Source: Malacoraja senta (lineage: Eukaryota). From it: a stretch of 64,000 nucleotides of DNA. The stretch is taken from the NCBI GenBank assembly GCA_038087875.1, contig CM075996.1:3598001-3662000 (forward strand), read 5' to 3'. Numbering within the stretch: the stretch's first letter is position 1; each line of letters starts with the position of its first letter. Below, piece by piece: positions 1-64,000 of this stretch. The notes under the pieces were generated by a model. That model ran no database searches. It was not told where the DNA came from and saw only the letters and a program-made list of their open reading frames with translations. The position numbers were made by a program, and so were the translations under genes.

Positions 1-101
1 CCCCGAGTACCGACGAGCGGCCATTACCGTAAATCTCCGAGTTCGAATCAGGGCAAATTCGGGAGAGCTCTTGGAATGAACTCGTACCGTGGGACAGGGT
101 T
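1..101. mobile_element. Right end of a PIF/Harbinger-type MITE (cut by window edge)
   Basis: Ends GGAATGAACTCGTACCGTGGGACAGGGT; inverted copy of the left arm of the element at 22512. Confidence 0.65.
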
Positions 102-519
102 TTAACTATGGTGGAATATATAATTCTCAACCTTGGTCACCTTGAAACAAAACTGCTGGCAGAAGATCAGATCATATCCATTTATTTCTACTTGAGCCAT
201 TATGTCACATACCTTGTTAAGAATGCAATGTGCATTTGGATAAAGAGCCTTCAATTTTGTCTCTCTCACTGGGAGTTATTTTCCTCAGCATCACCTGTGT
301 GTGGGGTTGGTGCTGTTCAGAGTGCCTGAGGTTGGGAGATGGGGCCCTAAGTGCTTCCTGTGGCCGGTTAGTGTCTTCACCGCTGCTTATGGACGGTTGC
401 TATTGTCCTCAGTACCGTCGGTGGCTCCGAATTACTGCTCTCTTGAGTGACCTTGGCTTGGAACTGTGCCCTTGGCCATGCGGCCGCGTGGAGATCATGT
501 CTGTGAATGGATACTAGAT

Positions 520-1760
520 CTCTGAGCACCGTCTGTACAGGGAGTCTGCACCGTCTGTGTGTGGGTGCCAGCCGTGTCTTGAGATCAGCACCGCATGTCT
601 CTCTGTTTTAGTGTAACCCGCTGCCAACTGTGTCTGGAGGTCGGCAGCGTCTGTGTCTCGGGTTTGGGGGTGTCTGTGTCTGGGGGTCTGTGCTGTCGGT
701 GCCTGGGTGTCTGAACTGTCTGTGTCTGAGTGGCACTGCTGGTGCTGTCTGTGTCTGGAGCTCGGCAGTGTCTGTGTCTGGGAGGGTGTAGTCTGTATCT
801 GGGGGGTGTCTGGGAGTGTGTAGTCGTGTCTGGGGGTATTTGCTGTCTATGTCTGGCGGTGTGTGCTGTCTGTGTCTGGGAGTGTGTGCAGTCTGTGTCT
901 GGGGGATGTCTGGGAGTGTGCAGTCTGTGTCTGGGAGTGTGTGCAGTTGATGTCTGGGGGTATTTGCTGTCTGCGTCTGGTGGTGTGTGCCGTCTGTGTC
1001 TGGGAGTGTGTGCCATCTGTGTCAACGGACAATAGATGCAGGAGTAGGCCATTCGGCCCTTCGAGCCAGCACCGTCATTCAATGTGATCATGGCTGATCA
1101 TCCCCAATCAGTACCCCGTTCCTGCCTTCTCCTCATATCCCCTGACTCCGCTATTTTTAAGAGCCCTATCTAGCTCTCTCTTGAAAGCATCCAGAGAACC
1201 TGCCTCCACCGCCCTCTGAGGCAGAGAATTCCACAGACTCACCACTCTCTGTGAGAAAAAGTGTTTCCTCGTCTCCGTTCTAAATGGCTTACCCCTTATT
1301 CTTAAACTGTGGCCCCTGGTTCTGGACTCCCCCCAAGATCGGGAAGATGTTTGGGGAGTGTGTGCCATTGGTGTCTGGGCAGTGTGTTTCATCTGAGTCC
1401 AGGGGTGTGTCCCATCTGTGATTGGGGGTGTGCGCTGTCTGTGTCTGGAGGTCTGTGCCATTTGTGTCTGCGGATTGGAGGCATCCTTGTCTGGGAGTCT
1501 GCGTCATCTCTGTCTGGGGAGATGGCACCGCTGGTGCCTTGTGTATCTGGGGTCTGCTCCATCTGTGTCTGTGGGTACCGTGGGGCGTCTGTGTCTGGGT
1601 GTCTGTGCCTGGTGGCCAGCTCCGTCTGTGCCTGTGGGTCTGTGTTTGCAGTCACTGTTCACCGTCTGTGTCTGGGTCAGATAGCCGGCTCCGCCTGTGT
1701 CTAGGTGGGGCACTGTCTCTGTCTGGACGTCGGGTGCTGTCTGCCCTGAGTGCGGGTGGT
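520..1760. repeat. Degenerate GT-rich minisatellite (about 20-24 bp unit like GTCTGTGTCTGGGAGTGTGTGC)
   Basis: Dozens of TCTGTGTCTGGG variants; interrupted by a CR1 insertion at 1028-1352; explains the low-complexity ORFs here. Confidence 0.85.
1028..1352 (-). mobile_element. CR1 LINE 3' fragment, subfamily A
   Basis: ORF2 C-terminus ESRTRGHSLRIRGKPFRTETRKHFFSQRVVSLWNSLPQRAVEAGSLDAFKRELD plus 3' UTR ending CTATTGTC. Confidence 0.9.
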
Positions 1761-2084
1761 GGGTGGCAGTCAGCAGGCGAAGGAGGGAACTGCAGATGCT
1801 GGTTTGCACCGAAGATAGACACAAAAAGCTGGAGTAACTCAGCAGGACAGGCAGCATCTATGGAGGAAAAAGATGGGTGATGTTTTGGGTCGAGACTCTT
1901 CTTTAGTCAGATGATTCAATTCAGGTGAGAGGGGAAAGGTTTAATAGGAACCTGAGGGCAACCTTTTCACACAGAGGGTTGTGGGTGTATGGAACGAGCT
2001 GCCAGTGGAGGTAGAGGAGGCAGGAACCATAACATAATTTAAAAGACATTTGGACAGGTACATGGATAGGAAAAGCTTTGATGT

Positions 2085-2350
2085 GTTTAGTTTAGGTTTC
2101 GTTTCGTTTATTGTCACTTCAACCAAGGTACAGTGAAAAGCTTTTGTTGCGTGCTAACTAGCCAGCAGAAAGACAATACATGATTACAATCGAGCCATTT
2201 ACAGCGTGTAGATACATGATAAGGGAATAACGTTTAGTGCAAGGTAAAGCCAGTAAAATCCGATCAAAGATAGTTCGATGGTCACCAATGAGGTAGATAG
2301 TAGTTCAGGATTGCTCTCCATTTGTGGTCGGATGGTTCAGTTGCCTGATC
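2085..2350 (-). mobile_element. Rex/Babar-type LINE 3' UTR fragment
   Basis: Reverse complement of the recurrent tail GCACGCAACAAAAGCTTTTCACTGTACCTCGGTACACGTGACAATAAAC; other copies near 26140-26348, 36297-36610, 42125-42240, 43605-43875, 50600-50822, 56300-57010. Confidence 0.65.
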
Positions 2351-3137
2351 TTCTTCTTATCGAGTCCACACACAAGATTAGAAGTTGTTCAGCCAGAGCT
2401 GAACACACTTCTCGGCGTCTGCATTCAACGGTGTCTGTCTTCCGCTTCTTGTGTGTGGTGGTGGAAAGATTGGTGAAAACAGGGGCCGCGACGTGAACGC
2501 TCTTTCCTTGACCCCAGTTGCCTGATAACAGCTGGGAAGAAACTGTTCCTGAATGATGGCCCAAACACAGGCAAACGGGGCTAACTTCAATGCGGCATCT
2601 TGGGGGTCGGAATGGACGAGATGGTCTGTTTTCATGCTGTACGATTCTATCACACTGTGACTGAACTATTAAAAATGTGAATATCTAGTTTTAAACTTTC
2701 TGGAGGTGCCTGAATGCTGTGCCGACATGTAGTGTCACAAGAATGCACTGGTGAACTCTACCCTGTCACCACCATTTAAAGACCCGTCTTGCTTGGATAG
2801 TTGGAACAGTGTGGGCAGCTTGCTTTAATTCCAAAGTAGGTGACTGACAAGAACTTTCTGTGTTTGTTGTAAATCAGTCCTGAGAGGCAGGGCTGTCAGT
2901 GCCTAGCAGTGATGGAAAATATAGCCGTGTGCGCCTTTGAGATTCAGTTTTTTGTCGGCAGGACTGATTTAGCAGTGGTGATCAACAGTGCCCCCAGCTT
3001 GCTGCCTTCTTCATCACTTGATCACAGATTGCAGGCAAAACATACAAGCAAGGTTGGAGAATAGCCTTAGGGTGACTAGACGTTAAGAGTTCCTGGAGAT
3101 GTCGAACTTTTAGCTCATGGGGAAGCCCATCGTTCAT

Positions 3138-3430
3138 TGCTTAAGAATAAGGGGTCAGCCATTTAGGTCTGGGACGAGGAAAGACTTTTCCACCCAGAGA
3201 GTTGTCAATCTGTGGAATTCTCTGCCGCAGAAGGAAGTGGAGGCCAATTCACTGGATGTATTCAAGAAAGAGTCGGATGTGGCTCTTGGGACTAAAGGGA
3301 TCAAGGGATATGAGGAGAAAGCAGGAATGGGGTACTGATTTAGGATGATCAGCCATGATCATATTGAATGGCGGTGCTGGCTCGAAGGACTGAATGGCCG
3401 ACTCCTGCACCTATTTTCGATGTTTCTGTG
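3138..3430 (+). mobile_element. CR1 LINE 3' fragment (older)
   Basis: LRIRGQPFRS..RKDFSTQRVVNLWNSLPQ..FKKESD motif plus CR1 3' UTR. Confidence 0.85.
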
Positions 3431-3474
3431 AGTCCATGATGGTCACACATCGAGCTCAGCTAAAGATCACCTCT

Positions 3475-3797
3475 TAGTTTTTAGTTTCGTTTCGTTTAGA
3501 GATACAGCACGGAAACAGGGCCTTCGGCCCACCGAATCCGCGCCGTTCAGCGATTCCTGTACATTAACACTATCCTACAAACACTAGGGACATTTAACAA
3601 TTTCACCAAAGCCAATTAACCTACGGACGAGTACGTCTTTGGAGTGTGGGGGGGAAACCGGAGCTTCCCAGAGAAAACCCACACAGGTCACAGGGAGAAC
3701 GTACAAACTCCGTACAGACAGCACCCGTGGTCAGGATCGAACCGGGGTCTCTGTGCGCTGTAAGGCAGCAACTCTACCGCTGCATCACCTTGCCGCC
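3475..3797 (-). mobile_element. tRNA-derived V-SINE (HE1-like)
   Basis: tRNA-like head with B box GGTTCGATCC, central V-domain, CR1-like tail GGGCCGAAGG..CTGTTTCCGTGCTGTATCTCTAAAC. Confidence 0.85.
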
Positions 3798-4175
3798 TGG
3801 CTCCTATTGCTCTCCAGGTCGTTGTTTTTAAATAATTGTTCACTTAGATATTTACCACAGGACAGTACACCCTGTCGGCCCATGATGTCTGTACCGAACA
3901 TGGTGCCAGAATAAACAAACCCTCTGCCTGCATAAGATCCATATCTCTGGATTCCCTGCATATCCATGTGCCTATCCCAAAGCGTCTTTAACACCACTAT
4001 CGTATCTGCCTCCACCATTACCCCTGGCAACACTTTCCAGTTACCCACCTCTCTCTGTGTGAAATAAAAACATGCTCCACACTTCTCTTTTTAAACTTTC
4101 CACATCTGAGCTACGCCCTCTTTGCCACTCTGGGAAAAAAGTTCTGACAGTTTCTCCTTTGGGTGGTGGAGACAC

Positions 4176-4603
4176 CAATAGACAATAGACAATAGGTGCA
4201 GGAGTAGTGGTGTGTGCCATCTGTGTCAATGGACAATAGGTGCAGGAGTAGGCCATTCAGCCCTTTGAGCCAGCACCGCCATTCAATGTGATCATGGCTG
4301 ATCATCCCCAATCAGTACCCCGTTCCTGCCTTCTCCTCATATCGCCTGACTCTGCTATTTTTAAGTGCCCTATCTAGCTCTCTCTTGAAAGCATCCAGAG
4401 AACCTGCCTCCACCGCCCTCTGAGGCAGAGAATTCCACAGACTCACCACTCTCTGTGAGAAAAAGTGTTTCCTCGTCTCCGTTCTAAATGGCTTGCTCCT
4501 TATTCTTAAACTGTGGCCCCTGGTTCTGGACTCCCCCAACATCGGGAACATGTTTCCTGCCTCTAGCGTGTCCAAGCCGTTAACAATCTTATACGTTTCA
4601 ATG
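4176..4603 (-). mobile_element. CR1 LINE 3' fragment, subfamily A, with doubled tail
   Basis: ETYKIVNGLDTLEAGNMFPMLGESRTRGHSL...; two copies of CTACTCCTGCACCTATTGTC separated by 24 nt of foreign sequence. Confidence 0.9.
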
Positions 4604-5859
4604 CTGGAGTAACTCCAAATGCTGGAGTAACTCAGCGGGACAGGCAGCATCACTGGGTCGGGTCGAGATGGGTCTGAAGTAGGGTCTCGACCCAAAACGT
4701 CACCCATCCCTTCCCTCCAGAGACGCTGCCTGTCCCGCAGAGTTACTCCAGCATTTTGTGTCCATCTTCGGTGTAAAGCAGCATCTGTGCAGTTCCTTCC
4801 TACACGTCTCCTTTGGGTGGAGCTGGGTTTGAATCTGTCTCCGTAGACAGCAGTTGACATCCTCCTCTCTGACAGGACATTTTATTAGATGTTATTCTTC
4901 CGCCGGTTGGTATGGATTTTTTAGTCCAGGGCGCTCTGAGGTAAATGTCTCTTCCTCTGCAGGATTTTTGATTTGAAATGTGCTTGGGACTGCTATCTTG
5001 GATTGAAGTGAGGCTTGAATGTCGGGAGATTTTGAGAAGCGTTCCTAATTTGTAAAGGTCAGTGAATGTGAGTCGACAGTGCAAAGCTGTTCATAATTGG
5101 GGACAAATTGGCAGTTGTCCAGACTCTGAGCGGCCGGGGAAATGGAGGTGATGGATGGTTAGTTTTGATGGGCAGATATTGCCGCTAACGAAGAATCCAC
5201 TTGAGGCAGAGTCTCAGCACACCGACTCTTTAAATCCACCGGATTTTTGGTGAGGGACTAGCGGGAGTATTGGATTAGGCCGGGTCCAGTAGCTCTGTGG
5301 CTATGTTACTGGATCAGACACCTAGTTATGTGGTCTAATGATCCAGGACAAAAATTCAAATCTCCCCGTGATGGGAATTCAAATTAAATTAAGCGATTCA
5401 GAATGAAATCTAATATCATTAAAAGTGTCAGAATTTCTGGAGAAACCTCGCAGTTTATCTCCCATCAGGAAGCCAATCTACAGTGCGTACCTGATCTGGC
5501 CGATACAGTGTTGTAAACGGTCCAGTGAGCATTGCAAAGGGGCATTAGGGTTGGCTGTGAATTCCTTCCTTTGCAGGCATGCCCTCTTCCCAAGGAGAAG
5601 TAATTTCTTACAAGTACAGAATGGTTGCAACATAAAAGACCATTTGCTCCACTGAGTACATGCTGGTTCTAAGCCAGGGCAATGCAGCCAGTCTCATCCC
5701 ACCACCCTCTACCCTCAGTCCTTAACCTTTGGTTATTCATCCAACTCAAGGCAGCCCAGTGGTGCAGCAGGTAGAGCTGCTGCCTCACAACGTCAGAGGA
5801 CCTGGGTTTGATCGTGATCTCGCGTGCAGTCTGCGTGGAGTTTGCACGTTCTCCCTGTG

Positions 5860-6110
5860 AGTCTGAAGAAGGGGTCTCGCCCCGAACTGCCGCCCATTCC
5901 TTCTCTCCAAAGATGCTGCCTGTCTGAAGACTTCAGTCTGAAGAAGGGTTTCGGCCCGAAACGTTGCCTATTTCCTTCGCTCCATAGACGCTGCTGCACC
6001 CGCTGAGTTTCTCCAGCATTTTTGTCTACCTTCGATTTTCCAGCATCTGCAGTTCCTTCTTAAACATGCTTCCTGTCCTGCTGAGTTACCCCAGCATTTT
6101 GTGTCTATCT
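5860..6110. mobile_element. Penelope pLTR-derived pieces with hammerhead-like motif, inserted in a V-SINE
   Basis: CTGAAGAAGGGTTTCGGCCCGAAACGTTG at 5938-5966, then the recurring CAGCATCTGCAGTTCCTTCTTAAAC end; splits a + strand V-SINE (about 5750-6325). Confidence 0.7.
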
Positions 6111-6755
6111 CCCTGTGACCGTGTGGGTTTCGTCCTGGCCCTCTGGTTTCCTCCCACAACACAAAATTGTGTGGGTTTTTGTAGGTTAAGTGGCCTCTGT
6201 AAATAGCCCCCTAATGTGTGTGGAGGAGAGGTGCAAGTGGAATAACATAAAACTAGTGTGATCGATGGTCGGCGTGGACTCCTGGGCAGAACGGCCTGTT
6301 GCCATCTGTATCTTTCCATCAATCAAATTCCCTTCTGAAGGCTGCAAATTGAACGAAACCCTCTGCTGCTAATTCTCATTGATTCATTTGTTTCGTTATT
6401 TGCAGACCTCGTCTTAAAAGCACCAATCTACATTACTTGCATCTTCTCCCTGCTCTCGCATTCTATTCTGGTTACGAAAATACTCTCACATCTGATGTTC
6501 TTATTAGCATCACTTCTAAATAGGTTTCTGATATTTTTGCCTTTGGCATTTGCCTCTTTGCCCTGATGTGGTGACCATTTGATAATGCATCTGCTGTTTC
6601 CTGAGGCTGTGATGACACCTATTTACTTCCTGGTCCATGCCTGGTTAGCAGGTCTTCAACTCCGTGAGTAGTGTGTAGAAAGGAACTGCAGATGCTGATT
6701 TACATCGCAGTTAGACACAGAGTGCTGGAGTAACTCAGCGGGTCAGGCAGCATCT

Positions 6756-7052
6756 TAGTTTTAGTTTAGAAATACAGGCCCTTCGGCCCACCGAATCCGC
6801 ACTGACCTGCGATCCCCGCACATTAACACTATCCTACACACACGAGGGACAATTTACATTTATACCAAGCCCGTTGACCTACAAGCCTGTTCGTTTTTGA
6901 AGTGTGGGAGGAAACCGAAGATCTTGGAAAAATCCCATGCAGGTCACGGGGAGAACGTGCAAACTCCGTACAGACAGCACCCGTGGTCGGGATCGAAGCC
7001 AGGTCTCTGGCGCTGTAAGGCAGCAACTCTACAGCTGCGCCACCGTGCCGCC
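6756..7052 (-). mobile_element. V-SINE (HE1-like)
   Basis: Near full-length copy: head GGGCGGCACGGTGGCGCAGC, V-domain, (TAAAC)n tail. Confidence 0.85.
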
Positions 7053-7199
7053 CATGGAGAAGGGTGTGCCGCCCATGGAGAAATAGAATGGGTGACGTTT
7101 CGTGCTAAGGTTTTAAAACTTGCTACTCAGCGCAGAAAATTGTAACGGAGCAGCCAAGTGGCAGGGAGACCATGGCTGGCCTGTTCCCTGAGATTTTGC

Positions 7200-7820
7200 T
7201 CCATATCTCCTCCCGCCTTGATTACTGCAACTCCCTTTACACCGGCATCAGCCAATCTTCCCTGTCCCGCCTGCAATTGGTCCAAAACGCCGCAGCGAGA
7301 CTCCTGACGGGCACCCGAAAAAGGGACCACGTCACCCCCGATTCTAGCCTCTCTCCACTGGCTCCCTGTGCGGTTACGAATCAATTTCAAGCTCCCTCTT
7401 TATGTTTACAAAGCCCTTAACGGGCTCGCCCCCACCTACATCAATAGTCTGCTTACCCACCATACCACCTCCAGGTCCCTTAGATCGGCCGACTTGGGGT
7501 TACTGTCCAGGCATAAGCTCAGGGGCGACCGCGCTTTTGCGGTTGCAGCTCCAAGACTATGGAACAGCAGCATCCCTCTTCCCATCAGAACTGCCCCCTC
7601 CATCAACTCTTTTAAGTCTAGACTTAAAACCTATTTCTACTCTCAAGCCTTTCTTGAGGTCCTCTGAGGGAGCGCTGTATGTATGTATTTATGTATGTAT
7701 TGTTAGATCTATGTACCACTGTATGTAGCATGTTAGTACCTGCACTGATGTAAAGCACTTTGGTCAACGAGAGTTGTTTTTAAATATGCTATAGAAATAA
7801 AATTGACTTGACTTGACTTG
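7200..7820 (+). mobile_element. L2 LINE 3' fragment
   Basis: SSRLDYCNSLY..RLQLVQNAAARLLTG...RAFAVAAPRLWNS..FKSRLKTYFY; tail AAAGCACTTTGG...AATAAAA(TTGAC)n. Confidence 0.88.
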
Positions 7821-8919
7821 GATTGGGAAGCGCAGGCCACATCCAGACACTTCAGGACGGATAATTCCTACCGACATCGCACGTAACAGTGGCTGGATTG
7901 AGGTGCAGAGTATAGCAAGGGCTGAGGCTTGAGGCAGCCGCCCGCTTTAATTGCTCATCCCCAGGCAGCAATGCTTTTCATTTGTACATCGTTTTTGTTT
8001 CCTCCTGGGTCCTGTGAGTCGCAGAGCAATCAATAAACTGTGATAATCTGAATATAATAATCAAAACGAGCAAGCTCAAAGTGTTCCCTCTCCAATGTCC
8101 TCCTGGATCCCTGGTGGTGAAGGTAATTCCTGCCCCTCAATTACCAGATGCTCTCAGTTCCCACTTGGGGCTGATCCCTTGCTCACAAGGCCGTACGTAT
8201 CCCAACATGGAAAGCATCCAGCTTGTGGACTCTCGGCTCCCAGTATCGCTCCATGTGGTTTGGCGCTGTTTGGTTCATATCTGTGACATGAAGCATTCCC
8301 TCCTGGCTTTCCCGACAGCTCACCCCCACTACAGCGCGGCACGGTGGCGCAGCGGTAGAGTCACTGCCTCACAGCGCCAGAGACCCGGGTACGACCCCGA
8401 CTACGAGTTTGTACGTTCTCCCCGTGGCCTGCGTGGGTTTTCTCCGGTTTGCTCCCCCACTCCAAAGACATTTGTAAATGAATTGCCTTCGGAAATGTTT
8501 GTAAATTATCCCTTGTGTAGGATAGTGTTAGTAAGTAAGTAAGTAAGTAAGTACATTTTATTTATATAGCACGTTTAAATCAACTCGCGTTGAAACCAAA
8601 GTGCTTTACATAGAAGAAATAATTAAGTTTCCGTACATCCATAGAAAAATAAAAAAATTTTTTTTTTTAAAGTGAATGAAGATTGCTGGCCGGTGCAGAC
8701 TCAGTGGACCATAGGGACTGTTTCCATGCTGTATCTCTAAACTAAAAGTTAACAGCAATACTCTGCATTTCTGCAGCTCCATTGCCATAACAAAACGATA
8801 TAAGGCGTTCCACAAGGGTGCTTGCAAACATACCTTCAGCCAAATCGCATAATGACATTAGGGCTTATCAAGAAAGGAGGTTTAAATGAAGTAGCGTCTA
8901 CCCATTTCCATCCACTAAT

Positions 8920-9250
8920 GATTCAGATTCAGATTCAGATTCAACTTTATTGTCATTGTGCAGCGTACAGTACAGAGACAGCGAAATGCAGTTAGCATCT
9001 CCCTAGAAGAGCAACATGAATATGAGCAATAAATAAATCTAATAAATCCTGGTGGGAGGAGTGTGGGGGGGGTGGGGGGGGGGTGATTGGCAGTCACCGA
9101 GGTACAGTGTTGAGTAGTGTAACAGCCGCAGGGAAGAGGCTGTTCCTGGACCTGCTGCTCCGACAACAGAGGGACCTGTAGCGCCTCCCGGATGGTAGGA
9201 GGGTAAACAGTCTGTGGTTGGGGTGAGAGCAGTCCTTGGCGATGGTGCCT
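8920..9250 (-). mobile_element. Rex1/Babar LINE 3' fragment
   Basis: [38 protein letters not shown]; (CTGAAT)n tail. Confidence 0.75.
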
Positions 9251-9691
9251 GGACCACTGAGTTCCTCCAGCACTTTGTTTTTAAAGTGCCTTTTAATTCT
9301 GATGCGATGACCTCGGGTCCTAGTCTCTCCCACTAGTGGAAACATCCACCCTTTCTATGCCTTTCATTATTCTGTAAGTTTCAATGATGTCCCACCTTGT
9401 TCCCGTCAGGCAGACGACACAGGAGCATGGCTGCACGTACCACTAGACTTAAGAACAGTTTATATCATCATGCCATCAGGCTTCTGAACTCATAAACGCA
9501 TCATATATGTTGATTCTTTTATTTATCGTTGTCTTTTATCTACCAATGTCACTTTTATCTTTTGTTTAACCTTAATTTTATCCTTGTAATATCATTGCTG
9601 AGGTGACCCGTTGTCTTGTCAAACACGTGTCATTGTACCGTTGACCCTGTGTTAACCTACATATGACAAATAAAACTGAACCGAACCTAAC

Positions 9692-10350
9692 GTGAAGATC
9701 AGCTTCATAACAAGAGGATTTCAGTATAGGAGTAAAGAGGTTCGTCTGCAGTTGTATAGGGCTCTGGTAAGACCACATCTGGAGTATTGTGTACAGTTTT
9801 GGTCTCCTAATTTGAGGAAGGACATCCTTGTGATTGAGGCAGTGCAGCGTAGGTTCACGAGATTGATCCCTGGATGGCGGGACTGTCATATGAGGAAAGA
9901 TTGAAAAGACTAGGCTTGTATTCACTGGAGTTTAGAAGGATGAGGGGGGATCTTATAGAAACATATAAAATGATAAAAGGACTGGACAAGCTAGATGCAG
10001 GAAAAATGTTCCCAATGTTCGGCGAGTCCAGAACCAGGGGCCACAGTCTTAGAATAAAGGGGAGGTCATTTAAGACTGAGTGAGAAAAAACCTTTTTCAC
10101 CCAGAGAGTTTTGAATTTATGGAATTCTTTCCTCCTGCCACAGAGGGCAGTGGAGGCCAAGTCACTGGATGGATTTAAGAGAGAGTAGATAGAGCTCTAG
10201 GGGCTGGTGGAATCAAGGGACATGGGGAGAAGGCAGGCACGGGTTATTGATAAGGGACGATCAGCCATGATCACAATGAATGGCGGTGCTGGCTCGAAGG
10301 GCCGAAAGGCCTCCTCCTGCACCTATGTTCTATGTTTTCTATGTTTCTAT
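9692..10350 (+). mobile_element. CR1 LINE 3' fragment, subfamily B
   Basis: [19 protein letters not shown]...[30 protein letters not shown], with frameshifts; (TTTCTATG)n tail. Confidence 0.9.
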
Positions 10351-10987
10351 GCCCATGATGCCTGGTCGTGCTGCACTATTCAGTGTAGTTTAATCTAGTT
10401 TACTTTGGAGATACAGCGCGGAAAGGGCTGAAGAAGTACATGCCGACCATCGATCACCCATTCACACTACTTCTGTGTTACCCCAAATTTCTCATTCACT
10501 CCCGATCATCGAAGGGCAATTTACAGAGGGCCAATTAACCCCACAACCCCGCACGTCTTTAGGATGTGGAGCACTCAGAGATAACCCACGTGGTCACAGG
10601 GAGAATGTGCAAACTCAACACAGTTCCATCCGGGCTCAGGATCGAACCCAGGTCTCTGGTGCCGTGAGGCAGCTACCAGCCGCGCCACTACGCTGCCCTG
10701 TTAAATGGGATAGTCCCAGGCAAATGGCTGGTTTAAAACTTGGCCATCAGTGAGGTGCTGTGGACCACCATCGGCAGCAGGCATGTTCACCACCACAGCC
10801 TAACAATCTACCATTAGCATCCAGCTGGGAGATCACTGCTGGTCCCACGAGGAGTGTGAAAGGACATGGCTAGAGGAGCAGCAGGTACAGCTAAAGAAAG
10901 ATGAGGTGTCAACCAGATGAAGCAACAGCATAGGACTGCCTGCGTGCTGAGCGGCTAAAGCAGAAGGCAATAGACATCTCAAAAACC

Positions 10988-11440
10988 AGCTTCACGGGAA
11001 TGATCCCCGGAATGAGTAGGCTAACATATAATGAGAGTTTGATGGCACTGGGCCTCTACGCGCTGGAGTTTAGAAGGGCGAGGAATGAAACTTCCCAAAC
11101 GGTGAGAGGCCTGGATAGAGTGGATGTCGAGAGGATGTTTCCACTAGTGGGAGAGTCTAGGACCAGAGGTCGTAGGCTCGGAATTAAAGGACGTTCCTTT
11201 AGGAGAGATTTCTTTAGTCAGAGGGTGGTGAATCTGTGGAATTCTTTGCCACAGAAGGCTGTGGAGGTAAATGGGCATTTTTACGGCAGAGATTGATAGA
11301 TTTTTGATTAGTACGGGTGTCGGGGTTATGGGGAGAAGGCAGGAGAACGGCATTCAGAGGGAGAGATAGATCAGCCTTGATTGAATGGAGGAGTTGACTT
11401 GATGGGCTGAATGACCTTATCTGCTCCGAGAACTTGTGAA
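10988..11440 (+). mobile_element. CR1 LINE 3' fragment
   Basis: IPGMSRLTYNE..LGLYALEFRR..GLDRVDVERMFPLVGESRTRG..FFSQRVVNLWNSLP. Confidence 0.85.
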
Positions 11441-12126
11441 CAATAGGGTCGGATCAAAAGATCTGCAGGGCCTGCCACATCAAGCCATGAATAGCGGTGG
11501 ACAGTTAAACAGTTAATGAGTGGTGCAGGTTCCAAGGGCGACATCGTCCTCAGTGTTAGTGGGTCCAGCATGTGAGTGCTAAAGAAAAGGCTGAAGTATG
11601 TGTGACCCTGTTCAAGCCGTAATGTGGAGTAGATGATTCCTCAAGGCTTCCTGCTGACCCCACTGCCACGGAAGTCTGCCTCCAGCCAAACCGATTAATT
11701 GCACCTCGTGTCAAGAAAGAGTTGAGAGCGCTGGATACTCAAAGCTTGCGGGACCTGGCAACGTCCGACTCTTGTGCAGTATAGCATTAGCTGACATTGA
11801 AAGAGTCTTATCACCTCCCCTTGACATTCAATGGCATTATCAGCTGTGCATCCCCCCACCATCAACATCCTTGGTGTCAGCTTTGACCAGGACTGTAACC
11901 GTATAAATACCAGGGCTTACACGGGCAGGTCAGAGGGTGGGTGTCCTGCCATGAGTGATTTTCCCTAATGCGCCAAAGCCATCCTACCATCTACAAGGCA
12001 CTAACTCGGGCAAGTGCAATGCCAAGATGAACAGATCTCCAACAATCTTTCATGAAGCCCACTTGATCAGCACCCTATCAACCACCCTCACCATTCATTC
12101 CATCGACATTGTGGACGGCTTGATTA

Positions 12127-12410
12127 GGGCGGCACGGTGGCTCAGCGGTAGAGTTGCTGCCTTACAGCGCCAGGGACCCGGGTTCGACTCTGACTACGGG
12201 CGCTTGTCTGTACGGAGTTTGTACGTTCTCCTCGTGACCTGCGTGGGTTTTCTCCGTGAGCTCCGGTTTCCTCCCACACTCAAGACATCCAGGTTTGTAG
12301 GTTAATTGGCTTGGTATAATAGTAAATTGTCCAAGTGTACGGGGATCACTGGTTGGTGCGGACTCGGTGGCCAAAGGGCCTGTTTCCGTGCTGTATCTCT
12401 ATACAAAATC
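12127..12410 (+). mobile_element. V-SINE (HE1-like)
   Basis: A box TGGCTCAGCGG, B box GGTTCGACTC, V-domain, CR1-like tail. Confidence 0.85.
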
Positions 12411-12419
12411 TATCTATTT

Positions 12420-12780
12420 ATTTATTTATTTAAAAATATTGATTTTATTAGAAGCAATTGTACAAGGAGGAAGTGATCGACATAACAATTATACAATTTT
12501 CGTACAGCTTCAATTTTAACATTTTATAAACTAATAAGTAAATCGGAAAAAAGAAAAACGGAAAGAAGGGAAAGGAAGAAGAAAGGAAAAAGAAAAGGAA
12601 AGAATTTCGAAAAAGATACGGAAAAAAGAAAAGAAAAACCCCTGAACTAACAAAGTGAAAAAAAAGGCGGAGATATATCCCACTACCCTTCCCTACGCCT
12701 GCTCACCCAACCCTAGCGTCGGTTTTGAATTTGTGTTCAACCATTATGTTGTTGAAGAAATTCAATGAAATGAGACCTAT
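12420..12780 (-). mobile_element. L1-clade LINE 3' UTR fragment
   Basis: TTTTATTAGAAGCAATTGTACA resembles the reverse complement of the L1 3' end near 54124; pyrimidine-rich UTR on the minus strand. Confidence 0.55.
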
Positions 12781-13072
12781 ACAAAATTGATCTAAACTAA
12801 TCATGTATAGTTTTTCCGCTGACTGGTTAGGCACGCAACAAAAGCTTTTCATTGTACCTTGGTACACGTGACACTAAACTAAATACCGACGCACAGTGGC
12901 TGCAATGTCTACCATTTACAAACTGCACAGCAGTTACGTGCCCAGGCTATTCCACCAGCATCTCCCAAACCCTTGGCCTCTCCCACTATTGTAAGAAGCA
13001 TAGGACAGGAGGCACAGGGAAACAGGGATTCCCATCCAAGGTACACACCCATCCTGACTGGAAATAGTCTAA

Positions 13073-13676
13073 AGGTCCTGTCCCACTTAGGCAATTTTTC
13101 AGGCCACTACAGGCGACTAGGCTGTCGCCATATGGTCGCCAGAATGTCACCTGTATGGTGGTGAGTAGTCTCCTCAGTCGCCCAAAGAGTCGTAGCATTT
13201 TTCTGATCACCGCTGGATTTTGAAATTAAGTCGGTGACAGTGGGCTTGACGCCAATGAGCGTAGCTTGATTTCTCCTGACGTAGGTGCTGTCGTAGGCTG
13301 TCGCCAGGTGAGGTAGGTTGTCGCCGGTGCTGACTTCGGTGAATTCCATTGGCGACTACCTACGTCAACCTACGTCAACCGGCGACAGATACCAGCGACT
13401 GAATTGTCTTAAGTTGTCTTCAGTTGTCGCCGACAGGGTCGTAGTTTGTCATTGCTTGTCGCGGGTGGACGTAGGTGTGGTCGTAGGTGGACGTCCTAAT
13501 GGGTCGCCGGTTGTCGGTAGCTTGCCGTAGCTTGACGTCGACTAGGTGGTAGGCTGTTGTAGCATGTCGTAGACATTATCGTAGGGGGGGTCCAGTCGCC
13601 GGGTTTTTGGTGACCTCTTATAGCTATGACAGTCGCCGGCAGTCGCCGAAACAATCGCCTAAGTGGGACAGGCCCT
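13073..13676. mobile_element. PIF/Harbinger-type MITE
   Basis: TIRs AGGTCCTGTCCCACTTAGGC / GCCTAAGTGGGACAGGCCCT, TAA on both sides, CpG-rich interior with GTCGCC repeats. Confidence 0.8.
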
Positions 13677-13902
13677 TAAGTCGAGGATCACCTTACCAGC
13701 AGCGTAGTGGGTCTACCTTCATGAGAAGGTCTGCAACAGTTCAAGAAGACAGTCATTTACCACATTCTCAATGGTGATTAGGGATGGGCAAGGAGTGGTG
13801 CCTTGCTAATGATGTTCGGATTCCAAATATGAATTTGAAGCTGAATCCATTTCTGTAGTTTTCTTTTCATATCTTCTGGGAGATTTAGTGATCATTTTAG
13901 AA

Positions 13903-14747
13903 CAGGGGTGGGGAACCTGCGGCCTTCGAGGCCATTAAGTGCGGCCTTTTGAAAGAATCTAAATTTTGTAGAACAAATCCTTTTATTTTTATTTTATTAA
14001 TATGTTTTAGTTTGTATTTTATTATTTTTTATTTTAATCTTAAATTGAACGTATTAAAATACCAACGAGTGAAAGAAGATTCAATGAAATAATCCTCCCC
14101 GACTGACGGCCACAATTAAAACATTAGTAAGACATGAAGGCTATTTTAACACCTGTTATACTCATGATTTAGTTCTTTTTAAAAAAATATTTTAATTTTA
14201 TTAGAAGTAAGTACAATTGTATACAATCATATTTTCATAATACATTTTATGTACAGCTTCTTATTTTTTTATTATAGTAAAGAGGAAAAAGAAAAAGAAA
14301 TTAGATGATAAAGTATAGAAAAACGTGAGATATATAGTGTGTGGTGAAGAAAAATAGAGAATCAAAGAAGAAAGTTAAAGAGTAGAAAATAGGGAAAAAG
14401 AGAGTAAAAGAAAAAAGGAAGAAAAAGAAAAAAGCAGTAAGGAGATCTTATTTATAACCTTGAACATCCCTCGCCCAGTCACGAGACAGTTAGCTTTAGT
14501 TCTAATGCGATTCAAGAATGTACGTTAAACTCCCACAAAAAGCAGTCACAACAAAGTCATTAAAGGTTAGTTAACTTTAGAATTAACACATTTTTTTGAT
14601 TTTCTTGAGGATAGTACATAGTAGTTCGATTTTTACTAAATAATGTACAATTTGAAGTATATCTAATTGAAGTTTCTTGGATGCGGCCTTATTAGATTAC
14701 AGATAACTTAATGCGGCCTTCCAACATGAAAAGGTTCCCCACCCCTG
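13903..14747. mobile_element. Non-autonomous hAT (Charlie-like) DNA transposon
   Basis: 15-bp TIR CAGGGGTGGGGAACC / GGTTCCCCACCCCTG with perfect 8-bp TSD TTTTAGAA; contains an L1 3' UTR insertion (about 14178-14500). Confidence 0.9.
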
Positions 14748-15309
14748 TTTTAGAACATAGAAAAGTGTGGTGCAGGACTACAATGCCTTTGCTGAACATG
14801 ATACCAAGATAAACTAACAATTTTTGGGTTAGCCCACAAGTCCATAGACTGTAGAGTCATCAGTGGTTTGCTGTGTGCCACCAGATACCTGAACAAGCGC
14901 TGTGGCCCAGCTCTCTATGGGAGATTACCTGTGAAAAAGATTAATGTGCTCAAAGGTTGAAGGCGTATAACATTCCCACCAATTCCTGTGAATCTCTGGG
15001 CTATGACTGCTCAAAAGTGGAGAAGGATCATTTGGGATTTTATTGAGAACCTCGTGGCCACGCATTGGGAGCACCCAAGGGACCTTAGGTTAGTGGCAAG
15101 AAGAACCCACCACCAAGCAAGCAAGCCACTAACCAACCAACCAACCCATGTCAGCAGCGTTTGTCTGCATCTGGGGAGGAACCTGCAGTTCCATCATTGG
15201 CTTCATTAGAAACCACCAAACCACAGCAAGTCACCCTCAGTCCAGAGGGACAGCCTCAGAAGAACCGTAGGAAGAATAAGGAAGTTTAATATCCTGGGCC
15301 AGAGATTAA

Positions 15310-15620
15310 TAGTTTAGTTGAGTTTTGAGATATAGCGCCGAAACAGGCCTTTTGGCCCACTGAGTCTGCGCCCACCAGCGATCTCCGTTACACCAGCACA
15401 CACTACACACTAGGGACAATTTACATTGTTTACCGGACAATTAACTGACCAATCTGTAAATCTTTGGAGTGTGGGAGGAAATCGGAGCACCCGGGGAAAA
15501 CCCACGCAGTCAAGGGGAGAACAGACATACTCCCTACAGACAGCGCCCGTAGTCAGGATCGAACCCGGGTCTCTGGCGCTGTGAGGCAGCAACTCTACCG
15601 TTGCACCACGGTGCCACCCC
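15310..15620 (-). mobile_element. V-SINE (HE1-like)
   Basis: Full head, V-domain and tail on the minus strand. Confidence 0.85.
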
Positions 15621-17204
15621 AGGAGACTGAGCCGAGAGTCTTCGGTTTGCTACAGTCAGGAATCCTTGGTGTGTGGGATGTACCAGACACTCAGCTAGCA
15701 TCAGTGGAACAAGAAGCAGCTGATGTTCTGACGAAGCGTCTCAGACCTGAAATTTTAATTATGTCTCCTTCCACAGATGCTGCCTGACCTGCTGAGTGTT
15801 TTTGCGACATTTTCTGTTCTTCATTATCTGAGGGGAACTTGCCCTGTTTATTGCTAGCTTGAAGTGAGGATCAACTTGACCTAAATTCGTGACACCTCAG
15901 TCACGGTCTCCATCTATTAATTATGCCCTGTGGTTCATTCTATTGATTCCCAGTTGTCACCTCATTTATTCTACTATTGTGTTCTAACTACTTACCTTGC
16001 AATTTTGACCTCTGCAATGGAATGATGTGAAAAGAGTCAGAATCATTGTCATCTTGTACAAGCGCTGAGATGTCCAATATTAACTTAGTCATAAAGTACA
16101 AGGCAGAGGTCATGGACAATTTATTAGTTGCTGTTTGACACAAGCTCTTGAATATTACAATATAGGAATAATTAATCAGTGTAAATATTTATACAGCAAA
16201 AAAACAGGAGCATTTGCCGCTTTTCCCTTGTTGCTCTTTATTTCATCTTTCATAATGTCCGCACTTCTTTTAGCAGCTTTAATTACCTTCCATGATGTCT
16301 GTGGCCGTGTCGATATTATTTTCTTGAGCTTGCTTCGTGATGCATTCAGCAATAAATACTCCAGTGTGCTACTCTCTGTGGCCAAGTGTAGCTGTCTAAT
16401 AGAGCAATAATTAAGGGGAAGTCAGTGATCATATTTTAAGTATTTCTCTTGCCTTGTGTTCTGAAGGAATCATACCCATTCATTGTGTAATCATAGTTAT
16501 TAATATTCATGGGCATTATCATCCATTTACCAGAACTGAATACCATATGTCACTAATTTGCTCAGGCACAAATTTAAAAATACATTTGAAGGTTGTTCAA
16601 TGCCTTGTCTTTCCGTCCATTCATTATTATCGGCACTCTGCTTAAAAATCAGCTCTCAAGGTCATTAATAAACTTTGTGAATAGCGAGCGCTGTTGGCCT
16701 GATCCCTGCAGATTCACCAGCCACCGTTCCCCGGTGCCAATAATTACCACTGATCACTCCCTGCTCTTTTTTATTGGGAAGCCAATTTTCTGTCCGAATG
16801 GTGATTTCTTTCCTTTCTACCGCGAGCATTAATTTTCAACATGCCTTTTGTGAGGATGCAGAAAACCCCGTATTAGAGTCAAAATGCGTCATATCGACAA
16901 TGTTATCATCATCCTTTCATGTAGCCACTTCTATTCCAGGCATGACTTTCACTCCCTTCAACCATGTTCGATTTCCTTCTTTTATCTTTAGTCGTTGTTC
17001 AGCCCTTCTCACCTCCCACTCCAAGCCACTGGGACTGGTCATTGCTTCTTGGAATGCAGACAAATCTCTAGTGTTGCTGTTCAAGACAGACAGGAGAAAA
17101 TAAACCCAGAACCCTAACTCAGTCTTCCAGATGCTGGTGTGTGGGAAATTGCTAAGCCGTTTACAAAGGACACTACAAAAGCATAGTGTGTTTAGGCAAA
17201 GGGG

Positions 17205-17375
17205 ATAGACACAAAATGCTGGAGTAACTCAGCGGAACAGGCAGCATCTCTGGAGAGGAGGAATGGGTGACGTTTTGGGTCGAGACCCTTCTACAGACCC
17301 GAAACGTCGACCGTTCCTTCTCTCCAGCGATACTGCCTGTCCCACTGAGTTATTCCAGCATTTTGTGTCTATCTG
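17205..17375. mobile_element. Penelope pLTR-derived fold-back element
   Basis: Inverted arms ATAGACACAAAATGCTGGAGTAACTCAGC... / ...CTGAGTTATTCCAGCATTTTGTGTCTAT. Confidence 0.7.
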
Positions 17376-18127
17376 TGCCAGCTAATCCCATGCTGCAAGG
17401 AGTCTAGGTGCAACAAGGAATCTCAATATTCCAGTGATAGAAAGTCATCAATTTCTGCCTTGGTCACCACGGTGAGGCTTGTGTAGGGCCAAAATTTGTG
17501 TGGTGTAACAAATATGACATAGGCTAACATGAGTTTGGACACATAGAAAGGCTATTTTCAGGTTAGCAGTTTGTAACTAGAGGGGTGCCAGAGAGAAGAG
17601 TGTTGGGCCTCACAAATGCTCAATCCTCGGCACTGAATTACACAAAGGAGCCAATGCAACCCATCCAAGTTATTTCTCCAATGACACAAAGGTTGTGGTT
17701 CTGGTTGATTACTGCGCAAACACCTCATCAGTGGTTATCCCGCGCAGGTCGGAGTGAGTAGAGTAGCGATTAAATTTTGAAGTGGGCCTTTTTGACCAAG
17801 TTGAGGAGATCCAGGTTCTCAATCCCCTTTTTAAATAACTTAACATCGGGAGCAGTACGCGTGTTCTAAGGTGAATAAAGGGGGCTCTGAAGGCAGTGGA
17901 CAAGACAGAGGAAGATGGAATGTAATCTAAGAAAATGTGAGGTTGCTCACTTTACCATGAAGAAATTAAAACACGATAGTTTTTAAGCAGATAACAATAA
18001 CTTACCGAATCATTAACTTACCGAATCACAAAGTTTCTATGCAGGCACAATGAGCGATTAGAAAGCAAGAGATACCATAAGACTTAGGAGTAGAATTAAG
18101 CCATTCAGCCCATCAAATCTGCTCTGC

Positions 18128-18403
18128 TTTAAGAATAAGGAGTAAGCCATTTAGAACGGAGACGAGGAAACACTTTTTCTCACAGAGAGGGGTGAGTCTG
18201 TGGAATTCTCCCCCTCAGAGGGCGGTGGAGGCAGGTTCTCTGGATGCTTTCAAGAGAGAGCTAGATAGGGCTCTTAAAAATAGCGGAGTCAGGGGATATG
18301 GGGAGAAGGCAGGAACGGGGTAATGATTGGGGATGATCAGCCATGATCACGTGCTGGCTCGAAGGGCCGAATGGCCTATTCCTGCACCTATTGTCTATTG
18401 TCT
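18128..18403 (+). mobile_element. CR1 LINE 3' fragment, subfamily A
   Basis: Nearly identical to the 1028 and 39417 copies; (CTATTGT)n tail. Confidence 0.88.
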
Positions 18404-19249
18404 GTCAGTCGATCATGGTTGATCTGTTTTTCCCTCTCAACCCCATTCTCCTGCCTTCTCCCTGTAACCTTTGACACCCTTACTAATATCTGTGCAATGC
18501 GAATGGCTCGATTGTAATCACGTACTGTCTTTCCGCTGGCTGGTCAGCAGGCAGCAACAGCTTTTCACGGTACCCGTGATAATGAACCAAACTTATACCA
18601 AAGTGAAATACCCAATGTCTTGGCCTCCTCAGCCACCTGTGGCGATGAATTACACGGATATACCACCCACTGCCTAAAGACGTTTCTCCTGTTTATATCA
18701 CACCATTCCCTTTATTGCAAGCAGTCTGTAGTACAACAGTAAGGAGGTTTTGCAAGGACATTGCGTAAGGCTTTAGTGAGATCACACCTGGATATTGGAC
18801 ATTTTTCTGGCCTCCTTATCTCCAGAGAAATACACATATCTCGGAGATAATGCAATAATGGATTACTAGAAAAATTCATGGGAAGGCAACCTTGTGCAAA
18901 AGGTTGCAATGAATGATCTTTACCTTCTGGAGTTCAGAGAAATGAGAGGCGACCTTATTGAAATATAAAATATTCTGAAGGGGGCTCGGCAGGAGTGGTT
19001 AAGTGGTTGTTAGTGTTAGCAGGTATGGTCTCATTATGGAGAGTGAAGGTTAAAAGGGATTTCTTCATCCAGAGGATTCGGAATCGTTTACTCAGAGAAC
19101 CAGGATGCTTAGTCAATGAATAAATTGAAGGTGGATAGACACAATGATACAGCATGGAAATCTGCCCTTCGGCCCACTGACTCTGTGCCAGCCAGCGATC
19201 TCCGCACATTAACACTACCTTACACACACACGGGCCAATTTTTACATTT

Positions 19250-19500
19250 GTGTTTAAGAAGGAACTGCAGATGCTGGAAAATTGAAGGTGGGCAAAAGTG
19301 CTGGAGAAACTCAGCGGGTGCAGCAGCATCTATGGAACGAAGGAGATAGGTAACGTTTCGGGCCGAAACCCTTCTTCAGACATGTGTCTCCAGTGATCTT
19401 CAGTGTCTGAAGAAGGGTTTCAGCCCGAAACGTTGCTTAGTTCCTTCGCTCCATAGATGCTGCCGCACCCGCTGAGTTTCTCCAGCACTTTTGTCTACCT
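19250..19500. mobile_element. Penelope-derived fold-back insertion with two opposed hammerhead-like motifs, inside a V-SINE
   Basis: 15-bp TSD CCAATTTTTACATTT (19235-19249 and 19501-19515); motifs at 19352-19379 (-) and 19407-19435 (+). Confidence 0.8.
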
Positions 19501-20244
19501 CCAATTTTTACATTTATACCATGCCAATTTGTGGAGTGTGGGAGGTAACCAAAGCTCTCGGAGAAAACCCACGCAGGTCACAGGGAGATCGTACAAACTC
19601 CGTACAGACATGCACCCGTAGTCAGGATCCAACCCGGGTCCCTGACGCTGTGAGGCATTAGCTCTACCGCTGCGCCACCGTGCCGCCCAATGTAGGAGGA
19701 AACACGAGCACCTGGTGGAAACCCACGCAGTCACAGCGAGAACGTACAAACTCCACACAGGCAGGTCAGGATTGAACAAGGAGTTGTGGGGCAGTAGCTC
19801 TACTGGCTATTTAATACAACCAATTGTGCAGATACAGAGGATGAGCTGGCTAAAGTAGATTGAGAAATTAGATTAAAGGATTTGTCACATAAGCTGTGTT
19901 AAATATTTAACTGCTGCACCACCGTACCACTCAAATATAAATATAAATACAAATAGAAGCAGTTATTTATATGCAGCTATTTTATTTGCAAGGCATTAAC
20001 TGATTTGGATGGCTCAATCTTCTTTTAGTTGGCCCATAATCTTTGGTGAAGCCTTCTTGGTAATTAACAGTGGATTTCTTTGTAGTGGATTCTGTTGGTT
20101 TTTTATATTTCTCTATGGCTGATGTGTGGGAGAACAGTTCAGTGATACCGGAGACTTTTGTTCTCGTAATTAGGTGCCACATTTGCAAAGCCAGCCAGGT
20201 CTACAAGATCTCACCCTGGTGCCAACAGATGGAGCTTCACTGCT

Positions 20245-20552
20245 TTGGTTTAGAGATACAGCACAGAAACAGGCCCTTCGGCCCACCTAGTCCGCACCGA
20301 CCAGCGATACCCGCGCATCAACACTATCCTGCACACACTAGGGACAATTTTACATTGACACCAAGCCAATTAGCTAGCGTACAAGCCTGTACGCCTTTGG
20401 AGAGTGGGAGGAAACCGGAGCACCCAGGGAAAACCCACGCACGTCACAGGGAGAATGTACAAACTCCGTAAAGACAGCAACCGTGGTCAGGATCAAAACT
20501 GGGTCTCTGGCGCTGTGAGTCAGCAACTCTACCGCTGTGTCCACCGAGCCGC
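20245..20552 (-). mobile_element. V-SINE (HE1-like)
   Basis: Head, V-domain and tail recognisable on the minus strand. Confidence 0.82.
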
Positions 20553-20887
20553 CGGCTTATTTGTGAATTCTCAGCCCCCTCTTTCAGACGTGAATTTAAT
20601 TTTCTAATAATCGATTTTGTTTGTCATTATTTTGAGGTATGTCTCAAATGGTGAGTTTGGCATCAGCAGGATTTAATCAATGCCTCTTCCGTAACCTTCT
20701 GTGCCATCAATCTGTTTCCTCCAACCTCTGACACCTTCCATTTTCATTTCGACTGTGGCAGTGGTTAAAAAATACCCAATAACATTCTTCATAGTTTCCC
20801 TGAAGGCATCCCTACTTATTCCCCTCTCCTTGGCCAATTGTCACAATAGTTGCAGGCTTTTTCTGTGTGGATCCAAGGGCGGCACAG

Positions 20888-21093
20888 ATAGAGTGCAGGA
20901 GTAGGCCATTTGGCCCTTCGAGCCAGCACCGCCATACAATGTGATCATGGCTGATCATCTCCAATCAGTACCCCGTTCCTGCCTTCTCCCCATATCCCCT
21001 GACTCCGCTATTATTAAGAGCCCTACCTAGCTCTCTCTTGAAAGCATCCAGAGAACCTGCCTCCACCGCCCTCTGAGGCAGAGAATTCCACAG
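20888..21093 (-). mobile_element. CR1 3' end, subfamily A
   Basis: Same sequence as about 1030-1235. Confidence 0.85.
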
Positions 21094-21641
21094 AGGTTAG
21101 ATCCTGAATACGGGTGCTGTCTGTACGGAGTTTGTATGCTCTCCCCGTGACCTGCATCCGTTTTCTCCAGGTGCTCCCACAATCCAAAGGCATACAGGTT
21201 TGTAGGTTGATTGGCTTTGGCTAAAAAAAAATTGTAAATTGTTCCTAGTGTGTGTAGGATAATGCTAGTGTGATCGCTGGTCGGCGAGGTCTCGGTGGAC
21301 CAAAGGGCCTGTTTCTACGCTGCATTTCTAAACTAACCCTTGGGAGCTTTAATAATTGGATAATCCTAAAGTTGTTCACGGTGCCTCTTCGACTTGCTTC
21401 GGTTGTGTTAAACCAGAGGTACGGACGACGTGAACCTCCAAATTCCCAGCCGCATCTTGCCCTACCTACCACATTACTCCTGAAGACAGTCTAGTTGCTA
21501 TGGCGATTTCCACTTGCACTGTATTTTCCAACGCACGGCCTTTAACTCTTTCCCTTTGAAGTCTGGTGTGCTCGCGTTATTATTGCTTGTGATTATCTCT
21601 GTTATTGTCCAAAACCCTACTTTGTACCAGTGTGAGTGTTA

Positions 21642-22040
21642 TTAGAAACATAGAAACATAGAAAATAGGTGCAGGAGGAGGCCATTCGGCCCTTCGAGCC
21701 AGCACCGCCATTCATTGTGATCTTGGCTGATCGTCCCCTATCAATAACCCGTGCCTGCCTTCTCCCCATATCCCTTGACTCCACCAGCCCCTAGAGCTCT
21801 ATCTAACTCTCTCTGAAATCCATCCAGTGACTTGGCCTCCACTGCCTTCTGTGGCAGGGAATTCCACAAATTCACAACTCTCTGGGTGAAAACGTTTTTT
21901 CTCAACTCAGTCTTAAATGACCTCCCCTTTATTCTAAGACTGTGGCCCCTGGTTCTGGACTCACCCAACATTGGGAACATTTTTCCTGCATCTAGCTTGT
22001 CCAGTCCTTTTATAATTTTATATGTTACTATAAGTTTCTA
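21642..22040 (-). mobile_element. CR1 LINE 3' fragment, subfamily B
   Basis: MFPMLGESRTRGHSLRIKGRSFKTELRKNVFTQRVVNLWNSLP; (TTTCTATG)n tail. Confidence 0.9.
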
Positions 22041-22511
22041 TAGGGGCATAATTTGGGCGTAATTTGTTACTAAATTGTTGGTGGCCTGTTCCATGGGGTC
22101 TGGTCACATGTTTTTGAGACGTCTTCAATTATTTCCATGACTTTGTCAGTTCTCTTCCAACTCCCTCTGGTTACACAGTTCAATGGTTCTTCAAGGTCAT
22201 CTATGCACAACACAGTGAAATTCCTTTGCACAAATCACAAATGCACACAGTCGCCATATTTTGGCTCCGTTTACAAAGAAAAAGCCCAACGTCCACATGC
22301 TGGAACTACTGGAATATGCCGACCCAAATACTGGAGTATCCCGACCCATAGGGTTCCAGGGTGAATCGTCACCTCTCCATGTTCTCCAGAGTTTATATTG
22401 CCTGACCCGCTGAGTTACTCCAGCACTTTGTCTCCGTTTTCCCCCTTGATTATCGGTGCCGAACTCCTGCTTCCCAGCTTCATTAGAAATGTGGTTCGAG
22501 TCACTGCTCAA

Positions 22512-22827
22512 ACCCCTGTCCCACGGTATGAGTTCATTCCAAGAGTTCTCCCGAGTTTGCCCTGAAATCGAACTCGGAGATTTACGGTAATGGCCGCTCG
22601 TCGGTACTCGGGGCTCTCGTGGACATTTTTCATCAGGTTGAAAAATCTTCACGAGTCTTCCCGTGCTTACCTGCCGTTAGCGAGCCTTCCCGAGTACCTG
22701 CCGTTAGCGCCAAGAGACGTCCCCGAGCTCCGACGTACCCGCTACGTTCATTCTCCGTGCTTACCACGAGTTTGATTTTTTTTTTAACTCGGGAGAGCTC
22801 TTGGAATGAACTCGTACCGCGGGACAG
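22512..22827. mobile_element. PIF/Harbinger-type MITE
   Basis: Long imperfect inverted arms CTGTCCCACGGTATGAGTTCATTCCAAGAG / CTCTTGGAATGAACTCGTACCGCGGGACAG; an internal fragment recurs at 23881-23998. Confidence 0.75.
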
Positions 22828-22834
22828 AGATATC

Positions 22835-23135
22835 AGTTTAATTTAGTTTAGGGACACCAGGTCCACACCGACCAGCGATCCCCGCGCACTAACACTATCC
22901 TACACACGCTAGGGACAATTTCCATTTACACCAAGCCGGGTAACCTACAATCCTGTACGTCTTTGCAGTGTGGGAGGAAACCTAAGATCTCGGAGAAAAC
23001 CTACGCGGTCACGGGGAGAACTGTTACCACACAACGAACTCCGATCAGATAGCACCAGTAGTCAGGATCGAACCCGGGTCTCTGGCGCTGTAAGCGCTGT
23101 AGGGCAGCAACTCTACCGCTGCACCACTGTGCCGA
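22835..23135 (-). mobile_element. V-SINE (HE1-like)
   Basis: Head with duplicated TACAGCGC variant, V-domain, tail. Confidence 0.8.
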
Positions 23136-23469
23136 ACTTGGCATCCCCTCTCTCATTCTCCCCCGCGCCCCACTTTCTCTCTCCCTGCCCCATTTGCTGC
23201 ATTTCTCAGTCGACAGTTTATTGCCACAGTCTGGCTGTTCATCTCCAAACCTTTGACCCTCGTCCAGTGAACCCGAAAATAAATGCATGACTGCTCACAA
23301 TAACTCCCAATCGCAGAGGCTCAAAATGTGTGTCCTGTCTCCTGCTGAAATACAGCAGCCTTTAAAATGGAGCACTTAACATCGCCAACTCTGCGTCCAA
23401 GTGCTCACTGCAGCCTTGCATAGCCGTGCCTTGCCTTTTTATTCTTACAAAAATAGCATACCCGACAAA

Positions 23470-23857
23470 ACCTACCTGATCTCCCGGTTGATGAACGCTA
23501 TAACTCCCCCTCCCATTCCCACACTGACCTTTCTCTCCTGGGCCTCCTCCACTGTCAGAGTGAGGCCCAGCGCAAACTGGAGGAAAAGCACCTCATAATT
23601 CGCTTGTTTAAGAAGGAACTGCAGATGCTGGAAAATCGAAGGTAGACAAAAGTGCTGGAGAAACTCAGCGGGTGAGGCAGCGTCTATGGAGCGAAGGAAA
23701 TAGGCAACGTTTCGGGCCGAAACGTTGCCTATTTCCTTCGCTCCATAGATGCTGCCGCACCCGCTGAGTTTCACCAGCACTATTGTCTACCTTCATAATT
23801 CGCCTGGGCAGCTTACACCCCAGCGGTATGAATATTGACTTCTCGAACTTCAAGTAA
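23470..23857 (+). mobile_element. Penelope-like element remnant (C-terminus of GIY-YIG endonuclease), split by a fold-back insertion
   Basis: Reads DLPVDERYNSPSHSHTDLSLLGLLHCQSEAQRKLEEKHLIIR | LGSLHPSGMNIDFSNFK*; insert 23604-23792 has 11-bp TSD TCATAATTCGC. Confidence 0.8.
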
Positions 23858-24046
23858 CCCTCGCTTTTCCTCTCCCACCATCTCTCGTGGACATTTTTCA
23901 TCATGTTGAAAAATCTTCACGAGTCTTCCCGTGCTTACCTGCCGTTAGCGAGTCTTCCCGAGTACCTGCCGTTAGCGCTAAGAGACGTCCCCGAGCTTCA
24001 GTTTGAAGAAGAGACCCGACCCAAAACGTCCATGTCTGTATCCTCC

Positions 24047-24434
24047 AAAACGTACAAAATTCTTAAGGGGTTTGGACAGGCTAGATGCAGGAAGATTGTT
24101 CCCGATGTTGGGGAAGTCCAGAACAAGGGGTCACAGTTTAAGGATAAGGGGGAAGTCTTTTAGGACCGAGATGAGAATTTTTTTTTTTCACACAGAGAGT
24201 GGTGAGTCTGTGGAATTCTCTGCCACAGAAGGTAGTTGAGGCCAGTTCATTGGCTACATTTAAGAGGGAGTTAGATGTGGCCCTTGTGGCTAAAGGGATC
24301 AGGGGGTATGGAGAGAAGGCAGGTACAGGATACTGAGTTGGATGATCAGCCATGATCATATTGAATGGCGGTGCAGGCTCGAAGGGCCGAATGGCCTACT
24401 CCTGCACCTATTTTCTATGTTTCTATGTTTCTAC
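24047..24434 (+). mobile_element. CR1 LINE 3' fragment, subfamily C
   Basis: GLDRLDAGRLFPMLGKSRTRGHSLRIRGKSFRTEMR; (TTTCTATG)n tail. Confidence 0.9.
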
Positions 24435-25049
24435 GTTTCTCCCCTTTCCCAGTTCTCCGACCAGTCTGACTGTCTTCTGTTTGCTTTGTTGTCACCTTCT
24501 CCGAGCTAACAATGATCGATTCTACATTTTCCTTGAACTGTATCTCTTTAGATCCCCCTACACTTCCTTCTCTCTGTATCTCCCTCTCCCCTGGCGCTCA
24601 GTCTGAAGAACGGTCTCGACCGGAAATGTCAGCCATTCCTTCGATCCAGAGATGCTGCCTGAGTTACTCCAGCATTATGTGTCTATATTTGGTGTAAACC
24701 AGCATCTGCAGTTCCTTCCTCCACAAAAGGTTGTGTACAATCCAAATGCACACAATTTAAAAACCTAAGGGAGAATTTGCATTTATTACTACTATCTCTT
24801 CTACCTCCACTAAATTCAGTTTGAGGAAAAGTCCCGACCCAAAACGTCCATGTCTAATATCCTCCAGAGATGCTGCCTGACCTGCTGAGTTACTCCAGCA
24901 CTCTAGGTCTTATTCAAGATTCTCTAATCCAGAGCTCTTTATCTCTCAGCAAGACTAAATCCTCTCACTGGGAGCAATGTGTTGTGAAAGATTAGTCACT
25001 GAGTTACAATCACACAGACTGTTGTGACAGTGCAGTGTGTTTGACCCAT

Positions 25050-25545
25050 AGTCAAGATTCAAGAGAGTTTATTGTCATGTGTCCCAGATAGGACAATGAA
25101 ATTCTTGCTTTGCTTCAGTACAACAGAACATAGTAGGCATTGACTACAAAACAGATCAGTGTGTCCATATACCATTATATAAATATATACACACATGAAT
25201 AAATAAACTGATAAAGTGCAAATAACAGATAATGGGCTATTAATGTTCAGAGTTTTGTCCGAGCCAGGTTTAATAGCCTGATGGCTGTGGGGAAGTAGCT
25301 ATTCCTGAACCTGGTCGTTGCAGTCTTCAGGCTCCTGTACCTTCTACCTGAAGGTAGCGGTGAGATGAGTGTGTGGCCAGGGTGGTGTGGGTCCTTGATG
25401 ATGCTGCCAGCCTTTTTGAGGCAGCGACTGCGATAGATCCCCTCGATGGTGGGGAGGTCAGAGCCGATGATGGACCGGGCAGTGTTTACTCCTTTTTGTA
25501 GTCTTTTCCTCTCCAGGGCGCTCACGTTGCCGAACCAAGCCACGA
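25050..25545 (-). mobile_element. Rex1/Babar LINE 3' fragment
   Basis: [17 protein letters not shown]...[39 protein letters not shown] plus 3' UTR. Confidence 0.85.
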
Positions 25546-26024
25546 ACCAAGTCTCGTTCCTGCCCCTTTTCCCATACCCTCTAAATGTTTGAAGAAGGAG
25601 GATCTGAAGAAAGGTCCAGACCCTAAACGTCATCTGTCTATTCCCTCCACAAATGCTGCCTGATCTGCTGAGTTCCTCCAGCAATTTGTGTTTTGCTCGA
25701 GATTCCAAGGTCTAGTTTTGAATGAATTAATGAATAAGTTTATTGGCCAAGTATTCACATACAAGGAGTTTGCCTTGGTGCTCCACCCACAAGTGACAAC
25801 ATGACATACAGTGACAGTTAGGAATGACACATAAAACAGTAAACATTAATAATAAAACACTATCGATTAAACATGTGAATTACTACCTGTGTGGCTCCTC
25901 CAAATGTTTGCTGTCCACCTGCCATTAGCTCCCCCTTGAAAGTTGAGTCGACTTCTACTACCTTTCCAAGCAGTAAAACCCAATTCATTACTACCTCCTG
26001 TCAAGTCGTCAAGTCAAGTTTATT

Positions 26025-26135
26025 GACCACACTGACCTCTCTGTCCTTGGCCTCCTCCACTGTCAGAGTGAGGCCCCGCGCAAATTGGAGGAACAGCTCC
26101 TCATATCTCGCTTGGGCAGCTTACAACGCAGCGGT
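26025..26135 (+). mobile_element. Short Penelope GIY-YIG remnant
   Basis: HTDLSVLGLLHCQSEAPRKLEEQLLISRLGSLQRSG. Confidence 0.7.
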
Positions 26136-26420
26136 GCTGAACTACTTTCTACCTCATTGGAGACCCTCGGGCTATCTTTCATCGGACTTTACTGGCTTTA
26201 TCTTGTACTAAAGGTTATTTCCTTTATCGAGTATCCATACACTGCGAATGGCTCGATTGCAATTATGTATTGTCTTTCCGCTGACTGGTTAGCACGCAAC
26301 AAAAGCTTTTCACTGTACCTCGGTACACGTGACAATAAACTAAACTGAATTGGGGAGAAGTGAAGGATGGGAGTTCTGGAGTGGTTCTGAGGACAGCCCT
26401 GTGAGTTGAGTCAAGGTGTT

Positions 26421-27003
26421 AACATAGAAACATAGAAACATAGAAAATAGGTGCAGGAGGAGGCCATTCGGCCCTTCGAGCCAGCACCGCCATTCATCGT
26501 GATCCTGGCTGATCGTCCCCAATCAATAACCCGTGCCTGCCTTCTCCCCATATCCCTTGATTCCACCAGCCCCTAGAGCTCTATCTAACTCTCTCTTAAA
26601 TCCATCCATTGATTTGGCCTCCACTGCCCTCTGTGGCAGGGAATTCCACAAATTCACAACTCTCTGGGTTAAAACGTTTTTTCTCACCTCAGACTTAAAT
26701 GGCCTCCTCTTTATTCTAAGACTGTGTGTGGCCCCTGCTTCTGGACTCGCCCAACATTGGGAACATTTTTCCTGCATCTAGCCTGTCCAGTCCTTTTATA
26801 ATTTTATATGTTTCTATAAGTTCCCCCCCCCCTCATCCTTCTAAACTCCAGTGAATATAAGCCTAGTCTTTTCAATCTTTCCTCATATGACAGTCCCGCC
26901 ATCCCAGGGATCAATCTCGTGAACCTACGCTGCACTGCCTCAATCGCAAGGATGTCCTTCCTCAAATTAGGAGACCAAAACTGTACACAATACTCCAGAC
27001 ATG
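26421..27003 (-). mobile_element. CR1 LINE 3' fragment, subfamily B
   Basis: [32 protein letters not shown]...; frameshifted. Confidence 0.9.
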
Positions 27004-27579
27004 GATTAAGTGGGAGCTGAGAGCTCTGCTCCATCCACGTGCGCTGTTGGCTGCTCTTGGTGACGTCTGGCAGGCAGGCTGGGGTGAGAGTTCTTCACCT
27101 CCGCGACTCTCTGTGCCCAGGTAGCGGCAGAGTAATGAAGTGACAAGCTGTCCTCTATTAGCTCTAATCGGCTTGATCACGCGCTATAATTTTATTACCG
27201 AGCTCCCTGCTCTCTGACCAGCTGTCAGTGAGTGGATTTATCTGCGAGGCAGAGGGGAGGCGATTGTTGTCATCAGCCTCCCGCGTTCACCTTGTTGGCC
27301 ACCTCTCCACTGGCAAGACCCTTCATCCAAATTGGATCCCTTCCACTCCGTTCATTTTGCTCAAGTTGGGAACCGCTCACAACCCAAACATGGTGTGGCA
27401 TGGGTCCCTTTAGCAGGAACCAGGAGGCCTGCAACAACATGGGACATTACAGCACAGGAACAGAACCTTCGGCCCACAATGTCATGTTCAAACGTGATAG
27501 CAGCAGAATTAGGCCATTCGGCCCATCATCTCTACTCCGCCATTCAATCATGGCTGATCTACCTCGATATGGTGGCCGA

Positions 27580-28328
27580 TTAGGAAAAGGGGAGATGCAA
27601 CGAGACCTGGGTGTCATGGTACACCAGTCATTGAAAGCAGGCATGCAGGTGCAGCAGGCAGTGAAGAAAGCGAATGGTATGTTAGCATTCATAGCAAAAG
27701 GATTTGAGTATAGGAGCAGGGAGGTTCTACTGCAGTTGTACAGGGTCTTGGTGAGACTACACCTGGAGTATTGCGTACAGTTTTGGTCTCCAAATCTGAG
27801 GAAAGACATTCTTGCCATAGAGGGAGTACAGAGAAGGTTCACCAGACTGATTCCTGGGATGTCAGGACTTTCATATGAAGAAAGACTGGATAGACTCGGC
27901 TTGTACTCGCTAGAATTTAGAAGATTGAGGGGGGATCTTATAGAAACGTACAAAATTCTTAAGGGGTTGGACAGGCTAGATGCAGGAAGATTGTTCCCGA
28001 TGTTGGGGAAGTCCAGAACAAGGGGTCACAGTTTAAGGATAAAGGGGAAATATTTTAGGACCGAGATGAGAAAAACATTTTTCACACAGAGAGTGGTGAA
28101 TCTGTGGAATTCTCTGCCACAGAGGGTAGTTGAGGCCAGTTCATTGGCTATATTTAAGAGGGAGTTAGATGTGGCCCTTGTGGTTAAAAAGATCAGGGGG
28201 TATGGAGAGAAGGCAGGTACAGGATACTGAGTTGGATGATCAGCTATGATCATATTGAATGGCGGTGCAGGCTCGAAGGGCCGAATGGCCTACTCCTGCA
28301 CCTATTTTCTATGTTTCTATGTTTCTAT
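27580..28328 (+). mobile_element. CR1 LINE 3' fragment, subfamily C, uninterrupted ORF2 C-terminus
   Basis: QRDLGVMVHQSLK...AVKKANGMLAFI...[11 protein letters not shown]...GYGEKAGTGY* open for over 200 codons; inserted in an older minus-strand CR1 tail. Confidence 0.92.
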
Positions 28329-29911
28329 ATCCCAACCCCGTTCTCCTGCCTTCTCCCCATAACCCCTGACACCCCCCACTAATCAAGACCCTTTCTATCT
28401 CTGCCTTAAAAATATCTATTGATTTGCCTCCACAGCCTTCTGTGGCAATGAATTCTGTGCCAAACATAATACCAAGATAAACTAAACTCATCTGTTTACT
28501 CATGATCCATATCCTTCATTGCCTGCATACCCATGTCCCTAGAAAAAGCCTCTTAAATGCCACTAACGTATTTACCTCCACTGCCACCCCTGGCAACGTG
28601 TTCAAGGCTCTAGGTAAAATAAATATTCCCCACATATCTCCTTTAAACTTTATCCCACTCGTCTTAAAAATATGCTCTCTCGTCTTTGACGTTTCCACCT
28701 TGGTGGGGGAAAGGTTCTGACTGTCTAACCTATCTGTCTGTGCCTTTATACTTTTATCAGGTCTTCCCTTAACCTCTGCCATTCCAGAGCAAACAATCCA
28801 CATTTGTCCAACCTCTCCCTGTAGCTAATTCCCCCTAATCCAGGCAGCATTCTGGTAAACCTCCTCTGCACCCTCTCCTCAGCCTCCACCTGCTTCCTGG
28901 AATGGGGGGCGACCACAGCTGTGTGCAATACTCCAAATGTGGCCCACCCAAAGTCTTATAGAGCCCCATCATGAATTCCTGACTCTCTCACTCAAAGGCG
29001 GCGAGCATACCATACATGTAATCATTTGTCTATCCTTCCTCATCACCGCGCTGGAAATGCCAGAATTTCACGTGGCATGTTTTGGAAGCAGCCTCTTATT
29101 ATCTTGTATTTATTGCATTTCCCGGGAAAATCATCTTATTGAGTAATATTGAGTTTTCCGTCATGTTATATTGTGTTTCTCAGAGCTGCTTGAGAGAATG
29201 TTACATACTAACTAATATGTTATGAATATGTTAAACCTCTCAACTTAGATAGCAGTAGTTGCACCAACAGAACACACTTAACCCTGGGAAGGAAGCTAAT
29301 CATTCTCTGCCTCGAGGAGTAAGACTGGGTTCTTTGACCCCGAAAACTCAATTAAAACCTTCAACGAGATCATTGTTAATCAGTATCTAAATTCCACTTG
29401 TCCACATCTCCTTCCTTAAATCCTTCTTCAACATGAACCCAGTGACATCAAGTCTTGAGGATAGACACAAAATGCAAGCAGTACCTCTGGAGAGAAGGAA
29501 CGGGTGACACTTGGGCTGAAGAAGGGTCTCGACCCGAAACATCACCCATTCCTTCTCTCCAGAAATGGTGCCTGACCCGCTGAGTTACTCCAGCATTTTG
29601 TGTCTATCTTCGGTGTAAATCAGCATCTGCAGTTCCTTCCGAAACATAGTCTTGAATGTTTCCATTGAATCCTGGTGACCTTGGTCTTCGAGGGGAAAGT
29701 TTCTGATTTCCACCCTCCTTTGTGTAAAAAATCACCTCTGAAATGGCTTTGCCTGATTTTACCACCCCTTTATTTCTGAATTTGCTCAATATAGGAGATT
29801 GTTTTGCTACTTCTATCCTATCGAAGCTGTGAAACCCTTTAAATATCCCCTCAATCATCTTATCTCCAGGGAAGGCAAGACAAATGTAGGAAAACCCATC
29901 CTCATAATCTA

Positions 29912-30222
29912 GAGCGCAGCGGTAGAGTTGCTGCCTCACAGCGCCAGAGACCCGGGTTCGATCCTGACTATAGGTGCTGTCTGTACAGAGTTTGTACGTT
30001 CATCCCCGTGACCTGCGTGGGTTTTCTCCGAGATCTTCAGTTTCCTCCCACACTCCAAAGACGTACAGGTTTGCCGGTCAATTGGCTTGGTATGAATGTA
30101 AATTGTCCCTAGAGTGTGTAGGATAGTGTTAGTGTGCGGGGATCGCTGGTTGGTGCCGTCCCGGTGGGCCGATGGGCCTGTTTCTGCGCTGTATCTCTAA
30201 ACTAAACTAAACTAAACGAAAC
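29912..30222 (+). mobile_element. V-SINE (HE1-like)
   Basis: GCGCAGCGGTAGAGTTGCTGCC...GGTTCGATCC...(TAAAC)n. Confidence 0.88.
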
Positions 30223-30859
30223 TAACTCTTTGAACTCCTGGTGCAATTCTCATCATCGTGCGCTGCATCCCCTTAAAATCTGGTACAAAATCATGGTGAT
30301 TCAGTGCTCAAAACTGAACCTTGTTTTCTAGATGAAGTCGAACAGCATAAGATGTTGGTGAGGCTGCATTTGGAGTATTGTGTTCAGTTTTGATCACCCT
30401 GCGCATGGAAGGAGGTCATTAAACTGGAAAGAGTGCAGAGGAGGTTTATGCGGATGTTGCCAGGACTCAAGGGCCTGAGCCATAAGGAGAGATTGGGCAA
30501 GCTAGCTAGGTCTTTATTCTTTGGAGTGTAGGAGACTAAGAGGTGACCTTGCAGAGGTGTATAAAACCATGAGGATGAATGCACGGAATCTTTTACCCGG
30601 GATAGGGGCAACAAGAACCAGTGGAGAGAGATGTAAGGTGGGAGGGGAAAGAATGAATAGGAAAATGGAATGATCTGCCAGAGGAGGAACTGTAGTTGAG
30701 ACAGGTACAATAACATCATTTAAAACACACCTGGACAGGTACATGGATAGGAAACATTTGGGATATGGGCCAAATGGGGTAGCTTAGATTGGGCATTTTG
30801 GTCTGAAGGGCCTGTTTCTGTGCTCTATGATGCTATGACTAAAAAAACTAAAACGGGAG

Positions 30860-31059
30860 NNNNNNNNNNNNNNNNNNNNNNNNNNNNNNNNNNNNNNNNN
30901 NNNNNNNNNNNNNNNNNNNNNNNNNNNNNNNNNNNNNNNNNNNNNNNNNNNNNNNNNNNNNNNNNNNNNNNNNNNNNNNNNNNNNNNNNNNNNNNNNNNN
31001 NNNNNNNNNNNNNNNNNNNNNNNNNNNNNNNNNNNNNNNNNNNNNNNNNNNNNNNNNNN
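30860..31059. other. Assembly gap (200 N)
   Basis: Run of N; true size unknown, contiguity across it not guaranteed. Confidence 0.99.
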
Positions 31060-31708
31060 CGGCTTCAAAATGGTGTAGGCCGCAGGCCGGCGGTCGAAGA
31101 TCTAAAGTCCTAAACTAAATTAAACTACTCTATCGTGGTTCTCAGGCCTCTCCTAGTTTTTGGTGGCCAGAATCGGATATAACGCTACAAGTGGGACACT
31201 GGCTTTTGTACTCTGGCCCCCAATTAATGTTCCAGCGAACATTTTGTTTTTTGGGCTGGTGGCTTAGACCTACACTGTTAATTCAACGTAACATTCAATG
31301 ATAGAAAGACACAGGAGTACCACTGAGCCAAATGGTGCTGCATTAAACATTGTTAGAGCTACGCTGTGGCACCGATCCATCATTGCTGTTTCTCATTCTG
31401 AACATGTCAGGAAGAAGGAACTCTGTAATGAAGGCATATATTATTCTGCTGTCACAAATGCATGGAGTGATTACTGGCGGGCGGCTTTGTGATTATCTTT
31501 AACAGAACATACACCTTATAAGTATCTTTATTGTGATGGATAATGTTTATTTTTGCAACTGATTAATTATGGTTAAATTTGATTAGTCATTTTAGCTAGA
31601 AAAAATTGTCCATCGTTTCATATTTTCTATCTTCCAAACTGATATTGCATTAGAGAGGAGAGGAGTGATGCTTATCATTGCAGTGTCATTTGGACTGTTC
31701 TCAGGGCT

Positions 31709-31764
31709 GTGCGTGTGTGCGTGCTTGTGTGTGTGTGTGTGCGTGCTCGTGTGTGTGTGCGTGC

Positions 31765-31813
<49 letters not shown>

Positions 31814-32103
31814 CTTGTGTGTGTGTGTGCGTGCTTGTGTGTGTGTGTGCGTGCTTGTGTGTGTGTGTGCGTGCTTGTGTGTGTGTGTGCGTGCTTGTGT
31901 GTGTGTGTGCGTGCTTGTGTGTGTGTGCGTGCTCGTGTGTGTGTGTGCGTGCTTGTGTGTGTGTGTGTGTGCTTGTGTGTGTGTGTGCGTGCTTGTGTAT
32001 GTGTGTGTGTGCGTGCTTGTGTGTGTGTGTGTGTGTGCGTGCTTGTGTGTGTGTGTGTGTGTGTGTGCGTGCGCGTGCTTGTGTGTGTGTGTGTGTGCGT
32101 GCT

Positions 32104-32134
<31 letters not shown>

Positions 32135-32165
32135 GTGTGCGCGTGCTTGTGTGTGTGCACGTGCT
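31709..32165. repeat. Compound (GT)n microsatellite punctuated by GCGTGCTT
   Basis: Visible directly in the sequence. Confidence 0.97.
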
Positions 32166-32555
32166 TGAGCGCATGCATATGTGCGTGCATATATATTATA
32201 TATATATGGATATATATGGACTTTATTTCCCGTTTATTATATTGTTTACCGAACACCATGTTTACATATTCTGTTGTGATGCTGCAGGTAAGAATGTCAT
32301 TGTTCTCTCTGGGACACATGACAATAAAACACTCTTGACTATTGGCATATCATCGGATTCTTCCTCAATGTTATCAGAATCTGGAACAGACCACTCTTGT
32401 GCTAGGGGTGAATTACTGATCATCCAATCTACCTCCTTGTGGCCCTTTTACTTTATTTTATTTGCACTTTCTCTGAATAACACTATATTCTGAATTTTAT
32501 TTATGCACCACCTGATGTGGAGTAGTGATCCTTAGCATTGCAGTGTCATTTGGAC

Positions 32556-32790
32556 TGCGTGCATGTGTGTGCACGTGTGCGGTGTGTGTGTGCGCCTGTG
32601 TGCACGTGTGTGTGCGTTTGCATGTGTGTGGGGTGTGTGTGCACATGTGTGCATGTGTGTGCGGTGTGTGTGTGCGTTGTGTGTGCGCCTTTGTGCATGT
32701 GTGTGTGCACGTGTGTGTGCGTGTGCGTGTGTGCGGTGTGTATGCGCCTGTGAGCACGTGTGTGCACATGTGTGTGTGTGTGCACATGTC
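32556..32790. repeat. Degenerate (GT/GC/CA) alternating purine-pyrimidine tract
   Basis: Visible directly in the sequence. Confidence 0.9.
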
Positions 32791-33299
32791 TGTATTTACA
32801 CATACCTACATATATGTGTGACTGTGCCTTTGTTCCTGTAATTGCATGCGTGCTTACGTACATATTAGCATAAATATATGTGTGTGTTCTTTACAATGAT
32901 ATATTCTTCCATGTTTATGCGTGTGTGAGTACGTATGAATAAGGTCTCTTACCATCCAATACAATTAATTTAATTCCATTAGTAAAAGGAAGACAGAGCA
33001 ATGGACAAGAGATAAAGTTGTACTTTGCATTTATTAAGAATGGAAGGTGTTGAGGAAATGCTTGAATTTAATCTTCGAAGCATGAATGAATTGCCTGATG
33101 TTTTTTGGGCAAAATATTTCACTGAGCCCACAGGGAAGGGCTGAATATAACATTTCTGAGCTTCTATCAGAAGCCTGTGTCTATTATGTGTGTTTCAAAT
33201 TTGTGCAATGTATTTTGGAGCTGATACATTGCAAATTTGTATAGTATTCTGCATTTAAAGGTGCCTGCGGTTTTAGGCTACAAATAACGTTATTGTTAA

Positions 33300-33727
33300 A
33301 TTGGAGATAGCTTCGCCAAACACCTCCGCTCAGTTTGCAGTAACCAACCTGATCTCCAGGTGGCTCAGCACCTCAACTCCCCCTCCCATTTCAAATCCGA
33401 CCTTTCTGTCCTGGGCCTCCTCCATTGCCAGAGTGAGTCCCACCGCAAATTGGAGGAGCAGCATCTCATATTCTGCTTGGGTAGTTTACACCCCAGCGGT
33501 ATGAACATTGACTTCCCCAATTTCAGGTAGTCCTTGCTTTCTCCCTCCTTCCCCTCCCCTTCTTAGCACTCCCACAGCCTACTGTCTCAGCCTTTTCCTT
33601 TCTTTTTCCCGCCCCCACCCCCACATCAGTCTGAAGAAGGGTCACGACCTGAAACGTCGCCTATTTCCTTCGCTCCGTAGATGCTGCCTCACCCGCTGAG
33701 TTTCTCCAGCATTTTTGTCTACCTTCA
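33300..33727 (+). mobile_element. Penelope-like element 3' end: GIY-YIG C-terminus, 3' UTR and hammerhead-like motif
   Basis: Frame from 33303: GDSFAKHLRSVCSNQPDLQVAQHLNSPSHFKSDLSVLGLLHCQSESHRKLEEQHLIFCLGSLHPSGMNIDFPNFR* (stop 33528-33530); CTGAAGAAGGGTCACGACCTGAAACGTC at 33631-33658 on the same strand. Confidence 0.85.
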
Positions 33728-33784
33728 TTTGTTAAAGTTATTCTTTGTGAAGTACTCAGCAACAAAATTGTATTACACCTTTTA

Positions 33785-34070
33785 CTTTCGAGAGACAGCA
33801 TGGAAACCGGCCCTTCACCCCACCGAGTCCGCGAGGACCAGCAATCACCCCGCTTACTAACACTATCCAAGGCACACCAAGGACAATTTACACTTATACC
33901 AAGCCAATAAACCGACAGACGTCTTTGGAGTGTGGGAGGAAACCGAAGATCTCGGAGAAAACCCACGAGAACGTGCAAACTTCGTACAGACAGCACCCGT
34001 AGTCAGGATCGAACCTGGGTCTACTGGTGCTGTAAAGCAGCAACTCTACCGCTGCGCCACCGTGCCGCCC
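33785..34070 (-). mobile_element. V-SINE (HE1-like)
   Basis: Head GGGCGGCACGGTGGCGCAGCGGTAGAG on the minus strand. Confidence 0.85.
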
Positions 34071-34294
34071 TTAATGGTGACCATGTAACCTCTGGTTGTG
34101 GATACAACTATATCCGGTCTCTATTATCCTTCGAGGTTTTGAAAATCTGCCTTCCTTATCCTGAATGTGAACCCAAAGTGATTGACTACTCACTCAGTTC
34201 ACAGGCTATTAAGAATTGACAATAAATTCTGCCCTTGCCAATGACGTTCACATCCCGCAAACAAAAACAAATGTGGCAATCCAGCTGATGTATT

Positions 34295-34617
34295 AGTTTA
34301 GTTTAGTTTAGAGATACAGCGTGGGAAACAGGCCCATCGGCCCACCGAGTCCATGCCGACCAGTGATGCCCGCACGTTAACACTATTCTGCACACACTAG
34401 GGACGATTTACAATTTTACCAAAGCTAATTGACCTACAAACCTGCATGTCTTTGGAGTGTGAGAGGAAACTGGAGCACCCGGAGAAAACCCACGCAGATC
34501 ATGGGTAGAACGTGCAAACTCCGCATAGACAGCACCCGTAATTGGGATTGAACCCGGGTCTCTGGTGCTGCAAGCATTGTAAGGCAACAACTCTACCGCG
34601 GCACCGTTGTGCTGCCC
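34295..34617 (-). mobile_element. V-SINE (HE1-like)
   Basis: Full-length; head-to-head with the next copy. Confidence 0.85.
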
Positions 34618-34660
34618 ATTATATGTCTGAAGTCATGAAGGCAATTATATTGCAAGAATT

Positions 34661-34985
34661 GGAGCGGCACGGTGGCACAGCAGTAGAGTCGCTGCCTAAC
34701 ATCGCTTGCAGCGCCAGAAACACGGGTTCGATCCCGACTACGGATGCTGTCTGTGTGGAGTTTGTACGTTCTTCCCGTGACTTGCGTGGGTTTTCTCCGA
34801 GATCTTCGGTTTCCTCCTGCACTCCAAAGACCTACAGGTTTGTAGATTAATAGGCTTGGTACAAATGTAAAAATTGTCCCTAGTGGGTGTAGGATAGTGC
34901 TAGTGTGCGGGGATAGCTGGTCAGTGCGGACCTGGTGGGCTGAAGGGCCTGTTTCCGTGCTGTACTGTATCTCTAAACTAAAAAC
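34661..34985 (+). mobile_element. V-SINE (HE1-like)
   Basis: Full-length; B box GGTTCGATCC. Confidence 0.87.
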
Positions 34986-35789
34986 AATTGCAGAAGAGGA
35001 GGTGAGACCAGGTGTGTACGAGGCCCAGAGGGGTAGGGTCTTCAGAAATATCAAATGTGTTTCAGTGAGCAAGAGACTGGGTGAAAATTTAGATGAATTT
35101 GACAAGAGACAAGAGAGTTTATTGTCATATGTCCCAGATAGGGCAATGAAATTGTGACTATGTATTGATGTAGATAGACACAAAATGATGGAGTAACTCA
35201 GCGGGACAGGCAGCATCTCTGGCGAGAAGGAATGGGTGACGTTTCTGGTCAACAGCCTTCTTCAGACTGAGAGTCATGGGAGATGGAAACCGGAGATATG
35301 GAATGGTAAGGTGTGAAAAGGACAGATCAAAGCAGATGTTGATTAAGGAAATGTAGAATGGTTCATTGTTAGCTGAGGGGAGGATGATTAGGACGATAAT
35401 TAATCAGGAGGACAGTGAAACTAGCGGGAGAACTAGGGTGGGGTGAGGGATGGAGATGAATGTAATTAGTTAACTGTTGCTGTTAGTTCATGTATCTGGA
35501 AGGCTGATGGTTTGCATTGATATCTTAAAAAGGAAAACTGTACGTATTAGCATTAATGTTCCTTTAAGAATAGAGTGCGCCACATAGTATAATTTTGATA
35601 AATTGTTACAGACGATGCCATTAGTTGAGATTAACTGCCTTCAGTGAAGAATATTGTTGATGGTTCAACCTCTATTTACCCGGTTATGTAAGCAGCAATG
35701 CAGCAAGATTTGCCGCGCTGTTGTTCAGCGCAGTATTGAGGGAGAGCTGCACCGCTGCAGGCATTTTGTTATTACTGCAGGCATATTAT

Positions 35790-36190
35790 GGGCTGTACGG
35801 TGGTGCAGCGGTAGAGCTGCTGCCTTTCAGCGCCAGAGACCCGGGTTCGATCCTGACTACAGGTGCTGTCTTTATGGAGTTTGCACGTTCTCCCCGTGAC
35901 CTGTTTGGGTTTCCTCCCACACTCCAAAGACCTACAGGTTGGTAGTCAGACAAAAGTGCTGGAGAAACTCAGCGGGTGCGGCAGTATCTATGGAGCGAAG
36001 GAAATAGGCGACGTTTCGGGCCGAAACCCTTCTTCAGACTTGTTCCGACAGGTTTGTAGGCTAATTGGTTTGGTTAAATTGTAAATTATCCCTAGTGTGT
36101 GTCGGACAGCGTTAATGTGCAGTGATCGCTGGTCGGCGTGGACTCAATGGGCCAAAGGGCCTGCTTCCGTGCTGTATCTCTAATCTATAC
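35790..36190 (+). mobile_element. V-SINE with Penelope pLTR insertion (about 35945-36040)
   Basis: SINE head and tail split by a sequence with an intact minus-strand CTGAAGAAGGGTTTCGGCCCGAAACGTC (36010-36037). Confidence 0.8.
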
Positions 36191-37031
36191 TAAACTCGAG
36201 GATTTTCTGTGTACGAAGGAACTGCAGATGCTGGTTTACAACAAAGATAGTCACAAAAAGCTGGAGTAACTCAGCAGGACAGGCAGCATCTCTTTCAGAT
36301 TCACGGACAGCTTCTTCCCTGCTGCTACCAGCCAACTGAACCATCCTACCACAACCAGAGAGCAGCCCTGAAGTACTATCTACCTCATTAGTCACGCTCG
36401 GACTATCTTTGGTTGGACGTCACTTACTTTTTATGGTCATTTTTAGAGTTTTTTTCATCAAACATTATTCCCTCATCATGTATCTGTATATTGTGAATGG
36501 CTCGATTGTAATCATGTATTGTCTTTCTGCTGACTGGTTAGCACGCAACAAAAGTTCTTCACTGTACCTCAGTACACGTGGCAATAAAGTCAAACTGAAA
36601 CTGAACTAAAAAAGGAATAGTTGACGTTTCGGGTCGGGACCCATCTTCAGACGGCATGAGCGATACGATCGCCCAGTCTGAGCTTGGTCTCTCCGATATA
36701 TAGGAGAATTTTCTCGTTGGTTAAAGGTCTTCTATGCATGCACGCATGCATGCAGAAGCATCCTGACTTGTGCAGTAGCACCAATAATGTTCAGTGCATG
36801 TTTTAATGGTCCATCTGGCCAAGTCAATTGTGTATGCAGGTACAATTGCATGCACAAGCAAGTGAAGGTTGCTTCGGAGTAATTCCAACTATATCCTCCT
36901 GGTCTCTTTGAGGCCATTGAATCTGGTGCATATAATCCCCTGATGAGTGGGCCCTTTAGGTTTTATAGCTGCACAGCAGTTCCAGCAGCATCTGTGGAGA
37001 TAAAACCGAGTTAATAAGTTTTAAAGAAATC

Positions 37032-37332
37032 AGTTTAGTTTAGAGATACCTAGTGGGAACAGCCCCTTCAGCACACTGAGTTGGTGCCGACCAGCGATCC
37101 CCGTACACTAGCACGATGGGACAATTTCAAATTTTTACTGAAGCCAATTTACCTACAAACCTCTTTGTGCGTCTTTGTAGCTGTGGGAGGAAGCCGAAGC
37201 ACCTGGGGAAAACCCACACGGTCACAGGGAGAACGTACAGACTCCCTACAGACAGCTCGGGTCAGGATCAAACCTGGGTCTCTGGCGCTGTAAGTCAGCA
37301 ACTCTACCGTTTCATCACTGTGCCTGCCACCC
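37032..37332 (-). mobile_element. V-SINE (HE1-like)
   Basis: Diverged but complete on the minus strand. Confidence 0.78.
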
Positions 37333-38062
37333 ATGTTAACTCTATGTTTCTTTCCACAGATGCTGCCTGTCCTGCTGAGTGTTTCCAGCTTTTACTGCGT
37401 TTATTACAGATTATATTCAATATCTTCCCCATAACCAAATTCATCTTTTGCATGATACCTTAGCAAAGGACACTTGCTTTTAAATCTTTTTTAGCATGGA
37501 ATACATCTACAGAAAGGGGTGAAAATAATCTACTGCTCAGGCAGCATCTGTGGGGGAGAACTGTGGGATTTCAGGTCAATGGTACTGTAACTAAAGATGT
37601 TAATCCATAGGAACTTCCACAGCCACCAATGCTGATTCTCTGGATTCTCCGCTCTCTCCCCTTTCACCTACATTGGCCAGAGAATTTCACTACACCAATT
37701 GGTGTATGTGGCAATAAATGAACTTATAAACTTAAAAAACCTATTCCTTCCTCTGGCTTCACAATTTGCAACTCTTCTATCCTTATCCCACACTTTACTC
37801 TTTTCATATCTGGCTTTGTCCAACCTTCTGGCCTGTATCCACCTATCACTTTGTCCTTCCCCTCCTCTCTTCCACCTTTCTTCCAACCCACCGCCACGAT
37901 AAATCTGAAGAAGGGTCCCGACCCAAAACGCCACCTAACCATGTTCTCCAGAGATGCTGCCCGACGCACTGAGTTACTCCAACGCTTTATGTCTTTTTTT
38001 TGTTAAACCAGCATCTGCAGTTCTTTGTTACCACTCTGATCCTGCTCCCATCTCAGTGTTTA

Positions 38063-38655
38063 GAAACATAGAAACATAGAAAATAGGTGCAGGAGTAGGC
38101 CATTCGGCCCTTCGAGCCTGCACCGCCATTCAATATGATCATGGCTGATCATCCAACTCAGTATCCCGTACCTGCCTTCTCTCCATACCCCCTGATCCCT
38201 TTAGCCACAAGGGCCACATCTAACTCCCTCTTAAATATAGCCAATGAACTGGCGTCAACTACCCTCTGTGGCAGAGAGTTCCAGAGATTCACCACTCTCT
38301 GTGTGAAAAAGTTTTTCCTCATCTCGGTCTTAAAGGATTTCCCCCTTATCCTTAAGCTGTGACCCCTTGTCCTGGACTTCCCCAACATCGGGAACAATCT
38401 TCCTGTCCAACCCCATAAGAATTTTGTACGTTTCTATAAGATCCCCTCTCAATCTCCTAAATTCTAGCGAGTATAAGCCAAGTCTATCCAGTCTTTCTTC
38501 ATATGAAAGTCCTGACATCCCAGGAATCAGTCAGGTGAACCTTCTCTGCACTCCCTCTATGGCTATAATGTCCTTCCTCAGATTTGGAGACCAAAACTGT
38601 ACGCAATACTCCAGGTGTGGTCTCACCAAGACCCTGTACAACTGCAGTAGAACCT
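38063..38655 (-). mobile_element. CR1 LINE 3' fragment, subfamily C, with 23-bp TSD
   Basis: TCCTGCTCCCATCTCAGTGTTTA at 38040-38062 and 38656-38678; ORF2 motifs; (TTTCTATG)n tail. Confidence 0.93.
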
Positions 38656-38700
38656 TCCTGCTCCCATCTCAGTGTTTAAGTGTGTATTGATTACTTTGGT

Positions 38701-38737
38701 TTAAGGTTGTACTTGTTTATTGCAGGGAATAAATTCA
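38701..38737 (+). other. Splice acceptor and 12-nt 5' UTR part of the grin2 exon
   Basis: T-rich tract GTTGTACTTGTTTATTGCAG (AG at 38724-38725) directly before GGAATAAATTCA-ATG; implies an upstream non-coding exon. Confidence 0.7.
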
Positions 38738-39145
38738 ATGAAGATGAGGCACATGGGCTTGCATCTTCTGAAGGTTTTATTCATTCTCGTGTCTCATGTG
38801 GTTTGGGCGAAAGGAATCTTGAAGAGCAAATCCACCCTGAACATAGCCGTGATCCTCGGTGGCACGTCCTGCGAGATGGACGTCAAAGACGTTTTGAACA
38901 AAGATGACTTCCAACATTTGTCCATCGATCCCAACGTGGTGCAGGTCTCGGTCAACGAGACCGACCCCAAGAGCATCATAACACGCGTGTGCGACCTTAT
39001 GTCCGGGATGAAGATGCACGGCGTGGTCTTTGGCGACGACACCGATCACGAATCCATTGCAGAAATTTTGGATTTTATTTCCGCTCAGACTATGATCCCA
39101 ATCCTTGGAATACACGGCGGCTCCTCGATGATAATGGCAGACAAG
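38738..39145 (+). CDS. grin2b: First coding exon (signal peptide + start of amino-terminal domain, 136 codons) of NMDA receptor subunit GluN2, best match GluN2B
   Basis: Translation [25 protein letters not shown]...[24 protein letters not shown]...[17 protein letters not shown]...[37 protein letters not shown] aligns without gaps to human GluN2B I37-K137 as recalled. Acceptor TTGCAG ends at 38725; donor AAG|GTAGGA at 39146, the same phase-0 intron after MIMADK as in mammalian GRIN2A/B. No later exon was recognised in the window. Confidence 0.9.
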
Positions 39146-39416
39146 GTAGGAGCTGGCTTTCGCTCTGTTCATGTGGTGGTTGCTTAGTTAGCGCTGGATG
39201 CTTTAACTATTGGTATCCATCTATGGAGCCGATGTAACGTACTGTATGTTAGATATGACCAAAGATCCCTTTACTTACTGTAACGGAGTTCTTCCCTCAG
39301 CTCCCCTGATCTCTAATTTTGCTCTGTTGCAAATTGTTTGGCTCCAGTAGTTCGGCACCAGAGGAAGCTATAGCAGCAGATGCAATTATGACACTAAAAA
39401 GACTTTTGGACATATA

Positions 39417-40006
39417 CAATAGACAATAGGTGCAGGAGTAGGCCATTTGGCCCTTCGAGCCAGCACCGCCATTCAATGTGATCATGGCTGATCATCCCCA
39501 ATCAGTACCCCGTTCCTGCCTTCTCCCCATATCCCCTGACTCCGCTATTTTTAAGAGCCCTGTCTAGCTCTCTCTTGAAAGCATCCAGAGAACCTGCCTC
39601 CACCGTCCTCTGAGGCAGAGAATTCCACAGACTCGCCACTCTCTGTGAGAAAAAGTATTTCCTCGTCTCCGTTCTAAATGGCTTACTCCTTATTCTTAAA
39701 CTGTGGCCCCTGGTTCTGGACTCCCCCAACATCGGGAACATGTTTCCTGCCTCTAGCGTGTCCAAGCCCTTAACAATCTTATATGTTTCAATGAGATATC
39801 CTCTCATCCTTCTAAACTCCAGAGTGTACAAGCCCAGCTGCTCCATTCTCTCAGCATATGACAGTCCCGCCATCCCGGGAATTAACCTTGTAAACCTACG
39901 CTGCACTCCCTCAATAGCAAGAATGTCCTTCCTCAAATTAGGGGACCAAAACTGCACACAATACTCCAGGTGTGGTCTCACTAGGGCTCTGTACAACTGC
40001 AGAAGG
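39417..40006 (-). mobile_element. CR1 LINE 3' fragment, subfamily A
   Basis: Open [22 protein letters not shown]...GYGEKAGTGY*; ATATACA repeated at both junctions. Confidence 0.92.
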
Positions 40007-40570
40007 AATATACAGTATATGAATAGGAAGTATGTCAACTTGGACATTGCCAGGGACAAGGTGGCCCGAAGAGCCTGCTTCAATGCTGAGCGCTAGGCTT
40101 CGGGTGGCCTACTGTAAAGGCCGGACCTCAGCACACACCTGCCGGGCTTTGGCAGCGGTACAGTGGTCGGGGAGCTCCGCCGCTTGACAAAGCTGTCATA
40201 GATTTCCACACCTTATAAATATCTCAGACTTTTAGCAACATTTGAAAAACGAACAAAATTAAAGTAAGCAATTAAGAATTGATATAACATCTTGAAAATA
40301 TGAAAACGAAGACTTACAAATCATATTAGACATTAAAGCAATAATTGAAGAATTAGTCGAGGCAATGAAATGTACAATAACAACATTTAAAAGACATTTG
40401 GACAAGTGCATGGATAGGAAAGGTTTATGAGCCAAACATTGATAAATGGGAGTAGCTTAGATGGGGCATCTTTGCTGGCATGGTCGAGTTGAGCCGAAGG
40501 GCCTGTTTCTGTGCTGTATGAGTCTTTGATCTTTGTCTCTTTGACTCTTTGGGGTGGCACGGTGGAGTAA

Positions 40571-41257
40571 AGGGCCTGTCCCAATTACGTGTCCTTGGCA
40601 CGCTAATTACGCAACATCGTGGTCGCGTTGAGGCGCGACGTTCCCACGAAGGTCGCGCGCGACTTCATTCGACCGCACAGTCGTCTGGAGCGCATGACGT
40701 CATCTGAAGATAGACACAAAATGCAGGAGTAACTCAGTGGGACCGGCAGCATCTCTGGAGAGAAGGAACGGGTGATGTTTCGTGTCGAGACTCTTCTTCA
40801 GTCTGAAAGAAGGGTCTTGACCCGAAACGTCACCCATTTCTTCTCTCCAGAGATGCTGCCGGTCCCGCTGAGTTACTCCTGCATTTTGTGTCTATCTCCA
40901 ATTTTCTTGGCCCCTGCTCTGGGAGTAGAAGTGGGGGCGGCTCCGGACCGCTACGGCCGTGAGCCCCCCCCACCCCCCAGATCATTTGCCTGCTTCTGCT
41001 GCTGTTGGAGGTGAGATGTTGCGTCGCGCCAGGTTCTTGGGCCTGTCCCACTTTGGCCGTCAGTTCCACGACAGGCCGTTGGCGCGCGAAGATTTTGTTC
41101 GCTACAAAAATTTCGGAGCCCCGCGCGATGTCGCGCACAACTACATACACCTCCGCGCTTCTCAGTGGGACTGGCCCCATAGGATGCCCGTGCGCCTCAA
41201 CACGACCACGAGGTCGCGTAATTTGCATGCCAAGGACACGTAAGTGGGACAGGCCCT
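40571..41257. mobile_element. PIF/Harbinger-type MITE inside a V-SINE head, itself carrying a Penelope fold-back insertion (about 40706-40898)
   Basis: TIR AGGGCCTGTCCCA / TGGGACAGGCCCT, TAA on both sides, about 70-bp imperfect inverted arms. Confidence 0.82.
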
Positions 41258-41727
41258 TAAGAGTTGCTGCCTTACTGCACCAGAGACCCAGGGTCTATCC
41301 TGGCTATGAGTGCTGTCTGTACGGAGTTTGTACGTTCTGTCTCCCTGTGACTGCATGGGTTTTCTCTGGGCTCATCGGTTTCATCCCACACTCCAAAGAC
41401 ATACAGGTTTGTAGGTTAATTGTCCTTGGTAAAATTTGTAAGTGTGTCGGATATTGCTAGTGTATGGGTGATTGCTGGTCAGCATGGACTCAGTGGGCCG
41501 ATGGCTGTTTCCGCGCTGCACCTCTGAAGAAAAGACTCGCCACCCATTTGGGCCTTTAGCCAGGTCCGACCCTGCACAGCACCTGGGAGTGGATACCTCA
41601 GGGTAAAGCTGGCATCTCAACTTGGCCCCCACAGTTGGCATCAGATTTGTCCCCCTGACCTCTCAGTAATCTGGACCCACAGTGTGTGGGGATTAGTCCA
41701 GAACTGGTGGTTCCCTTCAGAACTACG

Positions 41728-42035
41728 GGTGGCATGGTGGCACAGCGGTGGAGTTGCTGCCTCACAACGCCAGAGATCCGGGTTCGATCCTGACCACGGG
41801 TGCTGTCTGTACGGATTTTGTACGCTCTCCCCGTGACCTGCATGAGTTTTCTCCAGGTGCTCCGGCTTCCTCCCACACTCCAAAGACATTCATGTTTGTA
41901 GGATAATTGGCTTGGTATAATTATCCCTAGTGTGTGTAGGATAGTGTTCGTGTACGGGTTGATCGCAGGTCATCGTGGACTCGGTGGGCCAAAGGGCCTG
42001 TTTTCGCGCTGTATCTCTAATCTTAACTAACTTAA
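41728..42035 (+). mobile_element. V-SINE (HE1-like)
   Basis: Full-length; B box GGTTCGATCC. Confidence 0.87.
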
Positions 42036-42749
42036 ACTATTGTCCTGTGGCAGTAAAACCTGGGTTGTCAGAAGCAGCACATGCCCCTATGATTGGCCTT
42101 CCTCTTTCAGTCGTCATGGTCGCTTGGTTGAGTTTACTGTCAGGTGTACCGAGGTACAGTGAAAAGCTTTTGTTGTGTGCTAACCAGTCAGCGGAAAGAC
42201 AATACACGATTACAATCGAGCCGTCCACAGTGTGCAGATGCGTAGGACGAAACTGCAGACGCTGGTTTAAACCGAAGATAGACACAAAATGCTGGAGTAA
42301 CTCAGCAGGACAGGCAGCATCTCTGGAGAGAAGGAATGGGTGACGTTTCGGGTCGAGACCCTTCTTCAGGCAGTGTGCAGATACATGATAAAGGGAATGA
42401 CGTTTAGTGCAAGGTAAAGTCCGATTAGAGATAGTCTGAGGTCTAATGAGGGAGATAATAGTTCACAACTGCTCTCTAGTTGTTGGTAGGATGGTTTGTT
42501 TATTGTCAGGTGTACCGAGGTACAGTGAAAAGCTTTTGTCGCATGCTAACCAGTCCGTGGAAAGACAATACATGATTACTCCACACATGCCCATGATGTT
42601 GGTGGAGTAATCGTGTTCCTTGCCTCCAGTAATCATGCTACCTTAAGGTGGGAACAACGGTGACCTGGTAACACCTCTTCCCATAGAATGGTATAGAAGT
42701 GTGAAAACGCACACACCTCCAGATTCAGGGACAGTTTCTTCCCAGCATT

Positions 42750-43600
42750 TATAATAATAATAATAATAATAATAGATTTTATTTATATAGTGCTTTTCAG
42801 GACTCAAAGTCGCTTTACAATTGAGAGTCAGGAATAAACAAAACAAAATAGAGCAGTAAGACAAAGGGGAGGGGAACATGGGACTAAGGGTATGCAGAGG
42901 TGAAGAGATGGGTCTTGAGGCGAGACTGGAAGATGGTGAGGGACTCCGAATTTCGGACCGGTTGTGGGAGGGAATTCCAGAGCCTGGGAGCTGCCCTGGA
43001 GAAGGCTCTGCCTCCAAAAGTGCAGAGGTTTGATTTCGGAGTGGAGAGGAGACCAGCTGATGTGGGTCTGAGGGACCGTGAGGGTTGGTAGGGGGAGAGG
43101 AGGTCAATGAGATAAGGGGGGGCCAGGTTGTTGAGGGCTTTGTAGGTGAGGACCAGGATCTTGTAGGTGATCCGGTGGGAAATGGGAAGCCAGTGAAGTT
43201 CTTTGAGAACTGGGGTGATGTGGTGCCAGGATTTGGTGTGGGTAATGAGTCGAGCGGCTGCATTTTGAACCAGTTGGAGTCGGTTGATGCTGCTGGAATT
43301 GATTCCGAAAAGAAGAGAGTTACAGTAGTCCAGTCGGGAGGAGATGAAGGCATGGATGAGTCTTTCAGCAGCGGGGGGTGTGAGAGACGATCTGATTTTT
43401 GCAATGTTGCGGAGGTGAAAAAATGATGTTTTGACAACATGGCGGATGTGAGGCTCAAGGGAGAGGGTTGAGTCAAGGATCACGCCAAGGTTGCGTGCCT
43501 GAGGAGATGGGGAGACAGTGGTGCCGTCGATAGTGAGAGTGGGGTTGTTAATTTTAGTGAGTGTTGATTTGGAGCCAATGAGGAGAAATTCTGTTTTGCT
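42750..43600 (-). mobile_element. L2 LINE 3' fragment with open ORF2 C-terminus
   Basis: SKTEFLLIG...ARNLGVILDSTLS...HAFISSRLDYCNSL...RAFSRAAPRLWNSLP; (TTA)n tail; inserted in a Rex-type tail. Confidence 0.9.
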
Positions 43601-44497
43601 ACTGTTTTTATCAGGCAACTGAATCATCAACTGAACCATCCTACCACAACCAGAGAGCAGTCCTGAACGACTATCTACCTCATTGGTGACCCTCGGACTA
43701 TCCTTGATCGGACTTTGCTGGCACTAAGCGTTATCCCCTTATTGCGTATCTACACGCAGTAAATGGCTCGATTGTAATCATGTATTGTCTTTCTGCTGAC
43801 TGGATAGCACCCAACAAAAGCTTTTCACTGTACCTCGTTACACGTGGCAATAAACTAAACTGAAACTGAACTGAAGTCCCCACAGTCATGAGCAGACTGC
43901 TTGCTTATGCAGGTGTGCAGTCCAGCCCGTTGCCCCAGGGACCTGTGCACCAAGATATCGCTGACAGCCTGTTAAGCAAACCTTCACCCCATAATGGCTG
44001 CCAGTGCAATGGACATCTCATAAGGTCATAAGTGATAGGAACAGAATTAGGCCATTCGGCCCATCACATCTACTCCGCCATTCAATCATGGCTGATCTGT
44101 CTCTCCCTCCTAACCATCCCATCCAGGTTGTGTTTGCACAGTCTTACTGCTTCTGTTTGCAGACACATAGACCATGGATAATTGTTTAATATGGTGGAGA
44201 GAATTGAGCCAAGCACATGACAATGGGGCCAAGAAATTCATCTGTTCTGTTTCTCCTGTTTGAGAACTGGTAATAATCTCCATTCCAAACTAAAATCATG
44301 GAATTCAGTGTGACCAGTTGTCGTAAACAGTTCTCGTTTGGTTTAGTTTAGAGATACCGCGCGGAAACAGGCCTTTCGACCCCCTGAGTCCGCGCCGACC
44401 AGCGATCCCCGCACACTAATGCCATACTACACACCAGGGACAATTCTACAATTATACCAAGCCAATTATCCTACAAACCCGTACGTCTTTGGAGTGT

Positions 44498-44822
44498 CAA
44501 TCAATCAATCAATCAGTTTTATTCGTCACTTGCACATAAAGTGCAAGTGAAATTAATTTGCCGGCAGCGGTACAATGAAAAAAGAACACACAAAAACACA
44601 ATAAAAAGATTTACACAAACATCCACCACAGCATTCATCACTGTGGTGGAAGGCACAAAATCTGGCCAGTCCTCCTCCATTTTCCCCCGTGGTCGGGACC
44701 TCAACCCTCCGGGCATCCAGATGTTCAGACAAGGTAAGTCCAGGTAAGTCCTGAATCGGTGCCTCCCCACCGGAGACCGCGGGCGGCTTCAAGATGGTGT
44801 AGGCCGCGTGCCGGCGGTCGAA
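44498..44822 (-). mobile_element. 3' end of an unclassified retroposon inserted in a V-SINE
   Basis: (TGAT)n tail, AATAAA, hairpin TCACTTGCAC-ATAAA-GTGCAAGTGA, probable AGTGT TSD; the same sequence occurs at 31060-31100 beside the gap. Confidence 0.55.
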
Positions 44823-44994
44823 GTGTGGGAGGAAAGCGGAGCTCCCGGAGAAAACCCACCCAGGTCGTGGGAAGAAGGTACAAACTCCGTACAGACAGCA
44901 CCTGTAAAATCTACTGCTGCTCCACCGTGCCGCCCCTCTAGTGGATGCCTTTGTATAACACTGGCCTGTGTCAGGGACAGCAGGCAGTATAGGT

Positions 44995-46511
44995 CAAGTC
45001 AAATCAAGTGAGTTTATTGTCATGTGTCCCTGGTAGGACAATGAAATTCTTGCTTTGCTTGAGCACAACAGAACATAGTAGGCATTTACTGCAAGGCATT
45101 CTATAAATATATACACAATGGTCAATATACTGATAAAGTGCAAATAACAGTATTGGCTAGTAAGGTTCAGTGTTATGTCCGAGCCAGGTTTAATAGCCTG
45201 ATGGCTGTGGGGAAGTAGCTGTTCCTGAACCTGATCGTTGCAGTCTTCAGGCTCCTGTACCTTCTACCTGAAGGTAGTAGGGAGATGAGTGTGTGGCCAG
45301 GATGGTGTGGGTCCTTGATGATGCTGCCAGCCTTTTTGAGGCAGCGACTGTGGTAGATCCCCTCGATGGAAGGGAGGTCAGAGCCGATGATGGACTGGGC
45401 AGTGTTTACTACTTTTTGTAGTCTTTTCCTCTCCAGGGCACTCAAGTTGCCGAACCAAGCCACGATGCAACCGGTCAGCATGCTCTCTACTGTGCACCTG
45501 TAGAAGTTAGAGAGAGTCCTCCTTGACAAACCGACTCTCCATAATCTTCTCAGGAAGTAGAGGCGCTGATGTGCTTTCTTAATAATGGCATCATTGTTCT
45601 CGGACCAGGAAAGATCTTCAGAGATGTGCACGCCCAGGAATTTGAAGCTCTTGACCCTTTCAACCATCGACCTGTTGATATAAACGGGACTGTGGGTCCC
45701 CATCCTACTCCTTCCAAAGTCCACAATCAGTTCCTTGGTTTTGCTGGTGTTGAGGGCCAGGTTATTGTGCTGGCACCATATGGACAGTTGCTCGATCTCT
45801 CTTCTATACTCTGACTCATCCCCATCAGTGATACGTCCCACAACAGTGGTGTCATCAGCGAACTTGATGATGGAGTTCGCATTATGTCCGGCTATGCAGT
45901 CATGAGTATAGAGTGAGTACAGCAGGGGACTGAGCACGCAGCCTTGAGGTGCTCCCGTGCTAATTGTTATAGAGTCTGACACATTTCCACCAATACGAAC
46001 AGACTGTGGTCTGAGAGTGAGGAAGTTGAGGATCCAATTGCAGAGGGATGCGCAGAGACCCAGTTCTGCGAGTTTGGTAACCAGCTTGGAGGGGATGATT
46101 GTGTTAAATGCCGAGCTGTAATCGATGAATAACAGCCTGACATATGAGTTTTTGTTGTCCAAGTGGTCCAGAGCGGAGTGGAGGGCCAGCGAGATCGCAT
46201 CCACCGTTGATCTGTTGTGGTGGTAAGCGAACTGCAGTGGGTCCAGGTTTTTGTCGAGGTAGGAGTTGATCTGCGTCATGATCAACCTCTCAAAGCACTA
46301 CATCACCACAGGCGTTAGTGCCACAGGTCGATAGTCATTGAGGCACGTCACCTTACTCTTCTTGGGCACTGGTATAATTGATGCCCTTTTGAAGCAGGTG
46401 GGGACCTCAGACCTCAGAAGTGAGAGGTTGAAAATGTCCATAAAAACTCCAGCCAGTTGGTCCGCACAGGTTTTTAGAACACGACCGGGTATGCCATCAG
46501 GTCCAGGCGCT
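44995..46511 (-). mobile_element. Rex1/Babar non-LTR retrotransposon, 5'-truncated, RT domain nearly intact
   Basis: [13 protein letters not shown]...NDYRPVALT (one stop)...LDPLQFAY...[12 protein letters not shown]...[17 protein letters not shown]...[13 protein letters not shown] 45173-46285. Confidence 0.92.
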
Positions 46512-47139
46512 TATGTGGAACGTATGTGGATTTGTCATTCATTCCTGCCATGTAGGATAGAGTGTGATGTATCCCAGCAGGATCCTGAGGCTGAGAGTGA
46601 GTGACTGGGAGCAGTGCAGATTAGTTTAGAGGTACAGTGCGGAAAACAGGCCCTTCGGCCCACCGAGTCCGCGCCGACCAGCGATCCCCGATATCGTGGA
46701 TCAACACTGTCCTACACCCACTAGGGACAATTTACATTTTATACCAAGTCAATTAACCTACAAACCTGTACATCTTTGGCGTGTGGGAGAACTGCTCACG
46801 GTGTCGGGAATTGGCTCCGGATTACTGCAGACTCTCAGCTGGACATGCCACATGGATGTCAGGTTGTGTCAAATTCTGTGTGATGTCTCATGTCAGAAAT
46901 CGGGCTCTCTCGCTCTGATTCAGTGATACTTTATTGTCGCATGTACAGTGAAATGCTCTGTTACAACCCGTAAAATCATGTCGCAGACCTCCGCTGGGCA
47001 ATACACAATTGTTGCCGCGTCTTGGCGCCCACAAATTTATAAAAGTTTACCAAGCAATCCTATCTATGTGGCAGCAGCACCCCCCACCCCCCCCCCCCTC
47101 TGCTGGGTCCCTCCTTTGTTATTGGTGGCCTCCAGTCCT

Positions 47140-47280
47140 CGCTCTCCGACGGTTCTCCTTGCTCTCCGACGGTTCCCCTTGCTCTCCGACGGCCGGCTCC
47201 CTCACCGACGGCTCTCCTCACTCTCCAACGGCCCCTTCTCCGACGGCCTCTCTCGAGTTCAACGGTCCTCCTTGCTCCTT
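47140..47280. repeat. Short degenerate tandem repeat of CTCTCCGACGG
   Basis: About 7 copies at roughly 20-bp spacing. Confidence 0.7.
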
Positions 47281-47282
47281 GG

Positions 47283-47772
47283 ATTCAAGATTCAAGAGAG
47301 TTTATTGTCATGTGTCCCAGATAGGACAATGAAATTCTTGCTTTGCTTCAGCACAACAGAATATAGTAGGCATGAATACAGAACAGATCAGTGTGTCCAT
47401 ATACCATTATATAAATATATACACACATCAATAAATAAAACAGATAAAGTGCAAATAAACAGATAATGGGCTATTAATGTTCAGAGTTTTGTTTGAGTTG
47501 AGTTTAATAGCCTGATGGCTGTGGGGAAGTAGCTGTTTCTGAACCTGGATGTTGCAGTCTTCAGGCTCCTGTACCTTCTACCTGAAGGCAGCGGGGAGAT
47601 GAGCGTGTGGCCAGGATGACGTGGGTCCTTGAAGATAGTGCCAGCCTTTTTGAGGCAGCGACTGCGATAGATCCCCTCGATGGTAGGGAGGTCAGAGCGA
47701 TGATGGACTGGGCAGTGTTTACTACTTTTTGTAGTCTTTTCCGCTCCTGGGCGCTCAAGTTGCCGAACCAAG
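47283..47772 (-). mobile_element. Rex1/Babar LINE 3' fragment
   Basis: Close to the 25050 and 44995 copies. Confidence 0.85.
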
Positions 47773-47784
47773 TAGAATGAGAGA

Positions 47785-48300
47785 GTGGGTGATGTCGAGG
47801 GTTGCATTCATGAATGGAAATCCGAGAAGGGTGGTGTACTGCGGTGGTCAATACTGGGACCCCTGCTGTTTGCTGTGTACAATGGTGACTTGATGTGTAT
47901 GTAGAGAGGTGTGATTAGTAAGTTTGCAGATGATATCAACATTGGTAGTGCTGTGGACAGTGCGGCTAGGGAAACATATTGATCAGCTGCACAGCTCAAT
48001 GGGGCTGACGGAATTTAATTCCAATGAGTGTGAAGTGAAGCGTTGTGAGAGGGCAGATAAGGATAGGAAAGTGAATGATAGGACCCTGGGGAGCACTGGA
48101 GAACAGAGAGATTATTGTTGTATGTCCCAAAGATCCCTGAAGGTGGCAGCACATGTAGATATGGTGGCAGTCACATAGTCTGCTGGCCTTCCTTACATGT
48201 GCTACTGAATTCAAGAGCAGCCAAGTTATAGCCAAGGTTTATAAGACACTGCTGGGGCCACATCTGGAATAATGTGAGCAGTTTGGTCGCTTCAGTAGAG
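47785..48300 (+). mobile_element. Old CR1 RT fragment
   Basis: SILGPLLFAVY..ISKFADD..HLE*CEQF degenerate motifs. Confidence 0.6.
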
Positions 48301-48490
48301 AAAGGTAGAGTAGGCCAATTGGCTTGGTACAATTGTAAATTGTGCCCAGTGTGTGTAGGATAGTGTAAGTGTGCAAGGATTGCTGGTCGGCGCGGACTCG
48401 GGGGCCGACTGACTGTATGTAAGTAAAATAAAATAGTATTAGTGTAAATGGATATTTGATGGTTGGCGTGGATTCAATGCGCTGAGGGGC

Positions 48491-48962
48491 ATTCAGTGCA
48501 CCACGACCAGTGCGCCTCAGGTCACGGCACCCCTTTGCCACGCAAGCCCAAGAGCTGCTCTGCACAACACCGGCTGACACTTCTAAGGCCGCCTGGGTCA
48601 AGACGAGATGGAGAGACCAGTGGAAGCCAGCGGAACCATCCAGGCTACACCATTACATCGATGACCCCGTGGACGTCCCTGGCCAGGACCTGCCCCGAAA
48701 GCAGTGGACAACCCTCAACCGCTTGAGGACAGGCGTCGGACGCTATGGAGTAGCGATGAAGAGGTGGGGAGCCTCGTGGACAGCGAGCGCCTCCTGCGGG
48801 TGTGGGGACCCAACACGGACAGTGGAGCCCACACATAGTCACCAGTTGCCCCAAACACCGGCCACCGAATGGTGAACCAGGTCTGATTGACCTGGACGAT
48901 GACACGTTGGCCTGGCTCGCCTCAACGGAGCTGCAGGTCTAAAAGACACACGACAGAAGAAG
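48491..48962 (+). mobile_element. Vingi/Ingi-like LINE 3' fragment
   Basis: PGQDLPRKQWTTLNRLRTGVGRY...CGCGDPTRTVE, then a frameshifted HIVTSCP zinc knuckle; ends ACGACAGAAGAAG; 7-bp TSD GAGGGGC (48484-48490, 48963-48969). Confidence 0.72.
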
Positions 48963-49564
48963 GAGGGGCCTGTTTCCGTGCTCTACGCAATAACGATTTA
49001 GTGGTGCAGCGGTAGAGTTGTCGCCTTAAAGCGTTCGATCCTGGCTATGGGCGCTGTCTGGATGGAGTTTGCACGTTCTCCCCGTGACCCCATCGGTTTT
49101 CCCAGGGAGCTCCTGTTTCCTCCCATATTCTAAAGAAGCACAGGTTAGTAGGTTAATTGGTAAAGATTGTAAATTGTCCCTAGTGTGTGTAGGATTGTGC
49201 TAGTGAATGGTCGGCACAGACTTGCTGGGCCGGTGGGCCGAAGGGCCTGTTTCCGTGCTGTATTCGAGCCGATTCAGTCTCTGTCTATAGGTTAGGCCGG
49301 GTTTTTCTTCCTTGCTAAAGAGTGAAAGGCTTGGATAGAGTTGACGTGGAGAGGTTGTTTCCACTAGTGGGAGAGTCTAGGACTAATGGTCATAGCTTCA
49401 GAATTAAAGGACGTTCTTTTAGGAAGGAGATGAGGAGGAACTTCTAGTCAGAGAGTGGTGAATCTGTGTAGGAAGGAACTGCAGATGCTGGTTTAAACCA
49501 AAGATAGACACAAAAAGCTGGAGTAACTCAGCGGGGCAGGCACCATCTCTGAAGAGAAGGAATC

Positions 49565-50127
49565 AAGTCAAGTCAGTTTTATTTCTATAGCACATTTAAA
49601 AACAACTCTCGTTGACCAAAGTGCTTTACATCAGTGCAGGTACTAACATGCTACATACAGTGGTACATAGATCTAACAATACATACATAAATACATACAT
49701 ACAGCGCTCCCTCAGAGGACCTCAAGAAACGCTTGTGAGTAAAAATAAGTTTTAAGTCTAGACTTAAAAGAGTTGACGGACGGGGCAGCTCTGATGGGAA
49801 GAGGGATGCTGTTCCATAGTCCAGGTGCAGCAACCGCAAAAGCGCGGTCACCCCTGAGCTTATGCCTGGACCGAGGGATGGTCAGTAATCCCAAGTTGGC
49901 CGATCTGAGGGACCTGGAGGTGGTGTGGTGGGTTAGCAGATTTCTAATGTAGGTGGGGGCAAGCCCGTTAAGGGCTTTGTAGACATAAAGGAGGATCTTG
50001 AAATTGATTCTGAACCACACTGGGAGCCAGTGGAGAGAGGCCAGAATCGGGGTGATATGGTCCCTTTTTCAGGTGCCCGTCAGAAGTCTCGCTGCGGCGT
50101 TTTGGACCAATTGCAGGCGGGACAGGG
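49565..50127 (-). mobile_element. L2 LINE 3' fragment, same family as 7200-7820
   Basis: RINFKILLYVYKALNGLAPTYI...RAFAVAAPGLWNSIP; matching 3' UTR. Confidence 0.88.
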
Positions 50128-50949
50128 ATGAATGGGTGACATTTCGGGTCGAGACCCTTCTTCAGACAGCTTTTTGTGTCTATCTTCGGTGGAGACTCTG
50201 TGGAATTCTTTGCCACAGAAGGCTGTGCAGGCAAAGTCAGTGGATATATTTAAGGCAGAGATAGAAAGATTCTTGATTAGTACGGGTGTCAGGGGTTATG
50301 GGGAGAAGGCAGGAGAATGGGGTAAGGAGGGAGAGATAGAACAGCCATGATTGGATGGTGGAGTAGACTTGGCCTAATTCCACTCCTATCACATGATCTT
50401 ATGATCTTATGAAGAGGGACCTGATAGAGGTGTACAGTATTGAGGTGCATCGATACATACTGTAGCTCCCAGTAAACTGTTCTCCTTAGCACAGTTTTCC
50501 AACAGGAGGGCATAGGTTTAAGCTAAGGAGTAAGAGGTTTAGAGAGGGTGTAAGGAGGAATATTTTGTCCAAACGGTGGTTGGAATCTGGAACACAACTA
50601 GAAAGCAGTCCTGATCTACTATCTACCTCATTGGTGACCCTCTGACTATCTTTGATCAGACTTTGCTGGCTTTACTTTGCACTGAACGTTATTCCCTTAT
50701 CCTGTATCTATACACTGTAAATGGCTCGATTGTAATCAGGTATTGTTTTCCGCTGACTGGTCAGCATGCAACAAAAGCTTTTCACTGTACCTTGATACAT
50801 GTGACAATAAACTAAACTGAACTGGAGGCAGAAACTCTCATATCACCCAGACCAGTATTTGAATGACCAAGGCAGTGAAGGATTTTGGCTGTGGACCAAA
50901 AGCTGGTAAATAGGTGCAGTAATGACGGGTACAATGGTCAACTTGGACA

Positions 50950-51338
50950 ACTTCACTGGGGTGGAACCCTCTCCAAGACAGACGTGAAGCTCTCCGTTTG
51001 ACCTGTTTTTACAAAATGTTAAATGGCCAGCTCGACATAGTTTACAAAACCTACACCAAGCCCAAACCAATTAGGAGCAGACGAGGGCATTCGATCCAAT
51101 TTGAGATTCCAGCTACCAAGACAGATGTGTACAGCAATTCATTCTTCCCCCGCACAATTAAAGCATGGAATAATCTCCACCCTACTATAGTTACCCAACC
51201 AGATGCAACTAAATTTAAGGTAGCTCTTTCTTCCCAAAAACCCTTTCTGGCTTAAGTCCCTCCCTCCACCACCTCCAGTTTAAATTCCATTTGGAATATA
51301 TTGGAGGACCAAGAAACCAAGAAGAACCAAGAAGAAGA
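50950..51338 (+). mobile_element. 3' fragment of a distinct CR1/L2-group LINE
   Basis: LQDRREALRLTCFYKM...RSRRGHS...YSNSFFPRTIKAWNNL; tail of ACCAAGA/AAG repeats; inserted in an old CR1 tail. Confidence 0.7.
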
Positions 51339-51998
51339 TGGGATGGAGGGTCTATTTCTGAATGTATGACTCTGACTCGAAGAAAGGTCGGGAAGGTTTG
51401 ACCTGTAATCATCAGCGTACAAAACATGGGAAGTGATTTTATTGAAACAAGCAAGATTCTGAGGGACACAAAGTGCTGGAGTAACTCAGCAGGTCAGGCA
51501 GCATCTCTGGAGAACGTGGACTGGTGATGTTTTGGGTCGGGACCCTTCTTCAGACAACCTACCCGAAATGTCACCTATCCATGTCCTACAGAGATGCTGC
51601 CTGAAGTGCTAAGTTACTCCAGCACTTTGTATCTTTTTTGTTGTTGTAAAATAGCAGTTCATTGTTGCCAGGATTCTGAGTAGGTGTCGAGAGGATGTTT
51701 GACGTGATGGAGGAAAATACAGAATTATTGGGGCTTAACCTTTGAATAAAAGGGTCACCCTTTTCCTGATGAAGATAGTGAGAGATCTCTTCTCTCAGGG
51801 TTGTGAATCAACGGATTCTCTTCCCCAGAGAGCTGTGGGATATATTCAAGGCAGGAATTGAAATCCATTAATATTGACGCATGAAGATGCATGGTATGGA
51901 GGGATAGGGTGCACCTGGGGGGAGGATTGGTCTAAGCAGGTATTATGTTCAGAACAGATATCGTGTGCCAGTGGACCTCTTCCTGTGCTGTACAATTC

Positions 51999-52190
51999 TA
52001 GAAACATAGAAACATAGAAAATAGATGCAGGAGGAGGCCATTCGGCCCTTCGAGCCAGCACCGCCATTCATTGTGATCATGGCTGATCGTCCCCTATCAA
52101 TAACCCGTGCCTGCCTTCTCCCCATATCCCCTGACTCCACCAGCCCCTAGAGCTCTATCTAACTCTCTCTTAAATCCATCCAGTGACTTA
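51999..52190 (-). mobile_element. CR1 3' end, subfamily B
   Basis: Matches 21642-21830. Confidence 0.85.
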
Positions 52191-52754
52191 ATAATAATAA
52201 TAATAAATTTTATTTATGGCCGCCTTTCAAGAGTCTCAAGGACACCTTACAAGATTTAACAAATAGTGCAAAAACATGTAAGCGGAATGAAATAAATAGT
52301 AAAGACATCACCAGTACACAAATTAAAGACAGAATTCAATCCGAAAACAAAAATCAAAAACACAATATGAAAGAGAGAGCAGCGGCTGCTAAAACGCGCC
52401 AGCGTCCACTCTCCCTTCCGGCAGCCATCTTGGACACAGAATAAAATAATCATTTACACACAAAAATGTACACACATTTTCAAAATTTACAAAATTTACA
52501 CACATTTTCTCACCTCAGTCTTAAATGGCTTCCCCATTTATTCTAAGAGCTTCCCCTTTATTCTAAGTTTTATATTTAAACTTACGAAGGGGGTGAAGCC
52601 AAGAAATATGGGGCGAGAGTGTGAAAATGGTGTTGCAGCTGAGATCTTATTGATTGACCGAGTGGACTGGTGTGCCTGATTGACTGATTCCTGCTACTGT
52701 TATTTTTCATTTTGGGCCTATCCCACTGAGGCGATTTTTTTAGGCAACTGCAGG

Positions 52755-54152
52755 TGTTCTCCTTTTAATATAGGAGCGATCCTCTTCTCCCCGATAAAAT
52801 TAAACAATACAATCTATAAGAAGAACCCAATTATTCACAGCACAATTCGAATTTGGAAGCAAATAAAACTAACTTTGAAAGTAAGAAATTTATCGCTTTT
52901 AACTCCAATAGTAAATAACCCCTCATTTAAGCCATCTCTTATTGATAAAGCGTATACCTTTTGGGAAAGATTAGGAATTAAAAGCTTTGGAGATTTGTAT
53001 GAAATGGGATTTTTTTTTATCATTTCAACAACTACAATTAAAATACAACTTGAAAAATAATCAATACTTTAAATACCTCCAAATCAGAGATTATTTGAAA
53101 CAACACATACAAGGATATCAAAATATAACTTTAGATTCACTAGATGAAGCGATGAATATTAAAGCAGATTCAAGCAATTTAATATCATACTTATATAATA
53201 TTATTTTAAATATAGAACCTCCATTGACAGAGGCAATTAGAGTAGATTGGGAACAAGAATTACAGGTAAAAATTGCGAAAGAAGCATGGGAAAAATACCT
53301 GATATATATACATAAATGTTCGATTAATGCAAAACATAATTTAATCCAATTAAACATTTTACATAGACTATATTACTCGAAAACTAGATTGAATAAATGT
53401 TATCCAAATATCTCACCAATATGTGATAAATGCTTAGCTGAGAATGCCAATATAACACACTCTTTTGTCTCCTGTATAAAACTTCATAAATTCTGGAATG
53501 AAATTTTTGAAATGTTAACAAAATTATTTAATAGAAGACTGGAACCGAATACAGAATTGATTATCTTTGGATCAATGGAAGATGGGAATAAGCTAAATAC
53601 GTATCAAAAATCCTTACTTAATTACGGTTTAATAATGGCAAAAAAAATCATACTTAAATTTTGGAAAACTTCGCCAACACCAACGGTGAAAATGTGGACT
53701 TCAAATCTGTCAGAAATGGCATATCTTGAAGAAATACGACTCCTTCTAGTAGGTAAGGTAGACCTCTTCTTATTGATATGGTCTCCCTTTATCGACTTGC
53801 TACAAGCATATGGTGCAACACAATCATAGAAATATAATGGTTCAGAAACAGGTGACTGGGGGTAGGATTATCAAATAGATATTTCGCTTTCAATCTCCTT
53901 TCCTCTTCTCTTTTGTTTCTTTTTTCTTTCTTTCTTCTCTTCCTATTTTTTCTCCTCATTTTTTTTCTAGGGCTATTTTGCTATCTCACGCAACACTTCA
54001 TCTCAATCTTTCCTTTTGTAATCTTTCATTTCTTATTTTTGCTTTATTATTAAATTAAAAATAAGAAGTTGTATATGAAATGTAATATGTCAATAAGTAT
54101 TAGGTACTTTGGTACCACATTATTGTACTTACTTCTAAAAAATAAATAAAAT
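52755..54152 (+). mobile_element. L1-clade LINE 3' fragment (ORF2 C-terminus with CCHC zinc knuckle, 3' UTR, A-rich tail)
   Basis: NPIIHSTIRIWKQI...FKYLQIRDYL...QLNILHRLYYSKTRL...CDKC-x8-HSFVSC..FW; one frameshift at the poly-T near 53010; very AT-rich; lies inside a split Harbinger MITE (52714-52754 and about 54170-54357). Confidence 0.88.
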
Positions 54153-54462
54153 AACTTTAGTATAATTTTTTTAAATTTTTTTAAAGTTTTCAACATGTTG
54201 AAAATTTTTCAGCGACAGTGGGTTTGACGCCAATGAGCGTAGCTTGACTTCTCCTGACGTAGGTGCTGTCGTAGGTTGTCGCCAGGATGATGTAGGTTGT
54301 CGCCGTTTTTCCGGCGACCTGCTACAACTATGACAGTCGCCGGCAGTTGCCTAAAAAATGGTCTCCTGTTCCCATGTAACTGTTGCAATGTAAGTGGTAA
54401 GCTACTTTGCTTCCTATGTAATGGGTTCAATGGCTTAAACCCTCAGTCCTGTTCCTGCTTTA

Positions 54463-54779
54463 TGGGGCTGTCCCACTGTACGAGCTAATTCAAGAGTTCT
54501 CCTGAGTTTCCCGAGATTCGAACTCGGAGAATTCTAGTAATAGCCACTCGTAGGTACTTGGGGCTCTCGTGGACATTTTTCAACATGTTGAAAAATCTTC
54601 ATGAGTCTTCCCGAGCTTACCGCGTTTCCCGAGTACCTGCCATTAGCGTTACGAGCCGCTAAGAGACGTCCCGAGCTCCGATGTACCCGCTACATACATT
54701 CTACGTGCTTACCACGAGTTTGATTATTTTTAAAACTCGGGAGAGCTCTTGAATTAGCTCGTACAGTGGGACAGCCCCA
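54463..54779. mobile_element. PIF/Harbinger-type MITE
   Basis: Perfect inverted arms TGGGGCTGTCCCACTGTACGAGCTAATTCAAGAG; flanks TTA and TAA; related to the 22512 element. Confidence 0.8.
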
Positions 54780-54818
54780 TAACTGGTGCAAGGGGCTGAA
54801 TAGATTCCTCCTCTATCT

Positions 54819-55410
54819 CAATAGACAATAGACAATAGACAATAGGTGCAGGAGTAGGCCATTCGGCCCTTCGAGCCAGCACCGCCATTCAATGTGATCA
54901 TGGCTGATCATCCTGAATAAGTACCCCGTTCCTGACTTCTCCCCATATCCCCTGACTCTGCTATTTTTAAGAGCCCTATCTAGCTCTCTCTTGAAAGTAT
55001 CCAGAGAACCTGCCTCCACCGACCTCTGAGGCAGAGAATTCCACAGACTCGCAACTCTCTGTGAGGAAAAAGTGTTTCCTCGTCTCCGTTCTAAATGGCT
55101 TACCCCTTATTCTTAAACTGTGGCCCCTGGTTCTGGACTCCCCCAACATCGGGAACATGTTTCCTGCCTCTAGCGTGTCCAAGCCCTTAACAATCTTATA
55201 TGTTTCAATGAGATCCGCTCTCATCTTTCTAAACTCCAGAGTGTACAAGCCCAGCTGCTCCATTCTCTCAGCATATGACAGTCCCGGGAATTAACCTTGT
55301 AAACCTACACTGCACTCCTTCAATAGCAAGAATGTCCTTCCTCAAATTGGGGGACCAAAACTGCACACAATACTCCAGGTGTGGTCTCACTAGGGCCCTG
55401 TACAACTGCA
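54819..55410 (-). mobile_element. CR1 LINE 3' fragment, subfamily A
   Basis: (CTATTGT)x4 tail; ORF2 motifs with frameshifts. Confidence 0.9.
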
Positions 55411-56367
55411 TTCAAAAATCGTTTTAGAATGAAAGATTCTCAAATCGTTTGAGGGTGTGATAGGGAGAGTTAATAGATGGGAACCTCGTAAGTTCTTAAG
55501 TTCCAGGAGCAGAATTAGGCCATTTGGTCCATCAAGTCTACTCTTCCATTCAATCATGGCTGATCTATCTTTCCCTCTCAACCCCATTCTCCTGCCTTCT
55601 ACCCGGAATCCAGAGGTGTGCGTTTTCACACTTCTATACCTTTTGCCTGATGGGAGAAGGGAGGAGAGAGAATGGTCAGGGTGCGACTGGTCCTTGATTA
55701 TGCTGCTGGCCTTGCTGAGGCAGCGTGAGGTATAAATGGAGTCAATAGAAGGGAGGTTGGTTTGTGTGATGGTCTGGGCTGCGTCCACAATTCGCTGCAA
55801 TTTCTTACGGTCTTGGATGGAGCTGTTCCCAAGCCATATTTAATGGCAGGGCAGGCTTGAGGGGCCGAGTGGCCTACTCCTGCTCCTATCTTCCTCTGTT
55901 CCTGTGCAAAATATACGAGAGGACAATGGAAGTCGGGAATGTGCTTGGATTACATGTTTTCACTCAGTCAGTTTGATGAAGCATCATAAGCTCTGCTTTC
56001 CATTTGAACATGAGAATACAACAAGATTTTAACGTACTTTATTGAAATGTGTGATAAAAATAAATTGCATTTACACCTTGCTTTAATTTGTATTGATGGG
56101 AAATGCTGTTGTGCATAACATATATTGCAAACACATTAATCATGACAAAAATAATATTGGATTATTATTTGTCATCATACCATAGATAAAGTGTCACTGT
56201 CAGGAAAACAAGTCATTGGACCTGGATGGTTCACATTTAAATTGAAGTCCCACTTTTGTGTCTTCTCAACACGTTTCATCTTTCCCTACCACACAAACCA
56301 ATCTACCTCATCAGGGACCCTCGGACTATCTTTGATCAGACTTTGTTGGCTTTACCTTGCACTAAAC

Positions 56368-56851
56368 TAGGGGTGGGGAACCTTTTCATGTTGGAATGCC
56401 GCATTAAGTTAGCTGTAATCTAACAAGGCCGCATCCAAGAAACTTCAATTAGATACACTTCAAAATGTACATTATTTTGTTAAAATCGCCCTCATGACTT
56501 ACTAGTGTTTTAATTGTGGCCGTTAGTCGGGGAGGATTATTTCATTGAATCTTCTTTGACTCTTTGTTATTTTAAATACGTTCATTTTAAGATTAAAATA
56601 AAAAGAATAAAAGATGAACAAAAACATATTAATAAAAATAAAAGGTAGACAAAAATGCTGGAGAAACTCAGCGGGTGAGGCAGCATCTATGGAGCGGAGC
56701 TAATAGGCGACGTTTCGGGTCGAGACCCTTCTTCAGATCTGCATCTGCAGTTCCTTCTTAAATAAAAATAAAAAGATTTATTCTATAAAATTAGGATTCG
56801 TTCAAAAGGGCCGCACTTAATGGCCTTAAGGCCGCAGGTTCCCCACCCCTG
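56368..56851. mobile_element. Non-autonomous hAT (Charlie-like), second copy, opposite orientation to 13903
   Basis: TIR (T)AGGGGTGGGGAACC / GGTTCCCCACCCCTG; 8-bp TSD CACTAAAC; contains a Penelope pLTR insertion 56645-56760 with TSD AATAAAAATAAAAG. Confidence 0.9.
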
Positions 56852-57320
56852 CACTAAACGTTATTCCCTTATCATGTATCTGTACACTGTGAACGACTCG
56901 ATTGTAATCAGATATTGTCTTTCCGCTGGCTGGTTAGCACACAACAAAAGCTTTTCACTGTACCTTGGTACACGTGACAATAAACTGAACTGAACTGAAT
57001 TGAACTGAACCATGGCTGCTCATTCAACTTCTCCTAAAATGTACCCCAATGGGTGAATTAAGTGAATGAGTTCTGCATCCTTCCCCATTTTGATAAGGGT
57101 GGCTCTCCTGAATGTTGTGTTAAATATCTTTCTGAGGCAGGCTTATGGTCCTGCTTTTGAACTCTCCCCACATCATTTAAAATACATTAGAACAGGAAAG
57201 TTTGAGAGGGATATGGGTCTAACGTGGGCAAATTAGACGAGCTTAGTTGGAGCATCTAGAAACCCAATTCGGCATGGACAGATTGGGCCAAAGGTCCACT
57301 TCCACTGCTGCATGACTTAA

Positions 57321-57518
57321 AGGGCCTGTCCCACTTGGGCGTCATTTGCGCGTCACGCAGATGGCGAGCGAAGATTTTGTACATCCCAAAAATCCTGGAG
57401 CGCCACACCCGACCGCACGTCACTGCCTACGTCACCACGCACCACGCGCGCGTAATGTGCACCATGCAATGATGTCGCGTCAATTACGCGCAAATGACTC
57501 CCAAGTGGGACAGGCCCT
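57321..57518. mobile_element. PIF/Harbinger-type MITE (198 bp)
   Basis: TIR AGGGCCTGTCCCACTTGGG / CCCAAGTGGGACAGGCCCT; TAA on both sides. Confidence 0.82.
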
Positions 57519-58087
57519 TAAGGATTTCCATTAGGAATCCACACCTTAATATTAAATCTATTCAATCTTTCCTGACAGTTTTAAGCTCTGAATCTGAAAT
57601 ATCCAACTAAATTTTATTGCATAGAGCACAGAAACAGGCCCCTCAACCCATTGAACCCACAACAATCATCAAATACCCATTGACACTGATACTATTTTAA
57701 TCTACCCGCATTCGGTCTGCGCCGACCAGCGATCCCCGCACACCTACACGATCCTACACACACTAGGGGCAATTTACATTTCTTCCAAGCCAATTAGTAT
57801 ACAAGCCTGTACGTCGTTGGAGTGTGGGAGGAAACTGAAGAACTCGGAGAAAACCCACTCAGGTCACGGGGAGAATGTATAATCTCCGTGCAGACAGCAG
57901 CCGTATTCAGGATCAAACCCGGGTCTCTGGCGTGTAAGGCTGAAACTTTTACCGCTGCACCACCGTGCCACCCTGGAGTTCTTGAACTGTTCAACAAAGA
58001 TCGCATCACTTCAGAGTTGAGGGAGAATATCCTAGAAGGGTCTTTAAACAAAGGTCAAATGGGTAGAGATTAGGAACTAAAATGGGT

Positions 58088-58305
58088 AGACAAAAATGTT
58101 GGAGAAACTCAGCGGGTGAGGCAGGATCTATGGAGCGAAGGAAATAGGCGACGTTTCGGGACCCGAAACGTCGCCTATTTCCTTCGCTCCATAGAGACCC
58201 AAAACGTCGCCTATTTCCTTCCCTCCATAGATGCTGCCTCACCCGCTGAGTTTCTCCAGCATTTTTGTCTACCTTCGATTTTCCAGCATCTGCAGTTCCT
58301 TCTTA
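58088..58305. mobile_element. Penelope-derived fold-back insertion
   Basis: 13-bp TSD AACTAAAATGGGT (58075-58087, 58306-58318); symmetry centre GACGTTTCGGGACCCGAAACGTC. Confidence 0.8.
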
Positions 58306-58924
58306 AACTAAAATGGGTTGTCACTTTCCTGGTATATATTACAGACCTCCGGCAATCAATAGGAATAGATGAACATACAGGTTTGTGGGTTAATTAGCTT
58401 GGGCTTGTATACTTGGTATAAGTGTAAATTGTCCTTGGTGTTTGCCGGCTTGTGTTAATGTGCGGGGGACGTGCTGGTCGGTGCGGACTCGGAGGGCCGA
58501 AGGGCCTGTTTCCGTGATGTATCTCCACACTAAACTAAAATGAACAGATATATAGGCAGATATTAGAGAGCTGTAATAAAATCGGGTTATCATATTGGGA
58601 AATCCAGTGTCCCAAATATTAACTGGGATTGCCTAAGCCTTAAAGGGACAGAATTTTTTAGTTGTGTCCAGGGGAGATGTTTGGCACAGCATGCAGGTGA
58701 AGATTAGAAATGATATACATGACAACAATTGGGAAGTACTGACTGGGGAGGGAAGTCAAGAGTGTAAAATGTGTAGGGAGGGAGATGCTGAAATAGGAAA
58801 TTAGAAAAACTAAAATGGGTCATGAGAAATCACTGGCAGAGAAATCGCTGGTAGACAATCCAAAGGTGTTCTATAGGTATATTAAGGCCAAAAGAATAAC
58901 TAAGAAAAAAATTAGGAACCATTA

Positions 58925-59240
58925 GGGCAGTATGGTGGTGCAACGATAAATTTGCTGCCTCACAGCGCCAGAGACCTGGGTTCGATCTGGAATATGGATG
59001 CCGTCTGTACGGAGTTTGTATGTTCTCCCCGTGACCACAGTGGGTTTTCTCTGAGAGCTCCGGTTTCCTCCCACACACCAAAAGACGTACAGGTTTCTAC
59101 GCCAATTGGCTCGGTAAAATTGTAAATTGTCCCGTGTGTGTGTGTAGGATAGTGTTAGTGTGCGGGGATCGCTGGTCGGCGCGGACTCGGTGGGTCGAAG
59201 GGCCTGTTTCCTCGCTGTATCTTTAAACTAAACTGAACTA
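58925..59240 (+). mobile_element. V-SINE (HE1-like)
   Basis: Full-length; splits an old CR1 (about 58540-60000). Confidence 0.85.
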
Positions 59241-59540
59241 GTCAGTGAGATCGTGGGCAATGTATGCGTGCAGTCGGAAGTTGTGGGTGAGGTATAAATG
59301 AATACTTTTCATCAGTATTCACAAAGGGAGCAGACTTTGTCGTTTAGGATTCAGTGAAGGAGGAGGTGAAGGTCAGGGACAGGAATCCATAACAAGGAGA
59401 AGGTAGGTCCGTTCCTCTGGGAGAGGGGGGAGGTTAAGAGGGGACATGACTGTGGCATATAAAATCATAAAAGGTTAGATAGTCTAAACTGCAAGAATCT
59501 ATTCTCCAGAGAAGTCGTAGATAAAATTTGAACAGCACAG

Positions 59541-59862
59541 AGCGGCACGGTGGCTCAGCGGTAGAGTTGCTGCCTCACAGCGCCAGAGACCCGAGTTTGA
59601 TCCTGGTTACGGATGCCGTCTGTATGGAGTTAGTACGTCCTTCCTGTGACCACGTGGGTTTTCTCCGGGAGCTCTGGTTTCCTCCCACACTCGAAAGATG
59701 TACAGGTTTGTAGACTAATTGGCTTGGTTAAAAATGTTTAATTGTCCGTGGTGTGTAGGATAATGCTAGTGTATGGGGTGGTCACTAGTCGGTGCGGACT
59801 TGGTGGGCCAAATGGCCTATTTCCACGCTGTATCTCTAAACTAAATGAAACCAAACTAAACG
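59541..59862 (+). mobile_element. V-SINE (HE1-like)
   Basis: A box TGGCTCAGCGG, V-domain, tail. Confidence 0.85.
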
Positions 59863-62083
59863 AAAGGACACAGATTTAGGATAAGGGGAAGGGAATGAGG
59901 GGATACGAGAGGGGTCCTTTTTCACCCCGAAAGTGGTAAGCACAGATTGGGTGGAATTGGGGCTTGCCTGGAGACTGAATAGGCGAAAGGCGATTGTGGC
60001 ATAGATATGTGTTTCACTTATCTTGCAGAGGCCATAGAGTCATAGAGTGATACAGCGTGGAAACAGGCCCTTCGGCCCAACTTGCCCATGCCGGCCCACA
60101 TGCCCCAGCTACACTAATCCCACCTGCCTGCGTTTGGTCCATATTCCTCCCAACCTGTCCTATCCATGTATGCATGTAGGTCCCAAGCCATTGCGTTTAC
60201 ACGGGCACCTTGTGTGGGGCATGCTGCTGGGATGTTGCAGTTCCCTTGCTGTGGGAATGACAAGATCCTGTCCACCCTGATGCAACCATTCCCAATGGCA
60301 TCCAGGGGGACCTTCCCCCAAAGGCTTGGTCACATTGTCCAAGGGCTGTGGTGGAGAGCATCTGGAAGAAGTTGTAACTGCATTCCATTCCAGAGAAAGA
60401 TTGATTAAATGAATAAAAACAGCTTTAAGCAATTGAATTTCCAGACAATTAAGTTGGAATCCTAATTCCTTGCTGGACACCTCCCATTGTGCTGAGATGG
60501 ATTGATCAATGTCCCCTGAAGCTTGTTTTACCCCAATTTAGAACTTTATCACCTGGTCAGTCATTGCCTTTTTTTTACAACTGTGGTAAATGTAACTAAA
60601 TTATTATCTGTGTGTGTGTGTGTGTTTAAAGATGGTGGACCTCTTAATTTGTCCTCCGTTTCTCTGTTTGTCATTTCCCCACGTCATCCTCTTCTTGGTC
60701 AATGTCTATTTCATCCACGAAGAGAATACAAATCCATAAATACACATGACATCTGCCTGTATGATCTGTTGCTGCTTTGTTCTCTGGAAGATGGTGCAAG
60801 GTTGATGACCAGAGGGCATAGATTTAAGATAATTGGCAGAAGAATCAGAGCCAAGAAGAGAATGTTTATCCTCCGGGGGGGGATTATGATCTCGGACGGT
60901 CTGCTTGGGAGAGACATGGAAACTGATTTAATGATAACCTTCAAAAGAGAATTGGATGTATTGAAGGGAAAAAAACACTGCACAGCTCTGGAGAATGCGT
61001 AGGGGTAGGACTAATTGGATAGCTATTTCAATTGGACGCGGGATACAAATGCAAGGTCTTTCTTCCTCTTTTATGTTTCTCACTGGCAGTGGTGCAGAAA
61101 TGGTGTTGAGTAATGAACTGGAGAGTTTGGCAGGTTAGTAGCCTGGACTGGTTCGCGGCCAGGATGCAGCAGGCTGTGACGTACAGTGGAACAGTAATTG
61201 ATTAGAAGTTAATGGAAGATGCAAGGAGATGATTTAACGTCGGATTCAACCAGCCGAAACTGTCGAAACTGCCCAAGATCCACCTGGGGGGCCCAGAGCC
61301 ATCACAAATCGGATTGTATGTCCTGACACAGCCATGTAATGAACAGCTGTATTGGTGGAATCGAGTGTTCAGCCGACATGGTCCGTACCAGCTGAAGTGC
61401 AGTGCTGTGCCTCCTTGTACTTGAGCAACCTCTGGCGACATGAACCCACAAAGCCTACCTTCAGGCACTTAGCAACGTCTAGGCAAGGATCGCTCAGTCG
61501 ACGCTTTGGGGCACAACAACATCAATGAAACTACATTCCTTGTCCACCTCGACTTGTCGTCAAGGCATTAAGAAGCAACCAAGCGATGTGGTGTTGGAGC
61601 CCCCATGTACACTTACCTTTCCCGAGGACGTTGGTGAACCAATTAATTTTTTATCGGATTTGGCAGCTTGCTTCATTATTTTAGAAATGGACCAACTCTG
61701 AATTGGTGTTTGGCTGGTTGGTGCTGAACGTATGTGAGGCCGTCCGACTGTTGTGCTCCATCTCGCAAATCTGCGTTCACAGCCAGTGAGACCAAGTGTG
61801 AGGACTGAGGACAGCAGATAGCCGACAACCTTATATATGCGATTGGCAAAGATGGATTTAGAGTCAAGGAGTCGCAGACGGAAACAGGCTCTTCAGCCCA
61901 ACTTGTCCGTGCCAACCAGGATGTTCTACCTAACTTGCCGACTCCATCCATACTTCACGCTATACTTTCTCAATAAAGCAGCCACCATTATCAAGGACTG
62001 CTCACACCCCAGTCAATCTCTCTTCTCCCCTTTCCTGTCGGGCAGAAGATACAAAAGCTTGAAAGCGCGTACCACCAGACTTA

Positions 62084-62457
62084 AGGGCCTGTCCCACTTT
62101 CCCGAGTTATTCACGAATTCACCCGAGTTTTCCCCTTGATTTAAACTCGCAGAATGTTCGTAACGAGTCCGTAGGAGTCCGTGGATATATCGTAGCGGCT
62201 CGTTATGCCAGCCGTAGGTACTCGTGGCATCAGGTAAGTCTGGACGTTTTTTTCCAGCCTGATAAAAAATGTCCACAAGTTTAAAAAAATAACCCCGAGT
62301 ACCTACGGCCAGCATAACGAGCCGCTACGATATATCCACGGATTCCTACGGCCTCGTTACGAACATTCTGCGAGTTTGAATCAATTGGGAAAACTTGGGA
62401 GAATTCATGAATAACTCGGGAGAATTCGTGAATAACTTGGGAAAGTGGGACAGGCCT
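62084..62457. mobile_element. PIF/Harbinger-type MITE, almost fully palindromic
   Basis: TIR AGGGCCTGTCCCACTTTCCC / GGGAAAGTGGGACAGGCC; TTA/TAA flanks; about 140-bp inverted arms; inserted in a Rex-type fragment. Confidence 0.8.
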
Positions 62458-63841
62458 TAAAGCACAGCTTCTTACAAGTTGTTAGCAAACTCTTGAAATC
62501 TCCTCTTCTATGCTAGGGAAGAATTCCTGATCTTGCAATATATCCTATTGCAGCTCTTGCACTATTTAGAATCTGCACGTTTTCTGCAGTCTGTTTATTT
62601 TCTCTTTTGCATTGCCTGATGCACTCGTGCATGATGTGATTTGCCTGGATCGCAACAGAAAACAAAGTCCTTTCACATATCTCAATACCTGTGACAATAA
62701 TAAACCAATGCCAATACCAATAGAGCCATCCATTCCAAACAATGATCTATTCTACACTTTCCTTGATCTCTATTCCCTTTGCCTTGTTTTCACACCTTAT
62801 ACTTCCTTATCTATCTATCTCCCTCCCCCCTGATCAGTCTGAAGAAGGGACTCAACCCGAAACATCACCCATTCCTTCTCTCCAGAGATGCTGCCTGTCC
62901 CGCTGGCATTTTGTGTCTATCTGTGTTCACCCTTTCCAAACCTCTCATTCTGCCTCAGGTTTACGCGGTGCTAAGGATCTTCCCTCAGTAGTTGGGTATG
63001 AAGGCCTGGTCTCTTATCCTTTATGTGATTCAATTCCAACAAACGAATGGAGGAGCTTGACTTGCGTGAATCCCACGGTTCTATTTCTGAACGTCTACCA
63101 GTTGCTCTCATGTATGGTGTCCCATGTAGTGCCATGCAGTGCCACCTACAGGTTGTCCATGCCTTTATCTTGCCTGTGGCCAGATTCAATGTTGCACAAA
63201 GAGGATCTCCTTAGACTGGTCCCACAGGAGCCAGAGTCGCCAATGACTTTAAATAAGTCCTGGCTCTCTGTTCCTGGACTTGTGGGAGAACTGGGAAGGG
63301 GGAGGGGAAGGAGGGAGAAAGCACGGGCTACCTAAAACGAGGCTTTGGATGGACATTTAAATAGGCAAGATACGGTTCTGATGTGGGCAAATGGGACGGC
63401 ATGGATGTTCTGGGCTGAAGGGCCTGTTTCTCTTTGACTACTTCCTACGGAACCCACCGTTTAATCTCCTGATCTTTCTCTTATCCTGATCCCAACCTTG
63501 CCCCCTCTAACCCCAATTCCTGACCTTCCAATCCTTGCCCTTTGATGCTGACAATCCTACTCCTTCAACCTACTGTTTCAATCCCCTCTGAACCTGTACT
63601 TCCTGCCACCCAACCCCTCGATCTATCGTTCCAGCCTCCTTGACCTTGTACTTTGACCCACGATCGCGATCCCACCTTCTTGACCAGCATATTGTGGTCT
63701 CCACCGATCACTGTTCCTGCATTTCTGTCCTTGGGGGAGTAGCCCGGCACCACCACTCCCTCCAACTCCGGCTCTGCTTCCACCACATGATGGAATGAAT
63801 TGTCAGGCAACCACACCACCCTACCACAACCTGAACTACTA

Positions 63842-64000
63842 CCTTTGCGATTGCAGCTCCTAGACTGTGGAACAGCATCCCTTGGTTCTTGGTTTCTTGG
63901 TCCTCCAAAATATTCCAAATGGAATTTAAACTGGAGGTGGGCATCCCGCCTCCCATCAGAACTGCCCCCTCCATCGACTCCTTTAAGTCGAGACTAAAAA
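63842..64000 (+). mobile_element. L2 fragment with a 59-bp LINE-tail insertion (63882-63940)
   Basis: L2 FAIAAPRLWNSI...; insert is the reverse complement of the 50950 element tail; TSD GCATCCC. Confidence 0.75.

What the first reader, a model, noticed from the sequence alone, without database searches (positions are those of the whole stretch)
19235..19515. Small mobile fold-back elements carrying a minimal hammerhead-ribozyme core (Penelope-derived)
Seen: a 100-250 bp repeat recurs more than 20 times, often as an inverted pair. Several copies are discrete insertions with long TSDs: 15 bp here, 11 bp at 23593/23793, 14 bp at 56631/56761, 13 bp at 58075/58306. Many contain CUGAAGA-A-[stem II]-GAAA-CG-U(C/U): the hammerhead core CUGAnGA...GAAA, a hairpin stem II and a palindromic ACGU in place of stem III. 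Intact cores lie at 5938(+), 19352(-), 36010(-), 42342(-), 56709(-). Established: Penelope-like elements carry such minimal type I hammerheads, which cleave as dimers. Inference: this genome hosts a prolific ORF-less, hammerhead-bearing Penelope derivative, putting candidate self-cleavage sites on both strands around a grin2 gene. Caveat: stem I is only about 2 bp in most copies, so activity is uncertain.
Basis: partly seen in the sequence, partly recalled or inferred. Interest (0 to 1): 0.75.

Follow-up and report, generated by a model that had tools for sequence, protein, structure and literature searches.

The report
Hammerhead-bearing stubs of Penelope retrotransposons
These short, often hairpin-shaped repeats are real, but they look like the dead end-pieces that a known kind of jumping gene (a Penelope-like element, which normally carries a small self-cutting RNA motif) leaves when it inserts, not a new self-copying element.

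Summary
In detail: 46 repeat hits (0 in a reversed-sequence control), four long target-site duplications (TSDs) as stated, and 8 intact minimal hammerhead cores among 25. The repeat is the 3' end of an endonuclease-bearing, Neptune-type Penelope-like element (PLE). At 33300-33727 it directly follows a GIY-YIG C-terminus and a UTR, and UTR-linked copies are scattered among short copies in three subfamilies. The ten fold-backs have ten different central junctions, so they were probably made afresh at each insertion. All six with a TSD have one arm ending at a short site and one at a 35-nt 'tail', the published PLE signature. An independent ORF-less family is not supported, and cleavage around grin2 is unlikely: fold-backs bury the core in a -172 to -181 kcal/mol duplex with one core per strand, stem I is 0-2 bp, and core CpGs decay. 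One feature I did not find in print: 19 of 25 arms reaching the core stop within -5..+1 of it. This suggests a fixed RNA 5' end or a reverse-transcription stop there. Verdict: new member of a known kind; interest 0.22.

The parts
19235..19249 (+). Left target-site duplication, 15 bp
   Evidence: empty-site form in 14 other copies of the host repeat
19250..19381 (-). Left arm: PLE 3' end from position -2 (C3 of CUGA = +1) to the long 'tail' end (+129); tail about 19250-19284
19352..19379 (-). Minimal hammerhead core, intact, 2-bp stem I, predicted cut after GUU at 19352
19382..19404 (.). 23-nt filler between the arms, containing a short inverted piece of the core start
19405..19500 (+). Right arm: position -2 to the short end (about +95), no tail
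19407..19434 (+).
19501..19515 (+). Right target-site duplication
33300..33727 (+). 5'-truncated PLE copy linking the repeat to its parent: GIY-YIG C-terminus (33300-33530), pyrimidine-rich UTR, hammerhead (33631-33658), short end; possible 10-bp TSD with 1 mismatch (33285/33733; 11 of 200 null intervals score as high)
23460..23857 (+). PLE GIY-YIG C-terminal fragment interrupted by the fold-back at 23604-23792 (TSD 23593/23793; arms joined in the stem II palindrome; long + short arm)
24450..24722 (+). UTR-linked copy, subfamily B, long end, core broken at the stem III CpG
35171..35460 (-). UTR-linked copy, subfamily B, short end, stem II broken
37740..38032 (+). UTR-linked copy, subfamily C, long end, core broken
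62720..62925 (+). UTR-linked copy, subfamily B, core broken
5925..6065 (+). Solo subfamily A stub with intact core (5938) and long end, nested with a 12-bp TSD (1 mismatch) inside an older subfamily B stub (5860-6107, 11-bp TSD)
35946..36047 (-). Solo stub, intact core (C3 36037), short end, 12-bp TSD with 1 mismatch
36610..36706 (-). Short GIY-YIG piece (36706-36659) joined almost directly to an intact core (C3 36650)
42240..42370 (-). Solo stub, intact core but no stem I, long end, 12-bp TSD
56644..56760 (.). Fold-back: minus arm with intact core (C3 56736) and short end; plus arm is the last ~22 nt of the tail only; 13-bp TSD
58088..58305 (.). Fold-back joined in stem II with an internal partial duplication; short + long arm; 13-bp TSD; no complete core
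29459..29647 (.). Fold-back, short + long arm, 8-bp TSD (weak on its own)
51462..51668 (.). Fold-back, subfamily C, short + long arm, 12-bp TSD with 1 mismatch
40704..40898 (.). Fold-back joined at the palindrome around the core start; both arms short; no TSD found
17204..17376 (.). Fold-back, both arms short, no TSD found
4612..4804 (.). Fold-back, short + long arm, no TSD found
38705..39184 (+). Open frame holding the first coding exon of a grin2 gene (best match GluN2B); context, not part of the element

Best explanation
The repeats are insertion products of autonomous, endonuclease-positive Penelope-like elements (Neptune type) that were active in at least three successive subfamilies in a cartilaginous fish, probably a skate or ray. 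Shown: the unit is the PLE's 3' end; it has two 3' ends about 35 nt apart; 5' ends cluster at the hammerhead's 5' border and secondarily in stem II; fold-back junctions are all different. Inferred mechanism: the GIY-YIG endonuclease makes a staggered cut 8-15 bp apart. Each freed 3' end primes reverse transcription at one of two internal start sites (short site about +95, tail end about +129). With one productive primer a solo stub results; with two, one on each strand, the cDNAs stop early and are joined through palindromic microhomology or short filler, giving a head-to-head fold-back with a tail on one side only. The hammerhead is a passenger inherited from the parent's terminal repeat, where it may work as a dimer or with the PLE protein. 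In the stubs it decays and is unlikely to cut host RNA.
For: 33303-33527 is 72-74% identical to Leucoraja erinacea gene-model pieces carrying a GIY-YIG C-terminus (their Pfam GIY-YIG scores are below the cut-off, E 0.001-0.008) and aligns to the C-terminus of RT + GIY-YIG proteins with a cysteine-rich linker; that linker marks Neptune/Nematis (PMC8557442). Five tblastn matches to this protein family at four places in the window. Runs of two related organisms give depth across ORF end, UTR and hammerhead, and contigs spanning ORF to UTR and UTR to hammerhead. UTR-linked copies fall in subfamilies A, B and C. 3' ends of 36 strong hits: 20 at profile 88-100, 14 at 123-129, 0 at 101-122, 2 interrupted. 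6 of 6 fold-backs with a TSD have one long and one short arm; 10 of 10 junctions differ. The same architecture is in print: inverted 5'-truncated copy plus a 30-40 bp tail at one end (PMC8557442; PMC3846280, with 8-10 bp TSDs and palindromes at the junction); two internal RT start sites bounding the tail and cleavage and extension of both strands in vitro (PMC11167929); minimal hammerheads mostly as single motifs or in opposite-strand pairs 100-700 bp apart (PMC4209133).
Against: The 5' ends are far more uniform than random truncation predicts (19 of 25 within -5..+1; binomial 3e-23 at my rough 3.5% expectation), which a short master RNA would also explain. Subfamily A2 (6 arms) has no UTR-linked member in the window. 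The tree is weak: 2 of 30 inner branches starred, 17 open. No full-length parent was seen, since no genome is held. Two fold-backs (17204, 40704) have two short arms and no TSD. Long ends coincide with the end of my profile, so only TSD-flanked cases fix them. The two-primer step is inferred from an in vitro study of a different clade (Poseidon).
Confidence: 0.82

Rival explanations
1. A short non-autonomous master (about 100-130 nt, starting at the hammerhead) is transcribed on its own and copied in trans by the PLE protein, SINE- or retrozyme-like. Fold-backs still form at insertion.
For: Sharp 5' boundary at the core in 19 of 25 arms. Depth rises 13x, 10.5x, 22x and 5x at 33626 in the four runs, and several listed joints return to 33627-33629, including head-to-tail joins from the short end in 1-5 contigs per run. 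Solo stubs with TSDs exist. Non-autonomous PLE derivatives are in print.
Against: Short and UTR-linked copies share subfamily marks in A1, B and C, so three parallel derivatives would be needed. ORF-end depth is 0.22-0.40 of hammerhead depth in the raw reads, like the 5-6 of 25 longer copies in the window. Part of the depth step can come from UTR divergence between subfamilies. No tandem array of whole units in the window.
Confidence: 0.12
2. The fold-back itself is the mobile unit (a MITE-like or hairpin-RNA retroposon) that copies as a whole.
For: Discrete insertions with 8-15 bp TSDs; very stable hairpin (z about -22).
Against: 10 of 10 junctions differ; ends are asymmetric and match PLE RT start sites; TSD length varies.
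Confidence: 0.03
3. Some cores have been kept by the host to cut or regulate grin2 transcripts.
For: 8 intact cores near a grin2 exon. Non-CpG core positions differ less from their consensus than other positions (7 of 219 vs 103 of 1827), though 'other' includes unresolved subfamily variation.
Against: Core CpGs decay as fast as others (11 of 73 vs 9 of 86). Stem II probability is 0.00-0.14 and stem I about 0 in predicted monomer folds of 7 intact copies. No intact sense-strand core lies downstream of the exon; arms there are 7 plus and 7 minus. Intact plus-strand cores are 13-14 kb apart; the closest same-strand pair (36037, 36650) is antisense.
Confidence: 0.03

Closest known systems
Insertion units of canonical EN+ Penelope-like elements: pLTR, adjacent inverted 5'-truncated copy, one-sided 30-40 bp tail (PMC8557442; PMC3846280)
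   Same: Head-to-head inverted arms, palindromes at the junction, tail on one arm, TSD of about 8-15 bp, C-terminal GIY-YIG upstream.
   Different: Here most units are only 100-270 bp with no ORF, cover 6% of the window, and most 5' ends sit at the hammerhead's 5' border.
Minimal type I hammerheads (min-HHR) of metazoan PLEs (PMC4209133)
   Same: Core boxes, unpaired base between positions 9 and 10.1, G10.1-C11.1, palindromic 15.2-16.2, mostly single motifs, some on opposite strands.
   Different: Stem II is 4 bp (7-8 in the Schistosoma families) and stem I 2 bp (4-5 there; 2 in D. virilis Penelope).
Poseidon of Anolis carolinensis, PAc (PMC11167929)
   Same: Two 3' ends bounding a tail about 100-130 nt downstream of the hammerhead; both target strands used.
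   Different: Different clade. In PAc the ORF starts in stem II; here no start codon lies in the core and the subfamilies do not share a frame. PAc cleavage was shown, with protein; nothing is tested here.
Non-LTR retrozymes of animals (PMC7229834; bioRxiv 2026.07.22.740005)
   Same: Short, ORF-less, type I hammerhead, PLE-related.
   Different: Retrozymes are head-to-tail tandem repeats; these are solo or inverted units with PLE RT-start ends.

Membership tests
EN+ Penelope-like element (Neptune type) | C-terminal GIY-YIG endonuclease directly upstream of the terminal repeat | tested here: met
   33300-33727 contiguous. The window piece itself has no Pfam GIY-YIG hit because it lacks the motif-bearing part; the assignment is through homologues.
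EN+ Penelope-like element (Neptune type) | PLE-type RT in the same ORF as the endonuclease | tested here: inconclusive
   Present in homologues P0126, P0127, P0129-P0131; no PLE RT piece in the window; no genome.
EN+ Penelope-like element (Neptune type) | Cysteine-rich linker between RT and EN (Neptune/Nematis) | tested here: inconclusive
   Seen in the closest homologues P0002, P0126, P0128; the window copies are truncated 3' of it. No RT tree with named references was built, so Neptune versus Nematis rests on recalled host range.
EN+ Penelope-like element (Neptune type) | Inverted 5'-truncated copy and one-sided 30-40 bp tail, with TSD | tested here: met
   6 of 6 TSD-flanked fold-backs.
EN+ Penelope-like element (Neptune type) | Direct pLTRs flanking a full ORF | not testable with these tools
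   No full-length copy in the window; no genome held.
Minimal type I hammerhead of PLEs | CUGAnGA / GAAA / UH core with extra base before stem II and palindromic stem III | tested here: met
   8 of 25 copies intact; consensus of subfamilies A1, A2 and B intact, C carries G12>A.
Minimal type I hammerhead of PLEs | Stems supported by covariation; core more conserved than flanks | tested here: inconclusive
   Between subfamily consensuses stem II changes fall in the loop or keep the pair (U-A / U.G), position 17 is C or U, position 1.1 is A or G; all are one-sided. Core 1 of 13 vs rest 19 of 68, p=0.17.
Minimal type I hammerhead of PLEs | Self-cleavage as a dimer or with protein | not testable with these tools
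   Needs an in vitro assay. Predicted dimer with stems II and III lies 4-16 kcal/mol above the best two-strand fold in 7 copies.
Non-LTR retrozyme | Head-to-tail tandem units, each with a complete hammerhead | tested here: not met
   None in the window. Rare head-to-tail joints occur in contigs of related organisms.
MITE-like fold-back family | Copies share one internal structure and symmetric termini | tested here: not met
   10 different junctions in 10; asymmetric ends.

The most novel reading that the evidence does not exclude
The parent's template RNA has a fixed 5' end or block at the first base of hammerhead stem I (a transcription start, or a splice acceptor after the pyrimidine tract as in D. 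virilis Penelope). The PLE protein primes internally at two sites 95 and 129 nt downstream, one on each cut strand, and runs off. The stubs would then be a very large genomic record of two-site twin priming in a Neptune element, and the source of abundant ~100-bp perfect hairpins in skate introns.
Probability: 0.3. Interest if true: 0.45.

Novelty: new member of a known kind. Interest (0 to 1): 0.22.

Why it matters
Mostly ordinary: hammerheads in PLE ends, inverted truncated copies and one-sided tails are in print, and earlier notes of this scan report the same in other cartilaginous-fish windows. What remains of use is mechanistic. The PLE integration cycle is unresolved, and young stubs with clean TSDs record both priming sites, the cut spacing and a sharp 5' stop. 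A genome-wide tally could test twin priming and locate the template's 5' end. At 6% of this window, the hairpins may also be a notable source of double-stranded RNA (not tested).

Tried and rejected
No genome is held for the window, so no genome-wide survey. Rfam found no hammerhead; its miRNA and snoRNA hits on the fold-backs are below the gathering score and reflect long hairpins. A core pattern scan and a PLE protein scan of metagenome contigs found nothing. The search with P0001 returned LINE RTs: P0001 is a chimeric gene model, so those 1070 hits were not used. No run is listed as a sure RNA holder; this says nothing about expression. One raw RNA run (X23, about 1 in 100 read, organism B, not shown to be the window's species) gave 35,514 reads, no pile-up of ends at the predicted cut, and a 5-8:1 strand bias over the hammerhead whose direction I cannot assign; fragmented single-cell cDNA could not show cleavage anyway. 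Cleavage-defined 5' ends rejected: no arm starts at +29; the nearest start at about +26 and +33. A splice from the stop codon to the acceptor-like site before the core was considered; no such joint is among the 15 of 200 joints shown, and the arms share no upstream exon; inconclusive. A conserved reading frame through the unit rejected: subfamilies A and B differ by indels. The paper on dimer cleavage of PLE hammerheads (PMC5785218) is not held; only its title was seen. Supplements of PMC11167929 held as text had no match; its figures S1-S2, which may show 5' ends of copies, were not visible. Supplements of the bioRxiv preprint are closed.

Full report
Setting. The window is animal DNA rich in LINE and SINE pieces, with a grin2 first coding exon at 38705-39184 (+), closest to GluN2B. 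The closest named homologues of its Penelope protein pieces are from Leucoraja erinacea and Stegostoma tigrinum, so it is a cartilaginous fish, probably a skate or ray (inference). No genome is held.

Observation. The element at 19235-19515 is as described: 15-bp TSD, two inverted arms, a 23-nt filler. It interrupts a SINE-like repeat whose uninterrupted form occurs at 14 other loci in the window. The three other TSDs are real, and a search over 23 elements found further ones of 11-12 bp at 5850/6108, 5913/6066, 35934/36048, 42228/42371 and 51452/51669, and weaker ones of 8-10 bp at 29451 and 33285; 12 of the 23 had none above 6 bp. A profile of the unit finds 46 hits against 0 in the reversed window, covering 6.0% of the window. 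Of 25 arms that reach the CUGA start, 8 keep an intact core.

What the unit is. At 33300-33727 the C-terminus of a GIY-YIG endonuclease, its stop codon, about 100 nt of pyrimidine-rich UTR, the hammerhead and the short end follow one another. The peptide is 72-74% identical to skate gene-model pieces and aligns with the C-terminus of RT + GIY-YIG proteins that have a cysteine-rich linker, the mark of Neptune and Nematis PLEs (PMC8557442, passages). The Stegostoma protein P0126 reads on through its UTR and ends in SLMKGLRPKRQ, which resembles the window's hammerhead translated (LKKGLDPKRH); so the motif probably follows the ORF in a shark too (inference from peptide only). More endonuclease pieces lie at 23460-23854, 26031-26162 and 36706-36659. 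Laying runs of two related organisms on 33290-33760 at 80% identity gave about 10,000-120,000 laid records per run, with depth over ORF end, UTR and hammerhead, and the tail as the loose end behind the short site.

Ends. With C3 of CUGA as +1, the 3' ends of 36 strong hits are 20 at 88-100 and 14 at 123-129, none between, and 2 interrupted. This is the PLE 'tail', shown in PAc to lie between two internal RT start sites (PMC11167929, parts 1-2 of 4). All 6 fold-backs with a TSD have one long and one short arm, as described for PLEs. Of the other four, one is short + long, two are short + short and one is partly deleted. For 5' ends, my hand tally of 42 arms (46 hits less four weak or continuing pieces) is: 19 at -5..+1, 6 continuing into UTR (one of them, 24821, uncertain), 7 in stem II, 10 further 3'. 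The most common start is -2, the first base of the 2-bp stem I. The laid runs show a 5- to 22-fold depth step at the same place and joints returning to it, though UTR divergence adds to the step.

Unit of mobility. Ten fold-backs have ten different junctions: overlap in the stem II palindrome, overlap at the palindrome around the core start, or fillers of a few to 23 nt. The five clearly UTR-linked copies need five changes on the tree (shuffled mean 4.8) and fall in subfamilies A, B and C (weak support; 33 of 46 hits used, those with E<=1e-9 and at least 60 profile positions). So the stubs track the autonomous subfamilies and look like products made at each insertion. A short master RNA copied in trans is not excluded (0.12).

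Ribozyme. The motif fits the published min-HHR (PMC4209133, parts 1-2 of 4), where single motifs did not cleave and dimers cleaved weakly; the PAc hammerhead needed protein and was not needed for insertion in vitro; 8 of 9 Xenopus dimers did not cleave (bioRxiv 2026.07.22.740005, parts 1-3 of 5). Differences between subfamily consensuses are compatible with the fold but one-sided, and core conservation is not significant (p=0.17; the single core change is at a CpG in the oldest-looking subfamily). After insertion, core CpGs decay (11 of 73). The fold-back at 19250-19500 forms a -181 (plus) or -172 (minus) kcal/mol hairpin that pairs both cores away. An inverted pair puts one core on each strand, so it cannot supply a cis dimer. 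In 7 intact copies folded alone, stem II has probability 0.00-0.14; such predictions ignore protein help. Cleavage of grin2 RNA is therefore unlikely, and 19235 lies 19.5 kb upstream of the coding exon, with unknown relation to the transcript.

Mechanism, shown and inferred. Shown from sequence: PLE origin, two 3' ends, TSDs of 8-15 bp, unique junctions, 5' clustering. From the literature on other PLEs: double-strand cutting and two internal RT starts. Inferred: priming from both cut strands at the two sites and joining by microhomology or filler. Open: the cause of the 5' stop. Candidates are a transcription start at the initiator-like sequence just before the core (consensus recalled, not tested), a splice acceptor after the pyrimidine tract (in D. 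virilis the intron ends at the 5' end of helix I; intron 46 nt below the start site, PMC2377424, passages), or an RT stall. Arkhipova et al. explain junction palindromes by self-priming on an antisense template; my data do not exclude that.

Novelty. The architecture and the ribozyme are known; this is a skate-type example. I did not find the 5' clustering at the hammerhead border in the listings or passages, but Arkhipova 2006, Evgen'ev and Arkhipova 2005, the dimer-cleavage paper and Repbase entries were not available, so it may be in print. Other papers seen as passages only: PMC3846280, PMC8969392, PMC6765202, PMC7229834. Earlier notes of this scan on other cartilaginous-fish windows reach the same verdict; they are unchecked AI notes and not independent support.

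Verdict. Real feature; new member of a known kind; interest 0.22.

Noticed in passing
window 2463-2525 (-): HDV-like ribozyme match to Rfam CPEB3_ribozyme, 37 bits against a gathering score of 35, E 3e-6. P1, P2 and P3 can be read, P4 is nearly absent, and the first base is U instead of the G of the model's cleavage-site wobble, so it may be decayed. Single copy in the window. Probably the 5' end of a LINE-type element (not shown).
   Followed up: partly
window 23593-23803 and 5925-6065: Two stubs inserted into older pieces of the same PLE family (its endonuclease ORF; an older stub), hinting at a preference for its own sequence, as reported for PAc.
   Followed up: partly
window 23604-23792: The two arms of one fold-back differ at a position that separates subfamilies A1 and A2, as if copied from two different RNAs; one case only.
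   Followed up: no
window 40704-40898: Both arms share two private changes (starred pair in the tree): one template for both arms, or gene conversion between them.
   Followed up: no
window 33526-33630 and 23855 onward: A GT follows the last codons at the ORF's stop in two copies, and a pyrimidine tract with CAG ends at the hammerhead: an intron-like UTR. No spliced joint among those shown.
   Followed up: partly
window 19141-19690 and about 25 other loci: Abundant SINE-like repeat that hosts several stubs (HE1-type label recalled, not tested).
   Followed up: no
window 27232-28230, 39502-40092, 42884-43723, 45173-46297, 52975-53829, 48486-48875: LINE fragments of several types; 45173-46297 has RVT_1.
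   Followed up: no
window 30860-31059 and 31590-32350: A 200-base assembly gap and a long GT-rich microsatellite array.
   Followed up: no
P0001, P0002: Two annotated skate proteins are chimeric gene models ending in a PLE endonuclease piece; mis-annotation or exonised PLE.
   Followed up: no
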